This document shows, piece after piece, positions 1 to 17,149 of a stretch of DNA of 17,149 nucleotides. A model generated the notes under the pieces. It made no database searches. It was not told where the DNA came from and saw nothing but the letters and a program-made list of their open reading frames with translations. The number at the start of each line of letters is the position of its first letter. Positions within the stretch are counted from its first letter, which is position 1. Origin of the DNA: a virus (taxonomy: Duplodnaviria > Heunggongvirae > Uroviricota > Caudoviricetes); IMG/VR virus record IMGVR_UViG_2606217105_000018, positions 1 to 17,149 of that record; one strand, given 5' to 3'. The translations under genes were made by a program, and so were the position numbers.

Positions 1-1194
1 ATGGCGCGCATCACACGCCCCCTCACTAACAACGAGATCCTTAAAGCTAAACCCCGAGAAAAAGATTTCACTCTGCATGATGGGGACGGCCTGTTCTTAC
101 TCGTGAAAACATCTGGTAAAAAGCTCTGGCGCTTCCGATACCAACGTCCGGTAAGTAATAGCCGAACTAATCTGAGTCTCGGCTCATACCCTGCCATTAC
201 ACTCGCAGCTGCTCGCCAGTTACGCGACCAACATTTGGCTACACTCGCGCTGGGGATGGATCCACAACAGCAGCAAGAGCAAGCATCAGAGCAACGTCAG
301 ATTGAGCTGGATAGCATTTTCTCAACTGTCGCCGCCAACTGGTTCAAAATGAAGAGCAAAAGCGTCACTGAGGACTATGCGAAAGATATTTGGCGTTCTC
401 TAGATAAAGACGTATTCCCAGCAATAGGCGCGATACCTGTTCAGGAGATTAAGGCCAGAACGATAGTTGAAGCATTGGAACCAATCAAAGCACGCGGCGC
501 ATTAGAGACTGTTCGTCGCTTGGTCCAGCGCATTAACGAAATAATGATTTATGCAGTCAACACCGGCCTGATTGATGCTAACCCTGCATCAGGTGTTGGA
601 ATGGCATTTGAGAAACCCAAAAAGCAGAACATGCCCACGCTACGACCAGAAGAATTACCTAAGCTGATGCGTTCTTTGGTCATGTCAAACCTATCCGTTC
701 CGACTCGTTGCCTTATTGAATGGCAGCTCCTGACCCTTGTGCGCCCTTCTGAGGCTTCCGGCACTCGATGGGAAGAGATCGATCTCGATGCCAAACTCTG
801 GATGATTCCCGCCGAACGAATGAAGGCTAAGCGAGAACATATTGTCCCATTATCAGCACAAGCATTAGAATTACTTGATACAATGGAACCTATCAGTAAA
901 CATAGGGAGTATGTTTTCCCAAGCAGAAATGATCCTAAAAAAAATATGAATAGTCAGACGGCTAATGCGGCACTTAAACGCATAGGCTATGGTGGGAAAC
1001 TGGTCGCTCACGGATTACGTTCTATAGCAAGTACGGCCATGAACGAACATGGTTGGAATGCTGATATCATTGAATCAGCTCTTGCGCATATTGATAAAAA
1101 TGAAGTTCGTAGAGCATACAACAGGTCAACCTACTTGAGTCAACGGAGAGAGTTGATGAGTTGGTGGGCGGAAATAGTTAAACCAAGTAAGTAG
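1..1194 (+). CDS. intA: P4/CP4-57-type tyrosine integrase (IntA-like)
   Basis: 397-aa ORF. N-terminal block MAR.T.PLT..EI.KAKP...D..L.DGDGL.LL.K.SG.K.W.FRY and C-terminal block HGLRSIAST..NE.G...D.IE.ALAH.D.NEVRRAYNRS.YL.QRR..M.WWA match my recollection of conserved P4-family integrase sequence. The ORF begins at base 1, so any upstream att/tRNA lies outside the window. Confidence 0.9.
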   Translation: MARITRPLTNNEILKAKPREKDFTLHDGDGLFLLVKTSGKKLWRFRYQRPVSNSRTNLSLGSYPAITLAAARQLRDQHLATLALGMDPQQQQEQASEQRQIELDSIFSTVAANWFKMKSKSVTEDYAKDIWRSLDKDVFPAIGAIPVQEIKARTIVEALEPIKARGALETVRRLVQRINEIMIYAVNTGLIDANPASGVGMAFEKPKKQNMPTLRPEELPKLMRSLVMSNLSVPTRCLIEWQLLTLVRPSEASGTRWEEIDLDAKLWMIPAERMKAKREHIVPLSAQALELLDTMEPISKHREYVFPSRNDPKKNMNSQTANAALKRIGYGGKLVAHGLRSIASTAMNEHGWNADIIESALAHIDKNEVRRAYNRSTYLSQRRELMSWWAEIVKPSK

Positions 1195-1202
1195 ATAAAA
1201 TT

Positions 1203-2399
1203 ATGAGCGACTTCGATAGAATTGAGGAATTAGCAGGAGAAGGGGTCTACTCAGGCGTAGAACTCGAAGACGAGATGTCTCAGGATGACAACTCCGACAA
1301 GGAGCCATTCGATACAGATTCAATTTCAATTACTCCTAAGACAGTAGCATTGGATACTGTCTTACGCCGTATAAAAAATAATACAATAAAACTAGCTCCA
1401 GATTTTCAGCGTAGTTATGTTTGGGATAAAAAAAGGAAAAGTCAGTTAATTGAATCAATGATGCTGAAGATTCCATTACCGATGTTTTATGTTTCTGAAG
1501 ATAAAAATGGTGTATGGGAAGTTGTTGATGGATTGCAGCGCCTTACTACTATTAAAGATTTCATTTTAGGACCAGACTATGATGGTAAAGGATTTAAATT
1601 ATCTGGATTAGAGTTCTGGAGCACTCCATATGATGGCTATGATTATTTTAATTTAGAGAAGAATGATGAAAATATAAAAATAATCAATAATATTATGGAG
1701 ACTGAACTATCATTCATCATTATAAACCCTGAAACACCAGAAAAAGTTAAGAGAAATATTTTCAAGAGAATCAACACAGGTGGAATGCGGCTATCAAATC
1801 AAGAGATTAGACATGCGTTATATCAAGGGCGCGCCAGCATACTATTGAAATCCATGGTTGAAAATGATGTTTATAATGATGTTGTAGGTAGAACAGTCAA
1901 AGATGACAGAATGGCTGGTAGAGAGCTTATACTAAGGTATTTAGCTTTTACATTATTCGGCTACAATAATTATTATGGAGATATGGATGATTTTTTATCA
2001 AACACAATGAAAGCTTTAAATAATGAGAAAATTAAAGAACTTCCTTTAATTGATATACCTGAGGATGACGTTATCATTAACACATTCGAATTAGGTTTGC
2101 ACCGAACATATGAGATTTTTGGAGAACATTCTTTTCGAAAATCGTTACCTGGAGATACCAGAAAAACACCCGTTAACAAATCTCTTTTCGAACTATGGTT
2201 GTACTTATTAACAAGAGCTAAAAAAGACTCATATGACGAAATCATCTTGAAAAAAGATATTTTACTGAATGAATATAAAGACCTTCTTCAAAATTATGAG
2301 TTTATGAATTCAATAAGCCGACATGGTGCTGGAGTACAAGGCGCTAAATTTCGTAAAGATTGTCTTTTGGACTTACTAAAGAGAGTAATCAATGCTTGA
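1203..2399 (+). CDS. DUF262 (ParB/Srx-like) domain protein, cargo gene A
   Basis: 398-aa ORF. N-terminal half carries the DUF262 signature as I recall it (FQRSYVW ... IPLPMFYV ... VVDGLQRLTTI ... INTGGMRLSNQEIRHAL). No HNH/DUF1524-like His-Me motif is evident in the C-terminal half. Starts 8 bp after the int stop and overlaps the next gene by 8 bp. Region is strongly AT-rich compared with int. Confidence 0.7.
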   Translation: MSDFDRIEELAGEGVYSGVELEDEMSQDDNSDKEPFDTDSISITPKTVALDTVLRRIKNNTIKLAPDFQRSYVWDKKRKSQLIESMMLKIPLPMFYVSEDKNGVWEVVDGLQRLTTIKDFILGPDYDGKGFKLSGLEFWSTPYDGYDYFNLEKNDENIKIINNIMETELSFIIINPETPEKVKRNIFKRINTGGMRLSNQEIRHALYQGRASILLKSMVENDVYNDVVGRTVKDDRMAGRELILRYLAFTLFGYNNYYGDMDDFLSNTMKALNNEKIKELPLIDIPEDDVIINTFELGLHRTYEIFGEHSFRKSLPGDTRKTPVNKSLFELWLYLLTRAKKDSYDEIILKKDILLNEYKDLLQNYEFMNSISRHGAGVQGAKFRKDCLLDLLKRVINA

Positions 2400-3459
2400 T
2401 GAACTTGTTTTAAAATCATTTAAATCCTTTATCTATTCAAAGTTAGAACTTTCTAACATAACTGTACTCACTGGGCTAAATAGCAGTGGTAAAAGTTCAG
2501 TTCTACAAGCAATAAGAATGTGCAAATTAGTAGATAAAGACCACTCACCATATATTCAAGGATTTGGTGGGTTTACCGATCTCAAATCAAAATTGACCTC
2601 TCAACAAAAGCCTGTGCAGATTCTTCTTTCTAGTAAAGAAATGAAAAATTATCTATATCTATCACTAAGAGAAAATATAAACAAACACAGAACAAGAATA
2701 GATAGGTTTTCGGTAGAATATATCTCAGCTGATAGACATGGTCCATGCGTAACATTACCTATTATGCCTCAGGATATTGATGATATTACTGTTGGTGAAA
2801 AAGGTGAGTACTTTGCAGATTATTACTCAAAATTTGAAAGTGTTATAATACCTGAAAAACTTCGCCATGCTAATTCAACAGGAAATACGTTAAAGCATCA
2901 AATTAATCACTGGATGGGAGAAATATCACCTGGTGTTGATTTGAATTTCTCCGTTACGAAAGAGCAAGATATTTCCCATCTAGGGGTTAATGGTTTCAGA
3001 GCAACTAATACAGGGTTTGGAATAAGTTATTCACTCCCGATCGTGTTAAGTGCATTAGTAATGTCTTCAGAGGCTCCGCTAGATAGCTTCAAGCAGTCAA
3101 AAATGAAAGCATGGCATTCTAATAAAAATAAAATTTTAATAATAGAAAATCCTGAGGCGCATTTGCACCCAAAAGGCCAAACAGCTCTCGGATTATTGTT
3201 AGCTATAGCATCTTCTTGTGGTGTCCAGATAATTGTTGAAACACATAGTGACCATTTTATTGATGGCGTTCGATTAGCAGTCAAAAATGTAGGTGCTACA
3301 CTGGCTCAAAAAAGTATCATTTATTATTTTACGCGTGAGAAAGATAAGGATACAAAAATAGAGAAAATCAGAATAAAAGAAGATGGGAAGCTCACAAGCT
3401 GGCCAGAAGGTTTCTTTGACCAAAGCACAATTAATTTATCTAAATTAGCAAAAAAATAA
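2392..3459 (+). CDS. ABC/AAA_21-type ATPase (DUF3696-like C-terminus), cargo gene B
   Basis: 355-aa ORF. Walker A GLNSSGKSS near the N-terminus; Walker B-like ILIIENPEAHLHP followed by ETHSDHF (H-loop-like) near the C-terminus, typical of small SMC/ABC-like AAA_21 ATPases. The start overlaps the gene A stop (ATGCTTGA). Confidence 0.7.
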   Translation: MLDELVLKSFKSFIYSKLELSNITVLTGLNSSGKSSVLQAIRMCKLVDKDHSPYIQGFGGFTDLKSKLTSQQKPVQILLSSKEMKNYLYLSLRENINKHRTRIDRFSVEYISADRHGPCVTLPIMPQDIDDITVGEKGEYFADYYSKFESVIIPEKLRHANSTGNTLKHQINHWMGEISPGVDLNFSVTKEQDISHLGVNGFRATNTGFGISYSLPIVLSALVMSSEAPLDSFKQSKMKAWHSNKNKILIIENPEAHLHPKGQTALGLLLAIASSCGVQIIVETHSDHFIDGVRLAVKNVGATLAQKSIIYYFTREKDKDTKIEKIRIKEDGKLTSWPEGFFDQSTINLSKLAKK

Positions 3460-3461
3460 AA

Positions 3462-4370
3462 ATGAATATAATCAACTACTTAGATGAAAGATGGGTGGTG
3501 GAGTTATGTGCTAATATTCAAGATAACTCCAAAGAACTTGAGTGTTTCTTAGAATTAGCCGAAGCTGTTAAGAAAAACTGCGGGCGTTCAAGCCTCTCTC
3601 TCACCTCAAATATATGGATAATTAAATGCGGTCACGATAATTTATGTGACATCTTATATGGCCCTTTAACTCAAGATCCTGATTTAAGGGATTACCTTTT
3701 AAGACTGGCAAGAATCATTGATGAAGCTGATAGTTATGAAATAGGCAAACCTGAAACTCACGCATATAACTCAGAAGCTCATGCGGCTTTACACCATAAT
3801 AAGGCAGGAGGCCTTTTATATAAAGAAAATGAAGAATTACCTTGGTGGGATGATAGTTCCATGATATTAATTGACTGCCAAGACAAAATACTTTCTTTAT
3901 TCCGAAAACTTCCTATTTACCACAATATGGGTCTAGACGAATTTGATAGTTATCTAGAGAAATGCTTTCCTAATATATATTTTCTCGATGATGCGAGAGA
4001 TTTTTCTAAAACAGATATTAGCGAAAAAAACGACACAAAACTTTCGGTTATTATAAAGCATTTATCATATCTTAATGATCATGCACAATATGACTACCTT
4101 ATAGATCCAGAACAGTTTGAGCAAAAAGCACTTTCTCATGGTGTAGAACTATCTAGAGAAAGCAGCAGTACAAAACGAAACCAAGATGCAGTTAAAGAAA
4201 GAACAAAAAAAATAAATGAGGAGGCTCTTTTCTTTGAATTACACACCAAACTCAGTAGAGAAAAAGGTAGAATCCATTTTCATATAGGCTCAAGCCTGAG
4301 CGAAAAAATAAATAAATTAAGTGAAGGTCGTCTAATAGTTGGCATTGTGTGCAAACACTTATCAACTTAA
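3462..4370 (+). CDS. hypothetical protein, cargo gene C (no recognisable motif)
   Basis: 302-aa ORF starting 2 bp after the gene B stop; same strand and same low-GC composition as genes A and B. I could not recognise any catalytic motif by eye. Confidence 0.55.
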   Translation: MNIINYLDERWVVELCANIQDNSKELECFLELAEAVKKNCGRSSLSLTSNIWIIKCGHDNLCDILYGPLTQDPDLRDYLLRLARIIDEADSYEIGKPETHAYNSEAHAALHHNKAGGLLYKENEELPWWDDSSMILIDCQDKILSLFRKLPIYHNMGLDEFDSYLEKCFPNIYFLDDARDFSKTDISEKNDTKLSVIIKHLSYLNDHAQYDYLIDPEQFEQKALSHGVELSRESSSTKRNQDAVKERTKKINEEALFFELHTKLSREKGRIHFHIGSSLSEKINKLSEGRLIVGIVCKHLST

Positions 4371-4810
4371 TTAGTACCTCAATATTAAGCTGCCACTTTA
4401 ATCACTCATGATAAGTGGCACCTATTCATTTCAATAAAATTCCCCCTAATAAAAATCAGCACTTTTTTTTCAAATAAATAAATCAGTAACAATATTCACA
4501 TGTATAGCGGCAGAATAATTTTTTCTTAAATATCACACAATCTACATCGTGGGCCGATTTTAATGTAAGAGTACGTGTAAGGATCTAATTTGCAAAGATA
4601 GATTATTGCACGTACACATATAATTCGTTCTAAAATCTATGAGTTGCGATCATGACGCCAATAAGTATGCCTTCACGATGCGAGCCCCCCTCGTCCTGTA
4701 AGTATCCCACATCCCCCTACCTACCAATAACTTGTTGTCACTATTTATAGCTCTCTTGTTTGAATCTCAACAACAACAGTAAAAAATATGCACATTACTG
4801 CTGGCGCGCA

Positions 4811-4829
4811 ATGCTCTCCCCGCCACGCC
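4811..4829 (-). other. cos: cos-like site (P2/P4-type 19-nt cohesive end, about 16/19 match)
   Basis: Reverse complement of ATGCTCTCCCCGCCACGCC is GGCGTGGCGGGGAGAGCAT, compared with the P2/P4 cohesive end GGCGAGGCGGGGAAAGCAC as I remember it. It lies between the int-proximal cargo and psu, where cos sits in a P4 prophage. Confidence 0.4.
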
Positions 4830-4930
4830 TGCCCGCTTAAGAGGTCGCTTTTAATGCAGGTGCATGAACCAACTCAAGCCGCGCCGGTACTGGTGTTGCG
4901 TGGGATAAAAAATACGGGGATTTGCATGCA

Positions 4931-4963
4931 AAACCATGCACCTTATGGATGCATGGTTTTTTT
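4931..4963. terminator. stem-loop with T-tract, probable bidirectional terminator downstream of psu
   Basis: AAACCATGCA (4931-4940) pairs with TGCATGGTTT (4950-4959) around a 9-nt loop, followed by a run of 7 T on the plus strand. On the minus strand the same stem is followed by TTTTG about 40 nt after the psu stop. Confidence 0.45.
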
Positions 4964-5002
4964 CGGGAAAAATAGCGGAATTTTCGGGGATTTTTTTGCG
5001 TG

Positions 5003-5569
5003 CTACCGTGCGGCCAGTTCTGCACGTCGGCGGGGGTAAATCAGGTTCTGTGCCGGGGTGAATTTCTCGCGATTATCATCCCGCGAAGCCGCATCAGGCC
5101 TGAATCCGATGGCCGTTAAAATATCGTTGTCCTGCACGGAATAATTAATTTTTTTACCTGCGGCCAGCCACACCGACAGGGCTTCACGCAGATAATCAAC
5201 CGAGTGCTGCATGGCGCTCTGTTTTACTGCGGGAAGCTGTTCGTTATACCCCATCAGCTCAGGTGCCAGCGTGGCGGCCAGCTCCGCGCCGTGCTGCTGC
5301 ATAAATTCATGGAGCCGGTTGCGGATACTGATGTGCTGCACTTCCTCATGTGAGCGGATATAGCGACCGGCGGCCTGATTAATCTCCCATTTTTTCACGT
5401 CGATATCGTCGCGCAAATCCTGCATTCTGCTCGGGATTTGTTCGTCACCGGCAAGGAGCTGTTCACGGTATTCCCGTTCAAGGTCTGCCAGTTCGGCTTT
5501 ACGTTTCAGCCAGGTATTTTTGTTCGTCTGACAGGCCTCAAAGGCCTGCTGTATGGTCACAGTGGTCAC
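5003..5569 (-). CDS. psu: Psu, polarity suppression protein (P4-type, capsid decoration / Rho antagonist)
   Basis: 188-aa ORF with a GTG start preceded by AGGAG. Blocks QQAF..CQ.NK..W, VNQAAGRYIRSHE.VQHISIR.RL..FMQQHG..LAA.LAPELMGY, INYS.QD.DILT.IGFRPD.AS.DD.REKFTPAQN match my recollection of P4 Psu. Sits directly after delta on the same strand. Confidence 0.85.
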   Translation of the reverse strand: MTTVTIQQAFEACQTNKNTWLKRKAELADLEREYREQLLAGDEQIPSRMQDLRDDIDVKKWEINQAAGRYIRSHEEVQHISIRNRLHEFMQQHGAELAATLAPELMGYNEQLPAVKQSAMQHSVDYLREALSVWLAAGKKINYSVQDNDILTAIGFRPDAASRDDNREKFTPAQNLIYPRRRAELAAR

Positions 5570-5584
5570 GAGTCTCTCTCCTGA

Positions 5585-5824
5585 TTAATGCCGGAACGGC
5601 GAACTGTAGCAGCCCTGCACCTTACGCGGCGGTGGTGGCGCCACCGGCGCGGGGTCGGTTTTCTCCGGGGCGGCACGTATCACACCGTCAACCGACTCGA
5701 TGGTGCGGAAAGTGGCCGAACATTCGATATTGGTACACTGGTGATAACGCTGTTTGACGTTTTCCGACAGATAACGGCTGGTACGGACGTGCGCGGTCTT
5801 TTTGCAGAACGGACAGTGAAACAT
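5585..5824 (-). CDS. delta: Delta/Ogr-family zinc-finger late-gene activator
   Basis: 79-aa ORF MFHCPFC..TAHVRTSRY......RYHQC.N..CSATF with the C-x2-C ... C-x4-C Ogr/Delta zinc-finger pattern. Lies between sid and psu as in P4. Confidence 0.85.
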   Translation of the reverse strand: MFHCPFCKKTAHVRTSRYLSENVKQRYHQCTNIECSATFRTIESVDGVIRAAPEKTDPAPVAPPPPRKVQGCYSSPFRH

Positions 5825-5827
5825 GAT

Positions 5828-6573
5828 TCAGCCCTCTGCCTGTTCGTGGTCTTTTGCGGCCAGTTCAGCGGCAAGCTTCATCCGTCTGGCCGGGCTTCTT
5901 AACAGCGCCATATCAACCCCGGTTATGACCGGGCGATTCATGCCCGTTACGGACAGAACCGGCTCCTGCTCCATATCGAAATGATACAGGGCTGACTGCA
6001 GATTCAGGGCATCGCCCAGCTCGCGGGTCACGGTCGCACGCGGCGAGGTTTCTCCGCTCATTTCCAGCGACCGTATACGCAACAGAAAGGCACGTAACAG
6101 TGCGGGGCTGATACCGGCCAGCACTTTCTTCCATTCGCTGTTGGCGTAAGTGGTGAATGCTTTTTCGTGGGCGCTGATATAAGCCGTACCGGAGGAGCAT
6201 GCGCCAAGCATGGCGAGGCCTTTGTCTTTCTCCAGCTCGGTAATCAGACCGGTGAACTCATCAGCCAGTTCTCGGCTGGCGATACGTTTACTGTGTTCAG
6301 CTTTCAGTTCAGGAGTGAGGTTGCCGCGCAGAGTTCGAAAGCGGCTGCGCCAGTCCTGTTCGGCCTGTGCACTTTCACTGAGCGCGGTCTGTCGTTCCTG
6401 CTCACAACGCTGAATGGAAGCCTCAATGTCGCTGAGTTTACCCATGCTGGCCGTGTGTGCGTCTTTTGCTTCGTTAAGTGCGGCCAGCGCACCGGCAATA
6501 AGTTGTTCCGCGCCTTCATCCTGTTTACTGATAACGGTCTGCATGGCTTTGATAATGAGTTCGGGTTTCATGT
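5828..6573 (-). CDS. sid: Sid-like external scaffold (capsid size determination) protein
   Basis: Ala/Glu-rich, probably coiled-coil, protein immediately upstream of delta-psu on the same strand. I prefer the ATG at 6573 (MKPELI..., GGAG about 8 nt upstream) over the longer ORF starting at 6637, because a TGT-N12-ACA dyad at 6644-6661 would otherwise fall inside the coding region. Confidence 0.65.
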
Positions 6574-6643
6574 TCAGGCTCTCCGTGTGTTCAACCTGAA
6601 ATGATTCTGACGCCTCCTGCACAACAACACGATTCATTGCCGT

Positions 6644-6661
6644 TGTCAGAGTGCTGGCACA
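6644..6661 (-). promoter_or_regulatory. TGT-N12-ACA dyad, candidate Delta/Ogr activator site of a Psid-like late promoter
   Basis: TGTcagagtgctggcACA centred about 80 bp upstream of the proposed sid start. P2/P4 late promoters carry a TGT-N12-ACA element near -55. Such a 6-nt-defined dyad also occurs by chance, so position is the main argument. Confidence 0.3.
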
Positions 6662-6740
6662 AACAGACCTTAAAATCAGGCTGGCCAGAGAAAGGTCGCA
6701 GGAAAACCTTACTCACCGTTTGTTTTTTTACTTATAACTA

Positions 6741-6842
6741 TTCACCACTGTTCACCTTAAATAAAAAGATAAGTAATACAGTAAGTTAAATGGTTAACAG
6801 TTGAAGGTCTGACTGTTCACCGTCTGTTCACCACTGTTCACC
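6741..6842. repeat. cluster of TGTTCACC iterons (P4 ori-like alpha-binding sites)
   Basis: TGTTCACC at 6749-6756, 6814-6821, 6825-6832 and 6835-6842, plus a partial copy at 6741-6748, in the sid/vis divergent intergenic region. This octamer is the P4 type I iteron bound by alpha protein. Confidence 0.6.
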
Positions 6843-6924
6843 CTCCTGTTTTGCTCTGGTTATAGCATTTAGACTTTATTTTGATTAAAAATGAAAAATA
6901 TATAACTAAAAGCAATAGAAATTG

Positions 6925-6984
6925 CTGCATTGTAATGCAGTGATTTGCATATGTTTGCCAGCGTTTGCCATTGTTTGCCAGAGC
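6925..6984. promoter_or_regulatory. palindrome TGCATTGTAATGCA followed by three direct GTTTGCCA repeats upstream of the vis-like gene
   Basis: The sequence TGCATTGTAATGCAgtgatttgcatatGTTTGCCAgcGTTTGCCAttGTTTGCCAgag can be read directly. It lies about 130-180 bp upstream of the 7109 start, so it is a candidate operator for the early/late switch. Confidence 0.3.
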
Positions 6985-7108
6985 GAAAAGTCAATGTTTG
7001 TTTCCCCGAAAATCTCACATGACCTGAGGAAAAATATAGACATAATAAGGAGCTACCCGAAGCCGGACGGACACGACCGGCACTGTATGGACTTTGTGAG
7101 GTAGCCCG

Positions 7109-7375
7109 ATGCACACTGCTTTTTCTTCCCCGTCTTCTGCCCCTGCCGCGCCGCTGATGCCGGTTTCTGATACCGTTCACGAGCGCTTTATCCGTCTGCC
7201 CGAAGTGATGCATCTGTGCGGCCTGTCCCGCTCGACCATTTACGACCTCATCAGCCGGGAAGCCTTCCCGAAACAAATCTCCCTCGGCGGAAAAAATGTG
7301 GCGTGGGCGCAGTCTGAAATCACTGCATGGATGGCGGATCGCATTGCCGAACGTAACCGGGGCTATGACGCATGA
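7109..7375 (+). CDS. alpA: AlpA/Vis-family excisionase-like transcriptional regulator
   Basis: 88-aa ORF. Core [55 protein letters not shown] is a typical AlpA-family helix-turn-helix. GAGG lies about 9 nt before the ATG at 7109; an alternative start at 7157 is possible. Confidence 0.8.
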
Positions 7376-7728
7376 TGATGACCATTCAGCAAACAGCCCC
7401 TTTTTCTGGCTTGCTTCTTTTCGCCGTTTCCAGGTATAGTTTTCCCGCTGTCGCAAAATCGGCAGCCGGGCGTAGGAACCCGAGTTACTCAATGGCGACA
7501 CCGGACGCGCCATGCGTCTTTTTTTACGTCGTTGCTCAGGCACACCCATTTTTCGGGCTGTGGTGTTTACACCTTAGCCCCTGTCAGATAATGGTGATCC
7601 GGGCGGGGCAGCCTTCGGGCTGGCCGGTATTCATTGAGGCCGGTATTCCTACCCCCGTTCGGGTCACCACCCATGAGCGTAGGAACTCCGGTGGTGGCAA
7701 TAACCGCTACTCAATGGAGGTTGCCACT
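7376..7728 (+). ncRNA. candidate P4-type immunity RNA / leader region with repeated complementary boxes
   Basis: GCGTAGGAAC occurs at 7471-7480 and 7676-7685; TACTCAATGG at 7486-7495 and 7709-7718; the complementary GTTCCTAC-like box (ggtattcctaccc) at about 7640-7652. This resembles the seqA/seqB/seqC arrangement of the P4 cI RNA system. Exact RNA ends are not determinable by eye. Confidence 0.25.
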
Positions 7729-7923
7729 ATGGCTACGACCCTCACCCCGTCACACCCGCAATTTGTCTTTGTGTTTGCTGCTGTTCGTCGCGCAGACCGT
7801 ACCCCTCGTATTTGTATGCTCCGCACCGTTGCCGGTGATGAGCACGCCGCACGCCTTTCTCTCGTTCGCGATTACGTTCTCTCGTTTGCTGGCCGTCTGC
7901 CGGTTGCGGAGGTTCGCGCATGA
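7729..7923 (+). CDS. small hypothetical protein of the satellite early operon
   Basis: ATG at 7729 with GGAGG 8 nt upstream; 64 codons ([16 protein letters not shown]...). Its stop overlaps the next start (ATGA). This is the only protein-like part of the long 7372..7923 ORF. Confidence 0.3.
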
Positions 7924-8147
7924 GACACACCACCATTACCGCCCGTGACCTCGAATGTCTGGAGCATATGCGCAATGTCGGCCAGCTCGTCAATGAGCTG
8001 ATGCAGGTGCAGGACTGCGCCACCGTTCGTCGTGACCCGGCGCAGCAGTTACAGCTCACCTCCGTGATTTACCTCATGACCGCCCAGCTCGACGGCGTGG
8101 TCGAACGCTGCAATCAGCAGTGGCTGACCGGGGAGGGTAACGCATGA
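7920..8147 (+). CDS. hypothetical protein, satellite early operon
   Basis: 75-aa ORF with ATGA overlaps at both ends (translational coupling), same strand, directly upstream of the alpha operon genes. Occupies the slot where P4 epsilon would lie, but I cannot confirm identity. Confidence 0.5.
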
Positions 8148-8464
8148 AACAGCCATTACCGCCCGTATTACGCGCCGCGCTGTATCGTCGCGCCGTGGCC
8201 TGTGCATGGCTGACCCTGTGCGAACGCCAGCACCGCTACCCGCACCTCACCCTCGACGCGCTGGAAAGCGCCATTGCCGCCGAGCTGGAGGGCTTTTACC
8301 TGCGCCAGCACGGCGAGGAAAAAGGTCGCCAGATTGCCTGTGCACTGCTGGAAGATTTAATGGAAGCCGGACCACTCAAAGCCGCGCCGTCGCTGTCCTT
8401 TTTCGGGCTGGCCGTGATGGATGAGCTTTGCGCCCGTCATATCACCGCACCGGCACTGCACTGA
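8144..8464 (+). CDS. hypothetical protein, satellite early operon
   Basis: 106-aa ORF, start overlapping the previous stop (ATGA), ending 15 bp before the alpha start. Confidence 0.5.
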
Positions 8465-8478
8465 GGGAGAAAATAACT

Positions 8479-10812
8479 ATGAAAATGAACGTAACGGAAA
8501 CCGTAAAACAGGCGTGCGGTCACTGGCCGCGCATTCTCCCTGCGCTGGGTGTGAAGGTGATTAAAAACCGCCATCAGGCCTGTCCGGTGTGTGGCGGCTC
8601 TGACCGTTTCCGCTTTGACGATAAAGAAGGGCGCGGGACGTGGTTCTGCAATCAGTGTGGCGCAGGTGACGGGCTTAAGCTGGTAGAGAAAGTGTTTGGC
8701 GTGACCCCGTCAGAAGCTGCCGGGAAGGTGAACGCCGTGACCGGCAATCTGTCGCCGGTTGCCCCGGAAGTGATTGCGGCCGCAGAGGCTGAAACCGATG
8801 CCGATCGCAAAGCGGCGGCCGAGCTGGCCGCGAAACTGATGGAGAAAACCCGACCGGCCACCGGCAACGCCTACCTCACCCGCAAGGGCTTCCCCGCTCT
8901 GGAATGTCTGACGCTCACCGTCATGCATAAAACCGGCGGCGTGACGTTCCGCGCCGGGGATGTGGTTGTCCCGCTGTATGACGATACCGTCGCACTGGTT
9001 AACCTTCAGCTTATCAATGCTGACGGTCTCAAACGCACCCTGAAAGGCGGTCAGGTCAAAGGGGCATGTCATATCATCGAAGGGAAAAAACAGGCCGGAA
9101 AACGCCTGTGGATTGCAGAGGGTTATGCGACCGCACTCACCGTGCATCACCTGACCGGGGAAACCGTCATGGTGGCGCTGTCCTCCGTGAACCTCCTTTC
9201 TCTGGCGAGCCTTGCCCGTCAGAAATATCCGGCCTGTCAGATTGTGCTCGCTGCCGACCGTGACCTTAACGGCGACGGCCAGAGTAAAGCCGCTGCGGCC
9301 GCAGATGCCTGTGAGGGCATTGTTGCCCTGCCGCCGGTGTTCGGTGACTGGAATGATGCGTTTATACAGTACGGCGAGGAGGCCACGCGCAAGACTATTT
9401 ATGACGCCATCCGGCCACCGGCGCAAAGCCCATTCGACACCATGAGCGAGGCGGAATTTACCGCCATGAGCGCCAGCGACAAGGCTTTGCGGGTGCATGA
9501 GCATTACGGTGAAGCGCTGGCGGTGGATGCGAACGGCCAGCTCCTGTCCCGCTATGAAAACGGCATCTGGAAAAATATCCCTGCCGCCACTTTTTCACGG
9601 AATGTGGCTGATTTATTCCAGCGCTTACGCGCCCCGTTCTCGTCCGGGAAAATTGCCTCGGTGGTGGAGACCCTGAAACTGATTATTCCGCAGCAGGATA
9701 CACCGGCGCGCCGTCTGATTGGCTTTCGCAACGGGGTACTCGATACTCAAAGCGGCGTATTCAGCCCGCACCACAAATCGCACTGGCTGCGCACATTGTG
9801 CGATGTGGATTTCACCCCGCCGGTGGAGGGGGAAACGCTGGAGACGCACGCGCCGAACTTCTGGCGCTGGCTCGACCGTGCAGCCGGTAAAAATCCACAA
9901 AAACGCGACGTGATTCTGGCTGCGCTGTTTATGGTGCTGGCGAACCGTTACGACTGGCAGCTCTTTCTCGAAGTGACCGGTCCCGGCGGGAGTGGCAAAA
10001 GTATTCTGGCTGAAATCGCGACCCTGCTCGCCGGAGAGGATAACGCCACGTCAGCCGATATCGACACACTGGAAGACCCGCGCAAGCGTGCCTCCCTGAT
10101 TGGCTTCTCGCTTATCCGTCTGCCTGACCAGGAAAAATGGAGCGGTGACGGCGCAGGACTCAAGGCCATCACCGGCGGCGATGCAGTTTCAGTTGACCCG
10201 AAATACCAGAATCCGTACTCAACGCATATTCCGGCGGTGATTCTGGCCGTGAACAATAACCCCATGCGCTTCACCGACCGCAGCGGCGGTGTGTCACGCC
10301 GCCGGGTGATTATTCACTTCCCGGAACAGATTGCCCCGGAGGAACGCGACCCGCAGCTCAGGGATAAAATTGCGCGCGAGCTGGCCGTCATTGTGCGCCA
10401 GCTTATGCAGAAATTCAGCGACCCGATGACCGCACGCGCACTGCTTCAGTCGCAGCAGAACTCCGACGAGGCGCTCAGCATTAAGCGCGATGCTGACCCG
10501 ACATTTGATTTTTGCGGCTATCTGGAAATGCTCCCGCAGACCAACGGGATGTTTATGGGGAATGCCAGCATCATCCCGCGGAATTATCGTAAATATCTCT
10601 ATCACGCGTATCTGGCCTATATGGAGGCCAACGGCTACAGAAACGTGCTCAGCCTGAAAATGTTCGGGCTGGGGCTGCCCATGATGCTGAAAGAGTACGG
10701 CCTGAATTATGAGAAGCGGCACACCAAGCAGGGGATACAGACCAATCTGTCGCTGAAAGAGGAAAGCTACGGCGACTGGCTGCCGAAGTGCGACGAACCC
10801 GCAGCAACATAA
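8479..10812 (+). CDS. alpha: Alpha-type primase-helicase (zinc-binding primase, TOPRIM, D5-like helicase)
   Basis: N-terminal CPVCGG...FCNQCG zinc-binding motif, a primase region, and Walker A GPGGSGKS in the C-terminal helicase part. ATG at 8479 has a strong GAGGGAGA Shine-Dalgarno and gives 777 aa, the size I recall for P4 alpha. The ORF-track start at 8428 lacks a ribosome-binding site and overlaps the preceding gene. Confidence 0.9.
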   Translation: MKMNVTETVKQACGHWPRILPALGVKVIKNRHQACPVCGGSDRFRFDDKEGRGTWFCNQCGAGDGLKLVEKVFGVTPSEAAGKVNAVTGNLSPVAPEVIAAAEAETDADRKAAAELAAKLMEKTRPATGNAYLTRKGFPALECLTLTVMHKTGGVTFRAGDVVVPLYDDTVALVNLQLINADGLKRTLKGGQVKGACHIIEGKKQAGKRLWIAEGYATALTVHHLTGETVMVALSSVNLLSLASLARQKYPACQIVLAADRDLNGDGQSKAAAAADACEGIVALPPVFGDWNDAFIQYGEEATRKTIYDAIRPPAQSPFDTMSEAEFTAMSASDKALRVHEHYGEALAVDANGQLLSRYENGIWKNIPAATFSRNVADLFQRLRAPFSSGKIASVVETLKLIIPQQDTPARRLIGFRNGVLDTQSGVFSPHHKSHWLRTLCDVDFTPPVEGETLETHAPNFWRWLDRAAGKNPQKRDVILAALFMVLANRYDWQLFLEVTGPGGSGKSILAEIATLLAGEDNATSADIDTLEDPRKRASLIGFSLIRLPDQEKWSGDGAGLKAITGGDAVSVDPKYQNPYSTHIPAVILAVNNNPMRFTDRSGGVSRRRVIIHFPEQIAPEERDPQLRDKIARELAVIVRQLMQKFSDPMTARALLQSQQNSDEALSIKRDADPTFDFCGYLEMLPQTNGMFMGNASIIPRNYRKYLYHAYLAYMEANGYRNVLSLKMFGLGLPMMLKEYGLNYEKRHTKQGIQTNLSLKEESYGDWLPKCDEPAAT

Positions 10813-10860
10813 CCTCACTCAGACCGGCAACAGCCGGTCTTTTCCTTTCTGGCCATTGCC

Positions 10861-11152
10861 ACAGGGTGAACAATCCACTGTTCACCCTTCACCGTATATT
10901 CACCCTGTATCACCATGAAATTATTGATAAAAAACCAGAGGTGAACAGTGTGAACAGTAAAACCTGAAAAAACTTTTTATCACCCCTCACATCGCCTGAG
11001 CGGACGGTTCCAGAACGAGCACAAATCACAAAGGTGAAGAGTCGACTGTTCACTCTTCACCAACCGTTCACCACTTATCATTCTGATATTAAAAAGAAAA
11101 ATAACGAGGTGAACAGTGTGAACAGTTAAATGCAAAAAAACTTTTTTTCAAT
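10861..11152. repeat. crr-like region: two direct repeats of about 110 bp, each carrying TGTTCACC/GGTGAACA iterons
   Basis: Repeat 1 is about 10873-10985 and repeat 2 about 11041-11152. Each has ctgttcac.cttcacc..., then gaggtgaacagtgtgaacagt, then an A6-8CTTTTT element. This matches the published description of the P4 cis replication region downstream of alpha. Confidence 0.6.
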
Positions 11153-11458
11153 GCTCATTGTTTAAGAAAAAAAGACCACATGAAAAAGGTGGCACATTTC
11201 TAAAGAGGGATCGTATTACTATGACATTTCATAATTGGTACACGTTTAGGTACACAACTGAAAGTTGAATACGGAAAAATCCTTTACATTTAATATATTA
11301 AGAAATTTATTCAGACTCCGCCAGCCCACCAATCATGATTGGACGGTGTAAGGACAACACCAACAAAAACAGGAAGTTAGCAGTCTCAGCAGGACACCGA
11401 CCAGACGGTGAGGAGACAAAAAAGGATACGCAAAGGAGCCGCGGCTCTCGAGTGACAC

Positions 11459-11490
11459 AAAAGCCCGCTTATGCGGGCTTTTTGTTTTTC
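11459..11490 (+). terminator. rho-independent terminator
   Basis: AAAGCCCGC-TTAT-GCGGGCTTT perfect hairpin followed by TTGTTTTTC, about 70 bp upstream of the endonuclease gene. Confidence 0.5.
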
Positions 11491-11559
11491 CCTTAAGTTC
11501 CTAGCCGCTTATCTATAACTATGGAAAAATGTTAACCCTGACTGTATGTTAACAAAGGG

Positions 11560-12774
11560 ATGTATATGTCGGTTTTTCATAACTGGCTGCTTGATATCGC
11601 AAGCGGGAATTACTTTATCTACATCAAACGCCTTTCTGCAAACGACACAGGCGCAACAGGTGGCCATCAGGTCGGACTTTATATCCCCTCAAATATCGTT
11701 GAAAAGCTTTTTCCATCTATCAATCATACTCGCGAACTGAACCCTTCAGTCTTCCTTACTGCGCATGTATCATCCCATGATTGCCCTGATACCCAAGCAC
11801 GCGCAATTTATTACAACAACCGTTATTTTGGTAAGACCCGAAACGAAAAAAGAATTACGCGCTGGGGGAGAGGAAGTCCATTACAGAACCCTGAAAATAC
11901 AGGAGCCCTCACAATTCTTGCTTTCAGGTTAAACGAACAGAACACTGACTGTTCCGAGGTAGATATATGGGTCTGCGTCAATCCCGATGAAGAGGATATC
12001 ATCGAGTCTGCTATTGGCGAAATCATACCTGGAACCCTAATTTCCGGCCCTGCCGGACAAATTTTGGGCGGATTGTCTCTTCAGCAAACTCCAGTAAATC
12101 ATAAATATGTTATTCCTGAAGACTGGAAGAAGCGTTTTCCTTCTGGAAACGAAATTATTCAATATGCTGCTGGCCATTATGCTAAAAACTCCAAGGATCC
12201 AGATGAGCAACTGATTGACCGTCGGCGTGTCGAGTATGATATTTTTCTACTCGTCGAGGAATTACATGTTCTTGATATTATTAAGAAAGGATTCGATTCT
12301 GTAGATGAGTTTATTGCATTAGCCAACTCTGTCAGTAATCGACGTAAATCAAGGGCAGGCAAATCACTTGAACTTCACCTAGAGAAGCTTTTTATCGAGC
12401 ACGGACTACGGCATTTCTCCACTCAGGCAGTTACTGAAGGTAATAAAAAACCAGATTTCCTGTTTCCTTCAGCAGAGGCATATCATAACGTTGAATTTCC
12501 TGTAGAAAACTTACGTATGCTGGCAGTAAAGACCACCTGCAAAGATCGCTGGCGTCAGATACTGAATGAAGCAGATAAAATCCATCAGGTACATTTATTT
12601 ACACTGCAAGAAGGTGTTTCTTCAGCACAATACCGAGAAATGAAAGATGCGGGTGTCAGACTCGTTGTACCATCAACTTTACATAAAAAATACCCAGAAG
12701 CAGTTAGAGAAGAATTAATAACGCTCGGAGCATTCATTACTGAGCTGATAGAGCTTTACGCTGAACTATCATAG
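11560..12774 (+). CDS. ecoRIIR: Type IIE restriction endonuclease, EcoRII family (CCWGG)
   Basis: ORF of 404 aa from 11560, or 402 aa from the ATG at 11566 which has better AAGGGA spacing. The sequence matches my recollection of R.EcoRII; size and convergent pairing with a Dcm/M.EcoRII-like methyltransferase support the call. Confidence 0.8.
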   Translation: MYMSVFHNWLLDIASGNYFIYIKRLSANDTGATGGHQVGLYIPSNIVEKLFPSINHTRELNPSVFLTAHVSSHDCPDTQARAIYYNNRYFGKTRNEKRITRWGRGSPLQNPENTGALTILAFRLNEQNTDCSEVDIWVCVNPDEEDIIESAIGEIIPGTLISGPAGQILGGLSLQQTPVNHKYVIPEDWKKRFPSGNEIIQYAAGHYAKNSKDPDEQLIDRRRVEYDIFLLVEELHVLDIIKKGFDSVDEFIALANSVSNRRKSRAGKSLELHLEKLFIEHGLRHFSTQAVTEGNKKPDFLFPSAEAYHNVEFPVENLRMLAVKTTCKDRWRQILNEADKIHQVHLFTLQEGVSSAQYREMKDAGVRLVVPSTLHKKYPEAVREELITLGAFITELIELYAELS

Positions 12775-12779
12775 GCTGA

Positions 12780-12802
12780 CTCCCGGCTTAAAAGGCCGGG
12801 AG
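12780..12802. terminator. inverted repeat between the convergent R and M genes (weak bidirectional terminator candidate)
   Basis: CTCCCGGC-ttaaaag-GCCGGGAG lies between the R stop (12774) and the M stop (12809). No clear T-tract on either side. Confidence 0.3.
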
Positions 12803-12808
12803 ATGTTC

Positions 12809-14242
12809 TCAAGGCTGCCCAGTCTTACCAGCATCAGCAGAAACAGCTTTGAGGATATAGGGTTCCAGAAGTCTGGCAACAGCTTCAAATACTGGCACCA
12901 CAACTGAGTTACCGAACTGCCGATATGACTGAGTATCTGAAACCGGAATACGGAATGGTTTCCCTCCAGGTTTTTCAAATCCCATAAGGCGTGCGCACTC
13001 TCGGGGAGTCAGCCTGCGTGGTCGACGAGCCTGATTACTCTCATTCATAAAGTCAGCCTCTCCCGTTGCCATATCCCAACCACGATCAATAAGAATTTCT
13101 GATCCGTCTTTGTGATATCTGGCAGAAAGTGTGCGTGCAATGCTTTCCTTATTCTCAGGATTGACCAACCCAAAGCCAAAACCATTCCCCTTGGCTGCAT
13201 GCTTTTTGGCGTAGTTATAAAGGTACTCCCATAGTTTTGGCGTAAGTATATATTTACTGTCGACTACAGGCTCCAGCAATTCACCAAATGATGGGCGGTG
13301 TTCCGGATAAAAACGACTGATATCACGCAAGGTAAACCCCTTGTGAATATTCAGATCTCGTCTAAATCCGACCAGAACAATACGTTCACGATGCTGAGGC
13401 AAAAAATGCTTCCCATCGATAATCTTTGGATCGTTTTTTCCCATTTCTGCAGCATCGGCAACTTCGTAGCCCAGCTCGTCAAGGGTCTCCATAATGACTT
13501 TGAAAGTTTTACCCTTATCATGGCTCTTCAGATTTTTGACATTTTCCAGCACAAAAATTGCCGGTTTTTTTGCTCGTATAATACGTGCCACGTCAAAAAA
13601 AAGTGTTCCTTGTGCTTCACATTCAAAACCATGCGCACGACCAAGTGAGTTTTTCTTACTAACACCAGCAAGGCTAAATGGCTGGCACGGGAACCCCGCA
13701 AGAAGCACATCATGATCCGGCACATGCTCATCAATATATGCATAAGCATCCGTTTCCAATACATCGGTTTTATCACTCAGCGTGACTTCCCGAATATCGA
13801 GATTGAATTTATGCACCTGTTCATCGTTAAACCAGTTGGCCTTGTATGTACGCACAGCATCTTTATTCCATTCACTGGTAAAAACACACTGGCCTCCAAT
13901 GGCCTCAAAACCTTTCCGTATCCCTCCAATTCCAGCAAATAAGTCAATGAAGCGGAAAGCATATTCCGGATGGTTTGCAGGTGGTTCTGGTAGCATCTTA
14001 CGCAGAAGAGACTCTTCTACTGAAGTCAACGATTTTGGTAAACACTTGCCATTAATCCAGCGGTTAATGGTTTCACGGCTCCACTCATTTTTTCCGACTT
14101 TTCTCAGTAATTCAGCCACATACTTCTGATCATAGATTTCCAGCACTTTCTCGATAAGCTTTTTATCATTTTCCTGTCGCAGCTTTTCTTCCGCCTCGGC
14201 TTCCTTCAGCAGATGCTGTGCCAACACTTCAAATTCAGACAT
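12809..14242 (-). CDS. ecoRIIM: C5-cytosine DNA methyltransferase, Dcm/M.EcoRII family (CCWGG)
   Basis: Motif [18 protein letters not shown], the catalytic [11 protein letters not shown] (PC motif) and ENVKNL (motif VI). Starting at the internal ATG 14242 (MSEFEVL..., GGAGG 7 nt upstream) gives 477 aa, the size I recall for M.EcoRII. The ORF-track start at 14284 has no ribosome-binding site. Confidence 0.9.
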
Positions 14243-14603
14243 AATTCCTCCAAGGGGTCTAATGGGTGAAACTTTATCACTCATTCAACCCAGAAGGAAA
14301 TGTTTTATCTGGATATTTAAACAGTGACTACAACGTAATCTAGCACTGGTGATGCTTTGTTAGGCATAGAGAATCATTCTATATACGACTAATGACAGAA
14401 AAACAGCAGACAAGTAGTTTGTTCATAAATTAACGCATACTATGTGTCTACGGTTTTCGAGACCGGTCCAATCATCAAACGAAACATAAAATTAGCTCAC
14501 ATTATGAGGAAAAGTATCTTTTTTGTACTATGTAAATTCAAAGGCTTAGCCTCATTTCTCCGATGGTTTTCTCAACACTACTGGTTGTGAGCCCTTGCAA
14601 TGA

Positions 14604-15422
<819 letters not shown>

Positions 15423-15441
15423 GTCTTTAAGTGATAAGCAT

Positions 15442-15490
15442 AAACCGCAGCACGTCATGCATACGTCGTGTCTGCGGTTTTTCTTTTTTG
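15442..15490 (+). terminator. rho-independent terminator after the GIY-YIG gene
   Basis: AAACCGCAG ... CTGCGGTTT stem enclosing a smaller palindromic loop, followed by TTTTTCTTTTTTG. Confidence 0.5.
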
Positions 15491-15491
15491 C

Positions 15492-16076
15492 TTACACGGT
15501 GTCTGGTTCTTCTGGCCACTCAATATCCGGTGCAGTTGATGTATCAACACGGTTCAGCAACACCCGATACTTTTTCCAGGCTTCCAGCAATGAGGTTTCT
15601 TCCTCCGTTGCGATTTCCAGATCTACAGCATCCTGAAGTGGCGCAATATGCTCACTGGCTACCTGCATCAGGCTGTTTTTTGTTTCTTCTGCCTCCCGGA
15701 TCCGGAACAGTTTTTCTGCTTCCGTATCCTTCACCCAGGCTGTGCCGTTCCACTTCTGATATTCCCCTCCCGGCGACAACCAGGTAACATTTTCCGGTAA
15801 CGGACCGAGTTCAGAAATAAATAACGCGTCGCCGGAAGCCACGTCATAAACCGTTTTACCCCGATGGTCTTCAACGAGATGCCACGATGCCTCATCACTG
15901 TTGAAAACAGCCACGAAGCCTGCCGGAATATCTGGTGGTGCAATATCGGTACTGTTTGCTGGCAGACCTGTATGAGGCGGAATATATGCGTCACCTTCAC
16001 CAATAAATTCATTAGTTCCGGCCAGCAGATTATAAATTTTTATGGTCCGTGCTTGTTCACTCATTCTGAATGCCAT
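15492..16076 (-). CDS. tfa: tail fibre assembly protein (Tfa family chaperone)
   Basis: 194-aa [50 protein letters not shown]..., a typical lambdoid Tfa N-terminus. Its ATG overlaps the upstream tail-fibre stop (TAATG). Confidence 0.85.
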
Positions 16077-17149
16077 TATGCAAGCCTCACAATATAGTTA
16101 AATGCGATGTTTTTGACGGTGTTTTCCGCGTTACCAGCAGCGTTAACGGTGATGGTGTGTCCATGTGAACCAATCGCAACGGAGTGCGTATGAGCACCAA
16201 TACCGACAGTATGCGCGTGTGCACCTGCAGATGCTGCTGTGCCGGACAGTGAATGGCTATGATTACCATCTGTACTGGTATTCGCTAACCACCCCGTAGA
16301 CATACCTACTGAGCCTTGTACACCCCAGGTATTTTGACCTGAGCTTGTATAACCATATTGATAAGTATCTTTAAAAACACTGGGGTTAAATCGACGGCCA
16401 TCTCTATGGCTGTGATTACCAGCTGCATTCGTGCTGCCACTTAAACTATGGGTATGCGCACCAGTGTTATTCGTGGATTTAGTGCCGTAATCAAACGACG
16501 ATGTGGTTTTCGTCCCCAAATCCGTACTGGATGCGCTGGCGCTGTGGGTGTGCGATTTAATACCGTCCTGTTCCTGAGACAAGCAGACCTCGCTGCTGCG
16601 CTGGCCTGTTCAGTGGCTTCGCCAGCCTTCGTTGTGGCTGTTGAAGCAGACGATGCGGCACTTTCTGCCGATTTTCCGGCGGCGGTGGCACTGGCTGAGG
16701 CCTGCCCGGCACTTGTTGACGCGGCACTGGCAGACGACGCAGCCGCTGTTTTTGAGCCTGCCGCAGCCGAGGCGCTCTGTCCCGCTGCCGTTTCAGAAGA
16801 CCTGGCGTTTGTCTCAGACGTCTTTGCCGCCTTCGCGGAATTGCCTGCCGCCGTTGCCGAGGAAGCGGCACTACTGGCGCTTGATGATGCGTTCGTTTCT
16901 GATGATTTCGCTGCCTCTTTTGAGGCCGCCGCATCCCGGGCTGAGGTGGCTGCTTCTGACGCCTTCGTGGTCGCGGCGGATGCAGAAGTGGCTGCTGATT
17001 GTTGTGACGCTGCCGCATTCGTTTCTGACGTTTTCGCCGCAGCGGCACTGGTAGCTGCCGCGCTTTTTGAGGACTCTGCAGCGGCAGCACTTTTTGATGC
17101 TTCAGTGGCCTTTGTTGATGCCGTTCCTGCGCTGGAAGACGCTGACTGA
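16076..17149 (-). pseudogene. stf: side tail fibre protein, partial at window edge and apparently frameshifted
   Basis: The C-terminal 168 codons (16076-16582) carry H-x-H repeats ([28 protein letters not shown]) and end in [15 protein letters not shown]. The region 16583-17149 is open in a different minus-strand frame that encodes a Ser/Ala/Thr-rich repeat with recurring KTSETNA units, typical of a tail-fibre N-terminal shaft. The two frames overlap only between about 16460 and 16611. Confidence 0.5.

Follow-up and report, generated by a model that had tools for sequence, protein, structure and literature searches.

P4-like satellites and related islands

The satellite P4 (NC_001609) integrates at the leuX tRNA gene; CP4-57, which is reported to have a P4-type integrase adjoining ssrA, is larger and degraded, and is not known to retain psu, delta, sid and alpha as an intact set. 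CP4-57 is a cryptic prophage of E. coli K-12, linked to ssrA and excised under the control of AlpA (Kirby et al. 1994, cited in PMC8628076). The gene content and order of the P4-like family at large have been described in detail (PMC8628076); there, seven markers define a P4-like element, and all seven together denote "Type A" (de Sousa and Rocha, PMC8628076). A family of 75-aa proteins that is absent from P4 occurs in 61% of P4-like elements (PMC8628076). Satellites of this kind with swappable defence cargo adjoining cos are present in about 44% of E. coli isolates, and the capacity of the small capsid is quoted as about 12 kb (PMC9122126).

A P4-like satellite adjoining ssrA

The window analysed here (17,149 nucleotides, IMG/VR record IMGVR_UViG_2606217105_000018) very probably holds, in bases 1-11339, the prophage form of a "Type A" P4-like phage satellite, complete but for about 189 nt at its left end, with a tyrosine integrase that would direct it to the 3' end of ssrA and the Menshen genes NsnABC as cargo; mobilisation and the other activities are attributed to it by homology with P4. 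It is, apparently, an ordinary and intact element that sits beside the tmRNA gene in a chromosome of the Escherichia coli type, and elements of this kind are already known, P4-like satellites being common and well described. Gene content, order, integrity, cis sites, att sites, size and the identity of cos with that of P2-like phages were shown here; every activity, mobilisation included, we infer. The features are as follows, in window coordinates.

1-1194, plus: int, ssrA-specific tyrosine integrase, 397 aa (Pfam Arm-DNA-bind_3, Phage_int_M, Phage_integrase, E 1e-32)
1203-2399, plus: cargo gene 1, Menshen NsnA (DUF262/GmrSD_N), 398 aa (PADLOC NsnA E 8.6e-123 over 13-397; Pfam GmrSD_N E 4e-28)
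2392-3459, plus: cargo gene 2, Menshen NsnB (ABC-type ATPase and DUF3696), 355 aa (PADLOC NsnB E 1.6e-99, full length; Pfam AAA_15, AAA_21, DUF3696)
3462-4370, plus: cargo gene 3, Menshen NsnC, predicted effector, 302 aa (PADLOC NsnC E 2.5e-124 over 1-302)
4811-4829, minus: cos cohesive-end 19-mer GGCGTGGCGGGGAGAGCAT (16 of 19 bases as in the P4 end), in a conserved cos region at about 4804-4995
5003-5569, minus: psu, polarity suppression and capsid decoration, 188 aa (Pfam Psu; PDB 3RX6 E 3e-73)
5585-5824, minus: delta, single-domain Ogr/Delta zinc-finger late-gene activator, 79 aa (Pfam Ogr_Delta)
5828-6571, minus: sid, scaffold that determines capsid size, 247 aa with the ATG at 6571 as start (longest ORF to 6637)
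6644-6661, unstranded: TGT-N12-ACA dyad upstream of sid, presumed Ogr/Delta-responsive activator site of P_sid (position homologous to P4 dyad 9493-9510)
6749-6842, plus: ori, four type-1 iterons TGTTCACC (stretch aligning to P4 ori 9309-9533)
6953-6980, plus: three 10-bp-spaced GTTTGCCA repeats, taken as the counterpart of P4 "ori type 2"
7109-7375, plus: vis/alpA, excisionase and transcription regulator, 88 aa (Pfam Phage_AlpA)
7434-7524, plus: early leader with IsrK-like RNA (Rfam isrK), seqA box (7467-7478) and intrinsic terminator (7503-7519 and T run)
7587-7674, plus: cI/C4-type immunity antisense RNA (Rfam C4, E 6e-15), with seqB at 7640-7657 and the seqC target at 7679-7691
7372-7923, plus: orf183 (183 aa), Ash/Icd-like and homologous to the P4 "cI ORF"; overlaps the immunity RNAs (Pfam Phage_ASH; 73% identical to P4p10)
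7920-8147, plus: orf75, small protein of unknown function, not in P4 (PHROG 10110 E 3e-46)
8144-8464, plus: orf106 (DUF5375), homologue of P4 ORF106, taken as cnr (Pfam DUF5375 E 7e-65; 91% identical to P4 ORF106)
8479-10812, plus: alpha primase-helicase, 777 aa (Zn_Ribbon_Prim, Toprim_3, D5_N, DUF5906, Pox_D5)
10821-10840, plus: alpha terminator, stem-loop and T run, corresponding to the P4 talpha site
10865-11157, plus: crr, two direct repeats of about 125 nt (10865-10989, 11033-11157) with TGTTCACC iterons in each (aligning to P4 crr 4291-4590)
11237-11255, plus: presumed integrase arm-type repeats, GGTACAC twice within AATTGGTACACGTTTAGGTACAC
11315-11339, plus: attR ACTCCGCCAGCCCACCAATCATGAT, which copies the 3' end of ssrA imperfectly; core CCACCAATCATGAT at 11326-11339

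All seven published markers are present at full length, and the element is therefore of "Type A". The integrase profile (PF00589) is matched at positions 2-169 of 172 (E 1.2e-32) and the Psu profile (PF07455) as a whole (E 1.8e-87); Ogr_Delta (PF04606) finds one domain in the 79-aa product of delta (E 8.6e-21), AlpA (PF05930) is recognised with E 3e-20, and the alpha marker (PF03288, Pox_D5; E 1.7e-16) is accompanied by primase, Toprim and D5_N domains. The Sid marker of PMC8628076 is a custom profile of its authors; here Sid was judged instead by P4 Sid (blastp E 6e-26), by PDB 7JW1_E, "Size determination protein Sid" (E 3e-22), and by PHROG 6165 (E 2e-78). The marker called "epsilon" (PF10554, Phage_ASH) is found in the ORF at 7372-7923 (E 1.2e-29); in P4 this profile matches the cI ORF (P4p10), not the derepression protein epsilon. 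The markers lie fewer than 10 genes apart and in canonical order, as the ORF map and the collinear P4 alignment agree, and one trait of the functional definition, a cos common to the satellite and P2-like helper phages, is present as well. From "Type A" satellites (PMC8628076; PMC9122126; PMC13586616) no architectural difference was found; the seven marker families in their commonest order, variable defence cargo between int and psu adjoining cos, and the 75-aa and ORF106 (cnr) families between Ash and alpha are common to both.

Comparison with P4

Alignment to the P4 reference, a check that had been proposed with the original prediction, gave collinear and not scattered similarity, with 72-81% DNA similarity in five blocks (4804-5556, 6621-6843, 7031-7531, 7602-7913 and 8147-11147), and eight P4 proteins have homologues in unchanged order. 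The P4-type backbone foreseen from the bare sequence (int, cargo, cos, psu/delta/sid on the minus strand, ori, vis/alpA, immunity leader, early genes, alpha and crr) was recovered with each part at or near its proposed place and with statistics far above chance. Satellite and P4 share the order int, cargo, cos, psu-delta-sid, ori, vis, cI RNA leader, ORF106, alpha, crr, att, and both have TGTTCACC iterons, the crr repeat pair, the P_sid dyad and a 19-nt P2-type cos.

That the "full P4 parts list" is present was slightly overstated, however; the seven-marker set is complete, but epsilon (PF25738) and orf151 are missing, Delta has a single domain (79 aa, as compared with the double-domain protein of 166 aa in P4), and the integrase, only 36% identical to that of P4, targets ssrA. 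In addition, the satellite carries Menshen where P4 has gop, beta and cII, has an extra 75-aa gene, and differs at 3 of the 19 cos positions. Membership of the same species as P4 was rejected on the absence of epsilon/orf151 and of gop/beta/cII, the single-domain Delta and the 36% identity of int.

The core reading frames had been thought undisrupted, and they are: the listed satellite genes contain 0 internal stop codons, and alpha, sid, delta, psu, int and vis are full length, with lengths equal to those in relatives. In comparison with a 96%-identical relative (L002), dN/dS is 0-0.32 for seven of nine genes (int, psu, delta, sid, vis, orf106 and alpha); the other two, orf183 and orf75, have values of 0.58-0.59.

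Integration site and size

The integrase (blastp E 4e-87 against P4 Int) shows the VRPSE, HGLR, AH and C-terminal Y motifs in its translation, and its length of 397 aa recurs in L002 and L005-L010. The right end was placed by alignment to the attL of a 99.8%-identical relative (L006) and to an unoccupied site (L003); what lies right of attR is what directly follows ssrA in the latter. The 14-bp core matches attB exactly, while the attR portion left of it, which differs from ssrA by single-base gaps, is derived from the element (attP). A tRNA or tmRNA gene and an att repeat had been anticipated in the flanks, and both could be traced: the repeat at 11315-11339 matches the 3' end of ssrA, and public assemblies with 99.8%-identical copies put attL and ssrA immediately before base 1, outside the window, ssrA ending 183 nt ahead of the int start codon in those copies. 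The int promoter and the left arm sites would likewise fall beyond the window, as placed from near-identical relatives. The repeats at 11237-11255 are putative integrase-binding sites by analogy with the arm repeats of P4 attP; the same 23-mer and an inverted copy are found between ssrA and int in L006.

The element had been given as bases 1-11152; the satellite itself stood, but 11152 falls within the end of crr, and the arm-type repeats and attR lie further right, so that the element ends at 11339. From att core to att core it measures 11,514 bp (P4, 11,624 bp), the left 189 nt being borrowed from the 99.8%-identical L006, and about 11.5 kb would fit a Sid-determined small capsid (about 12 kb).

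Cargo

The GC content of the cargo is 34%, that of the backbone 55%. As in the described Menshen defence system (NsnABC; PMC12065111), NsnA with DUF262/GmrSD_N, NsnB with ABC ATPase and DUF3696, and NsnC with a full-length PADLOC match form a three-gene operon (1203-4370), in which the genes abut or overlap. The operon occupies the slot between int and psu adjoining cos, a known defence hotspot, and from its sequence Menshen is predicted to be an anti-phage system that travels with the satellite. An identical NsnC protein in the same satellite context is found on many public assemblies; the particular cargo DNA was absent from the 5,426 complete E. coli genomes searched and present on many draft assemblies.

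Late genes, cos and the helper

The products of psu and sid are 62% and 29% identical, respectively, to P4 Psu and P4 Sid, and the start codon taken for sid (6571) agrees both with that of P4 in the alignment and with the one annotated in L002. Delta can be aligned with either half of P4 Delta (166 aa), and relatives also have a 79-aa protein. In the whole window the TGT-N12-ACA pattern is not more frequent than expected by chance, so that the argument for P_sid rests on position, from which we infer the function of the dyad; an exact-pattern search upstream of vis found no counterpart of the P_LL activator dyad of P4.

The cos site lies in a 192-nt alignment of 73% identity that spans the P4 cos junction, and the region also matches P2-like phages. 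The exact 19-mer was found in 108 IMG/VR contigs, at least 17 of which are P2-like phages with the 19-mer adjoining gpQ; mobilisation by such a helper is therefore plausible and fits the sequence. Counted against a mobilisable satellite were the 29% identity of Sid and the single-domain Delta, which bear on helper compatibility, as well as the lack of a visible helper in the window, where the neighbouring prophage is lambdoid. The missing epsilon, the P_LL dyad that was not found and the left end beyond the window weigh on the same side, and near-identical copies that share one place in the chromosome could stem from vertical descent instead of transfer.

Replication and immunity

The iteron TGTTCACC occurs 8 times in the window (0.47 expected), every copy in ori or crr; the two crr copies are 74% identical to each other at a spacing of 168. 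In the P4 annotation three tandem 10-bp type-2 repeats stand at 9176-9205. Over residues 1-774 alpha shares 85% identity with its P4 counterpart (dN/dS 0.06), and its catalytic and zinc motifs are conserved, with EGYATA at 214, GPGGSGKS at 501, and CPVC and CNQC, all positioned as in P4.

Vis is 70% identical to P4 Vis across all 88 aa. In the leader downstream of it, Rfam isrK scores 70.9 bits at 7447-7524 (gathering score 50) and c4-a1b1 45.7 bits, slightly below its gathering score of 46.7. The immunity RNA has the traits of C4/cI antisense RNAs (Rfam RF01695, clan CL00128), scoring above gathering (81.3 bits; gathering score 45) and having complementary boxes on both sides: seqA is complementary to the cI RNA (inverted repeats 7467-7478/7646-7657, 92%), and seqB and seqC (7640-7652/7679-7691) are 85% complementary.

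By homology with P4, the cI/C4-type RNA would pair in lysogeny with the seqA and seqC leader boxes, and transcription would end before alpha. In the presence of a P2-like helper, Delta and helper Ogr would turn on the late genes of the helper as well as the sid-delta-psu operon, excision of the element would fall to Vis/AlpA and Int, and alpha would replicate it from ori and crr; Sid would then direct a smaller helper capsid, which Psu may decorate, and the helper terminase would cut at the P2-type cos and package the 11.5-kb genome.

The early genes and the missing epsilon

The early genes are coupled by 4-nt stop/start overlaps at 7372, 7920 and 8144, and orf75 takes the position at which epsilon and orf151 sit in P4. 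Neither of these two has a counterpart in the satellite by blastp or tblastn, and with no homologue of the helper-derepression protein, a P4-style waking of a resident P2 prophage is therefore not evident. Epsilon is missing, too, in 67 of 79 loci of relatives with the same cos 19-mer; most P4-like satellites, the present one included, are without it and carry the unrelated 75-aa protein beside the Ash/cI ORF. No match to orf75 was found in Pfam, PADLOC or PDB, and no similarity to P4 epsilon or orf151 (hhalign against epsilon, 0.5% probability). It is a speculative idea, to which we give little credence, that orf75 is an uncharacterised helper-manipulating factor, for instance an anti-repressor directed at those P2-like phages that have repressors not bound by P4 epsilon; eight relatives have epsilon, orf151 and orf75 together, and orf75 is therefore no simple replacement of epsilon. 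If it were such a factor, the textbook P4 mode of helper activation would be a minority solution within its own family.

Alternative readings

With CP4-57 the satellite shares integration at ssrA and an AlpA-family regulator, and it might likewise be a domesticated or cryptic prophage whose frames look intact, whose excision or packaging is lost, and which is kept for the benefit of Menshen to the host; we regard this as unlikely. The near-identical copies all sit at the same ssrA site, and no helper is in view; yet sid, psu, delta, alpha and vis, genes that matter solely for life as a satellite, retain their whole length and have dN/dS of 0-0.32, P2-like phages extant today have an identical cos, no damage is seen in ori, crr or the immunity RNA, and the size suits a small capsid. 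The missing epsilon might also speak for decay, but its absence is normal among relatives with the same cos 19-mer; the single-base gaps in attR left of the core, which could be taken in the same sense, come from the element (attP), and the core equals attB exactly.

Bases 11340-17149 comprise a short flank downstream of ssrA, followed by the terminal part of an adjacent lambdoid prophage with an EcoRII-type RM system and PD-T4-3. A satellite that runs beyond 11339, with these genes (11560-15422) as a second cargo slot between primase and att, is most improbable. P4-like elements do have a minor defence hotspot between the primase gene and an att site, with 7% of systems (PMC13586616), and the same RM genes also follow a P4-like variant (L004). 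The att core at 11326-11339, however, precedes the RM and PD-T4-3 genes; the same 5.8 kb, at 99.9% identity, directly follows ssrA in L003, which has no satellite, whereas in L005-L009 it is ypjA that comes after this satellite; and the added 4 kb would bring the element to about 15.7 kb, over the capsid limit of about 12 kb. Another integrative island, such as a PICI or phage-inducible island sharing only int, alpA and primase with P4, has next to no chance of being the answer and was rejected on the psu-delta-sid module and the P2-type cos, since a PICI should lack such a module and have capsid-redirection or packaging genes of its own. Enterobacterial PICIs typically have int, alpA and a primase-helicase as well, but here the element also carries psu, sid, the Ogr/Delta gene, a cos of P2 type, ori/crr iterons of P4 type and the C4/cI RNA, all of them collinear with P4.

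What the element means

For the P4-like satellite that we favour, the significance beyond annotation is slight. The true limits of the element are fixed, with attL, at ssrA, immediately before base 1 and attR at 11315-11339, and the RM and PD-T4-3 genes on the right are assigned to the neighbouring lambdoid prophage, not to the satellite. Menshen sits on a vehicle that looks competent for transfer, and its spread between strains by P2-like phages that share this cos is plausible.

Identity of the element

On the basis of the ORF map, domain scans and comparison with the satellite phage P4 reference (NC_001609), window 1 to ~11339 is read from its sequence as being filled by a P4-like satellite prophage. 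The seven markers that define P4-like elements all occur in canonical order, which makes the satellite "Type A"; it belongs to the P4-like family but is not P4 itself. The original prediction of a P4-type satellite backbone is thereby confirmed and its interpretation supported, with corrections to the boundaries and with epsilon absent. The proposed alignment to P4 proved collinear in sensitive blastn and in protein comparisons, the 28% coverage given by megablast having understated the homology.

Backbone genes (window coordinates; dN/dS is relative to L002, a relative with 96% identity in the backbone and 88% in int)
1–1194: int, tyrosine integrase, 397 aa, 36% identity to P4 Int; dN/dS 0.10
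5003–5569, minus: psu, 62% identity to P4 Psu; dN/dS 0.32
5585–5824, minus: delta, one Ogr_Delta domain, 79 aa; dN/dS 0.10
5828–6571, minus: sid, 247 aa, 29% identity to P4 Sid, match to PDB 7JW1_E "Size determination protein Sid" (E 3e-22); dN/dS 0.10
7109–7375: vis/alpA, 70% identity to P4 Vis; dN/dS 0.00
7372–7923: orf183, Phage_ASH domain, 73% identity to P4 "cI ORF"; dN/dS 0.59, the backbone maximum
7920–8147: orf75, 75 aa, PHROG 10110; dN/dS 0.58
8144–8464: orf106; dN/dS 0.16
8479–10812: alpha, 777 aa, 85% identity to P4 alpha; dN/dS 0.06

Alpha has its EGYATA, Walker A and zinc motifs exactly where P4 alpha has them, and in the chain vis-orf183-orf75-orf106 each start overlaps the preceding stop by 4 nt. 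Two further ORFs, at 4788–5039 (plus, overlapping cos) and 6869–7549 (minus, overlapping vis), were rejected as genes; neither has family matches, and their conservation in tblastn reflects conservation of the DNA.

Differences from P4 and the absence of epsilon

The claim that the full P4 parts list is present holds for the seven markers, cos, ori, the immunity RNA and crr; it does not hold for epsilon and orf151, of which the satellite has no homologue, nor did tblastn find a match to either in other frames. Compared to P4, Menshen (NsnABC) takes the place of gop, beta and cII, the integrase and the integration target are different, and Delta is single-domain. Profile-profile comparisons of orf75 with epsilon (hhalign probability 0.5%) and with orf151 were negative, the profiles being so shallow (Neff ~1.5) that remote homology is possible; against solved structures orf75 gave no match.

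Among the 79 surveyed loci which share the cos 19-mer and hold orf106, 67 carry the 75-aa gene alone, eight carry epsilon, orf151 and orf75 together, and four carry epsilon and orf151 alone; orf75 is present in 75 of them. Absence of epsilon is thus the norm rather than a lesion. The orf75 product belongs to the 75-aa family found in 61% of P4-like elements and not in P4 (PMC8628076). In P4 itself (7888–8584 of the reference), Pfam Phage_ASH (PF10554) matches the ORF overlapping the cI RNA, while the true derepression protein epsilon is PF25738. As the published definition of P4-like elements (PMC8628076) uses PF10554 as its "epsilon" profile, elements scored as having epsilon may lack it, as is the case here.

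Immunity region

Rfam models place a C4 antisense RNA at 7587–7674 (81.3 bits; gathering score 45), isrK at 7447–7524 (70.9 bits; gathering score 50) and c4-a1b1 target boxes at 7434–7486 (45.7 bits, slightly below the gathering score of 46.7). We take the P4 cI RNA to be a member of the C4 family. In its loop region (7640–7657) the C4-type RNA is 92% complementary to an upstream box (7467–7478) and 85% complementary to a downstream box (7679–7691), the same seqA/seqB/seqC layout as in P4 immunity; downstream of seqA there is a terminator (7503–7519). The Ash/Icd-like orf183 spans the leader RNA, this terminator and the whole cI/C4 RNA, and its higher dN/dS fits such an overlap with the immunity RNAs. 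The start of orf183 varies among gene callers, the predicted product being 143 aa in L005, a public locus of the same satellite.

Cis-acting sites

Sites in the satellite
4811–4829, minus: cos, 19-nt end, P2/P4-type, GGCGTGGCGGGGAGAGCAT; 16 of 19 bases as in P4, within a 192-nt alignment
6644–6661: TGT-N12-ACA dyad, position homologous to the P4 P_sid dyad
6749–6842: ori iterons, four TGTTCACC
6953–6980: ori 10-mers, three GTTTGCCA
10821–10840: alpha terminator
10865–10989 and 11033–11157: crr repeat pair

The iteron TGTTCACC is present in eight copies in the window (0.47 expected), every one of them in ori or crr. As a statistical signal TGT-N12-ACA was discarded (4 found versus 4.0 expected in the window), and only the positional homology with P_sid was retained; upstream of vis, where the P_LL dyad of P4 is situated, an exact-pattern search gave no counterpart.

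Of the 108 IMG/VR contigs with the exact cos 19-mer, most are P4-like satellites and at least 17 are P2-like phages, where the 19-mer adjoins the portal gene. One of these phage contigs, L031, has genes for a capsid protein of the P2 family, for gpO (scaffold), gpP (terminase) and gpQ (portal), and for gpA. That P2-like phages have the 19-mer in common with the satellite indicates that compatible packaging machinery exists in nature. In L031 a gene for a 628-aa DUF7380 protein (7067–8953) occupies the slot beside cos, flanked by gpQ and gpA, and is probably that phage's own hotspot cargo.

Boundaries and attachment sites

ARAGORN detects no tRNA or tmRNA gene in the window; the tmRNA gene (ssrA) upstream of base 1 is seen in relatives only. 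Of the many public assemblies encoding the identical NsnC protein, six loci were retrieved. Five (L005–L009) contain window 1–11486 at 99.8% identity directly downstream of smpB-ssrA, the end of the tmRNA gene and the int ATG being 183 nt apart in L006; the sixth (L010, 99.6% identity) has a second integrase gene ahead of int.

Attachment sites
attL in L006: ...ACTCCCGCCAGCTCCACCAAATCATGAT
attR, window 11315–11339: ACTCCGCCAGCCCACCAATCATGAT
attB, unoccupied, strain NADC1036 (L003): ...CTCCACCAATCATGATTGGACGG

The attB core and right flank of NADC1036 match the window exactly, starting at 11326, and the boundary model expects the att core CCACCA(A)ATCATGAT at the upstream ssrA end. A 23-nt repeat containing GGTACAC twice is found at 11233–11255 and also, together with an inverted copy, between ssrA and int in L006; we read the GGTACAC repeats as likely integrase arm-type sites, such as P4 bears on both sides of attP. 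Since attR and these repeats lie past 11152, the right end first assigned to the element is ~190 nt short, and the start at base 1 is that of int (its ATG), not the end of the element. Between its two att cores the element spans 11,514 bp, with the left 189 nt taken from L006, and P4 has 11,624 bp; the capacity of the small capsid is quoted as ~12 kb (PMC9122126).

Menshen cargo

The three cargo genes (1203–4370) have 34% GC versus 55% in the backbone, which points to a foreign, low-GC origin. Their products match PADLOC NsnA, NsnB and NsnC near end to end (E 9e-123, 2e-99 and 3e-124); NsnA carries DUF262/GmrSD_N and NsnB an ABC ATPase plus DUF3696, the domains expected of Menshen (PMC12065111). 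Their location between int and psu, beside cos, is the described P4-like defence hotspot (PMC9122126, PMC13586616). Megablast of the cargo DNA (window 1150–4830) against 5,426 complete E. coli genomes matched nothing outside the 50 nt nearest to cos. The cargo is common in draft assemblies; for identical NsnC the index of draft and metagenome assemblies lists 376 blocks. No close NsnC relatives were confirmed in one-genome-per-species representatives.

Integrity and mobility

Backbone gene lengths equal those of the L002 counterparts in every case except for a one-codon difference in orf183, and dN/dS is 0.00–0.32 for int, psu, delta, sid, vis, orf106 and alpha, in agreement with the claim that the core frames are undisrupted. 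The main rival view, a cryptic prophage which is no longer mobile and is retained for its cargo, is disfavoured, since genes specific to the satellite are under this purifying selection and the cis sites are intact. We infer, instead, a satellite that may still be mobilised. P4-like elements of such kind are very common and already thoroughly described.

The neighbouring prophage

Window 11310–17149 is 99.9% identical to the DNA following ssrA in NADC1036, where the satellite is absent.

Right-flank genes
11560–12774: EcoRII-type restriction enzyme (EcoRII-N and EcoRII-C)
12809–14284, minus: cytosine-5 methyltransferase, divergent
14649–15422: PD-T4-3/LEM-3-like GIY-YIG protein (PADLOC E 8e-140)
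15492–17149, minus: tail-fibre assembly and tail-fibre genes of a lambdoid prophage

None of these genes is cargo of the satellite, nor is the lambdoid prophage a helper of the P2 type. In L005–L009 ypjA, not the lambdoid prophage, comes next after this satellite. A terminator hairpin right after attR (window 11450–11486; L002 16195–16237) shows paired changes, gcccgcttatgcgggc versus gcccacagatgtgggc, and is the point at which the flanks diverge into lambdoid prophage here and ypjA in other strains. Within the tail-fibre assembly gene Rfam IS009 has a full-length match (15535–15733, minus; 229 bits, gathering score 117), and isrG-like matches at 16683–17062 are weak, far under the gathering score. 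The restriction-modification/PD-T4-3 block (11560–15422), to the right of attR, is also found in strain AR_0013, where it comes after another kind of P4-like satellite.

Given the lambdoid tail-fibre genes, the satellite shares the ssrA locus, in tandem, with a non-helper prophage, and automated delimiters could misassign the restriction-modification/PD-T4-3 block to the satellite.

Follow-up and report, generated by a model that had tools for sequence, protein, structure and literature searches.

Identity of the cassette

The three genes at positions 1203-4370 of the window (the whole 17,149-nucleotide stretch of viral DNA that was analysed) very probably make up a complete Menshen system of Type I for defence against phages. 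They occupy the int-cos/psu hotspot of a P4-like satellite integrated at the ssrA (tmRNA) site of E. coli, where they constitute interchangeable cargo. That the trio is an anti-phage operon on a P4-type satellite is almost certain, and sequence comparison allows the genes to be assigned as Menshen nsnA-nsnB-nsnC with very high confidence. Gene A, or nsnA (1203..2399, plus strand, 398 aa), is the candidate sensor of the system, and matches the PADLOC NsnA model PDLC03877 with an E-value of 8.6e-123 over profile positions 18-384 of 385. Gene B, or nsnB (2392..3459, plus strand, 355 aa), is the proposed transducer, with residues 1-354 aligning to positions 1-344 of the 345 in the NsnB model PDLC03878 (E 1.6e-99). 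Gene C, or nsnC (3462..4370, plus strand, 302 aa), is the candidate effector, and covers the NsnC model PDLC03908 completely (E 2.5e-124, profile 1-298 of 298). The runner-up PADLOC models are much weaker, the best being PD-T4-2_A at 5.8e-40, followed by PDC-M55A/AriA at approximately 1e-24 to 1e-26. The order nsnA-nsnB-nsnC is also that of a Serratia locus and of one metagenomic locus.

An initial annotation, made from the sequence of the window, had regarded the trio as a candidate undescribed operon that could not be matched to a named system, and had specified in advance that a match in the same order to a characterised system would refute this. Such a match is what the PADLOC comparison found, with A, B and C corresponding over their full length and in the same order to NsnA, NsnB and NsnC. 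The Pfam profile searches proposed at that time recovered DUF262 in A, and AAA_21 and DUF3696 in B. In contrast, a search of NCBIfam found no specific family for A or C. Because NCBIfam holds no Menshen models, the NCBI protein names remain generic ('DUF262 domain-containing', 'DUF3696 domain-containing' and 'hypothetical' in the public records), and for the same reason a reader working from the sequence would have been unable to name the system. These generic or hypothetical names, together with the lack of a Pfam or NCBIfam family for gene C and the presence of only generic domains in A and B, are what would favour a genuinely new three-gene defence system, combining an unknown third protein with DUF262 and a small ABC ATPase. 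Such a reading is scarcely credible, as A, B and C correspond over their whole length, and in gene order, to the curated Menshen models, each has the architecture published for its Menshen counterpart, and a catalogue of the P4 hotspot already contains the same cassette architecture. Menshen as a type of system, the domains of its proteins and the P4 hotspot that carries it have all been published before. The locus is no new entry for the catalogue of defence systems, and PADLOC or similar standard tools would label it.

Gene arrangement and composition

The genes are tightly packed, with the integrase stop codon at 1192-1194 separated by an 8-bp gap from gene A, an 8-bp overlap between A and B, and a 2-bp gap between B and C. 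Three co-directional genes with these spacings, lying between int and a cos-like site, had been described in the initial annotation, and the ORF coordinates agree exactly. The arrangement of three ORFs is not a product of chance, being composed of long ORFs that lie in DNA of 34% GC and match their families at E-values of 1e-99 to 1e-124. Comparison with a Salmonella copy gave dN/dS values of 0.04, 0.11 and 0.24 for the three genes. Expression as an operon is assumed; a scan of positions 800-5000 for promoters and terminators returned signals at or below shuffled expectation, and the scan is thus uninformative with regard to transcription.

The GC content of the operon is 34.0%, similar to the 35.0% of the adjoining spacer; the satellite core (4802-10812) reaches 55.9%, and int lies in between at 46.9%. 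The earlier observation that the operon is far more AT-rich than the flanking core is therefore borne out (34% versus 56% GC), and the composition and P4 context agree with the accompanying proposal of horizontally acquired cargo of defence type in the int-cos (int-psu) hotspot.

The P4-like satellite and its cargo slot

The genes and RNAs expected of a P4-type satellite (int, psu, a delta-like gene, sid, alpha, cos and the C4 RNA) are all present in the window, upholding its initial classification. The left border of the cargo slot is formed by a P4-type tyrosine integrase of the ssrA/tmRNA-site family (1..1194, plus strand; Pfam Arm-DNA-bind_3, Phage_int_M and Phage_integrase), which in full-length relatives lies directly downstream of ssrA. 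The right border is the conserved P4 cos region (4802..5002, minus strand), including a cos-like core at 4811-4829 on the minus strand, GGCGTGGCGGGGAGAGCAT, that is identical at 16 of 19 bases to the P2/P4 cos sequence GGCGAGGCGGGGAAAGCAC. Beyond cos, the minus strand encodes psu (5003-5569; PHROG 6366 Psu, E 6.6e-91, with Pfam Psu in identical loci), a delta-like regulator (5585-5824; phrog_603, Ogr/Delta, with Pfam Ogr_Delta in identical loci), and a sid/capsid-size gene (5828-6637; phrog_6165). The P4 immunity region on the plus strand includes isrK RNA (7447-7524; Rfam RF01394, 70.9 bits) and the C4/CI antisense RNA, the P4 immunity RNA (7587-7674; RF01695, 81.3 bits), both scoring above the gathering threshold. 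The P4 alpha primase-helicase gene occupies 8428..10812 on the plus strand (PHROG 2249, E 5.6e-235; Zn_Ribbon_Prim, Toprim_3, D5_N and Pox_D5 in identical loci), and the start annotated in relatives, when scaled to the window, falls at about 8479.

Along its backbone the satellite shares 96% identity with annotated P4-like elements of E. coli, including a sister satellite from strain HKUOPY1 that carries an AAA ATPase and a DUF4435 protein (PARIS) in the same slot. The integrases of the two satellites are 88% identical at the DNA level and 93% identical at the amino acid level, with similarity ending after approximately position 1143. The sister is then unrelated up to position 4801, and near-identity resumes exactly at 4802. 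Thus, the cassette and PARIS have been swapped on a near-identical backbone, with the breakpoint exactly at cos, and the pair of satellites represents a clean example of cargo exchange. The swapped insert includes the AT-rich non-coding spacer between nsnC and cos (4371..4801; 35% GC), which contains only ORFs of 32 aa or less and travels with the cassette.

The psu-int interval of P4 is known as a general defence hotspot in E. coli (Rousset et al. 2022, PMC9122126). Table S1 of that study includes a hotspot entry, 'DUF262 + hypothetical + AAA_15/AAA_21/DUF3696' (WP_032259914/-916/-915), that shares slot, species and three-domain set with the cassette described here, the likeness being at the level of Pfam content, as the published cassette was given by its Pfam content only and was neither named nor tested (PMC9122126). 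The PARIS proteins of the sister satellite, WP_061353169 and WP_061353170, are found in the same table (PMC9122126).

Domain architecture of the predicted Menshen proteins

In the AF2 model, NsnA is composed of a disordered N-terminus (residues 1-34, where pLDDT stays below 50 and secondary structure is lacking), a ParB-type DUF262 domain (approximately 43-206), and an all-helical C-terminal domain (210-396). The DUF262/ParB-like N-terminus proposed for this protein is supported by the presence of DUF262 motifs I-III (QRxxxW, DGxQR and FxxxN), all of which are invariant, and the motifs originally quoted were all found, namely FQRSYVW (Q69-W74) and DGLQRL (D109-R113) in A, and GLNSSGKSS, IIENPEAHLHP and ETHSDHF in B. 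The PADLOC profile for NsnA extends over the helical C-terminal region, a domain type ('ParBDB') that is DNA-binding according to the literature (PMC12065111). A Pfam search found no match to DUF1524 in NsnA, the protein stopping at residue 398 with the helical domain, and in the model DUF262 is not preceded by an additional sensor domain; the lack of both features places the system in Type I. A PDB sequence search with NsnA returned no match, and the closest structures to the model are BrxU and SspE, relative to which NsnA is about 170 aa shorter and lacks their nuclease.

The assignment of gene B as an AAA_21-type ATPase was correct. NsnB is an ATPase of the ABC type (OLD-ABC/AAA_15) that ends in a DUF3696 tail (Pfam AAA_15, AAA_21 and DUF3696), and the sole match in a PDB sequence search was an OLD-family ATPase. 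The Walker A motif is GLNSSGKS28 (GLNSSGKSS, G28-S35). In the Walker B motif, ILIIEN248, EN replaces DE (with IIENPEAHLHP running from I250), and in the signature motif GFG208 (GxG) replaces SGG; the ETHSDHF sequence (H285) is also present. The same oddities, EN in Walker B and GxG as the signature, along with a DUF3696 tail, have been described for Menshen NsnB.

In the case of gene C, the initial view that no domain is recognisable holds for Pfam and NCBIfam, neither of which yielded a domain, but not for the PADLOC NsnC model or for structure comparison. The predicted fold (pLDDT 86), obtained by the structure prediction that the initial annotation had itself suggested, has two recognisable parts, an inactive PIN-like domain (approximately 1-190) and a BECR (RelE/YafQ/YoeB-like) RNase-type domain (approximately 194-302), which is the two-domain architecture published for Menshen NsnC. 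The published analysis distinguishes 35 inPIN families and nine BECR families (PMC12065111). The candidate active site consists of E259/H261/K263, R270/H272 and H299, of which H261, R270 and H299 are invariant, and it is similar to the H-R-H site described in PB-BECR1 as well as to the catalytic sites of YafQ/YoeB. A tblastn search with NsnC found no phage record, the only match being distant and partial, to two Burkholderia plasmids. Members of the NsnC protein cluster named 'DUF262, partial' are a quirk of listing rather than biology, as the entry concerned (P0039) is an NsnA fragment.

Comparison with known defence systems

Menshen has been experimentally validated for an operon of Solibacillus silvestris (Millman 2022, as summarised in PMC12065111), and was subsequently dissected by Li et al. 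2025 in an analysis of 1,997 loci (PMC12065111). For the S. silvestris operon, the DUF262 gene is reported to be required for Menshen defence (PMC10952713). As judged from PADLOC profiles and published descriptions, the cassette resembles the S. silvestris StLB046 system in having the three genes nsnA-nsnB-nsnC of Type I, an NsnA with DUF262 and a helical C-terminal domain lacking DUF1524, an NsnB of the ABC ATPase type with the Walker B, signature and DUF3696 features given above, and an NsnC in which an inactive PIN-like domain is joined to a YafQ-like BECR domain whose site is of the His/Arg/His type. The two differ in that the S. silvestris operon, the only validated Menshen, comes from a Firmicute host, whereas the present copy has an E. 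coli host and a P4 satellite as its vehicle.

GmrSD, BrxU and SspE, which are DUF262-DUF1524 enzymes of Type IV restriction and phosphorothioate sensing, are single polypeptides of 560-580 aa with a DUF1524 HNH-type nuclease, unlike the 398-aa NsnA, which lacks a nuclease and has as partners a separate ATPase and a separate candidate RNase-type effector. A Type IV restriction system of the GmrSD/SspE type was rejected, as DUF1524 is absent and the HEC-05/06, SspE and Orf5 models match only approximately 50-70 residues of DUF262. PARIS (AriA/AriB), Septu (PtuA/PtuB) and Gabija (GajA) share with the cassette an ABC/OLD-type ATPase controlling a nuclease effector, and NsnB matches the AriA, GajA and Old models with E-values of 1e-24 to 1e-12. 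However, the cassette has no DUF4435/Toprim or HNH partner, having instead a PIN-like plus BECR effector and an additional DUF262 sensor protein. PARIS was specifically rejected, as DUF4435 and Toprim are missing from A, B and C, and the AriA models reach an E-value of 2e-24 as compared to 1.6e-99 for NsnB. The P4 hotspot cargo 'Syst.12_NsnC_Menshen', cloned in a preprint (bioRxiv 10.64898/2026.02.27.708500), is matched by the DefenseFinder NsnC model, and its C-terminal tail is loosely similar (RIHFW...IIIGYCGEHL versus RIHFH...IVGIVCKHL here). It is not the same cassette, as it comprises two ORFs without NsnA or NsnB, and its best BLASTP match to NsnC, with an E-value of 0.06, is not significant.

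Distribution and divergence

A megablast search with the operon found the cassette in none of the 5,426 complete RefSeq E. coli genomes, and distant-mode blastn found no match to the spacer in complete E. coli genomes. As cargo the cassette is rare, its known copies being in draft assemblies, and draft contigs are the basis of the locus comparison. In Salmonella, int, the cassette and cos are all retained, with 98% identity through cos, including the spacer (98%), after which the loci are truncated by an IS element. As the identity continues through cos before the IS cut, these loci are interpreted as decayed satellites, and the possibility raised by their lack of P4 core genes, that int and the cassette form a separate mobile module, was rejected for Salmonella. 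An island in Serratia, in which int and the cassette are present but P4 core genes are not, may be such a module.

Divergence is uneven across the proteins. [quoted passage not shown] This domain-by-domain pattern fits the published polymorphism of Menshen.

The tight linkage to int even in decayed satellites (int, cassette and cos in Salmonella after IS truncation), the pairing of int and cassette in the Serratia island lacking P4 core genes, and the presence of a toxin-fold domain could suggest that the cassette mainly serves the satellite, either as a RelE-like addiction or stabilisation module or as a weapon in conflict with the P4 helper or other satellites, anti-phage defence being incidental. 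This interpretation appears very unlikely, as no gene for a small antitoxin is present, the toxin domain forms part of a larger protein of 302 aa for which regulation via the ATPase is predicted, the slot is known to receive defence systems in general, and Menshen has been recorded in 27 phyla, for the most part not in satellites (PMC12065111). A Type II RelE/ParE toxin-antitoxin pair was similarly rejected, as the RelE-like fold makes up only the C-terminal third of the protein, and the spacer contains no conserved small ORF.

Proposed mechanism

Under the scheme put forward by Li et al. 2025, the Menshen proteins may act as a chain from DNA sensor to ATPase to RNase, a proposal that has an even chance of being correct here. 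NsnA, with its ParB-type DUF262 NTPase and putative DNA-binding helical domain, would sense invading, possibly modified, phage DNA, and would thereby stimulate the NsnB ABC ATPase. An NsnB tetramer is predicted to grip the PIN-like domain of NsnC via the DUF3696 tails, an arrangement that derives from a published AF3 prediction (PMC12065111). Binding or hydrolysis of ATP by NsnB would then release or activate NsnC, whose RelE/YafQ-like domain may cut RNA, such that phage production would stop, either directly or by abortive infection. No complex with NsnA was predicted by AF3 (PMC12065111).

The RelE/ParE fold of NsnC could also be read as that of a non-RNase effector in a Menshen locus, acting as a ParE-like poison of gyrase or another DNA-directed poison, or the locus could restrict DNA in the manner of GmrSD/BrxU/SspE. 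These alternatives are unlikely, as A, B and C lack DUF1524/HNH or any other DNA nuclease domain, and the invariant H261, R270 and H299 of NsnC, along with E259, K263 and H272, resemble the sites of PB-BECR1 and YafQ/YoeB. ParE proteins are not known to possess such catalytic sites.

A PDB sequence search found no solved structure of any Menshen component, and a literature search found no biochemical study of the system. Being native to E. coli and carried by a well-understood satellite, this Type I Menshen would be a convenient allele for mechanistic work. A more speculative, and improbable, extension of the sensor-ATPase-RNase chain is that the satellite Menshen is tuned for inter-virus conflict, with NsnA recognising a feature of competitor DNA and sparing the P2-type helper, and with the fast-evolving PIN-like half of NsnC serving as a surface for phage inhibitors or triggers. 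If so, the E. coli-native copy would represent the first tractable model for the Menshen mechanism, including communication between a ParB-type sensor and an ABC ATPase. The PIN-like half retains 26-37% identity in comparisons where DUF262 keeps 72-83%.

Assignment of the operon

Three ORFs on the plus strand follow the integrase ORF, which ends at position 1194: gene A (1203-2399, 398 aa), gene B (2392-3459, 355 aa) and gene C (3462-4370, 302 aa), with an 8-bp gap between the integrase and gene A, an 8-bp overlap of genes A and B, and a 2-bp gap between genes B and C. These positions and spacings agree with the initial annotation, every peptide motif of which was also found in the translations. 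That annotation had regarded the trio as a candidate for an undescribed combination of a DUF262 protein, an AAA_21-type ATPase and a third protein with no recognisable domain. In Pfam, gene A matches DUF262 (GmrSD_N) and gene B matches AAA_15, AAA_21 and DUF3696, with zero matches for gene C, and a search of NCBIfam returned no specific model for the operon's proteins, an outcome that accounts for their generic public names. In PADLOC-DB, genes A, B and C match NsnA (E 8.6e-123), NsnB (E 1.6e-99) and NsnC (E 2.5e-124), each match spanning nearly the entire protein and the entire profile, with runner-up families tens of orders of magnitude weaker. The statement that gene C has no recognisable domain thus holds for Pfam, but not for PADLOC or for the structure model described below.

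Together, NsnA, NsnB and NsnC make up Menshen, an anti-phage system for which the Solibacillus silvestris operon was validated against phages T2, T4, T6 and Fado, according to the summary of Millman 2022 in PMC12065111, and in which the DUF262 gene is needed for defence (PMC10952713). The claim of an undescribed trio does not survive the profile search, which returned a characterised system with its components in the same order. Moreover, all of the sequence- and structure-level features that define Menshen membership are found here. GmrSD and SspE carry a DUF1524 domain that the operon lacks, and PARIS carries a DUF4435 or Toprim domain, neither of which is present; a stand-alone RelE/ParE toxin-antitoxin pair was likewise considered, and the operon falls outside its definition. 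With the Menshen features present, those of rival systems absent, and the hotspot published, the initial observation is correct and the system known: profiles and models identify the operon as Menshen, residing in the P4 psu-int hotspot.

A similar cargo, 'DUF262 + hypothetical + AAA_15/AAA_21/DUF3696' (WP_032259914/-916/-915), is included among the E. coli P4 cargos in Table S1 of Rousset et al. (PMC9122126), the likeness being one of domain content. A P4 locus that was cloned in a 2026 preprint and labelled NsnC::Menshen is a different, unrelated two-ORF locus. The PADLOC candidate system PDC-M55, which combines a DUF262 protein (M55C) with an ATPase that resembles NsnB, DUF3696 region included (M55A, E 3e-26), may be a relative of Menshen, judging from these matches. 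The remaining value of the operon is as a convenient E. coli-native Menshen allele for mechanistic work.

Domain architecture and proposed mechanism

In the case of NsnA, motifs I-III (QRSYVW69, DGLQR109 and FKRIN187) are present and invariant across 26 homologues, and in the AF2 model (pLDDT 80) the first 34 residues are disordered, followed by the DUF262 core, of alpha/beta fold, and by a domain built wholly of helices (residues 210-396). Unlike BrxU and SspE, NsnA has no DUF1524 nuclease, nor was an additional N-terminal sensor domain found in it; the operon is Type I under the scheme of Li et al. NsnB possesses a Walker A motif (GLNSSGKS), a Walker B motif (ILIIEN) with EN replacing DE, GFG in place of the SGG signature, H285, and a DUF3696 tail. 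The EN Walker B, the GFG and the tail are peculiarities described for the published NsnB (PMC12065111).

The structure of NsnC, modelled from a 9-sequence alignment, is confidently predicted (pLDDT 86, pTM 0.83), and has the same pair of folds, PIN-like and BECR, as the published S. silvestris NsnC (PMC12065111). Among 35 full-length homologues (24-55% identity), D77 is the sole invariant residue of the PIN-like half, which therefore lacks an acidic catalytic tetrad. The C-terminal half has eight invariant residues (R247, E259, H261, K263, G269, R270, F273 and H299) and four that are nearly so (S231, E233, T237 and H272). Sequence and model fit a PIN domain that is inactive, joined to a BECR-type RNase that is active and has a site of the His-Arg-His type, although the RelE-fold domain could instead act in the manner of ParE.

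The model of Li et al. 2025 (PMC12065111), in which NsnC cleaves RNA, is the best supported and is consistent with all features of this locus. In this model, phage DNA would be sensed by NsnA through its DUF262 and helical domains, while NsnB, a predicted GajA-like tetramer, would hold the PIN-like domain of NsnC between DUF3696 tails. Binding or hydrolysis of ATP by NsnB would then activate or release NsnC, permitting RNA cleavage by the BECR domain.

Satellite setting and cargo exchange

The initial placement of the operon in the int-cos slot of a P4-type satellite is upheld by the hallmarks of such elements, all of which are present. A P4-type integrase with Pfam domain matches lies to the left of the operon, and profiles for Psu, an Ogr/Delta-type regulator, Sid and the alpha primase-helicase match the core, with C4/CI immunity RNA and isrK recognised by Rfam. 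A cos-like site (4811-4829, minus strand) shares 16 of 19 bases with P2/P4 cos, repeats of the P4 ori/crr type (TGTTCACC and GGTGAACAGTGTGAACAGT) occupy the 10858-11127 region 3' of alpha, and a copy of the 3' end of ssrA that resembles attR, CCGCCAGCCCACCAATCATGAT, is found at 11319-11345. Similarity of the window to other satellite-bearing contigs stops at 11483. The right flank is 99.9% identical to E. coli chromosomes, the core up to 96% identical to E. coli P4-like elements, and the sequence assigns the window to E. coli. In contigs with identical genes, the satellite is directly downstream of smpB-ssrA, a site that corresponds to tmRNA hotspot #9 on the map of E. coli defence islands (PMC10121019).

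At the same site in strain HKUOPY1, a satellite with a 96%-identical backbone holds an AAA ATPase and a DUF4435 protein, the architecture of PARIS, between int and cos. The two sequences are unrelated through 4801 and nearly identical from 4802, adjoining cos, and on the left similarity fades within the last ~50 bp of int. These breaks delimit 1195-4801 as a swapped cargo insert in the psu-int hotspot (PMC9122126), as judged from the alignment, and the pair of satellites is a clean example of cargo swapping. As initially remarked, the operon is AT-rich relative to the core: its GC content is 34%, that of the 430-bp spacer 3' of it 35%, the integrase 47%, and the core (4802-10812) 56%. Three long ORFs with no family match (6869-7549 and 10294-10818, minus strand; 4788-5039, plus strand) lie opposite the cos region or known genes and RNAs of P4, and are probably spurious, a by-product of the core's high GC content.

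Distribution and divergence

Exact copies of the three proteins occur on more than 160 contigs of E. coli drafts, with the same ssrA satellite in every context inspected, and variants of at least 90% identity are found in Salmonella, Klebsiella, Citrobacter, Cronobacter, Enterobacter and Raoultella. The stretch from int to cos, both included, is 98% identical in the Salmonella loci, which an IS then truncates, indicating decayed satellites. In two of them (L008 and L009, from 8250), an IS with an rve transposase cuts the satellite just past cos, leaving int, Menshen and cos. In L008 and a third locus, L010, the end of a P2/186-like prophage (CI repressor, CP76, Fil and integrase; 1-3200) is directly upstream of the satellite int. 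Relative to the Salmonella copy, dN/dS is 0.04 for gene A, 0.11 for gene B and 0.24 for gene C, values indicating that all three are maintained. In the comparison of L009 with the window, dS is 0.15 for int and 0.02-0.05 for the adjacent nsnA, nsnB and nsnC, which suggests a recombination breakpoint inside or beside int.

More distantly, an ssrA island of Serratia marcescens (L011, 3535-7900) carries int and A-B-C collinearly at 68% DNA identity; its integrase is 73% identical in amino acids to that of the window, and the P4 core genes are absent after nsnABC. Integrase and cassette may sometimes move or persist jointly, independent of a satellite. A metagenomic locus keeps the A-B-C order with no adjacent integrase. 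Divergence is strongly uneven by domain: identity to the window copy in the Serratia and metagenomic loci, respectively, is 83% and 72% for DUF262, 64% and 47% for NsnB, 64% and 51% for the C-terminal half of NsnC, 57% and 43% for the C-terminal domain of NsnA, and 37% and 26% for the N-terminal half of NsnC. Such unevenness corresponds to the 'domain polymorphism' reported for Menshen (PMC12065111). An exhaustive search with NsnC yielded 265 cluster representatives, in many of which the similarity is confined to the C-terminal ~150 residues, whereas full-length homologues of NsnA at 55-60% identity number in the thousands.

Sequence to the right of the satellite

A second defence system, an EcoRII-type restriction-modification pair (11560-14284), lies to the right of the satellite, and consists of a restriction endonuclease with EcoRII-N and EcoRII-C domains (11560-12774, plus strand) and a C5 cytosine methyltransferase (12809-14284, minus strand). 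Beyond it are a gene for a LEM-3-like GIY-YIG protein (14649-15422) and then, on the minus strand, tail-fibre assembly and tail-fibre genes; the stretch 14649-17149 forms the terminal part of a lambdoid prophage that is arranged in tandem with the satellite at ssrA. The same restriction-modification and prophage block adjoins ssrA in strain NADC1036, with no satellite between them. Within the tail-fibre assembly gene, a full-length match to the Rfam family IS009 (229 bits) is found at 15535-15733 on the minus strand.

Follow-up and report, generated by a model that had tools for sequence, protein, structure and literature searches.

Menshen is an anti-phage system described in Millman et al. 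2022, with an archetype from Solibacillus silvestris StLB046; phage protection, against T2, T4, T6 and Fado, is on record for the S. silvestris system only (both as cited in PMC12065111). Li et al. 2025 (PMC12065111) described three DUF262 motifs in the first protein, NsnA (QRxxxW, DGxQR and FxxxN), and an 'EN' variant of Walker B in the second, NsnB. They divided the archetypal third protein, NsnC, into an 'inactive PIN' and a 'PB-BECR1' domain, with YafQ as the best BECR match, and noted that PB-BECR1 has an H-R-H triad where YafQ has H-D-H; the same study lists 35 inPIN families. In their AF3 model the DUF3696 tails of NsnB clamp the PIN-like domain of NsnC, and an effector role of the third gene was already proposed in that work. 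As for genomic location, the int-psu hotspot of P4-like satellites is a reservoir of anti-phage systems (Rousset et al. [quoted passage not shown]

We analyzed a stretch of viral DNA of 17,149 nucleotides (hereafter the window). Three co-directional and tightly packed genes encode, in this order, a DUF262 protein, an ABC ATPase with DUF3696, and a protein of about 300 residues:

1203-2399, + strand: nsnA (gene A), DUF262/ParB-like protein (GmrSD_N), predicted DNA sensor/NTPase; Pfam GmrSD_N at 3.8e-28
2392-3459, + strand: nsnB (gene B), ABC-type ATPase, predicted transducer holding NsnC; Pfam AAA_15 at 7.4e-21, and AAA_21
3462-4370, + strand: nsnC (gene C), ATG start, 302 aa, two-domain protein and predicted RNase effector

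The PADLOC models of NsnA (8.6e-123) and NsnB (1.6e-99) match the first two proteins over essentially their full length, and the NsnC model PDLC03908 matches residues 1-302 of the third over 298 profile positions (E 2.5e-124). Since all three genes are recognized at full length, we assign the operon, from these sequence matches, to Menshen, and to Type I of the system because NsnA has the DUF262 motifs and lacks an extra N-terminal sensor domain. All three of these motifs are in place (QRSYVW at 69, DGLQR at 109, FKRIN at 187). In NsnB we found Walker A (GLNSSGKS at 28), Walker B in its unusual 'EN' form (ILIIEN at 248), ETHS at 283, WPEGFF at 337, and a DUF3696 tail at residues 308-352 (Pfam, 3.2e-15). 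It is close to certain that gene C is nsnC. Four other PADLOC NsnC models also match it, at E 1e-7 to 1e-35 and mainly over residues 132-302, which suggests homology of this part to the C-terminal domain of the S. silvestris NsnC. Neither the system nor this type of hotspot is new, and the operon is an ordinary instance of both.

Gene C is a real ORF. With the base composition of the operon (A 0.37, T 0.29), the expected frequency of stop codons is 0.079 and the chance of finding 302 consecutive sense codons is about 1.4e-11; none of the other five frames over the gene stays open for more than 65 codons. An earlier note on this DNA had described gene C as tightly coupled to the ATPase gene and similar to it in composition, and both points hold. 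The ATG at 3462 lies 2 nt past the TAA stop of gene B, which ends at 3459, and the G+C content is 0.31-0.36 over positions 1500-4500, where the three operon genes lie, versus 0.55-0.62 in the satellite core. The ends of genes A and B share 8 nt (2392-2399), and nsnA starts 8 nt past the stop codon of the integrase gene on the same strand (1192-1205). Scans for promoters and terminators around the operon gave scores no better than those of shuffled sequence, and no promoter-like site above chance was seen upstream of nsnA, in this position 8 nt after int. Transcripts of int may extend into the Menshen operon.

The operon had also been taken for satellite cargo, and the surrounding features bear this out. 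The window is a P4-like satellite, in which the following elements place Menshen in the int-psu cargo hotspot:

1-1194, + strand: P4-type tyrosine integrase (phrog_1, E 7.6e-71), left border of the hotspot
4811-4829, + strand: cos-like site of P2/P4 type, ATGCTCTCCCCGCCACGCC, in the non-coding stretch of 632 nt (4371-5002) from nsnC to psu
5003-5569, - strand: psu (phrog_6366 Psu, 6.6e-91), right border of the int-psu hotspot
5585-5824, - strand: Delta (PHROGs)
5828-6637, - strand: Sid-like protein (PHROGs)
7447-7524, + strand: isrK (Rfam, 70.9 bits)
7587-7674, + strand: C4 antisense (CI) RNA (Rfam, 81.3 bits), region of the P4-type immunity RNA
8428-10812: alpha primase (PHROGs)

The site at 4811-4829 shares 16 of its 19 bases with the P2/P4 cohesive-end sequence; none of 200 shuffles matched. 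Its position between nsnC and psu is as expected for a cos-adjacent P4 hotspot. Two long ORFs that run over the isrK/C4 region, at 6869-7549 (- strand) and 7372-7923 (+ strand), are probably not genes.

The window carries a second cargo module (11560-14284) downstream of the primase, made of two convergent genes:

11560-12774, + strand: EcoRII-like restriction endonuclease (phrog_36646)
12809-14284, - strand: Dcm-type cytosine methyltransferase (phrog_116)

Four sibling satellites with an identical Menshen operon (L005-L008, listed below) have an autotransporter gene directly after the primase instead. Hence, the EcoRII-like/Dcm restriction-modification pair is variable, and it represents either additional cargo or a piece of the adjacent island. 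Between this pair and the tail-fibre genes, the gene at 14649-15422 (+ strand) encodes a protein of 257 aa that matches phrog_5356 (unknown function) over its full length (E 5.7e-142). Positions 15492-17149, at the right end of the window, resemble the tail-fibre region of another prophage adjoining the satellite. An Rfam match to IS009 (229 bits, 15535-15733, - strand) lies wholly within the tail-fibre-assembly gene at 15492-16076 (- strand, phrog_105).

The co-occurrence of gene C with the A/B pair had been raised as a point on which its role could be challenged. We found nsnC directly after the GmrSD_N/DUF262 and AAA_15/DUF3696 genes in every context examined, so a refutation based on its absence fails. 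The A-B-C order is kept in each of the following:

The window: P4-like satellite, order kept
L001 and L002: Burkholderia MAG and Pseudomonas fluorescens, order kept
L003 and L004: Polynucleobacter, beside Tn7-like tnsA/B/C-tniQ genes, order kept
L005-L009: E. coli, order kept
L010 and L011: Pantoea, satellite-like element at smpB, order kept
L012: Cocleimonas, order kept
L013: metagenome contig, order kept
L014: Burkholderia glumae plasmid, order kept

The first two of these loci (L001 and L002) are those obtained from a scan of genome contigs with a single peptide pattern. All five E. coli loci have nsnC in the same satellite. Four of these (L005-L008) carry the satellite, with its integrase gene, next to smpB, which places it at the tmRNA gene. 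In one Polynucleobacter locus (L003, 5985-10457), the Menshen operon is immediately upstream of tnsA, tnsB, tniB/tnsC, and tniQ, and it may travel there with a Tn7-like transposon instead of a satellite.

The three proteins differ in their conservation. Across the loci that share the operon, identity is 58% for NsnA, 46-48% for NsnB, and only 31-34% for NsnC. Within NsnC, the N-terminal half evolves faster than the C-terminal half (18-33% versus 36-54% identity), and the protein of the B. glumae plasmid is similar over residues 185-300 only. This domain-wise divergence agrees with the domain polymorphism described in Li et al. (PMC12065111).

The exact NsnC sequence (for example, EEU9496450.1) is present in 162 contigs labelled E. 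coli, and the exact sequences of the three operon proteins in 160-180 contigs, many of them labelled E. coli. The cluster of NsnC at 90% identity also includes proteins of Salmonella, Citrobacter, Klebsiella, and Cronobacter, all annotated as 'hypothetical protein'. A megablast search with the operon (1203-4370) against 5,426 complete E. coli RefSeq genomes gave no match, and neither did tblastn against phage records. The megablast result, set against the presence in contigs, may mean that the element is confined to draft assemblies or that the search missed it.

The earlier note had called gene C motif-less, with no nuclease, transmembrane, or other recognizable signature. This stands for most of the libraries that we searched. 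Scans with NCBIfam and PHROGs gave no match, the Pfam scan gave only a sub-threshold match to RGS (E 0.047), and a profile search yielded no significant match among PDB sequences (best match YpeB, E 0.13). [quoted passage not shown] No transmembrane segment was found in the product, whose highest Kyte-Doolittle mean over 19 residues is 0.8, so that the absence of such a signature is confirmed and a transmembrane effector is rejected. The description does not hold with regard to the PADLOC NsnC match and the conserved C-terminal motifs presented below, and the lack of a nuclease signature, true of the sequence libraries, gives way at the level of the fold to an RNase-toxin-like domain.

Word-based searches retrieved 26 relatives of NsnC. 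With an exhaustive profile search, the relatives amounted to 426 clusters (50% identity), almost all of 290-330 aa, and the more distant ones align over residues 130-302 only. An AlphaFold2 model of NsnC built on 25 sequences reached a pLDDT of 90.7 and a pTM of 0.88. The full model gave no match to the PDB in Foldseek at E <= 0.001. The structure prediction that the note had suggested returned the architecture of NsnC, PIN-like followed by RelE/YafQ-like, with invariant His/Lys/Arg/His in the C-terminal domain:

3462-4019, + strand: NsnC residues 1-186, alpha/beta domain of PIN-like (VapC-like) type, acidic (pI 4.6), fast-evolving
4020-4367, + strand: NsnC residues 187-302, basic (pI 8.7) helix-plus-sheet domain of RelE/YafQ/YoeB (BECR) type

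The best structural matches of the C-terminal domain within the RelE superfamily are the RNases YafQ, YoeB, and RelE, with YafQ at the top. We thus predict an RNase-toxin-like domain in NsnC, with moderate support at the level of the fold. An hhalign comparison of the profile of this domain with E. coli YafQ gave no alignment.

To describe conservation, we used an alignment of 139 NsnC representatives that are pairwise less than 50% identical. Nearly all of the invariant or near-invariant residues fall within the C-terminal domain, where they form the motifs HLSYLND (200-206), LSxESxxT (230-237), R247, H261-x-K263, G-R270-I-H272-F, and H299. Conservation is complete for H261 and K263 (100%), and very high for R270 (99%), R247 and H299 (both 98%), S231 (97%), E233 (95%), D206 (94%), T237 (92%), and H272 (91%). 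By description, H261, R270, and H299 (98-100% conserved) appear to fit the H-R-H triad of PB-BECR1. Their spacing resembles that of H50, H63, and H87 in YafQ. The candidate catalytic residues of the predicted RNase are E233, R247, H261, K263, R270, H272, and H299. A variant of NsnC of 161 aa (P0072) has an internal deletion that joins approximately residue 100 to residue 243, and has lost most of the PIN-like domain as well as the HLSYLND and LSxES motifs; it is probably encoded by a decayed copy of nsnC.

In the N-terminal domain the only standouts are R148 (95%) and the acidic residues D8, E9, and D77 (76-81%; codons at 3483-3488 for D8/E9 and at 3690-3692 for D77). D8 is at the end of strand 1, the place of the first catalytic Asp in PIN domains. 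Across the aligned sequences, no acidic position is conserved at 70% or more in residues 10-76 or 78-186. As there is no conserved acidic residue in residues 90-186, the D-E-D-D site of PIN domains is not maintained, and the PIN-like half is probably not a nuclease, to judge from the aligned sequences. We presume that residues 1-186 are a docking and/or recognition module, in which candidate roles of D8, E9, and D77 are structural, in docking to NsnB, or in metal binding.

Fold, conservation, and synteny make an RNase effector the best-supported reading of NsnC. It is a prediction, one that agrees with Li et al. 2025 (PMC12065111) and upholds the suggestion of the earlier note that gene C is the effector of the operon. 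NsnA, a DUF262/ParB-like NTPase with a DNA-binding domain, would sense the incoming phage DNA. An oligomer of the NsnB ABC ATPase would hold NsnC, with the DUF3696 tails clamping its catalytically dead PIN-like domain. Upon activation, the binding or hydrolysis of ATP would release NsnC or switch it on allosterically, and its RelE/YafQ-like domain would then cut RNA, arrest translation, and in this way block phage production. A search of the literature found no experiment on NsnC, be it on RNase activity or on toxicity. We regard the explanation as a whole, i.e., the nsnC of a Type I Menshen in a P4-like satellite encoding an RNase effector held by NsnB, as likely.

The same data bear on other readings. 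The very fast evolution of the N-terminal half is what one expects of a recognition module, and it would suit a non-catalytic adaptor or specificity factor that tunes phage recognition and leaves the damage to the ParB/DUF262-like domain of NsnA or to a host nuclease. The moderate fold support for an RNase domain, and the lack of matches to nuclease families of Pfam, point the same way. We nevertheless find such an adaptor unlikely. The grouping of His, Lys, Arg, and Glu residues that are invariant in the 139 diverged sequences is typical of the active site of a metal-independent RNase and not of a binding surface, and NsnA lacks the DUF1524 nuclease that is the partner of DUF262 in GmrSD and SspE. 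Furthermore, other variants of Menshen swap the C-terminal position for Toprim, PLD, or other BECR domains (PMC12065111). Quite unlikely, too, is that the RelE-fold domain is a toxin of another sort, one that poisons a DNA enzyme in the manner of ParE or that acts on DNA, given that its top matches in the superfamily (YafQ, YoeB, and RelE) are RNases and that the conserved His, Arg, Lys, and Glu are as in YafQ and YoeB. ParE toxins are not known to have such catalytic residues.

Cargo hotspots stack unrelated genes, so in principle gene C could be an independent toxin-like or accessory gene that merely happens to neighbour genes A and B in this element. This is very improbable and is effectively refuted by synteny: the gene begins right after the stop codon of gene B, the A-B-C order is kept in all of the unrelated contexts examined, including the Tn7-like locus and the Burkholderia plasmid, and no ORF of the size of an antitoxin is adjacent. 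An independent toxin-antitoxin module was ruled out by the absent antitoxin ORF together with the conserved synteny. Finally, we consider it improbable that the satellite-borne subfamily of NsnC is more than a simple RelE-like mRNA interferase that is held and then released. In that improbable case, D8, E9, and D77 could mark a second functional site, for binding of metal or RNA or for residual nuclease activity, and the RNase could be narrow in its choice of target, for example a particular tRNA or phage transcript. If true, the target of NsnC would be tuned to spare the P2-type helper phage, and the satellite would carry a defence that is selective and not abortive.

The value of the locus as a discovery is small, as this is a standard Menshen recognized by PADLOC and its protein is already deposited. 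With it, Menshen joins the systems documented for the int-psu hotspot of P4. The satellite-borne Menshen of enterobacteria is a convenient system, native to E. coli, for work on the predicted NsnB-restrained RNase, and for its NsnC there are a confident model and a small set of candidate catalytic residues.

Compared with the archetypal NsnC, the protein of the satellite is alike in most respects. Both are of about 300 aa and encoded by the third gene, after those for DUF262 and ABC-ATPase/DUF3696 proteins; both have a PIN-like N-terminal domain without the catalytic quartet and a C-terminal domain with YafQ as best match among solved structures; and both match PADLOC NsnC models. The conserved His-Arg-His set of the satellite protein appears to correspond to that of the archetype. 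They differ in that the satellite protein belongs to another sequence subfamily, with PDLC03908 as best model and found mainly in Enterobacterales, and in that it rides a P4-like satellite, a context unmentioned in PMC12065111. With respect to the PIN-domain RNases such as VapC, NsnC does not keep the four conserved acidic residues (D8 and D77 are conserved at approximately 80%).

The likeness of NsnC to the RNases of type II toxin-antitoxin systems (YafQ, YoeB, RelE, and HigB) is in the fold only, with no sequence similarity. Unlike them, NsnC has no Pfam match to a toxin and no adjacent antitoxin or small partner ORF; its RelE-type domain forms one protein with a PIN-like domain, and its gene is coupled to that of an ATPase. 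Presumably, the NsnB ATPase takes over the inhibitory role of the antitoxin. In this the system resembles PARIS (AriA/AriB), Septu (PtuA/PtuB), and Gabija (GajA), where an ATPase oligomer is likewise predicted to hold or gate a nuclease effector (PMC12065111). NsnB matches the models of the AriA, GajA, and Old ATPases, and PARIS also occupies P4 hotspots (PMC9122126). Unlike these systems, Menshen has a separate DUF262 sensor protein, and its effector here is predicted to be a metal-independent domain of RNase fold instead of a Toprim or HNH DNase.

Follow-up and report, generated by a model that had tools for sequence, protein, structure and literature searches.

P2-type terminase packages P2 and P4 DNA from monomeric circles, and lambda packages from concatemers. 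Despite a cos that differs at two positions, phage 186 can serve as a P4 helper. The minimal functional P2 cos measures about 125 bp, and the ends of P4 cos were reportedly defined experimentally by Ziermann and Calendar in 1990. A 55-bp cos core of P2-family phages is credited to Ziermann & Calendar 1990 in PMC5694545. In P4-like satellites, a defence hotspot lies directly adjacent to cos, and the junction between conserved and variable sequence has been shown (Rousset et al. 2022, PMC9122126). The variable defence cargo of this hotspot sits between psu and int, next to cos (PMC9122126, PMC8628076), and the locus described here shows no difference in kind from it. In P4 itself (NC_001609 / X51522), cos is located downstream of psu and upstream of a non-essential region, an arrangement found here in the same orientation.

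In the window, i.e., the whole 17,149-nucleotide stretch of viral DNA that was analysed, positions 4811-4829 read ATGCTCTCCCCGCCACGCC, and the reverse complement is GGCGTGGCGGGGAGAGCAT. A preliminary description had proposed that this reverse complement is a roughly 16/19 match to the P2/P4 cohesive end and lies at the position expected for cos. Comparison with the phage records confirmed both points. The P4 (NC_001609) and P2 (NC_001895) records begin with the 19 bases GGCGAGGCGGGGAAAGCAC, which the window motif matches at exactly 16/19 positions in either case, and the 186 record (NC_001317) begins with GGCGTGGCGGGGAAAGCAT, matched at 18/19. These first 19 bases are annotated as cosL or cos in the P2 and 186 records. 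The substitutions relative to P2 and P4 fall at positions 5, 14 and 19 (A5T, A14G and C19T), where natural phages vary too (5 and 19 in 186, 14 in pro483), and the 19-mer fits the P2/P4-family form GGCG(A/T)GGCGGGGA(A/T/G)AGCA(C/T). It is the sole site in the window with three or fewer mismatches to the P2/P4 19-mer; 200 shuffles gave a mean of 0.01 such sites. The site is found between psu and the variable region, 173 bp downstream of the stop codon of psu, its fixed neighbour; the distance in P4 is 164 bp.

An absence of alignment outside the 19-mer would have spoken against the preliminary description, but the similarity reaches far into the flanks. An alignment with the circularised cos junctions of P4, P2 and 186 revealed a 56-bp core (window 4804-4859) with 45/56, 46/56 and 50/56 identical positions, respectively, and a looser alignment to about 127 bp on the psu side. 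Conservation is unbroken along the core, in which CTGCATTAAAA and AAGCGGGCA precede the 19-mer and TGCGCGC follows it, and the adjoining 60 bp of cargo-side sequence match P4, P2 and 186 at only 19-25/60 positions, which is background. This core corresponds to the 55-bp core of the P2-family phages. Offsets are counted from the 19-mer, so that -1 to -35 denote 4830 to 4864 and +19 to +25 denote 4810 to 4804. All seven bases of the cargo-side flank agree with P2 and 186, and six of the seven with P4. The psu-side flank is identical to P2, P4 and 186 at 25-29/35 positions, and most of its positions are 95-100% conserved in satellites and phages alike; it is likely to be the terminase recognition part of the core.

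A blastn search of 50,697 phage records revealed matches in 72 P2-like or P4 records, spanning window ~4797-4956. TGCA motifs occur within the module at 4855, 4861, 4923, 4927, 4937 and 4950, i.e., six in 131 bp on the psu side against 0.6 expected, a number that none of 20,000 shuffles reached. The motifs at offsets -29, -35, -101, -111 and -124 have the same offsets in P4 and 186, and P2 lacks the one at -35. The outer part of the module overlaps a hairpin at 4930-4960 (RNA fold of -22.9 kcal/mol, z = -4.3), which is kept in P4, where it likewise follows psu, and in 87 satellites. This hairpin probably acts as an intrinsic terminator for the sid-delta-psu operon. It was detected only by folding and by repeat search; a simple scan of 4300-5100 for promoters and terminators gave no candidates, because the hairpin did not fit its rules on loops and T runs. 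The termini of phage records map onto the site as well: the P4 blastn alignment stops one base before the end of the record, so the last base of P4 corresponds to window 4830, and the first base of phage P37 corresponds to window 4811. Positions 4830 and 4811 border the 19-mer on its two sides. At sequence level, the site has all the characteristics of a P2/P4-family cos, as the preliminary description had suspected, and window 4804-4956 is very probably the cos (packaging) site of an intact P4-like satellite, with 4811-4829 as its 19-nt cohesive end.

The closest cos match is that of 186 (Eganvirus, NC_001317) and the 186-like phages, which also have the same left-side TGCGCGCCAG. However, these phages have an A at position 14 where the window has G, a portal gene about 190 bp away on the left-end side, and their variable region on the right-end side of cos. 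Lambda cos (cosN/cosB/cosQ) resembles the site in its staggered terminase nicks, 5' cohesive ends and recognition sequences beside the nick (PMC4669245), but its sequence is unrelated and its overhangs have 12 nt instead of 19 nt.

The features of the window are collected in the table. By its predicted genes, the window holds a complete P4-like satellite apart from an epsilon homologue: the core set of psu, delta, sid, alpA, alpha and integrase is all present, and the gene order is the P4 map reversed. In a tblastn search with P4 proteins, identity was 85% for alpha, 70% for orf88, 63% for Psu, 39% for Delta, 36% for Int and 29% for Sid. No counterpart of P4 gop, beta or cII was found in the window by tblastn, and P4 epsilon had no tblastn match there at E <= 1e-3. 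Epsilon, the helper derepression gene, was not counted as defining a P4-like satellite. A 75-aa ORF (7920-8147) occupies the epsilon position, and a 75-aa protein absent from P4 is frequent in the epsilon region (de Sousa & Rocha 2022, PMC8628076). The isrK and C4 RNAs, which make up the P4 CI-type immunity RNA region, sit within the Ash-family ORF. The crr-like repeats have the position and size of the 120-bp crr repeats of P4.

Table. Features of the satellite, its cos module and the neighbouring island, in window coordinates
Feature	Position	Strand	Evidence or remark
Tyrosine integrase (int)	1..1194	+	Pfam Phage_integrase, Phage_int_M, Arm-DNA-bind_3; forms the second fixed slot edge
Variable cargo slot between int and cos	1195..4803	+	3609 bp; nsnABC and spacer
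nsnA	1203-2399	+	PADLOC NsnA, full-length, E 8.6e-123; DUF262/GmrSD_N
nsnB	2392-3459	+	PADLOC NsnB, full-length, E 1.6e-99; AAA_15/21 + DUF3696 ATPase
nsnC	3462-4370	+	PADLOC NsnC, full-length, E 2.5e-124
AT-rich non-coding spacer	4371-4803		433 bp, between nsnC and cos
Whole cos module	4804..4956	.	~153 bp; common to satellite and P2-like phages (blastn and alignment)
Conserved 7-bp cargo-side flank	4804..4810	-	TGCGCGC; last conserved stretch before the variable slot
cosN-equivalent 19-mer	4811..4829	-	Predicted 5' cohesive end 5'-GGCGTGGCGGGGAGAGCAT-3'
Conserved psu-side flank	4830..4864	-	Offsets -1 to -35; includes CTGCATTAAAA and AAGCGGGCA
Perfect 11-nt inverted repeat	4930..4960	-	AAAACCATGCA/TGCATGGTTTT, followed by a T run; repeat search and folding
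psu (polarity suppression, capsid decoration)	5003-5569	-	Pfam Psu, E 1.8e-87; 63% to P4 Psu
delta (helper late-gene activation)	5585-5824	-	Pfam Ogr_Delta zinc finger, E 8.6e-21; 39% to P4 Delta
sid (capsid-size determination)	5828-6637	-	P4 Sid 29%, E 1e-24; start codon uncertain
alpA-like gene	7109-7375	+	Pfam Phage_AlpA
Ash-family gene	7372-7923	+	Pfam
isrK RNA	7447-7524	+	Rfam, 70.9 bits
C4/CI-type immunity RNA	7587-7674	+	Rfam C4 antisense RNA, 81.3 bits (gathering score 45)
DUF5375 gene	8144-8464	+	Pfam
alpha primase-helicase	8428-10812	+	Primase-helicase domains; 85% identical to P4 alpha
crr-like direct repeats	10865-10982 and 11033-11150		~118 bp, ~75% identical; downstream of alpha
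Satellite right end	~11483		Homology to L048 and L006-L008 stops here
EcoRII-type restriction enzyme	11560-12774		Second island, directly after the satellite right end
Dcm-like C5 methyltransferase	12809-14284	-	Second island
LEM-3-like GIY-YIG protein	14649-15422		Second island
Tail-fibre assembly and tail-fibre remnants	15492-16582	-	Second island

The three genes at 1203-4370 are predicted to be a complete Menshen defence system. A combination of the same Pfam architecture (DUF262, a hypothetical protein and AAA_15/AAA_21/DUF3696) is listed in the hotspot table of Rousset 2022 (PMC9122126). P4 differs from the window in that its slot carries gop/beta/cII in place of Menshen NsnABC; the window integrase is only 36% identical to that of P4 and uses ssrA, not P4's own attachment site. 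The spacer after nsnC has no internal ORF longer than 32 aa. It contains imperfect inverted repeats (4566-4587/4599-4620 and 4598-4612/4626-4640), and it accompanies the cargo in a second element, L048, described below.

An IMG/VR search with the exact 19-mer revealed 108 contigs, 87 with the motif beside psu, 19 with it beside a P2 Q-like portal gene and 2 unclassified. Contigs with psu alongside were therefore taken as satellites and those with the Q-like portal gene as P2-like phages. The psu-to-cos distance is 174-183 bp (74 satellites), and in the phage contigs the portal gene lies on the opposite side from psu, 190-200 bp from cos. Because the 19-mer occurs in both groups, an identical cohesive end is common to satellites and potential helpers. 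Offsets +19 to +25 are at least 97% conserved in the 87 satellites and 100% conserved in the 19 phages, and offsets -1 to -9 are at least 95% conserved in the 19-mer contigs; both stretches lay outside the search pattern, which was the exact 19-mer only. The Psu proteins adjoining the sites are merely 49-99% identical to the window Psu. Near-invariant cos flanks beside such diverged Psu proteins argue for selection on the site.

We also ran a degenerate scan, which allowed variation at positions 5, 14 and 19 only. Allele frequencies from its listed matches describe a sample and not a census. The matches listed were P2-type, 186-type and pro483-type alleles, mostly in phages. The window allele (T5, G14, T19) occurs in 87 satellites vs 19 phages of IMG/VR and the other cos alleles in 9 satellites vs 94 phages among the matches listed (loci L009-L116 and L120-L233), counts that ignore relatedness and sampling. 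G14 is absent from P2, P4, 186 and all six named cultured phages inspected, and among phages it was found only in uncultured IMG/VR contigs. The excess of the G14 allele in satellites could reflect a satellite-adapted packaging signal instead of shared descent.

That the site forms the right edge of the cargo slot had also been proposed, and the comparison of three E. coli relatives with other cargos and the 87 IMG/VR satellites upheld and refined this: the edge falls between 4804 and 4803, which places it 7 bp outside the 19-mer. Identity to the window in the 87 satellites is at least 97% through offset +25 (4804) and 26-33% at +26 and +28. Between these, an A is semi-conserved at +27 (75%), and the sequence is at background past +28. 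Since conservation runs through 4804 and the sequence is random from 4803, cos marks the fixed edge of the cargo slot. The three E. coli relatives at the ssrA locus (L006-L008) have int and window ~4802-11483 in common at 94-96% identity, and their slots hold PARIS (AAA ATPase + DUF4435), Drt3a/b or a helicase/nuclease pair. A megablast search with window 3900-5700 against 5,426 complete E. coli genomes found matches in 271 genomes; nearly all matches listed start at window 4801-4805, with a few starting up to ~20 bp earlier. None of the matches listed covered the cargo side, represented in the query by window 3900-4800 (the spacer and the 3' end of nsnC). The slot has a G+C content of 31-38% and the core one of 52-58%, with the break near 4800. 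From int to cos the distance ranges from 995 to 3847 bp (median 2497, n=61), the 3609-bp slot of the window being among the largest.

The 86 usable satellite contigs carry 70 distinct 40-mers at offsets +26 to +65, which fall into 65 clusters. A few satellites, the window included, retain a 186-like CAGC(A/G)GTAATGT for about 12 further bases. Promotion of cargo exchange by the cos nick was raised as speculation by Rousset et al. 2022 (PMC9122126). The 70 junctions on one 19-mer all start at or after offset +26 and none closer, a pattern that fits exchange begun at a free cohesive end and limited on the inner side by cos function. On this ground it is conceivable, if rather doubtful, that the cos nick itself drives cargo swapping. 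The cos-adjacent arrangement of the cargo is already published (Rousset et al. 2022); the present description of it is correct and ordinary, with no new biology, and its small quantitative additions are the 70 junctions on one cos allele and a boundary resolved to the base, 7 bp past the nick.

The preliminary description had further held that the cargo is packaged and transferred with the satellite. A cos alone does not entail cargo packaging, and the extent of the element was therefore of interest. A second element in IMG/VR (3300000357_000240, L048) is 99.8% identical to window 1-11483, cargo included, with an int identity of 100%. In L048, the tmRNA gene ssrA lies on the int side, 183 bp upstream of int, and ypjA-side DNA lies opposite. 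The distance from the 3' end of ssrA to the right junction is about 11,665 bp, compared with 11,624 bp for P4, and thus suits the small P4-type capsid, which takes about 11-12 kb. Because the cargo is located between int and cos inside this ssrA-bounded, P4-sized unit of about 11.66 kb, packaging initiated at cos from the excised circle would have to include it. It is therefore sound to expect that the cargo would be packaged along with the satellite, at the extreme left end of the linear DNA.

L048 comes from a separate sample and has a right flank that differs from that of the window, which implies recent mobility. This makes it improbable that the cos is genuine but vestigial, belonging to a fixed, no longer mobilisable island at ssrA whose cargo is not transferred. 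The core genes are all full-length ORFs, the immunity RNA is intact, and P4 length is kept despite the large cargo; moreover, the core is invariant across satellites with Psu at 49-70% identity, which points to purifying selection on the site of the family. A vestigial site would, on the other hand, be in keeping with the junctions and the surroundings of the element. No att core was found, i.e., no direct repeat of at least 11 bp when the ssrA-proximal junctions of L006-L008 and L048 were compared with the distal ones; a 12-bp junction match was rejected as an att site, being a terminator-stem match. The last ~35 bp on the right-hand side (11447-11483) differ from L048, with paired stem changes (GCCCGC...GCGGGC vs GCCCAC...GTGGGC), and attR, or a joint formed by recombination with the adjacent island, may lie at this divergence. 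The same 11447-11483 stretch forms a terminator-like hairpin. The element is bordered directly by a second island, made up of EcoRII R-M and a prophage remnant, and the window contains no helper phage and, as noted above, no epsilon homologue.

The EcoRII R-M genes (11560-14284) were considered as a second cargo that would make the element unpackageably large. This was rejected because homology to four satellites stops at 11483 and because E. coli AR_0013 has the same layout at ssrA, with the R-M block between the satellite and a prophage remnant. Within the tail-fibre assembly gene remnant of the window, an Rfam IS009 RNA match of 229 bits was seen at 15535-15733 (minus strand).

It is hardly credible that the cos belongs to a P2-like helper prophage remnant and not to the satellite: although the 19-mer and its cargo-side flank (TGCGCGCCAGCAGT) are closely 186-type (18/19) and 613R3 matches to +33, no portal or terminase gene is adjacent, no P2 Q/P homologues were found in the window, psu lies at the satellite-typical 173 bp, and satellite-type bases are present at offsets -45 and -47. 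That the site is a G+C-rich motif arisen by chance, or a part of the psu terminator or of an 83-aa ORF (4788-5039) with no packaging function, is effectively refuted by the flank alignment and has a negligible probability, given the ~150 bp of homology to experimentally defined cos regions, the 0.01 sites expected by chance and the separate location of the terminator-like hairpin at 4930-4960. The site is indeed overlapped by the 83-aa ORF on the plus strand and by a 62-aa ORF on the minus strand, and the 83-aa frame is open for at least 60 codons in 65% of the satellites, but a protein-coding reading of the site was rejected, as the ORF start at 4788 falls in the non-conserved slot and no CDS is annotated there in P4 or in PGAP-annotated relatives.

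For a functional cos in an intact P4-like satellite, homology, position, conservation, slot boundary and element size were observed, and we infer the following course of cleavage, packaging and transfer, with a helper of presumed P2/186 type. Points against this reading are the G14 base, not seen in the named phages above, the lack of a helper phage, an att core repeat and an epsilon homologue in the searches described, and the divergence of the right end from L048. In the presence of such a helper, the satellite would leave ssrA as a circle of about 11.66 kb. The helper terminase would recognise the psu-side flank (offsets -1 to about -127, with its fixed TGCA array) together with the 7-bp TGCGCGC, and would cut with a 19-nt stagger, nicking the minus strand at 4830|4829 and the plus strand at 4810|4811, a geometry borrowed from the 186 annotation. 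The linear genome (~11.7 kb) would then be packaged into helper capsids resized by Sid. After injection, the 5' overhangs (GGCGTGGCGGGGAGAGCAT and its complement) would anneal and the circle would be resealed. The variable defence slot with Menshen NsnABC, which reaches from int to within 7 bp of the nick, would travel with the satellite.

The packaged satellite genome would thus start at 4829 and end at 4830 in circular terms, with Menshen at its left end, and the conserved block 4804-4956 would be what the helper terminase must see. These coordinates are useful for annotating the element, and the boundary and the junction diversity bear on how cargo is exchanged. The finding supports the view that the cargo is a defence system which a P4-like satellite carries along in horizontal transfer.

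Follow-up and report, generated by a model that had tools for sequence, protein, structure and literature searches.

The immunity mechanism of P4 was worked out in the 1990s. It rests on premature termination that depends on CI, with the sites t1, t4 and the Rho-dependent timm, and makes the carrier immune to superinfection. RNAs of the C4 type are matured from a leader transcript by RNase P, together with 3′ trimming, into stable RNAs of about 77-79 nt. For the C4 RNA of P1/P7, the pairing scheme of a′/b′ and a2/b2 is said to go back to Citron and Schuster in 1990. In P4, pairing of the CI RNA with seqA and seqC leads to transcription termination, according to passages of PMC4825925 that cite Sabbattini 1995 and Briani 2000. 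PMC10111431 covers what eta, kil, CI and seqA do in P4 and describes translation of the eta stretch as preventing termination of transcripts from the late promoter. IsrK-like and C4-like RNAs correspond to seqA and the CI RNA of P4-like prophages, and structurally similar systems exist in N15 (PMC3632133). The census paper on P4-like elements (PMC8628076) makes no mention of RNA.

Here we describe a locus in a 17,149-base stretch of viral DNA (the whole analyzed stretch is called the window) that is very probably the immunity region of a P4-like satellite prophage, with a mode of action that most likely matches that of P4. The parts, among them a predicted PLE homologue, follow the same order as in P4 (PLE - seqA - t1 - cI/seqB - seqC - kil/eta), the same two Rfam matches lie at the same relative places, and nested kil/eta ORFs coupled to alpA are likewise found in a satellite gene context (Table 1). 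A blastn search showed that the region is 78.5% identical to P4 8181-9109 (883 nt, 68% of the 1.2-kb query). The two loci differ in the spacer between t1 and CI, which is 45 nt shorter in the window, and in the gene after kil, which is an unrelated 75-aa ORF in the window and epsilon in P4.

The locus also resembles immI of P1/P7 (C4 antisense RNA - icd - ant). Both share RF01695, with the RNA lying inside the leader of the operon to be repressed. In addition, two antisense segments face two-part targets that lie upstream and at the ribosome-binding site (RBS) of an Icd-family ORF. However, P1/P7 immI controls an antirepressor and its host is a plasmid-prophage, whereas the operon to be controlled in the window is a replication operon (primase) and the host is a satellite. 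A further relative is the "Gp30 / terminator" region of Klebsiella phage phiKO2, which showed about 81% identity to window positions 7433-7696 (blastn); the anti-immunity locus of N15/phiKO2 controls the antirepressor operon of a linear plasmid-prophage.

Table 1 Features of the immunity locus and its surroundings in the window
Feature	Position	Strand	Remarks
Integrase (int)	1-1194		P4-like gene context
Psu	5003-5569		P4-like gene context
Ogr/Delta	5585-5824		P4-like gene context
sid-position ORF	5828-6637		Assigned by position; without family match
alpA/vis-like gene, 88 aa	7109-7375	+	Pfam Phage_AlpA, E 3e-20; aligns with P4 ORF88
eta homologue, 183-codon ORF	7372-7923	+	Spans the promoter and both RNA genes; kil nested at its 3′ end
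PLE-homologue promoter (predicted, constitutive)	7411-7440	+	-35 TTGCTT 7411-7416, 18-nt spacer, -10 TATAGT 7435-7440
isrK/seqA-type leader RNA	7447-7524	+	Hairpin 1, hairpin 2, box 2, t1-like terminator
seqA box 1, GCGTAGGAAC	7470-7479	+	Core GTAGGAA 7472-7478 pairs with 7646-7652
seqA box 2, TACTCAATGG	7486-7495	+	CTCAATG 7488-7494 pairs with 7632-7638
Rho-independent terminator (t1-like)	7503-7524	+	Stem GGACGCG/CGCGTCT followed by T7; terminator scan
CI-like antisense RNA gene (Rfam C4 family)	7587-7674	+	RF01695
Box 2′, UCAUUGAG	7631-7638	+	Hairpin 2 loop; complementary to box 2 at both targets
seqB / box 1′, ATTCCTACCC	7645-7654	+	Core TTCCTAC complementary to box 1 at both targets
seqC hairpin	7663-7698	+	Stem 7663-7671 with 7690-7698; box 1 in the 18-nt loop
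seqC box 1, GCGTAGGAAC	7677-7686	+	Exact repeat; complementarity to CI
seqC box 2, TACTCAATGG	7708-7717	+	2-nt overlap with the kil Shine-Dalgarno GGAGG (7716-7720)
kil homologue, 64-aa Icd-like	7729-7923	+	First translated gene downstream of the leader
Replication operon	8144-10812		DUF5375 gene and alpha primase
Primase (primase-helicase, alpha)	8428-10812		P4-like gene context

Gene context and repeated boxes

By family matches and position, the core genes are a "Type B"-like set in the scheme of PMC8628076 without one component. No epsilon homologue was detected in the window. The satellite also carries an anti-phage hotspot. The genes that flank the leader had been read from the sequence alone as a vis-like gene and a small ORF, and both were recovered, although the start codon of the small ORF is the ATG at 7729 and not at 7730.

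The gene content bears on whether the locus is a silent relic in a cryptic prophage, that is, a set of P4-like ancestral sequences that look intact and regulate nothing. According to PMC8628076, one or two core genes are missing from many P4-like elements, and alpA is often a pseudogene; the missing epsilon homologue would fit such a history. However, the switch in the window has all its elements intact and cognate, and the neighboring core ORFs are all of full length. Furthermore, the allele combination of the window recurs in 10 sampled loci, with near-identical copies in several E. coli genomes. We thus regard a relic as very improbable.

The two boxes, GCGTAGGAAC (box 1) and TACTCAATGG (box 2), each occur as two exact copies in the 17,149-base window, and both were recovered as direct-repeat families (D6 and D7) in a repeat search. 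Two or more independent exact 10-mer repeats were found in only 9 of 5000 mononucleotide shuffles of positions 7376-7728. Therefore, a chance origin of the repeats is unlikely. On the same strand, ATTCCTACCC matches the exact complement of GCGTAGGAAC at 8 of 10 bases, with a perfect 7-nt core (TTCCTAC, 7646-7652), and the complementarity was also seen as inverted repeats I4 (7467-7478 with 7646-7657, 92%) and I5 (7640-7652 with 7679-7691, 85%). The complement of box 2, CATTGAG (7632-7638), lies inside a hairpin loop. The sequence-only reading had named the two repeated boxes and an intervening complement, all of which are present, and had overlooked the complement of box 2. A third repeated 10-11-mer, GGCCGGTATTC, at 7622 and 7638, represents the two arms of the box-2′ hairpin.

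The CI-like RNA and its leader

RF01695 (C4 antisense RNA, a family that includes the P4 CI RNA) matched the plus strand over model positions 1-87 of 87 with 81.3 bits (gathering score 45). The predicted fold consists of a basal stem (7592-7608 with 7653-7669), hairpin 1 (7609-7622) and hairpin 2 (7623-7644), and has a minimum free energy of -49.2 kcal/mol (z = -4.65), a stability reached by none of 200 shuffled sequences. In the alignment of related loci, 99.8% of cells were paired in this fold and six pairs of the basal stem were changed on both sides; the inner hairpins were invariant in the sample since the search pattern required them, and they carry no covariation information. By analogy with described C4-type RNAs, a mature RNA of ~79 nt is predicted, at about 7592-7670. 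Two segments of the fold are exposed, namely the loop at 7631-7638 and an unpaired 8-nt joint at 7645-7652, and these are complementary to the boxes in 7470-7495 and 7677-7717. Pairing of box 1 with this bulge had been anticipated from the letters; that scheme holds as far as it goes, and it is completed by a second module in which box 2 is complementary to the loop of hairpin 2.

A promoter homologous to P4 PLE is predicted upstream of the leader RNA. In the alignment, it falls on the "-10 consensus" of the P4 record X02534, and its TTGC and TAYAGT motifs vary little or not at all among 30 loci. A sigma-70 consensus scan did not call this PLE-like promoter because its -35 element is weak.

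The segment that follows matched RF01394 (isrK) with 70.9 bits (gathering score 50), and P4 gives the same match. Box 1 is presented in the loop of hairpin 2 (7467-7482), which follows hairpin 1 (7447-7466), and box 2 is single-stranded. The helices of this leader were 96% paired and 15 of their 27 pairs had changed on both sides; the terminator stem (7503-7519, helix 3) co-varies and is conserved in P4 at the same place as t1. On energy alone the segment is not unusually stable (z = -0.86). An alternative long-range helix proposed by RNAfold (7449-7454 with 7496-7501) was discarded because a U-to-C change in column 127 of the alignment contradicts it: the Rfam hairpin compensates this change, and the RNAfold helix does not.

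The isrK match raises the question of whether the locus is activated as in the Gifsy-1 system (IsrK - orf45 - anrP), where the short RNA turns on orf45-anrP translation and induces the prophage. With its two hairpins and Rho-independent terminator, the start of the window leader (the first 78 nt) fits the same model, and the C4-like RNA of the window comes after the isrK-type leader just as the processed C4-like RNA STnc1160 comes after IsrK in Salmonella. Activation of this type would mean that the leader RNA (7447-7524) pairs in trans with the CI segment, frees the kil RBS and switches the locus on. This could be its main activity or an additional anti-immunity layer, with pairing to read-through transcripts or to free CI RNA. 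A discrete 78-nt RNA is plausible, since the segment scores as isrK and ends at a genuine intrinsic terminator. Since its boxes are those of seqC, it would compete with the latter for CI. The mRNA could also adopt an inactive fold, as CUCC (7686-7689) can pair with GGAG (7716-7719) of the kil Shine-Dalgarno in 99% of cells, and the IsrK mechanism has been described together with a noted homology to P4 seqA (PMC4825925). On the other hand, the downstream genes are kil (Icd-like), the 75-aa ORF, the DUF5375 gene and the primase of a satellite operon, and the antirepressor genes orf45-anrP are not among them. Moreover, immunity or lysogeny of P4 and of P4-like prophages of S. Typhi depends on the seqA/IsrK-like element and is not opposed by it (PMC3632133), and the covariation of the anti-Shine-Dalgarno fold did not exceed that of shuffles. 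IsrK-type activation is therefore unlikely in our view, and in contrast to Gifsy-1 the expected net effect in the window is repression.

seqC, kil and the eta frame

The helix of the seqC hairpin was 99.3% paired, and in 4 of its 9 pairs both sides had changed. Because its 5′ arm shares sequence with the 3′ arm of the CI basal stem, the two structures are mutually exclusive. The downstream target adjoins or overlaps the Shine-Dalgarno sequence of kil. A longer fold that would sequester this sequence (7686-7697 with 7704-7719) fits 90% of cells and is a mere possibility, its covariation not being above shuffles. Positions 7700-7899 are biased toward C over G (26-29 C vs 15-21 G per 80 nt).

kil matched the NCBIfam family NF033153 (phage_ICD_like; E = 2.8e-22, residues 12-59) and aligns with the P4 65-aa ORF. 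Its entropy at codon positions 1, 2 and 3 is 0.44, 0.36 and 0.96, respectively. Judging from these signals, kil is a real Icd-like ORF. The start of the enclosing eta ORF overlaps the stop codon of alpA (ATGA at 7372-7375). The eta frame is free of stops in 93 of 100 distinct loci, compared with 3 and 1 of 100 for the other two frames, and codon-position entropy revealed no third-position excess in its first 119 codons, upstream of kil. The Pfam Phage_ASH (PF10554) match in eta is confined to aa 22-131. A frame that is kept open without amino-acid constraint would imply that the act of translation is conserved and not the protein. The 183-codon ORF had been called non-protein-like in the sequence-only reading. 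This description suits the first 119 codons, with the reservation that their frame is kept open, and fails for the last 64, which encode the Icd-like protein. The ORF is thus not merely a false call; the RNA genes and the translated ORF overlap, and neither replaces the other.

Allele diversity, proposed mechanism and immunity specificity

Across 30 loci from about 20 genera, 83.9% of the seqA:CI pairs were paired and 12 of 19 were changed on both sides. This value was reached in none of 500 shuffles, and slid controls were 33-44% paired. The seqC:CI pairs gave similar figures (83.5% paired, 13 of 19 changed on both sides). Among 139 loci, an exact complement of the CI bulge of at least 7 nt was found in the upstream seqA flank of 136 and in the downstream seqC flank of 137, whereas non-cognate combinations reached at least 7 nt in 7% of seqA-flank and 4% of seqC-flank comparisons. 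Box 1 has 7 alleles and box 2 about 13 in the 139 loci; these occur in 27 combinations, and within each locus all three copies (seqA, CI and seqC) change together. One locus from Bryobacterales (L007) was excluded as a chance match to the search pattern. Two others (L014 and L017), on contigs labelled Clostridiales and Vagococcus that look like enterobacterial contamination, were kept as sequences.

The box positions are thus kept across related satellites and the boxes co-vary with their complement. Together with the homology to the P4 immunity region and the C4/CI and isrK/seqA covariance-model matches, both over their gathering scores, this supports the earlier suggestion of P4-like RNA immunity. 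It also bears on whether the boxes are instead features of DNA or protein, such as operators for a repressor or for AlpA, or a peptide motif that recurs in the 183-aa ORF. The box copies do lie in the same reading frame, with spacings of 207 nt and 222 nt that are multiples of 3, and both PGAP (Icd-like CDS) and Pfam (Phage_ASH) treat the stretch as protein. However, the middle copy is an inverted complement and falls where a structured RNA is unpaired, and at three sites the allele changes compensate each other as RNA. Upstream of kil, the sequence shows no codon-position signal at all. Neither the ORF list nor Pfam revealed a repressor protein gene in the region. We find it hardly credible that the boxes act as DNA or protein features.

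For RNA immunity of the P4 type, P4 and P1 serve as the models from which we infer promoter use, processing, the length of the mature RNA and each termination step. The cloverleaf would be cut from the leader, with its 5′ end generated by RNase P, to yield the stable ~79-nt RNA. In the lysogen, this CI-like RNA would act in trans by pairing with leader transcripts as they are made. At seqA, such pairing would increase termination at 7503-7524 and may serve as autoregulation. At seqC, where box 1 is offered in a hairpin loop and box 2 adjoins the Shine-Dalgarno sequence, it would stop transcription soon after the RNA gene and block translation of kil, and the untranslated C-rich RNA would then be exposed to Rho. 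As an outcome, the downstream replication operon would be kept off. Transcripts that start at the late promoter upstream may escape because ribosomes coupled from alpA would translate the eta frame through the leader.

The pairwise alignment with P4 showed compensating differences at all six box positions. Box 1 and its complement are GTAGGAA/TTCCTAC in the window and GTGAGAA/TTCTCAC in P4, and box 2 and its complement are CTCAATG/CATTGAG and TTCACAGG/CCTGTGAA, respectively. In terms of duplex energies, which ignore intramolecular structure, the cognate duplexes of the window reached -31.4 and -29.2 kcal/mol, whereas the window CI against the P4 targets gave -18.3 and -17.4 kcal/mol, comparable to what shuffled targets gave (mean -16.2 and -17.9). 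Because its box alleles differ from those of P4, the element is predicted to be heteroimmune, and probably is so, to P4.

The locus might further represent one allele of a combinatorial RNA "address code" with two modules that sorts P4-like satellites into immunity groups, an idea that we put forward tentatively and hold to be possible rather than probable. We found no systematic catalogue of these specificity classes. In Pantoea sp. IMH, two co-resident loci differ in box 1 (L024 and L026), while two contigs of one isolate share a type (L101 and L105); two cases of co-residence are too few to decide on avoidance of the same immunity type.

The mechanism is known, and the locus is a further member of the P4 type with different recognition sequences, a correct but ordinary assignment. 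Its value as a discovery is small, as the Rfam models already detect both RNAs. For a 99%-identical locus of E. coli, RefSeq gives a 183-aa "Icd-like" CDS alone, without RNA genes, and PF10554 (Ash) models the conceptual translation of an RNA leader. The descriptions of both the RefSeq CDS and PF10554 are misleading. The eta stretch offers a clean natural example of an RNA-structure constraint that overlaps a constraint of translation for antitermination. Finally, the box alleles provide a prediction, readable from sequence, of which P4-like satellites should exclude each other, and this prediction is relevant to the ecology of satellites with anti-phage hotspots.

RNA families and repeated boxes in the leader

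A scan of the entire window against Rfam at gathering thresholds returned three matches, C4 antisense RNA, isrK and, far downstream and unrelated, IS009 (Table). Phage P4 also has C4 and isrK matches at corresponding places, and positions 7031-7913 are 78.5% identical to P4 nt 8181-9109, where ORF88 (vis/alpA) and the reading frame once termed "cI/ash" lie. Relatives of CI, the C4-family antisense RNA, and of seqA, its upstream target, are detected by these two profiles (PMC10111431), and the equivalence of the Rfam RNAs with the P4 immunity RNAs is stated outright in the literature.

The sequence-only reading had described two boxes, each present twice, with a complement between the copies, and all of these were recovered at exact positions. 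Box 1 (GCGTAGGAAC) and box 2 (TACTCAATGG) each occur exactly twice in the window and were each recovered as a direct-repeat family by a repeat finder; at least two independent exact 10-mer repeats arose in only 9 of 5000 shuffles of the 353-nt stretch at the same composition. ATTCCTACCC carries the core TTCCTAC, the exact complement of GTAGGAA, and its segment forms inverted repeats with 7467-7478 (92%) and 7679-7691 (85%). The complement of box 2, CATTGAG, which matches CTCAATG of that box, had been overlooked.

The promoter-like element is conserved across 30 related loci; a plain consensus promoter scan did not call it. The isrK-type module is separated by a spacer of variable length from the C4-type cloverleaf, which folds at -49.2 kcal/mol (z = -4.65), far more stably than shuffles, and whose unpaired stretches are the box complements. 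Downstream, the cloverleaf stem and the hairpin of seqC, the second target, share bases, the 3' arm of the former overlapping the 5' arm of the latter. The seqC target also overlaps the ribosome-binding site of kil (ATG at 7729), its box 2 sharing two bases with the Shine-Dalgarno sequence. Positions 7445-7472 (5' part of the seqA/isrK-type module) and 7578-7605 (CI 5' flank and stem) are 71% identical over 28 nt, a hint that a duplication gave rise to the two modules.

Table. Features of the immunity region and its surroundings
Feature	Position	Details
Integrase	1-1194	
NsnA, NsnB, NsnC	1203-4370	PADLOC, E 9e-123, 2e-99, 3e-124
Psu	5003-5569	
Ogr/Delta zinc finger	5585-5824	
ORF in sid position	5828-6637	
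Tandem 10-bp repeats	6952-6981	TGTTTGCCAG / CGTTTGCCAT / TGTTTGCCAG
AlpA	7109-7375	
Promoter-like element	7411-7416, 7435-7440	TTGCTT, 18-nt spacer, TATAGT; aligns with annotated P4 -10
isrK (RF01394)	7447-7524	70.9 bits (threshold 50); module begins 6 nt past -10: hairpin 1, hairpin 2, box 2, terminator
isrK-type hairpin 1	7447-7466	
isrK-type hairpin 2	7467-7482	box 1 in loop
Box 1	7470-7479, 7677-7686	
Box 2	7486-7495, 7708-7717	single-stranded in isrK-type module
Intrinsic terminator	7503-7519	stem, then seven T; terminator scan
C4 antisense RNA (RF01695)	7587-7674	81.3 bits (threshold 45)
Cloverleaf basal stem	7592-7608 with 7653-7669	encloses two hairpins
Box 2'	7632-7638	CATTGAG; unpaired, loop of hairpin 2
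ATTCCTACCC	7645-7654	+ strand, between box copies
Box 1' (seqB)	7645-7652	unpaired 8-nt joint
seqC hairpin	7663-7671 with 7690-7698	box 1 in 18-nt loop
CUCC	7686-7689	directly 3' of seqC box 1
Shine-Dalgarno of kil	7716-7720	GGAGG
kil (64 aa)	7729-7923	NCBIfam Icd-like match
75-aa ORF	7920-8147	position of P4 epsilon (helper derepression)
DUF5375	8144-8464	
Primase-helicase	8428-10812	
EcoRII-like restriction enzyme	11560-12774	
C5 cytosine methyltransferase	12809-14284	strand opposite to EcoRII-like enzyme
PD-T4-3 homologue	14649-15422	
IS009	15535-15733	- strand; full-length, very strong (229 bits, gathering 117); overlaps ORFs on both strands

Covariation between CI and its two targets

Box 1 reads GTGAGAA at both targets of P4 and TTCTCAC in its RNA, against GTAGGAA, GTAGGAA and TTCCTAC in the window; for box 2, P4 has TTCACAGG at its two targets and CCTGTGAA in the loop, against CTCAATG, CTCAATG and CATTGAG. 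Relatives were collected by a 24-nt pattern taken from the invariant RNA core. It matched 29 stretches in bacterial contigs sampled at one genome per species, almost all of them from Enterobacterales, and 113 stretches in IMG/VR; pairs were counted in a 30-sequence alignment. Between seqA and CI, 83.9% of cells were paired (33-44% with the partner slid) and both sides had changed in 12 of 19 pairs; the values between seqC and CI were 83.5% and 13 of 19. Unpaired cells in each antisense module were limited to two fixed positions. The cloverleaf was paired in 99.8% of cells with both sides changed in 6 of 27 pairs, all in the basal stem; the search pattern demanded the two inner hairpins, which is why they do not vary. 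The leader hairpins, terminator and seqC hairpin together gave 96.2% and 15 of 27. For each of these four sets, none of 500 shuffles reached the observed level. The proposal of a small-RNA segment that pairs with two leader sites as in P4 is supported by two-module complementarity at both targets, maintained through allele turnover.

In 139 loci with full flanks, an exact complement of the bulge of at least 7 nt was kept upstream in 136 and downstream in 137, and non-cognate combinations reached at least 7 nt in 7% (seqA flank) and 4% (seqC flank) of comparisons. Among these loci, 7 box-1 alleles and about 13 box-2 alleles are joined in 27 combinations; the box-1 allele of the window is the commonest (40 loci), and 10 loci share the exact combination found in the window. 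A repertoire of this size and modularity was not obviously described in the literature searched.

Locus L014, whose contig bears a Clostridiales MAG label (probably contamination), is nearly identical to P4 throughout the leader but carries GTGGAAA/TTTCCAC at all three box-1 sites, where P4 has GTGAGAA/TTCTCAC; specificity has here been switched naturally in what is otherwise a P4 leader. In L006 (Serratia marcescens, 224-617), the upstream box 1 (GATTGGCATC) mismatches the RNA bulge CTGCAAG, the downstream box matches and the kil-like ORF is cut to 38 aa. This locus may be a hybrid or lie in a non-satellite context.

The kil/eta frame and the satellite context

The 183-codon ORF (eta), with kil nested at its 3' end, had been considered non-protein-like, in support of an RNA function. 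This holds for its first 119 codons but not for kil: the NCBIfam Icd-like model matches residues 131-178 only, which are residues 12-59 of the nested ORF. In 114 distinct homologues, codon-position entropies of kil were 0.44/0.36/0.96, a strong third-position excess that was absent from every segment upstream (CI segment, 0.36/0.40/0.36; spacer, 0.91/1.03/0.96). Compensatory changes at three sites and the lack of a codon signal rule out in practice that the boxes are operator or peptide repeats.

Of 100 distinct loci, 93 have no stop codon in the kil frame over the 330 nt 5' of the kil ATG; for the other two frames the numbers are 3 and 1. The start of the 183-codon ORF overlaps the alpA stop codon (ATGA). 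In P4, translation 3' of the constitutive promoter begins with kil, whose frame, extended 5' beyond that promoter, is eta; eta is translationally coupled to alpA, and eta translation enables read-through of late-promoter transcripts (PMC10111431, summarising Forti et al. 1999). The arrangement here agrees with that report. Because the frame is open, starts on the alpA stop and fits P4, the first 119 codons of eta are very probably translated despite their non-protein-like sequence, and the RNA genes very probably overlap a functional reading frame. Pfam PF10554, Phage_ASH ("Ash protein family"), matches eta aa 22-131 (nt 7435-7764), a segment without codon-position signal that encodes the promoter, seqA RNA, CI RNA and seqC. 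Phage_ASH appears to be, in effect, a translated RNA leader. That the eta frame stays open yet unconstrained throughout the family was likewise not obviously described in the literature searched.

The neighbouring genes are a P4-like satellite set. P4 has epsilon after kil; the 75-aa ORF in that place here does not resemble epsilon and matched neither Pfam nor NCBIfam. The three tandem repeats about 130 bp upstream of alpA lie where P4 has its "ori type 2" repeats, also three in tandem and 10 bp long (CTTTAAGTGG-like), but differ from them in sequence; they may be an origin iteron set of different specificity. Three co-oriented ORFs match NsnA, NsnB and NsnC and form an anti-phage system; they lie between int and psu, a known hotspot in P4-like satellites. 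An EcoRII-like enzyme, a C5 cytosine methyltransferase and a PD-T4-3 homologue lie downstream of the primase.

E. coli GF3-3 (NZ_CP053259.1, 9110-10465) carries a copy of the immunity region at 99% identity; its element adjoins ssrA, the CP4-57 site, and has Drt3a/b in the int-psu hotspot instead of NsnA-C. Its RefSeq annotation has CDS features only, the C4 and isrK matches being without an ncRNA entry, and a census of P4-like elements (PMC8628076) does not discuss RNA at all.

Proposed switch and predicted specificity

The analysis demonstrates which parts are present and in what order, how they fold, that both modules are complementary at both targets and stay so as alleles turn over, and that there is a terminator and a target overlapping the kil ribosome-binding site. 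By inference from P4 and P1, the cloverleaf would be cut out to give an RNA about 79 nt long, CI-type RNAs being processed by RNase P, and in a lysogen would pair with nascent leaders. Pairing at seqA would increase termination at the t1-like terminator and give autoregulation. Pairing at seqC would cause termination just downstream and block kil translation, exposing C-rich RNA (positions 7700-7899; 26-29 C vs 15-21 G in each 80 nt) to Rho, so that the replication operon would be silenced. The parts played by t1, t4 and timm are reportedly set out in the Briani 2000 abstract. The scheme draws on Sabbattini 1995 and Briani 2000 as far as they are cited in PMC4825925.

The best-documented alternative behaviour of such an RNA architecture is that of Gifsy-1 IsrK, a short terminated RNA that activates in trans the translation of its own read-through mRNA and triggers induction (PMC4825925). 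By analogy, the short leader RNA could act here as a decoy for CI. CUCC, able to pair with GGAG (7716-7719) of the kil Shine-Dalgarno sequence, is a possible anti-SD element, and 99% of cells are paired across 30 loci; however, covariation was no higher than in shuffles. We favour the P4 mode because the gene context points to it and because S. Typhi P4-like prophages need an IsrK-like element for lysogeny (PMC3632133). The locus is possibly a silent relic, but all of its parts are intact.

Duplex energies, computed for the loop-to-bulge segment of the RNA against each target with intramolecular structure ignored, were -31.4 and -29.2 kcal/mol for window CI with its own seqA and seqC, and -18.3 and -17.4 kcal/mol with those of P4, near the level of shuffled targets (means -16.2 and -17.9 kcal/mol). 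P4 CI behaved in the same way in the reciprocal test. From these energies, the window element is predicted to be heteroimmune with P4. P4-type RNA immunity is already known and both RNA families are curated; the window locus adds one more member, whose specificity differs from that of P4 and is common in sequenced Enterobacterales.

Follow-up and report, generated by a model that had tools for sequence, protein, structure and literature searches.

The 17,149-nt stretch of viral DNA analysed here, referred to below as the window (IMG/VR record IMGVR_UViG_2606217105_000018), very probably carries an intact EcoRII-family restriction-modification (R-M) cassette (core 11498-14325) within a lambdoid prophage inserted at ssrA, where it occupies the att end and has the att flank on one side and a gene for the nuclease CMoRE on the other, a P4-like satellite being integrated in tandem with the prophage at the same ssrA site. 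The cassette consists of a known restriction enzyme (R) and a known methylase (M), already annotated in hundreds of public genomes, and the prophage itself is of an ordinary E. coli type. R, M, CMoRE (also named PD-T4-3) and the att flank together form a 4.17-kb unit (11318-15480). The features are listed in Table 1.

Table 1. Features of the R-M cassette and its surroundings, with positions in the window
Feature	Position	Strand	Remarks
Degenerate ssrA (tmRNA) 3' end	11310-11332	+	Where the P4-like satellite ends (its right att junction) and the resident prophage begins
Prophage att flank past the ssrA core	11333-11484	+	Terminator-like hairpin 11459-11482 at its end
Region upstream of R, putative promoter	11498-11559	+	11498 is the left limit of homology with the plasmid EcoRII cassette
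R gene, EcoRII-type Type IIE restriction endonuclease	11560/11566-12774	+	404/402 aa
Inter-stop hairpin, candidate bidirectional terminator	12780-12802	.	10-bp stem, 3-nt loop (fold)
M gene, C5-cytosine DNA methyltransferase, M.EcoRII type	12809-14242	-	477 aa
M leader/promoter region	14243-14324	-	GGAGG ribosome-binding site and inverted repeat
CMoRE/PD-T4-3 segment	14435-15480	+	Gene 14649-15422, 257 aa; right part of the 4.17-kb unit
Tail-fibre assembly gene (tfa)	15492-16076		Beyond the CMoRE segment

The restriction endonuclease

The R protein can be aligned over its full length to the crystal structure of EcoRII, 1NA6 (residues 1-403, E 3e-243), and is 86.1% identical to the EcoRII protein (86-87% across comparisons). 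R is composed of two domains, an N-terminal B3-like effector domain and a C-terminal PD-(D/E)XK catalytic domain, and is matched by the Pfam families EcoRII-N (residues 18-165, E 3.9e-61) and EcoRII-C (residues 229-393, E 2.4e-71); NCBIfam returned no model for R or for CMoRE. Both candidate ATG codons of R are kept in plasmid EcoRII cassettes, and the RefSeq start corresponds to the second of them.

An alignment to EcoRII, using the published residue lists (PMC2770665), shows that all 26 of the 26 catalytic, recognition and DNA-contact residues are kept in R. Specifically, the four catalytic residues Glu271, Asp299, Lys324 and Glu337 are identical to those of EcoRII, so the alignment that the earlier note had proposed as a check finds the PD-(D/E)XK nuclease intact. 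The 22 listed CCWGG recognition residues, which belong to the C-domain and the N-domain and include phosphate contacts, are likewise all identical. Residues kept in the C-domain include Lys328, Asp329 and Arg330, together with the flipping-pocket residues Arg222, Glu225, Tyr226, Phe229, Arg265 and Ala266, while those kept in the effector N-domain include Asn28, His36, Gln37, Tyr85, Arg94, Glu96 and Arg98. Furthermore, dN/dS of R against plasmid alleles is 0.05 over both domains, with dS near saturation. R is an intact EcoRII-family Type IIE endonuclease and, on the basis of the 86% identity and the conserved residues, is predicted to cleave before CCWGG and to need two or more sites to do so.

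The DNA methyltransferase

The full open reading frame around M (12809..14284, minus strand) encodes 491 aa. The start at 14242 is preceded by a conserved GGAGG, the start at the upstream ATG is out of frame in one homologous cassette, and the RefSeq annotation of M also gives 477 aa. Pfam identifies DNA_meth_N in the N-terminal part and DNA_methylase, NCBIfam matches PRK10458 (927 bits), and the C5-methyltransferase motifs FAGIGG, PCQPFS, ENV and GNSV are present. M shares 90.6% identity with plasmid M.EcoRII, the reference being plasmid pACN001-A, whose R is 98.8% identical to 1NA6, and 68.5% with Dcm (3ME5). M is predicted to methylate the inner cytosine of CCWGG.

The convergent EcoRII-type pair that the earlier note had claimed is thus borne out by the open reading frames, the 1NA6 match, the Pfam domains and the alignment of M to its EcoRII reference, and the sizes that it had given, 404 and 477 aa, are those of the canonical plasmid genes (1NA6, 3HQF, 3HQG; pACN001-A) and of the window pair alike. 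It was also right about vsr: no vsr-like open reading frame follows M in the window. An orphan Dcm-Vsr locus was accordingly rejected as an identity for M, which is nearer to M.EcoRII and lies convergent with an intact R.

The dN/dS of M against plasmid EcoRII is 0.03-0.04, and dS for R and M is ~1.3-1.6. The overall dN/dS of ~0.03-0.05 against plasmid EcoRII shows purifying selection on both R and M. The intactness of the copies in genomes says little about selection because these copies are at least 99% identical; only the comparison with the plasmid alleles is informative.

The intergenic spacer and the leader regions

The stop codons of R and M are 34 nt apart, and the hairpin that had been claimed between them is present. 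Its shuffle z-score is only -1.76, and the terminator scan did not flag it, there being no T-run after the stem. Three cassettes of only ~80% identity share the stem core CTCCCGGC/GCCGGGAG without change, and this conservation is the one argument for a function, potentially that of a bidirectional terminator.

Upstream of R, a block, CTGGCTGCTT..TATAACTATGAAAAAATGGTA, is conserved in the three cassettes, and this region is probably the R promoter. The M leader is a near-invariant 82-nt block in the three cassettes and contains an invariant inverted repeat, CCAGA-N13-TCTGG (14290-14312); homology to plasmid EcoRII stops at 14324-14325. Autorepression by M.EcoRII has been published (PMC12707154), and the inverted repeat is a candidate autorepression operator of M.

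Comparison with known CCWGG systems

The window pair resembles the EcoRII system of conjugative resistance plasmids in its convergent layout, in the core of the inter-stop hairpin, in the M leader, in the two-domain architecture and published residues of R, and in the N-terminal domain fused to M. It differs in that DNA identity is only ~80%, with dS ~1.6, and in that its lineage resides at the att end of temperate prophages, not on plasmids. Judged by this divergence, the window pair and plasmid EcoRII are sister lineages that separated long ago, and the pair is no recent plasmid transfer. Chromosomal Dcm-Vsr shares with M the methyltransferase family and the predicted CCWGG specificity, but M has no overlapping vsr and is paired with an endonuclease, and Dcm is an orphan in nearly all genomes, whereas M is accessory (~5%).

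PspGI, Ecl18kI and SsoII, which recognize CCWGG or CCNGG, are not known to have an N-terminal effector domain or to be subject to Type IIE autoinhibition, whereas the R of the window has a full EcoRII-N domain. Their catalytic domain is distantly related to that of R (2FQZ, 3BM3; E ~1e-4), and matches of this type align to the C-terminal catalytic half of R only (residues 254-388 and 254-340). CC:GG recognition and base flipping are common to EcoRII and these enzymes (PMC2770665).

Distribution of the cassette and the Dcm background

R is present in 262 of 5426 complete E. coli genomes (~5%), at 263 chromosomal and 4 plasmid places, and the exact R and M proteins occur on at least 1000 public contigs. 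Coverage of R is at least 80% in 261 of the 262 carriers, the remaining one (H112) having a truncated match. A dcm-like gene was matched in 5367 of the 5426 genomes, and each of twelve carrier genomes listed has a second dcm-like locus. A literature search on EcoRII together with prophages and Dcm turned up papers on plasmid EcoRII or Dcm and none that describes the prophage-borne allele, for which no biochemical characterization was found either.

EcoRII restricts only DNA from dcm-negative donors and does not restrict plasmids from dcm-positive donors (PMC11602122). Since Dcm has the same specificity and is found in nearly all E. coli, R would be a barrier mainly to DNA from dcm-negative sources. 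The expectation in the earlier note that CCWGG methylation would affect any incoming CCWGG-sensitive element was overstated, given the second dcm-like locus in the twelve carriers (PMC11602122, PMC2993543).

The Dcm background also bears on whether the pair is mainly a selfish addiction module that maintains the prophage through the death of cells that have lost it, and not an anti-phage defence. We consider this unlikely. Post-segregational killing by EcoRII is documented, and the cassette is part of a mobile element and has reached different prophage backbones with 98-100% identity retained; however, chromosomal Dcm cancels host killing by EcoRII (PMC2993543). With dcm-like loci in each carrier inspected, and in nearly all genomes, addiction should fail in these hosts, and the addiction potential of the cassette would be neutralized. 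The purifying selection on both R domains fits a working nuclease, yet it does not separate the two roles.

Alternatively, R could be silent or inactive in these hosts, with M serving as a redundant second Dcm. The functional redundancy of M with Dcm and the indifference of EcoRII to plasmids from dcm-positive donors are consistent with this reading, and decay does occur in the 4.17-kb unit, as seen from the truncated R match in H112 and from a frameshifted CMoRE gene in strain Sanji. Nevertheless, the open reading frame of R is full-length with each catalytic and recognition residue intact, its low dN/dS extends over both domains at near-saturated dS, its coverage is high in all but one carrier, and the upstream and terminator elements are conserved, which makes an inactive R very unlikely.

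The ssrA junction and the location of the cassette

The earlier note had placed the pair directly after crr-like repeats of the satellite. The repeats are real, with two 125-nt copies (10865-10989 and 11033-11157), but ~400 nt separate them from R, and this interval holds the att junction of the satellite and the att flank of the prophage. The junction segment 11310-11332 aligns with the 3' end of ssrA in strain SA186, and also with sequence at the attP of phage LLS and at that of the circular phage CT01, and homology to satellite-free genomes begins at 11310-11318. ARAGORN and Rfam did not find a tmRNA in the window, consistent with an ssrA fragment of only ~23 nt. The att flank shares 90-91% identity with its counterpart at the attP of phage LLS, where the annotation reads tmRNA pseudogene/attP, and the terminator scan flags the hairpin at its end. 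In P4 the gene order is int, attP, crr, alpha, so that no satellite feature separates crr from att. The R-M pair thus appears to follow the crr repeats because of the tandem integration of the satellite at ssrA.

The 4.17-kb unit is 98-99.9% conserved in several unrelated temperate prophages and in one circular phage genome, lies in them at the end nearest att, next to the tail-fibre genes, and ends on the right at 15480 in all contexts. Specifically, SA186 carries a 45-kb lambdoid prophage that is 99.9% identical to window positions 11318-16582, has no satellite, and is ordered ssrA, R, M, CMoRE, tfa, tail fibre, lom, J ... integrase, and chromosomal genes, from glaH on, reappear ~2 kb beyond the integrase. 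In IAI39 the pair directly follows ssrA, again without the satellite. The unit is also found in e14/Mu-tail-type prophages, and in IAI39, GPEC1035, Sanji and Z1323PEC0011 R-M/CMoRE likewise lies between the att end and the tail-fibre genes. The circular 43.7-kb CT01 genome, a phage-like molecule deposited as a plasmid, has the order int, dinI, R, M, CMoRE ... tfa and is the sole evidence for the pair on an excised phage genome.

A search of a phage collection with 11310-15430 matched only the att flank (phages LLS and Ayreon), the R-M pair occurring in no record. A query for the empty site, made by joining 11310-11484 to 14436-14700, was not matched over both of its segments by any record among the complete E. 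coli genomes; with no exact empty site found, insertion of the cassette as a discrete event is not demonstrated. The window ends within the tail-fibre region, and the remainder of the prophage is known only from relatives.

Because the unit occurs without the satellite and in other phage types, we assign the R-M slot to the separate prophage at ssrA and not to the satellite. Lying between the tail-fibre genes and att, the R-M pair has the placement of temperate-phage accessory (moron) cargo, and the position of R-M/CMoRE, just outside the tail-fibre genes, is that of the accessory 'b' region of lambda. The tail-fibre module noted earlier beside the pair is present, as its tail-fibre assembly gene attests. 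The proposal of a second defence cargo slot holds insofar as the next gene encodes a defence nuclease, but the slot is the prophage's.

That the pair instead occupies a further cargo slot in the P4-like satellite and travels with it is extremely improbable: R does lie only ~400 nt past the crr-like repeats, P4-like satellites are known to carry defence cargo (here the Menshen NsnABC system in the satellite's own defence hotspot at 1203-4370), and primase gene and R are adjacent in three pig ETEC genomes, but a comparable satellite/R junction is seen in only these 3 genomes, the P4 order puts the pair beyond crr and att, the degenerate ssrA 3' end marks the junction, the best 30 of 263 records (at least 80% locus coverage) match only from 11310 onward with the satellite side absent, and the pair directly follows ssrA without a satellite in SA186 and IAI39 and is also on a circular phage genome. 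A place among the P4-like hotspot cargo, which sits within the satellite between int and psu/cos, was considered separately and rejected, as the pair is past crr and the att junction.

As a separate observation, CCWGG ranks among the pentamers most strongly depleted in P4 and in the P4-like satellite next to the prophage. This depletion may be a record of long-term selection by EcoRII-type enzymes on such elements.

The neighbouring nuclease gene

The gene next to M is identified by PADLOC as PD-T4-3 (E 7.6e-140, residues 1-256 of 256). Its product matches PDB 9U75 over the full length (E 5e-171) and contains the Pfam domain LEM-3_GIY-YIG. It is a known anti-phage nuclease of type IV, PD-T4-3/CMoRE, whose activity here is predicted by homology. 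In genomes with CMoRE but without the R-M pair, homology begins only at 14435-14448 and continues onward. As CMoRE occurs without the pair in ~630 of 867 genomes, the pairing is optional.

Pairs of a modification-blocked system and a type IV nuclease are known from other defence islands, for example BREX with BrxU/GmrSD on plasmid pEFER. The arrangement in the window, an EcoRII-type R-M pair beside CMoRE/PD-T4-3, is alike in that a system against unmodified DNA adjoins a nuclease against hypermodified cytosine (PMC12923530). It differs in its components, in the location of the 4.17-kb unit at a prophage att end and in the optional pairing, and the complementarity of its two systems is putative.

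Discussion

Sequence conservation and published work on EcoRII suggest how the cassette would act. M would place a 5-methyl group on the inner C of CCWGG, and its N-terminal domain would repress its own promoter. The R dimer would be autoinhibited by its N-terminal effector domains and would cut before CCWGG once extra unmethylated sites bind them; DNA with few or widely spaced CCWGG sites would escape because of this effector-site requirement. CMoRE leaves C and 5mC DNA uncut (PMC12923530) and would attack hmC/ghmC DNA, which would evade EcoRII-type cleavage. R-M and CMoRE would then be compatible, since 5mC is spared, and complementary.

We tentatively propose, as a reading that may well not hold, that the 4.17-kb unit is a co-inherited two-layer defence module, swapped by recombination at the att-proximal slot between unrelated temperate phages, namely lambdoid siphovirus-type and e14/Mu-tail myovirus-type phages. 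Such a module would act against two kinds of DNA, that of dcm-negative sources with its unmodified cytosine and the hmC/ghmC DNA of T-even phages, with the 5mC self-mark invisible to CMoRE.

Beyond correct annotation, the significance of the finding is small. Where mobile elements are integrated in tandem at ssrA, a defence gene may be credited to the wrong one; here R-M is the prophage's. About 5% of complete E. coli genomes carry this old sister lineage of plasmid EcoRII on a prophage, linked to CMoRE in every case, which may interest those mapping defence repertoires, developing phage therapy or transferring DNA from dcm-negative cloning strains. The cassette also provides a natural case in which an orphan methylase of the host, Dcm, largely pre-empts both the barrier and the addiction effects of an R-M system.

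R and M are close homologues of the EcoRII enzymes

Alignment to the EcoRII references, the check proposed in the earlier note, gives 86.1% identity for R, the endonuclease, against the crystal structure 1NA6 (residues 1–403 aligned, E 3e-243) and 90.6% for M, the methylase, against its counterpart on plasmid pACN001-A, which also encodes an endonuclease 98.8% identical to 1NA6. R carries the Pfam domains EcoRII-N and EcoRII-C. In EcoRII, the active site consists of Glu271, Asp299, Lys324 and Glu337, and CC:GG is read by Lys328, Asp329 and Arg330; the flipped-central-base pocket and the effector-domain contacts are also listed (Golovenko et al. 2009, PMC2770665). All 26 of the functional residues listed in that study are identical in R, and the catalytic PD-(D/E)XK residues, on which the earlier note had staked its reading beforehand, are present on alignment. 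RefSeq places the R start two codons downstream, equivalent to 11566 (402 aa), and both candidate ATGs are kept in homologous cassettes.

M contains the Pfam domains DNA_meth_N and DNA_methylase and the motifs FAGIGG, PCQPFS, ENV and GNSV, but is only 68.5% identical to Dcm, the chromosomal CCWGG methylase, and the ORFs of the window include no vsr 3′ of M. The alignments, domains and ORF survey bear out the proposed EcoRII-type pair without vsr. The internal M start, preceded by a GGAGG kept in three homologous cassettes, agrees with the RefSeq length of 477 aa, and in one of the three the upstream ATG (14284) is not in frame. The 82-nt M leader is near-invariant across the three cassettes and contains a CCAGA-N13-TCTGG repeat, a candidate operator. 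The two stop codons are separated by 34 nt, and the convergent layout with an intervening hairpin is as first described. Alone, the hairpin is statistically unremarkable (z = −1.76, without a following T-run); its stem core is invariant in three cassettes sharing only ~80% identity.

Proposed action in dcm-positive hosts

As predicted from sequence, M would methylate the inner C of CCWGG and would autorepress its own gene, as M.EcoRII does (PMC12707154), while R would be autoinhibited by its effector domains and would need extra sites for cutting, as EcoRII does (PMC2770665). A second, dcm-like locus is found in each of the twelve carrier genomes listed, and a dcm-like match in 5367 of 5426 complete E. 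coli genomes. EcoRII restricts plasmids from dcm-negative donors only (PMC11602122), and its host killing is suppressed by Dcm (PMC2993543). The dcm-like loci of the carriers and these published effects point to a practical barrier that would act against DNA of dcm-negative origin. On the same evidence, the pair is unlikely to serve purely as an addiction module where the host is dcm-positive, since suppression of host killing by Dcm would largely pre-empt that role.

Comparison with the plasmid alleles gives a dN/dS of 0.05 for R (both domains) and of 0.03–0.04 for M, with dS of ~1.3–1.6. Both genes have thus evolved under strong purifying selection, and the pair is a sister lineage that separated from plasmid EcoRII long ago. 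The low dN/dS of R, together with its intact functional residues, argues against a silent endonuclease.

Prophage ownership of the R-M pair

A P4-like satellite fills the left 11.3 kb of the window, and its isrK/C4 stretch (7447–7674) is presumably the P4-type RNA-based immunity region. The P4 map order is int, attP, crr, alpha, so that in an integrated satellite no other feature separates crr from att. At the satellite/prophage junction, the degenerate ssrA end reads TTCAGACTCCGCCAGCCCACCA, versus TTCAACTCCCGCCAGCTCCACCA at the ssrA 3′ end of E. coli SA186 (L001, 12001–12023). From 11318 on, the window is 99.9% identical to SA186, where the genes run smpB, ssrA, R, M, the 257-aa GIY-YIG gene, tfa, tail fibre, lom and J, continuing with tail/head genes, lysis, Q, repressor and integrase; this copy is a 45-kb lambdoid prophage without the satellite.

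The crr/att position, the ssrA junction and the satellite-free SA186 copy thus assign the R-M pair to the prophage, and on these points its reading as satellite cargo is rejected. By gene order, the pair occupies the lambda accessory-region position, from tail-fibre genes to att, and the satellite is a tandem co-integrant at ssrA beside the prophage. The earlier note was nearly right in setting the pair beside a satellite and a tail-fibre module, but the owner is the prophage; the crr-like repeats it reported are real, but the pair does not directly follow them.

Features of the window and their coordinates
Feature	Position	Strand	Remarks
Satellite integrase	1–1194		
Satellite low-GC hotspot, int to psu	1203–4370	+	three genes, GC 31–36%
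Satellite psu/delta/sid-like ORFs	5828–6637 (sid-like ORF)		
isrK RNA	7447–7524	+	Rfam; between sid-like ORF and alpha primase
C4 antisense RNA	7587–7674	+	Rfam; between sid-like ORF and alpha primase
Satellite alpha primase	8428–10812		
crr-like repeats	10865–11157		2 × 125 nt
Degenerate ssrA (tmRNA) 3′ end	11310–11332		satellite/prophage junction
R (endonuclease)	11560–12774	+	404-aa ORF
Hairpin between R and M stops	12780–12802		10-bp stem
M (methylase)	12809–14284	−	convergent to R; internal start 14242 gives 477 aa
CMoRE/PD-T4-3, 257-aa GIY-YIG protein	14649–15422	+	PADLOC PD-T4-3 E 7.6e-140; PDB 9U75 E 5e-171

A comparable satellite/R-M junction occurs in only three complete genomes, from pig ETEC, and phages LLS and Ayreon carry the same att flank. 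Past 16582, the tail-fibre region of the window (16581–17142) matches SA186 (L001, 18663–19224) at only 90% with an offset of 1.39 kb, so its tail-fibre gene is mosaic or shorter than that of SA186. A full-length Rfam IS009 match (15535–15733, minus strand, 229 bits) lies inside the tail-fibre assembly gene (15492–16076), an overlap of an RNA-family model with protein-coding DNA.

A composite 4.17-kb unit

Pairwise BLAST shows that window 11318–15480 (4.17 kb) is 98.2–99.9% conserved across several settings: the SA186 lambdoid prophage; e14/Mu-tail-type prophages at ssrA in IAI39 and GPEC1035; prophage ends at two further loci in Sanji and Z1323PEC0011, with no ssrA annotated within the 6-kb flank shown; and a circular phage genome of 43.7 kb, entered in the database as a plasmid, where the unit lies between int-dinI and tail-fibre genes. 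Homology to the plasmid EcoRII cassette is confined to 11498–14325, and in genomes with the GIY-YIG gene and without R-M, homology to the window starts only at 14435–14448; the unit is therefore a composite of att flank, EcoRII cassette and GIY-YIG segment. The Sanji CMoRE gene adjoining the R-M pair (L008, 9087–9859) is annotated as frameshifted, representing decay inside the unit.

Neighbouring defence genes

CMoRE, a type IV nuclease, degrades DNA carrying 5hmC or 5ghmC and spares C and 5mC DNA (2026, PMC12923530), and is thus compatible with M.EcoRII-type self-methylation. The modified cytosines of T-even phages evade R-M systems (PMC12923530); CMoRE would also cover these phages. Its gene occurs in 867 of 5426 complete E. 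coli genomes, with the methylase adjacent in 239 of the 867; it is linked to the R-M pair in all unit copies inspected, and stands alone in ~630 further genomes, again at prophage ends beside pinE or tail-fibre genes.

The satellite's real defence cargo, judged from PADLOC matches in the hotspot to NsnA (E 8.6e-123), NsnB (1.6e-99) and NsnC (2.5e-124), is the three-gene anti-phage system NsnABC, named Menshen (PMC12065111).

CCWGG depletion

The satellite (window 1–11309) contains 5 CCWGG sites versus 24.9 expected; of 510 pentamers only GGCCC, which also ranks first in phage P4, is more strongly depleted there. P4 (L013, 1–11624) has 9 sites versus 25.3 expected. The carrier prophage shows a weaker depletion (106 versus 157), and the chromosomal flank none (41 versus 38). 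Four of the five satellite sites lie >1.9 kb from the nearest neighbouring site, and the other gap is 781 nt.

Frequency and significance

R is present in 262 of 5426 complete E. coli genomes. Among 264 matching records, 263 share at least 99% identity and one falls in the 60–80% band; by place, 263 are chromosomal and 4 on plasmids. Identical copies of the R, M and CMoRE proteins are each found on at least 1000 public contigs, where R bears the annotation type II restriction endonuclease and M that of a DNA cytosine methyltransferase. A literature search for a description of this prophage EcoRII allele found none. The family, structure and mechanism of EcoRII are textbook knowledge, and the pair, already annotated, is an unremarkable representative of this well-characterised family; only its prophage ownership, the constant CMoRE linkage and the scarcity of CCWGG in the satellite are of modest interest.
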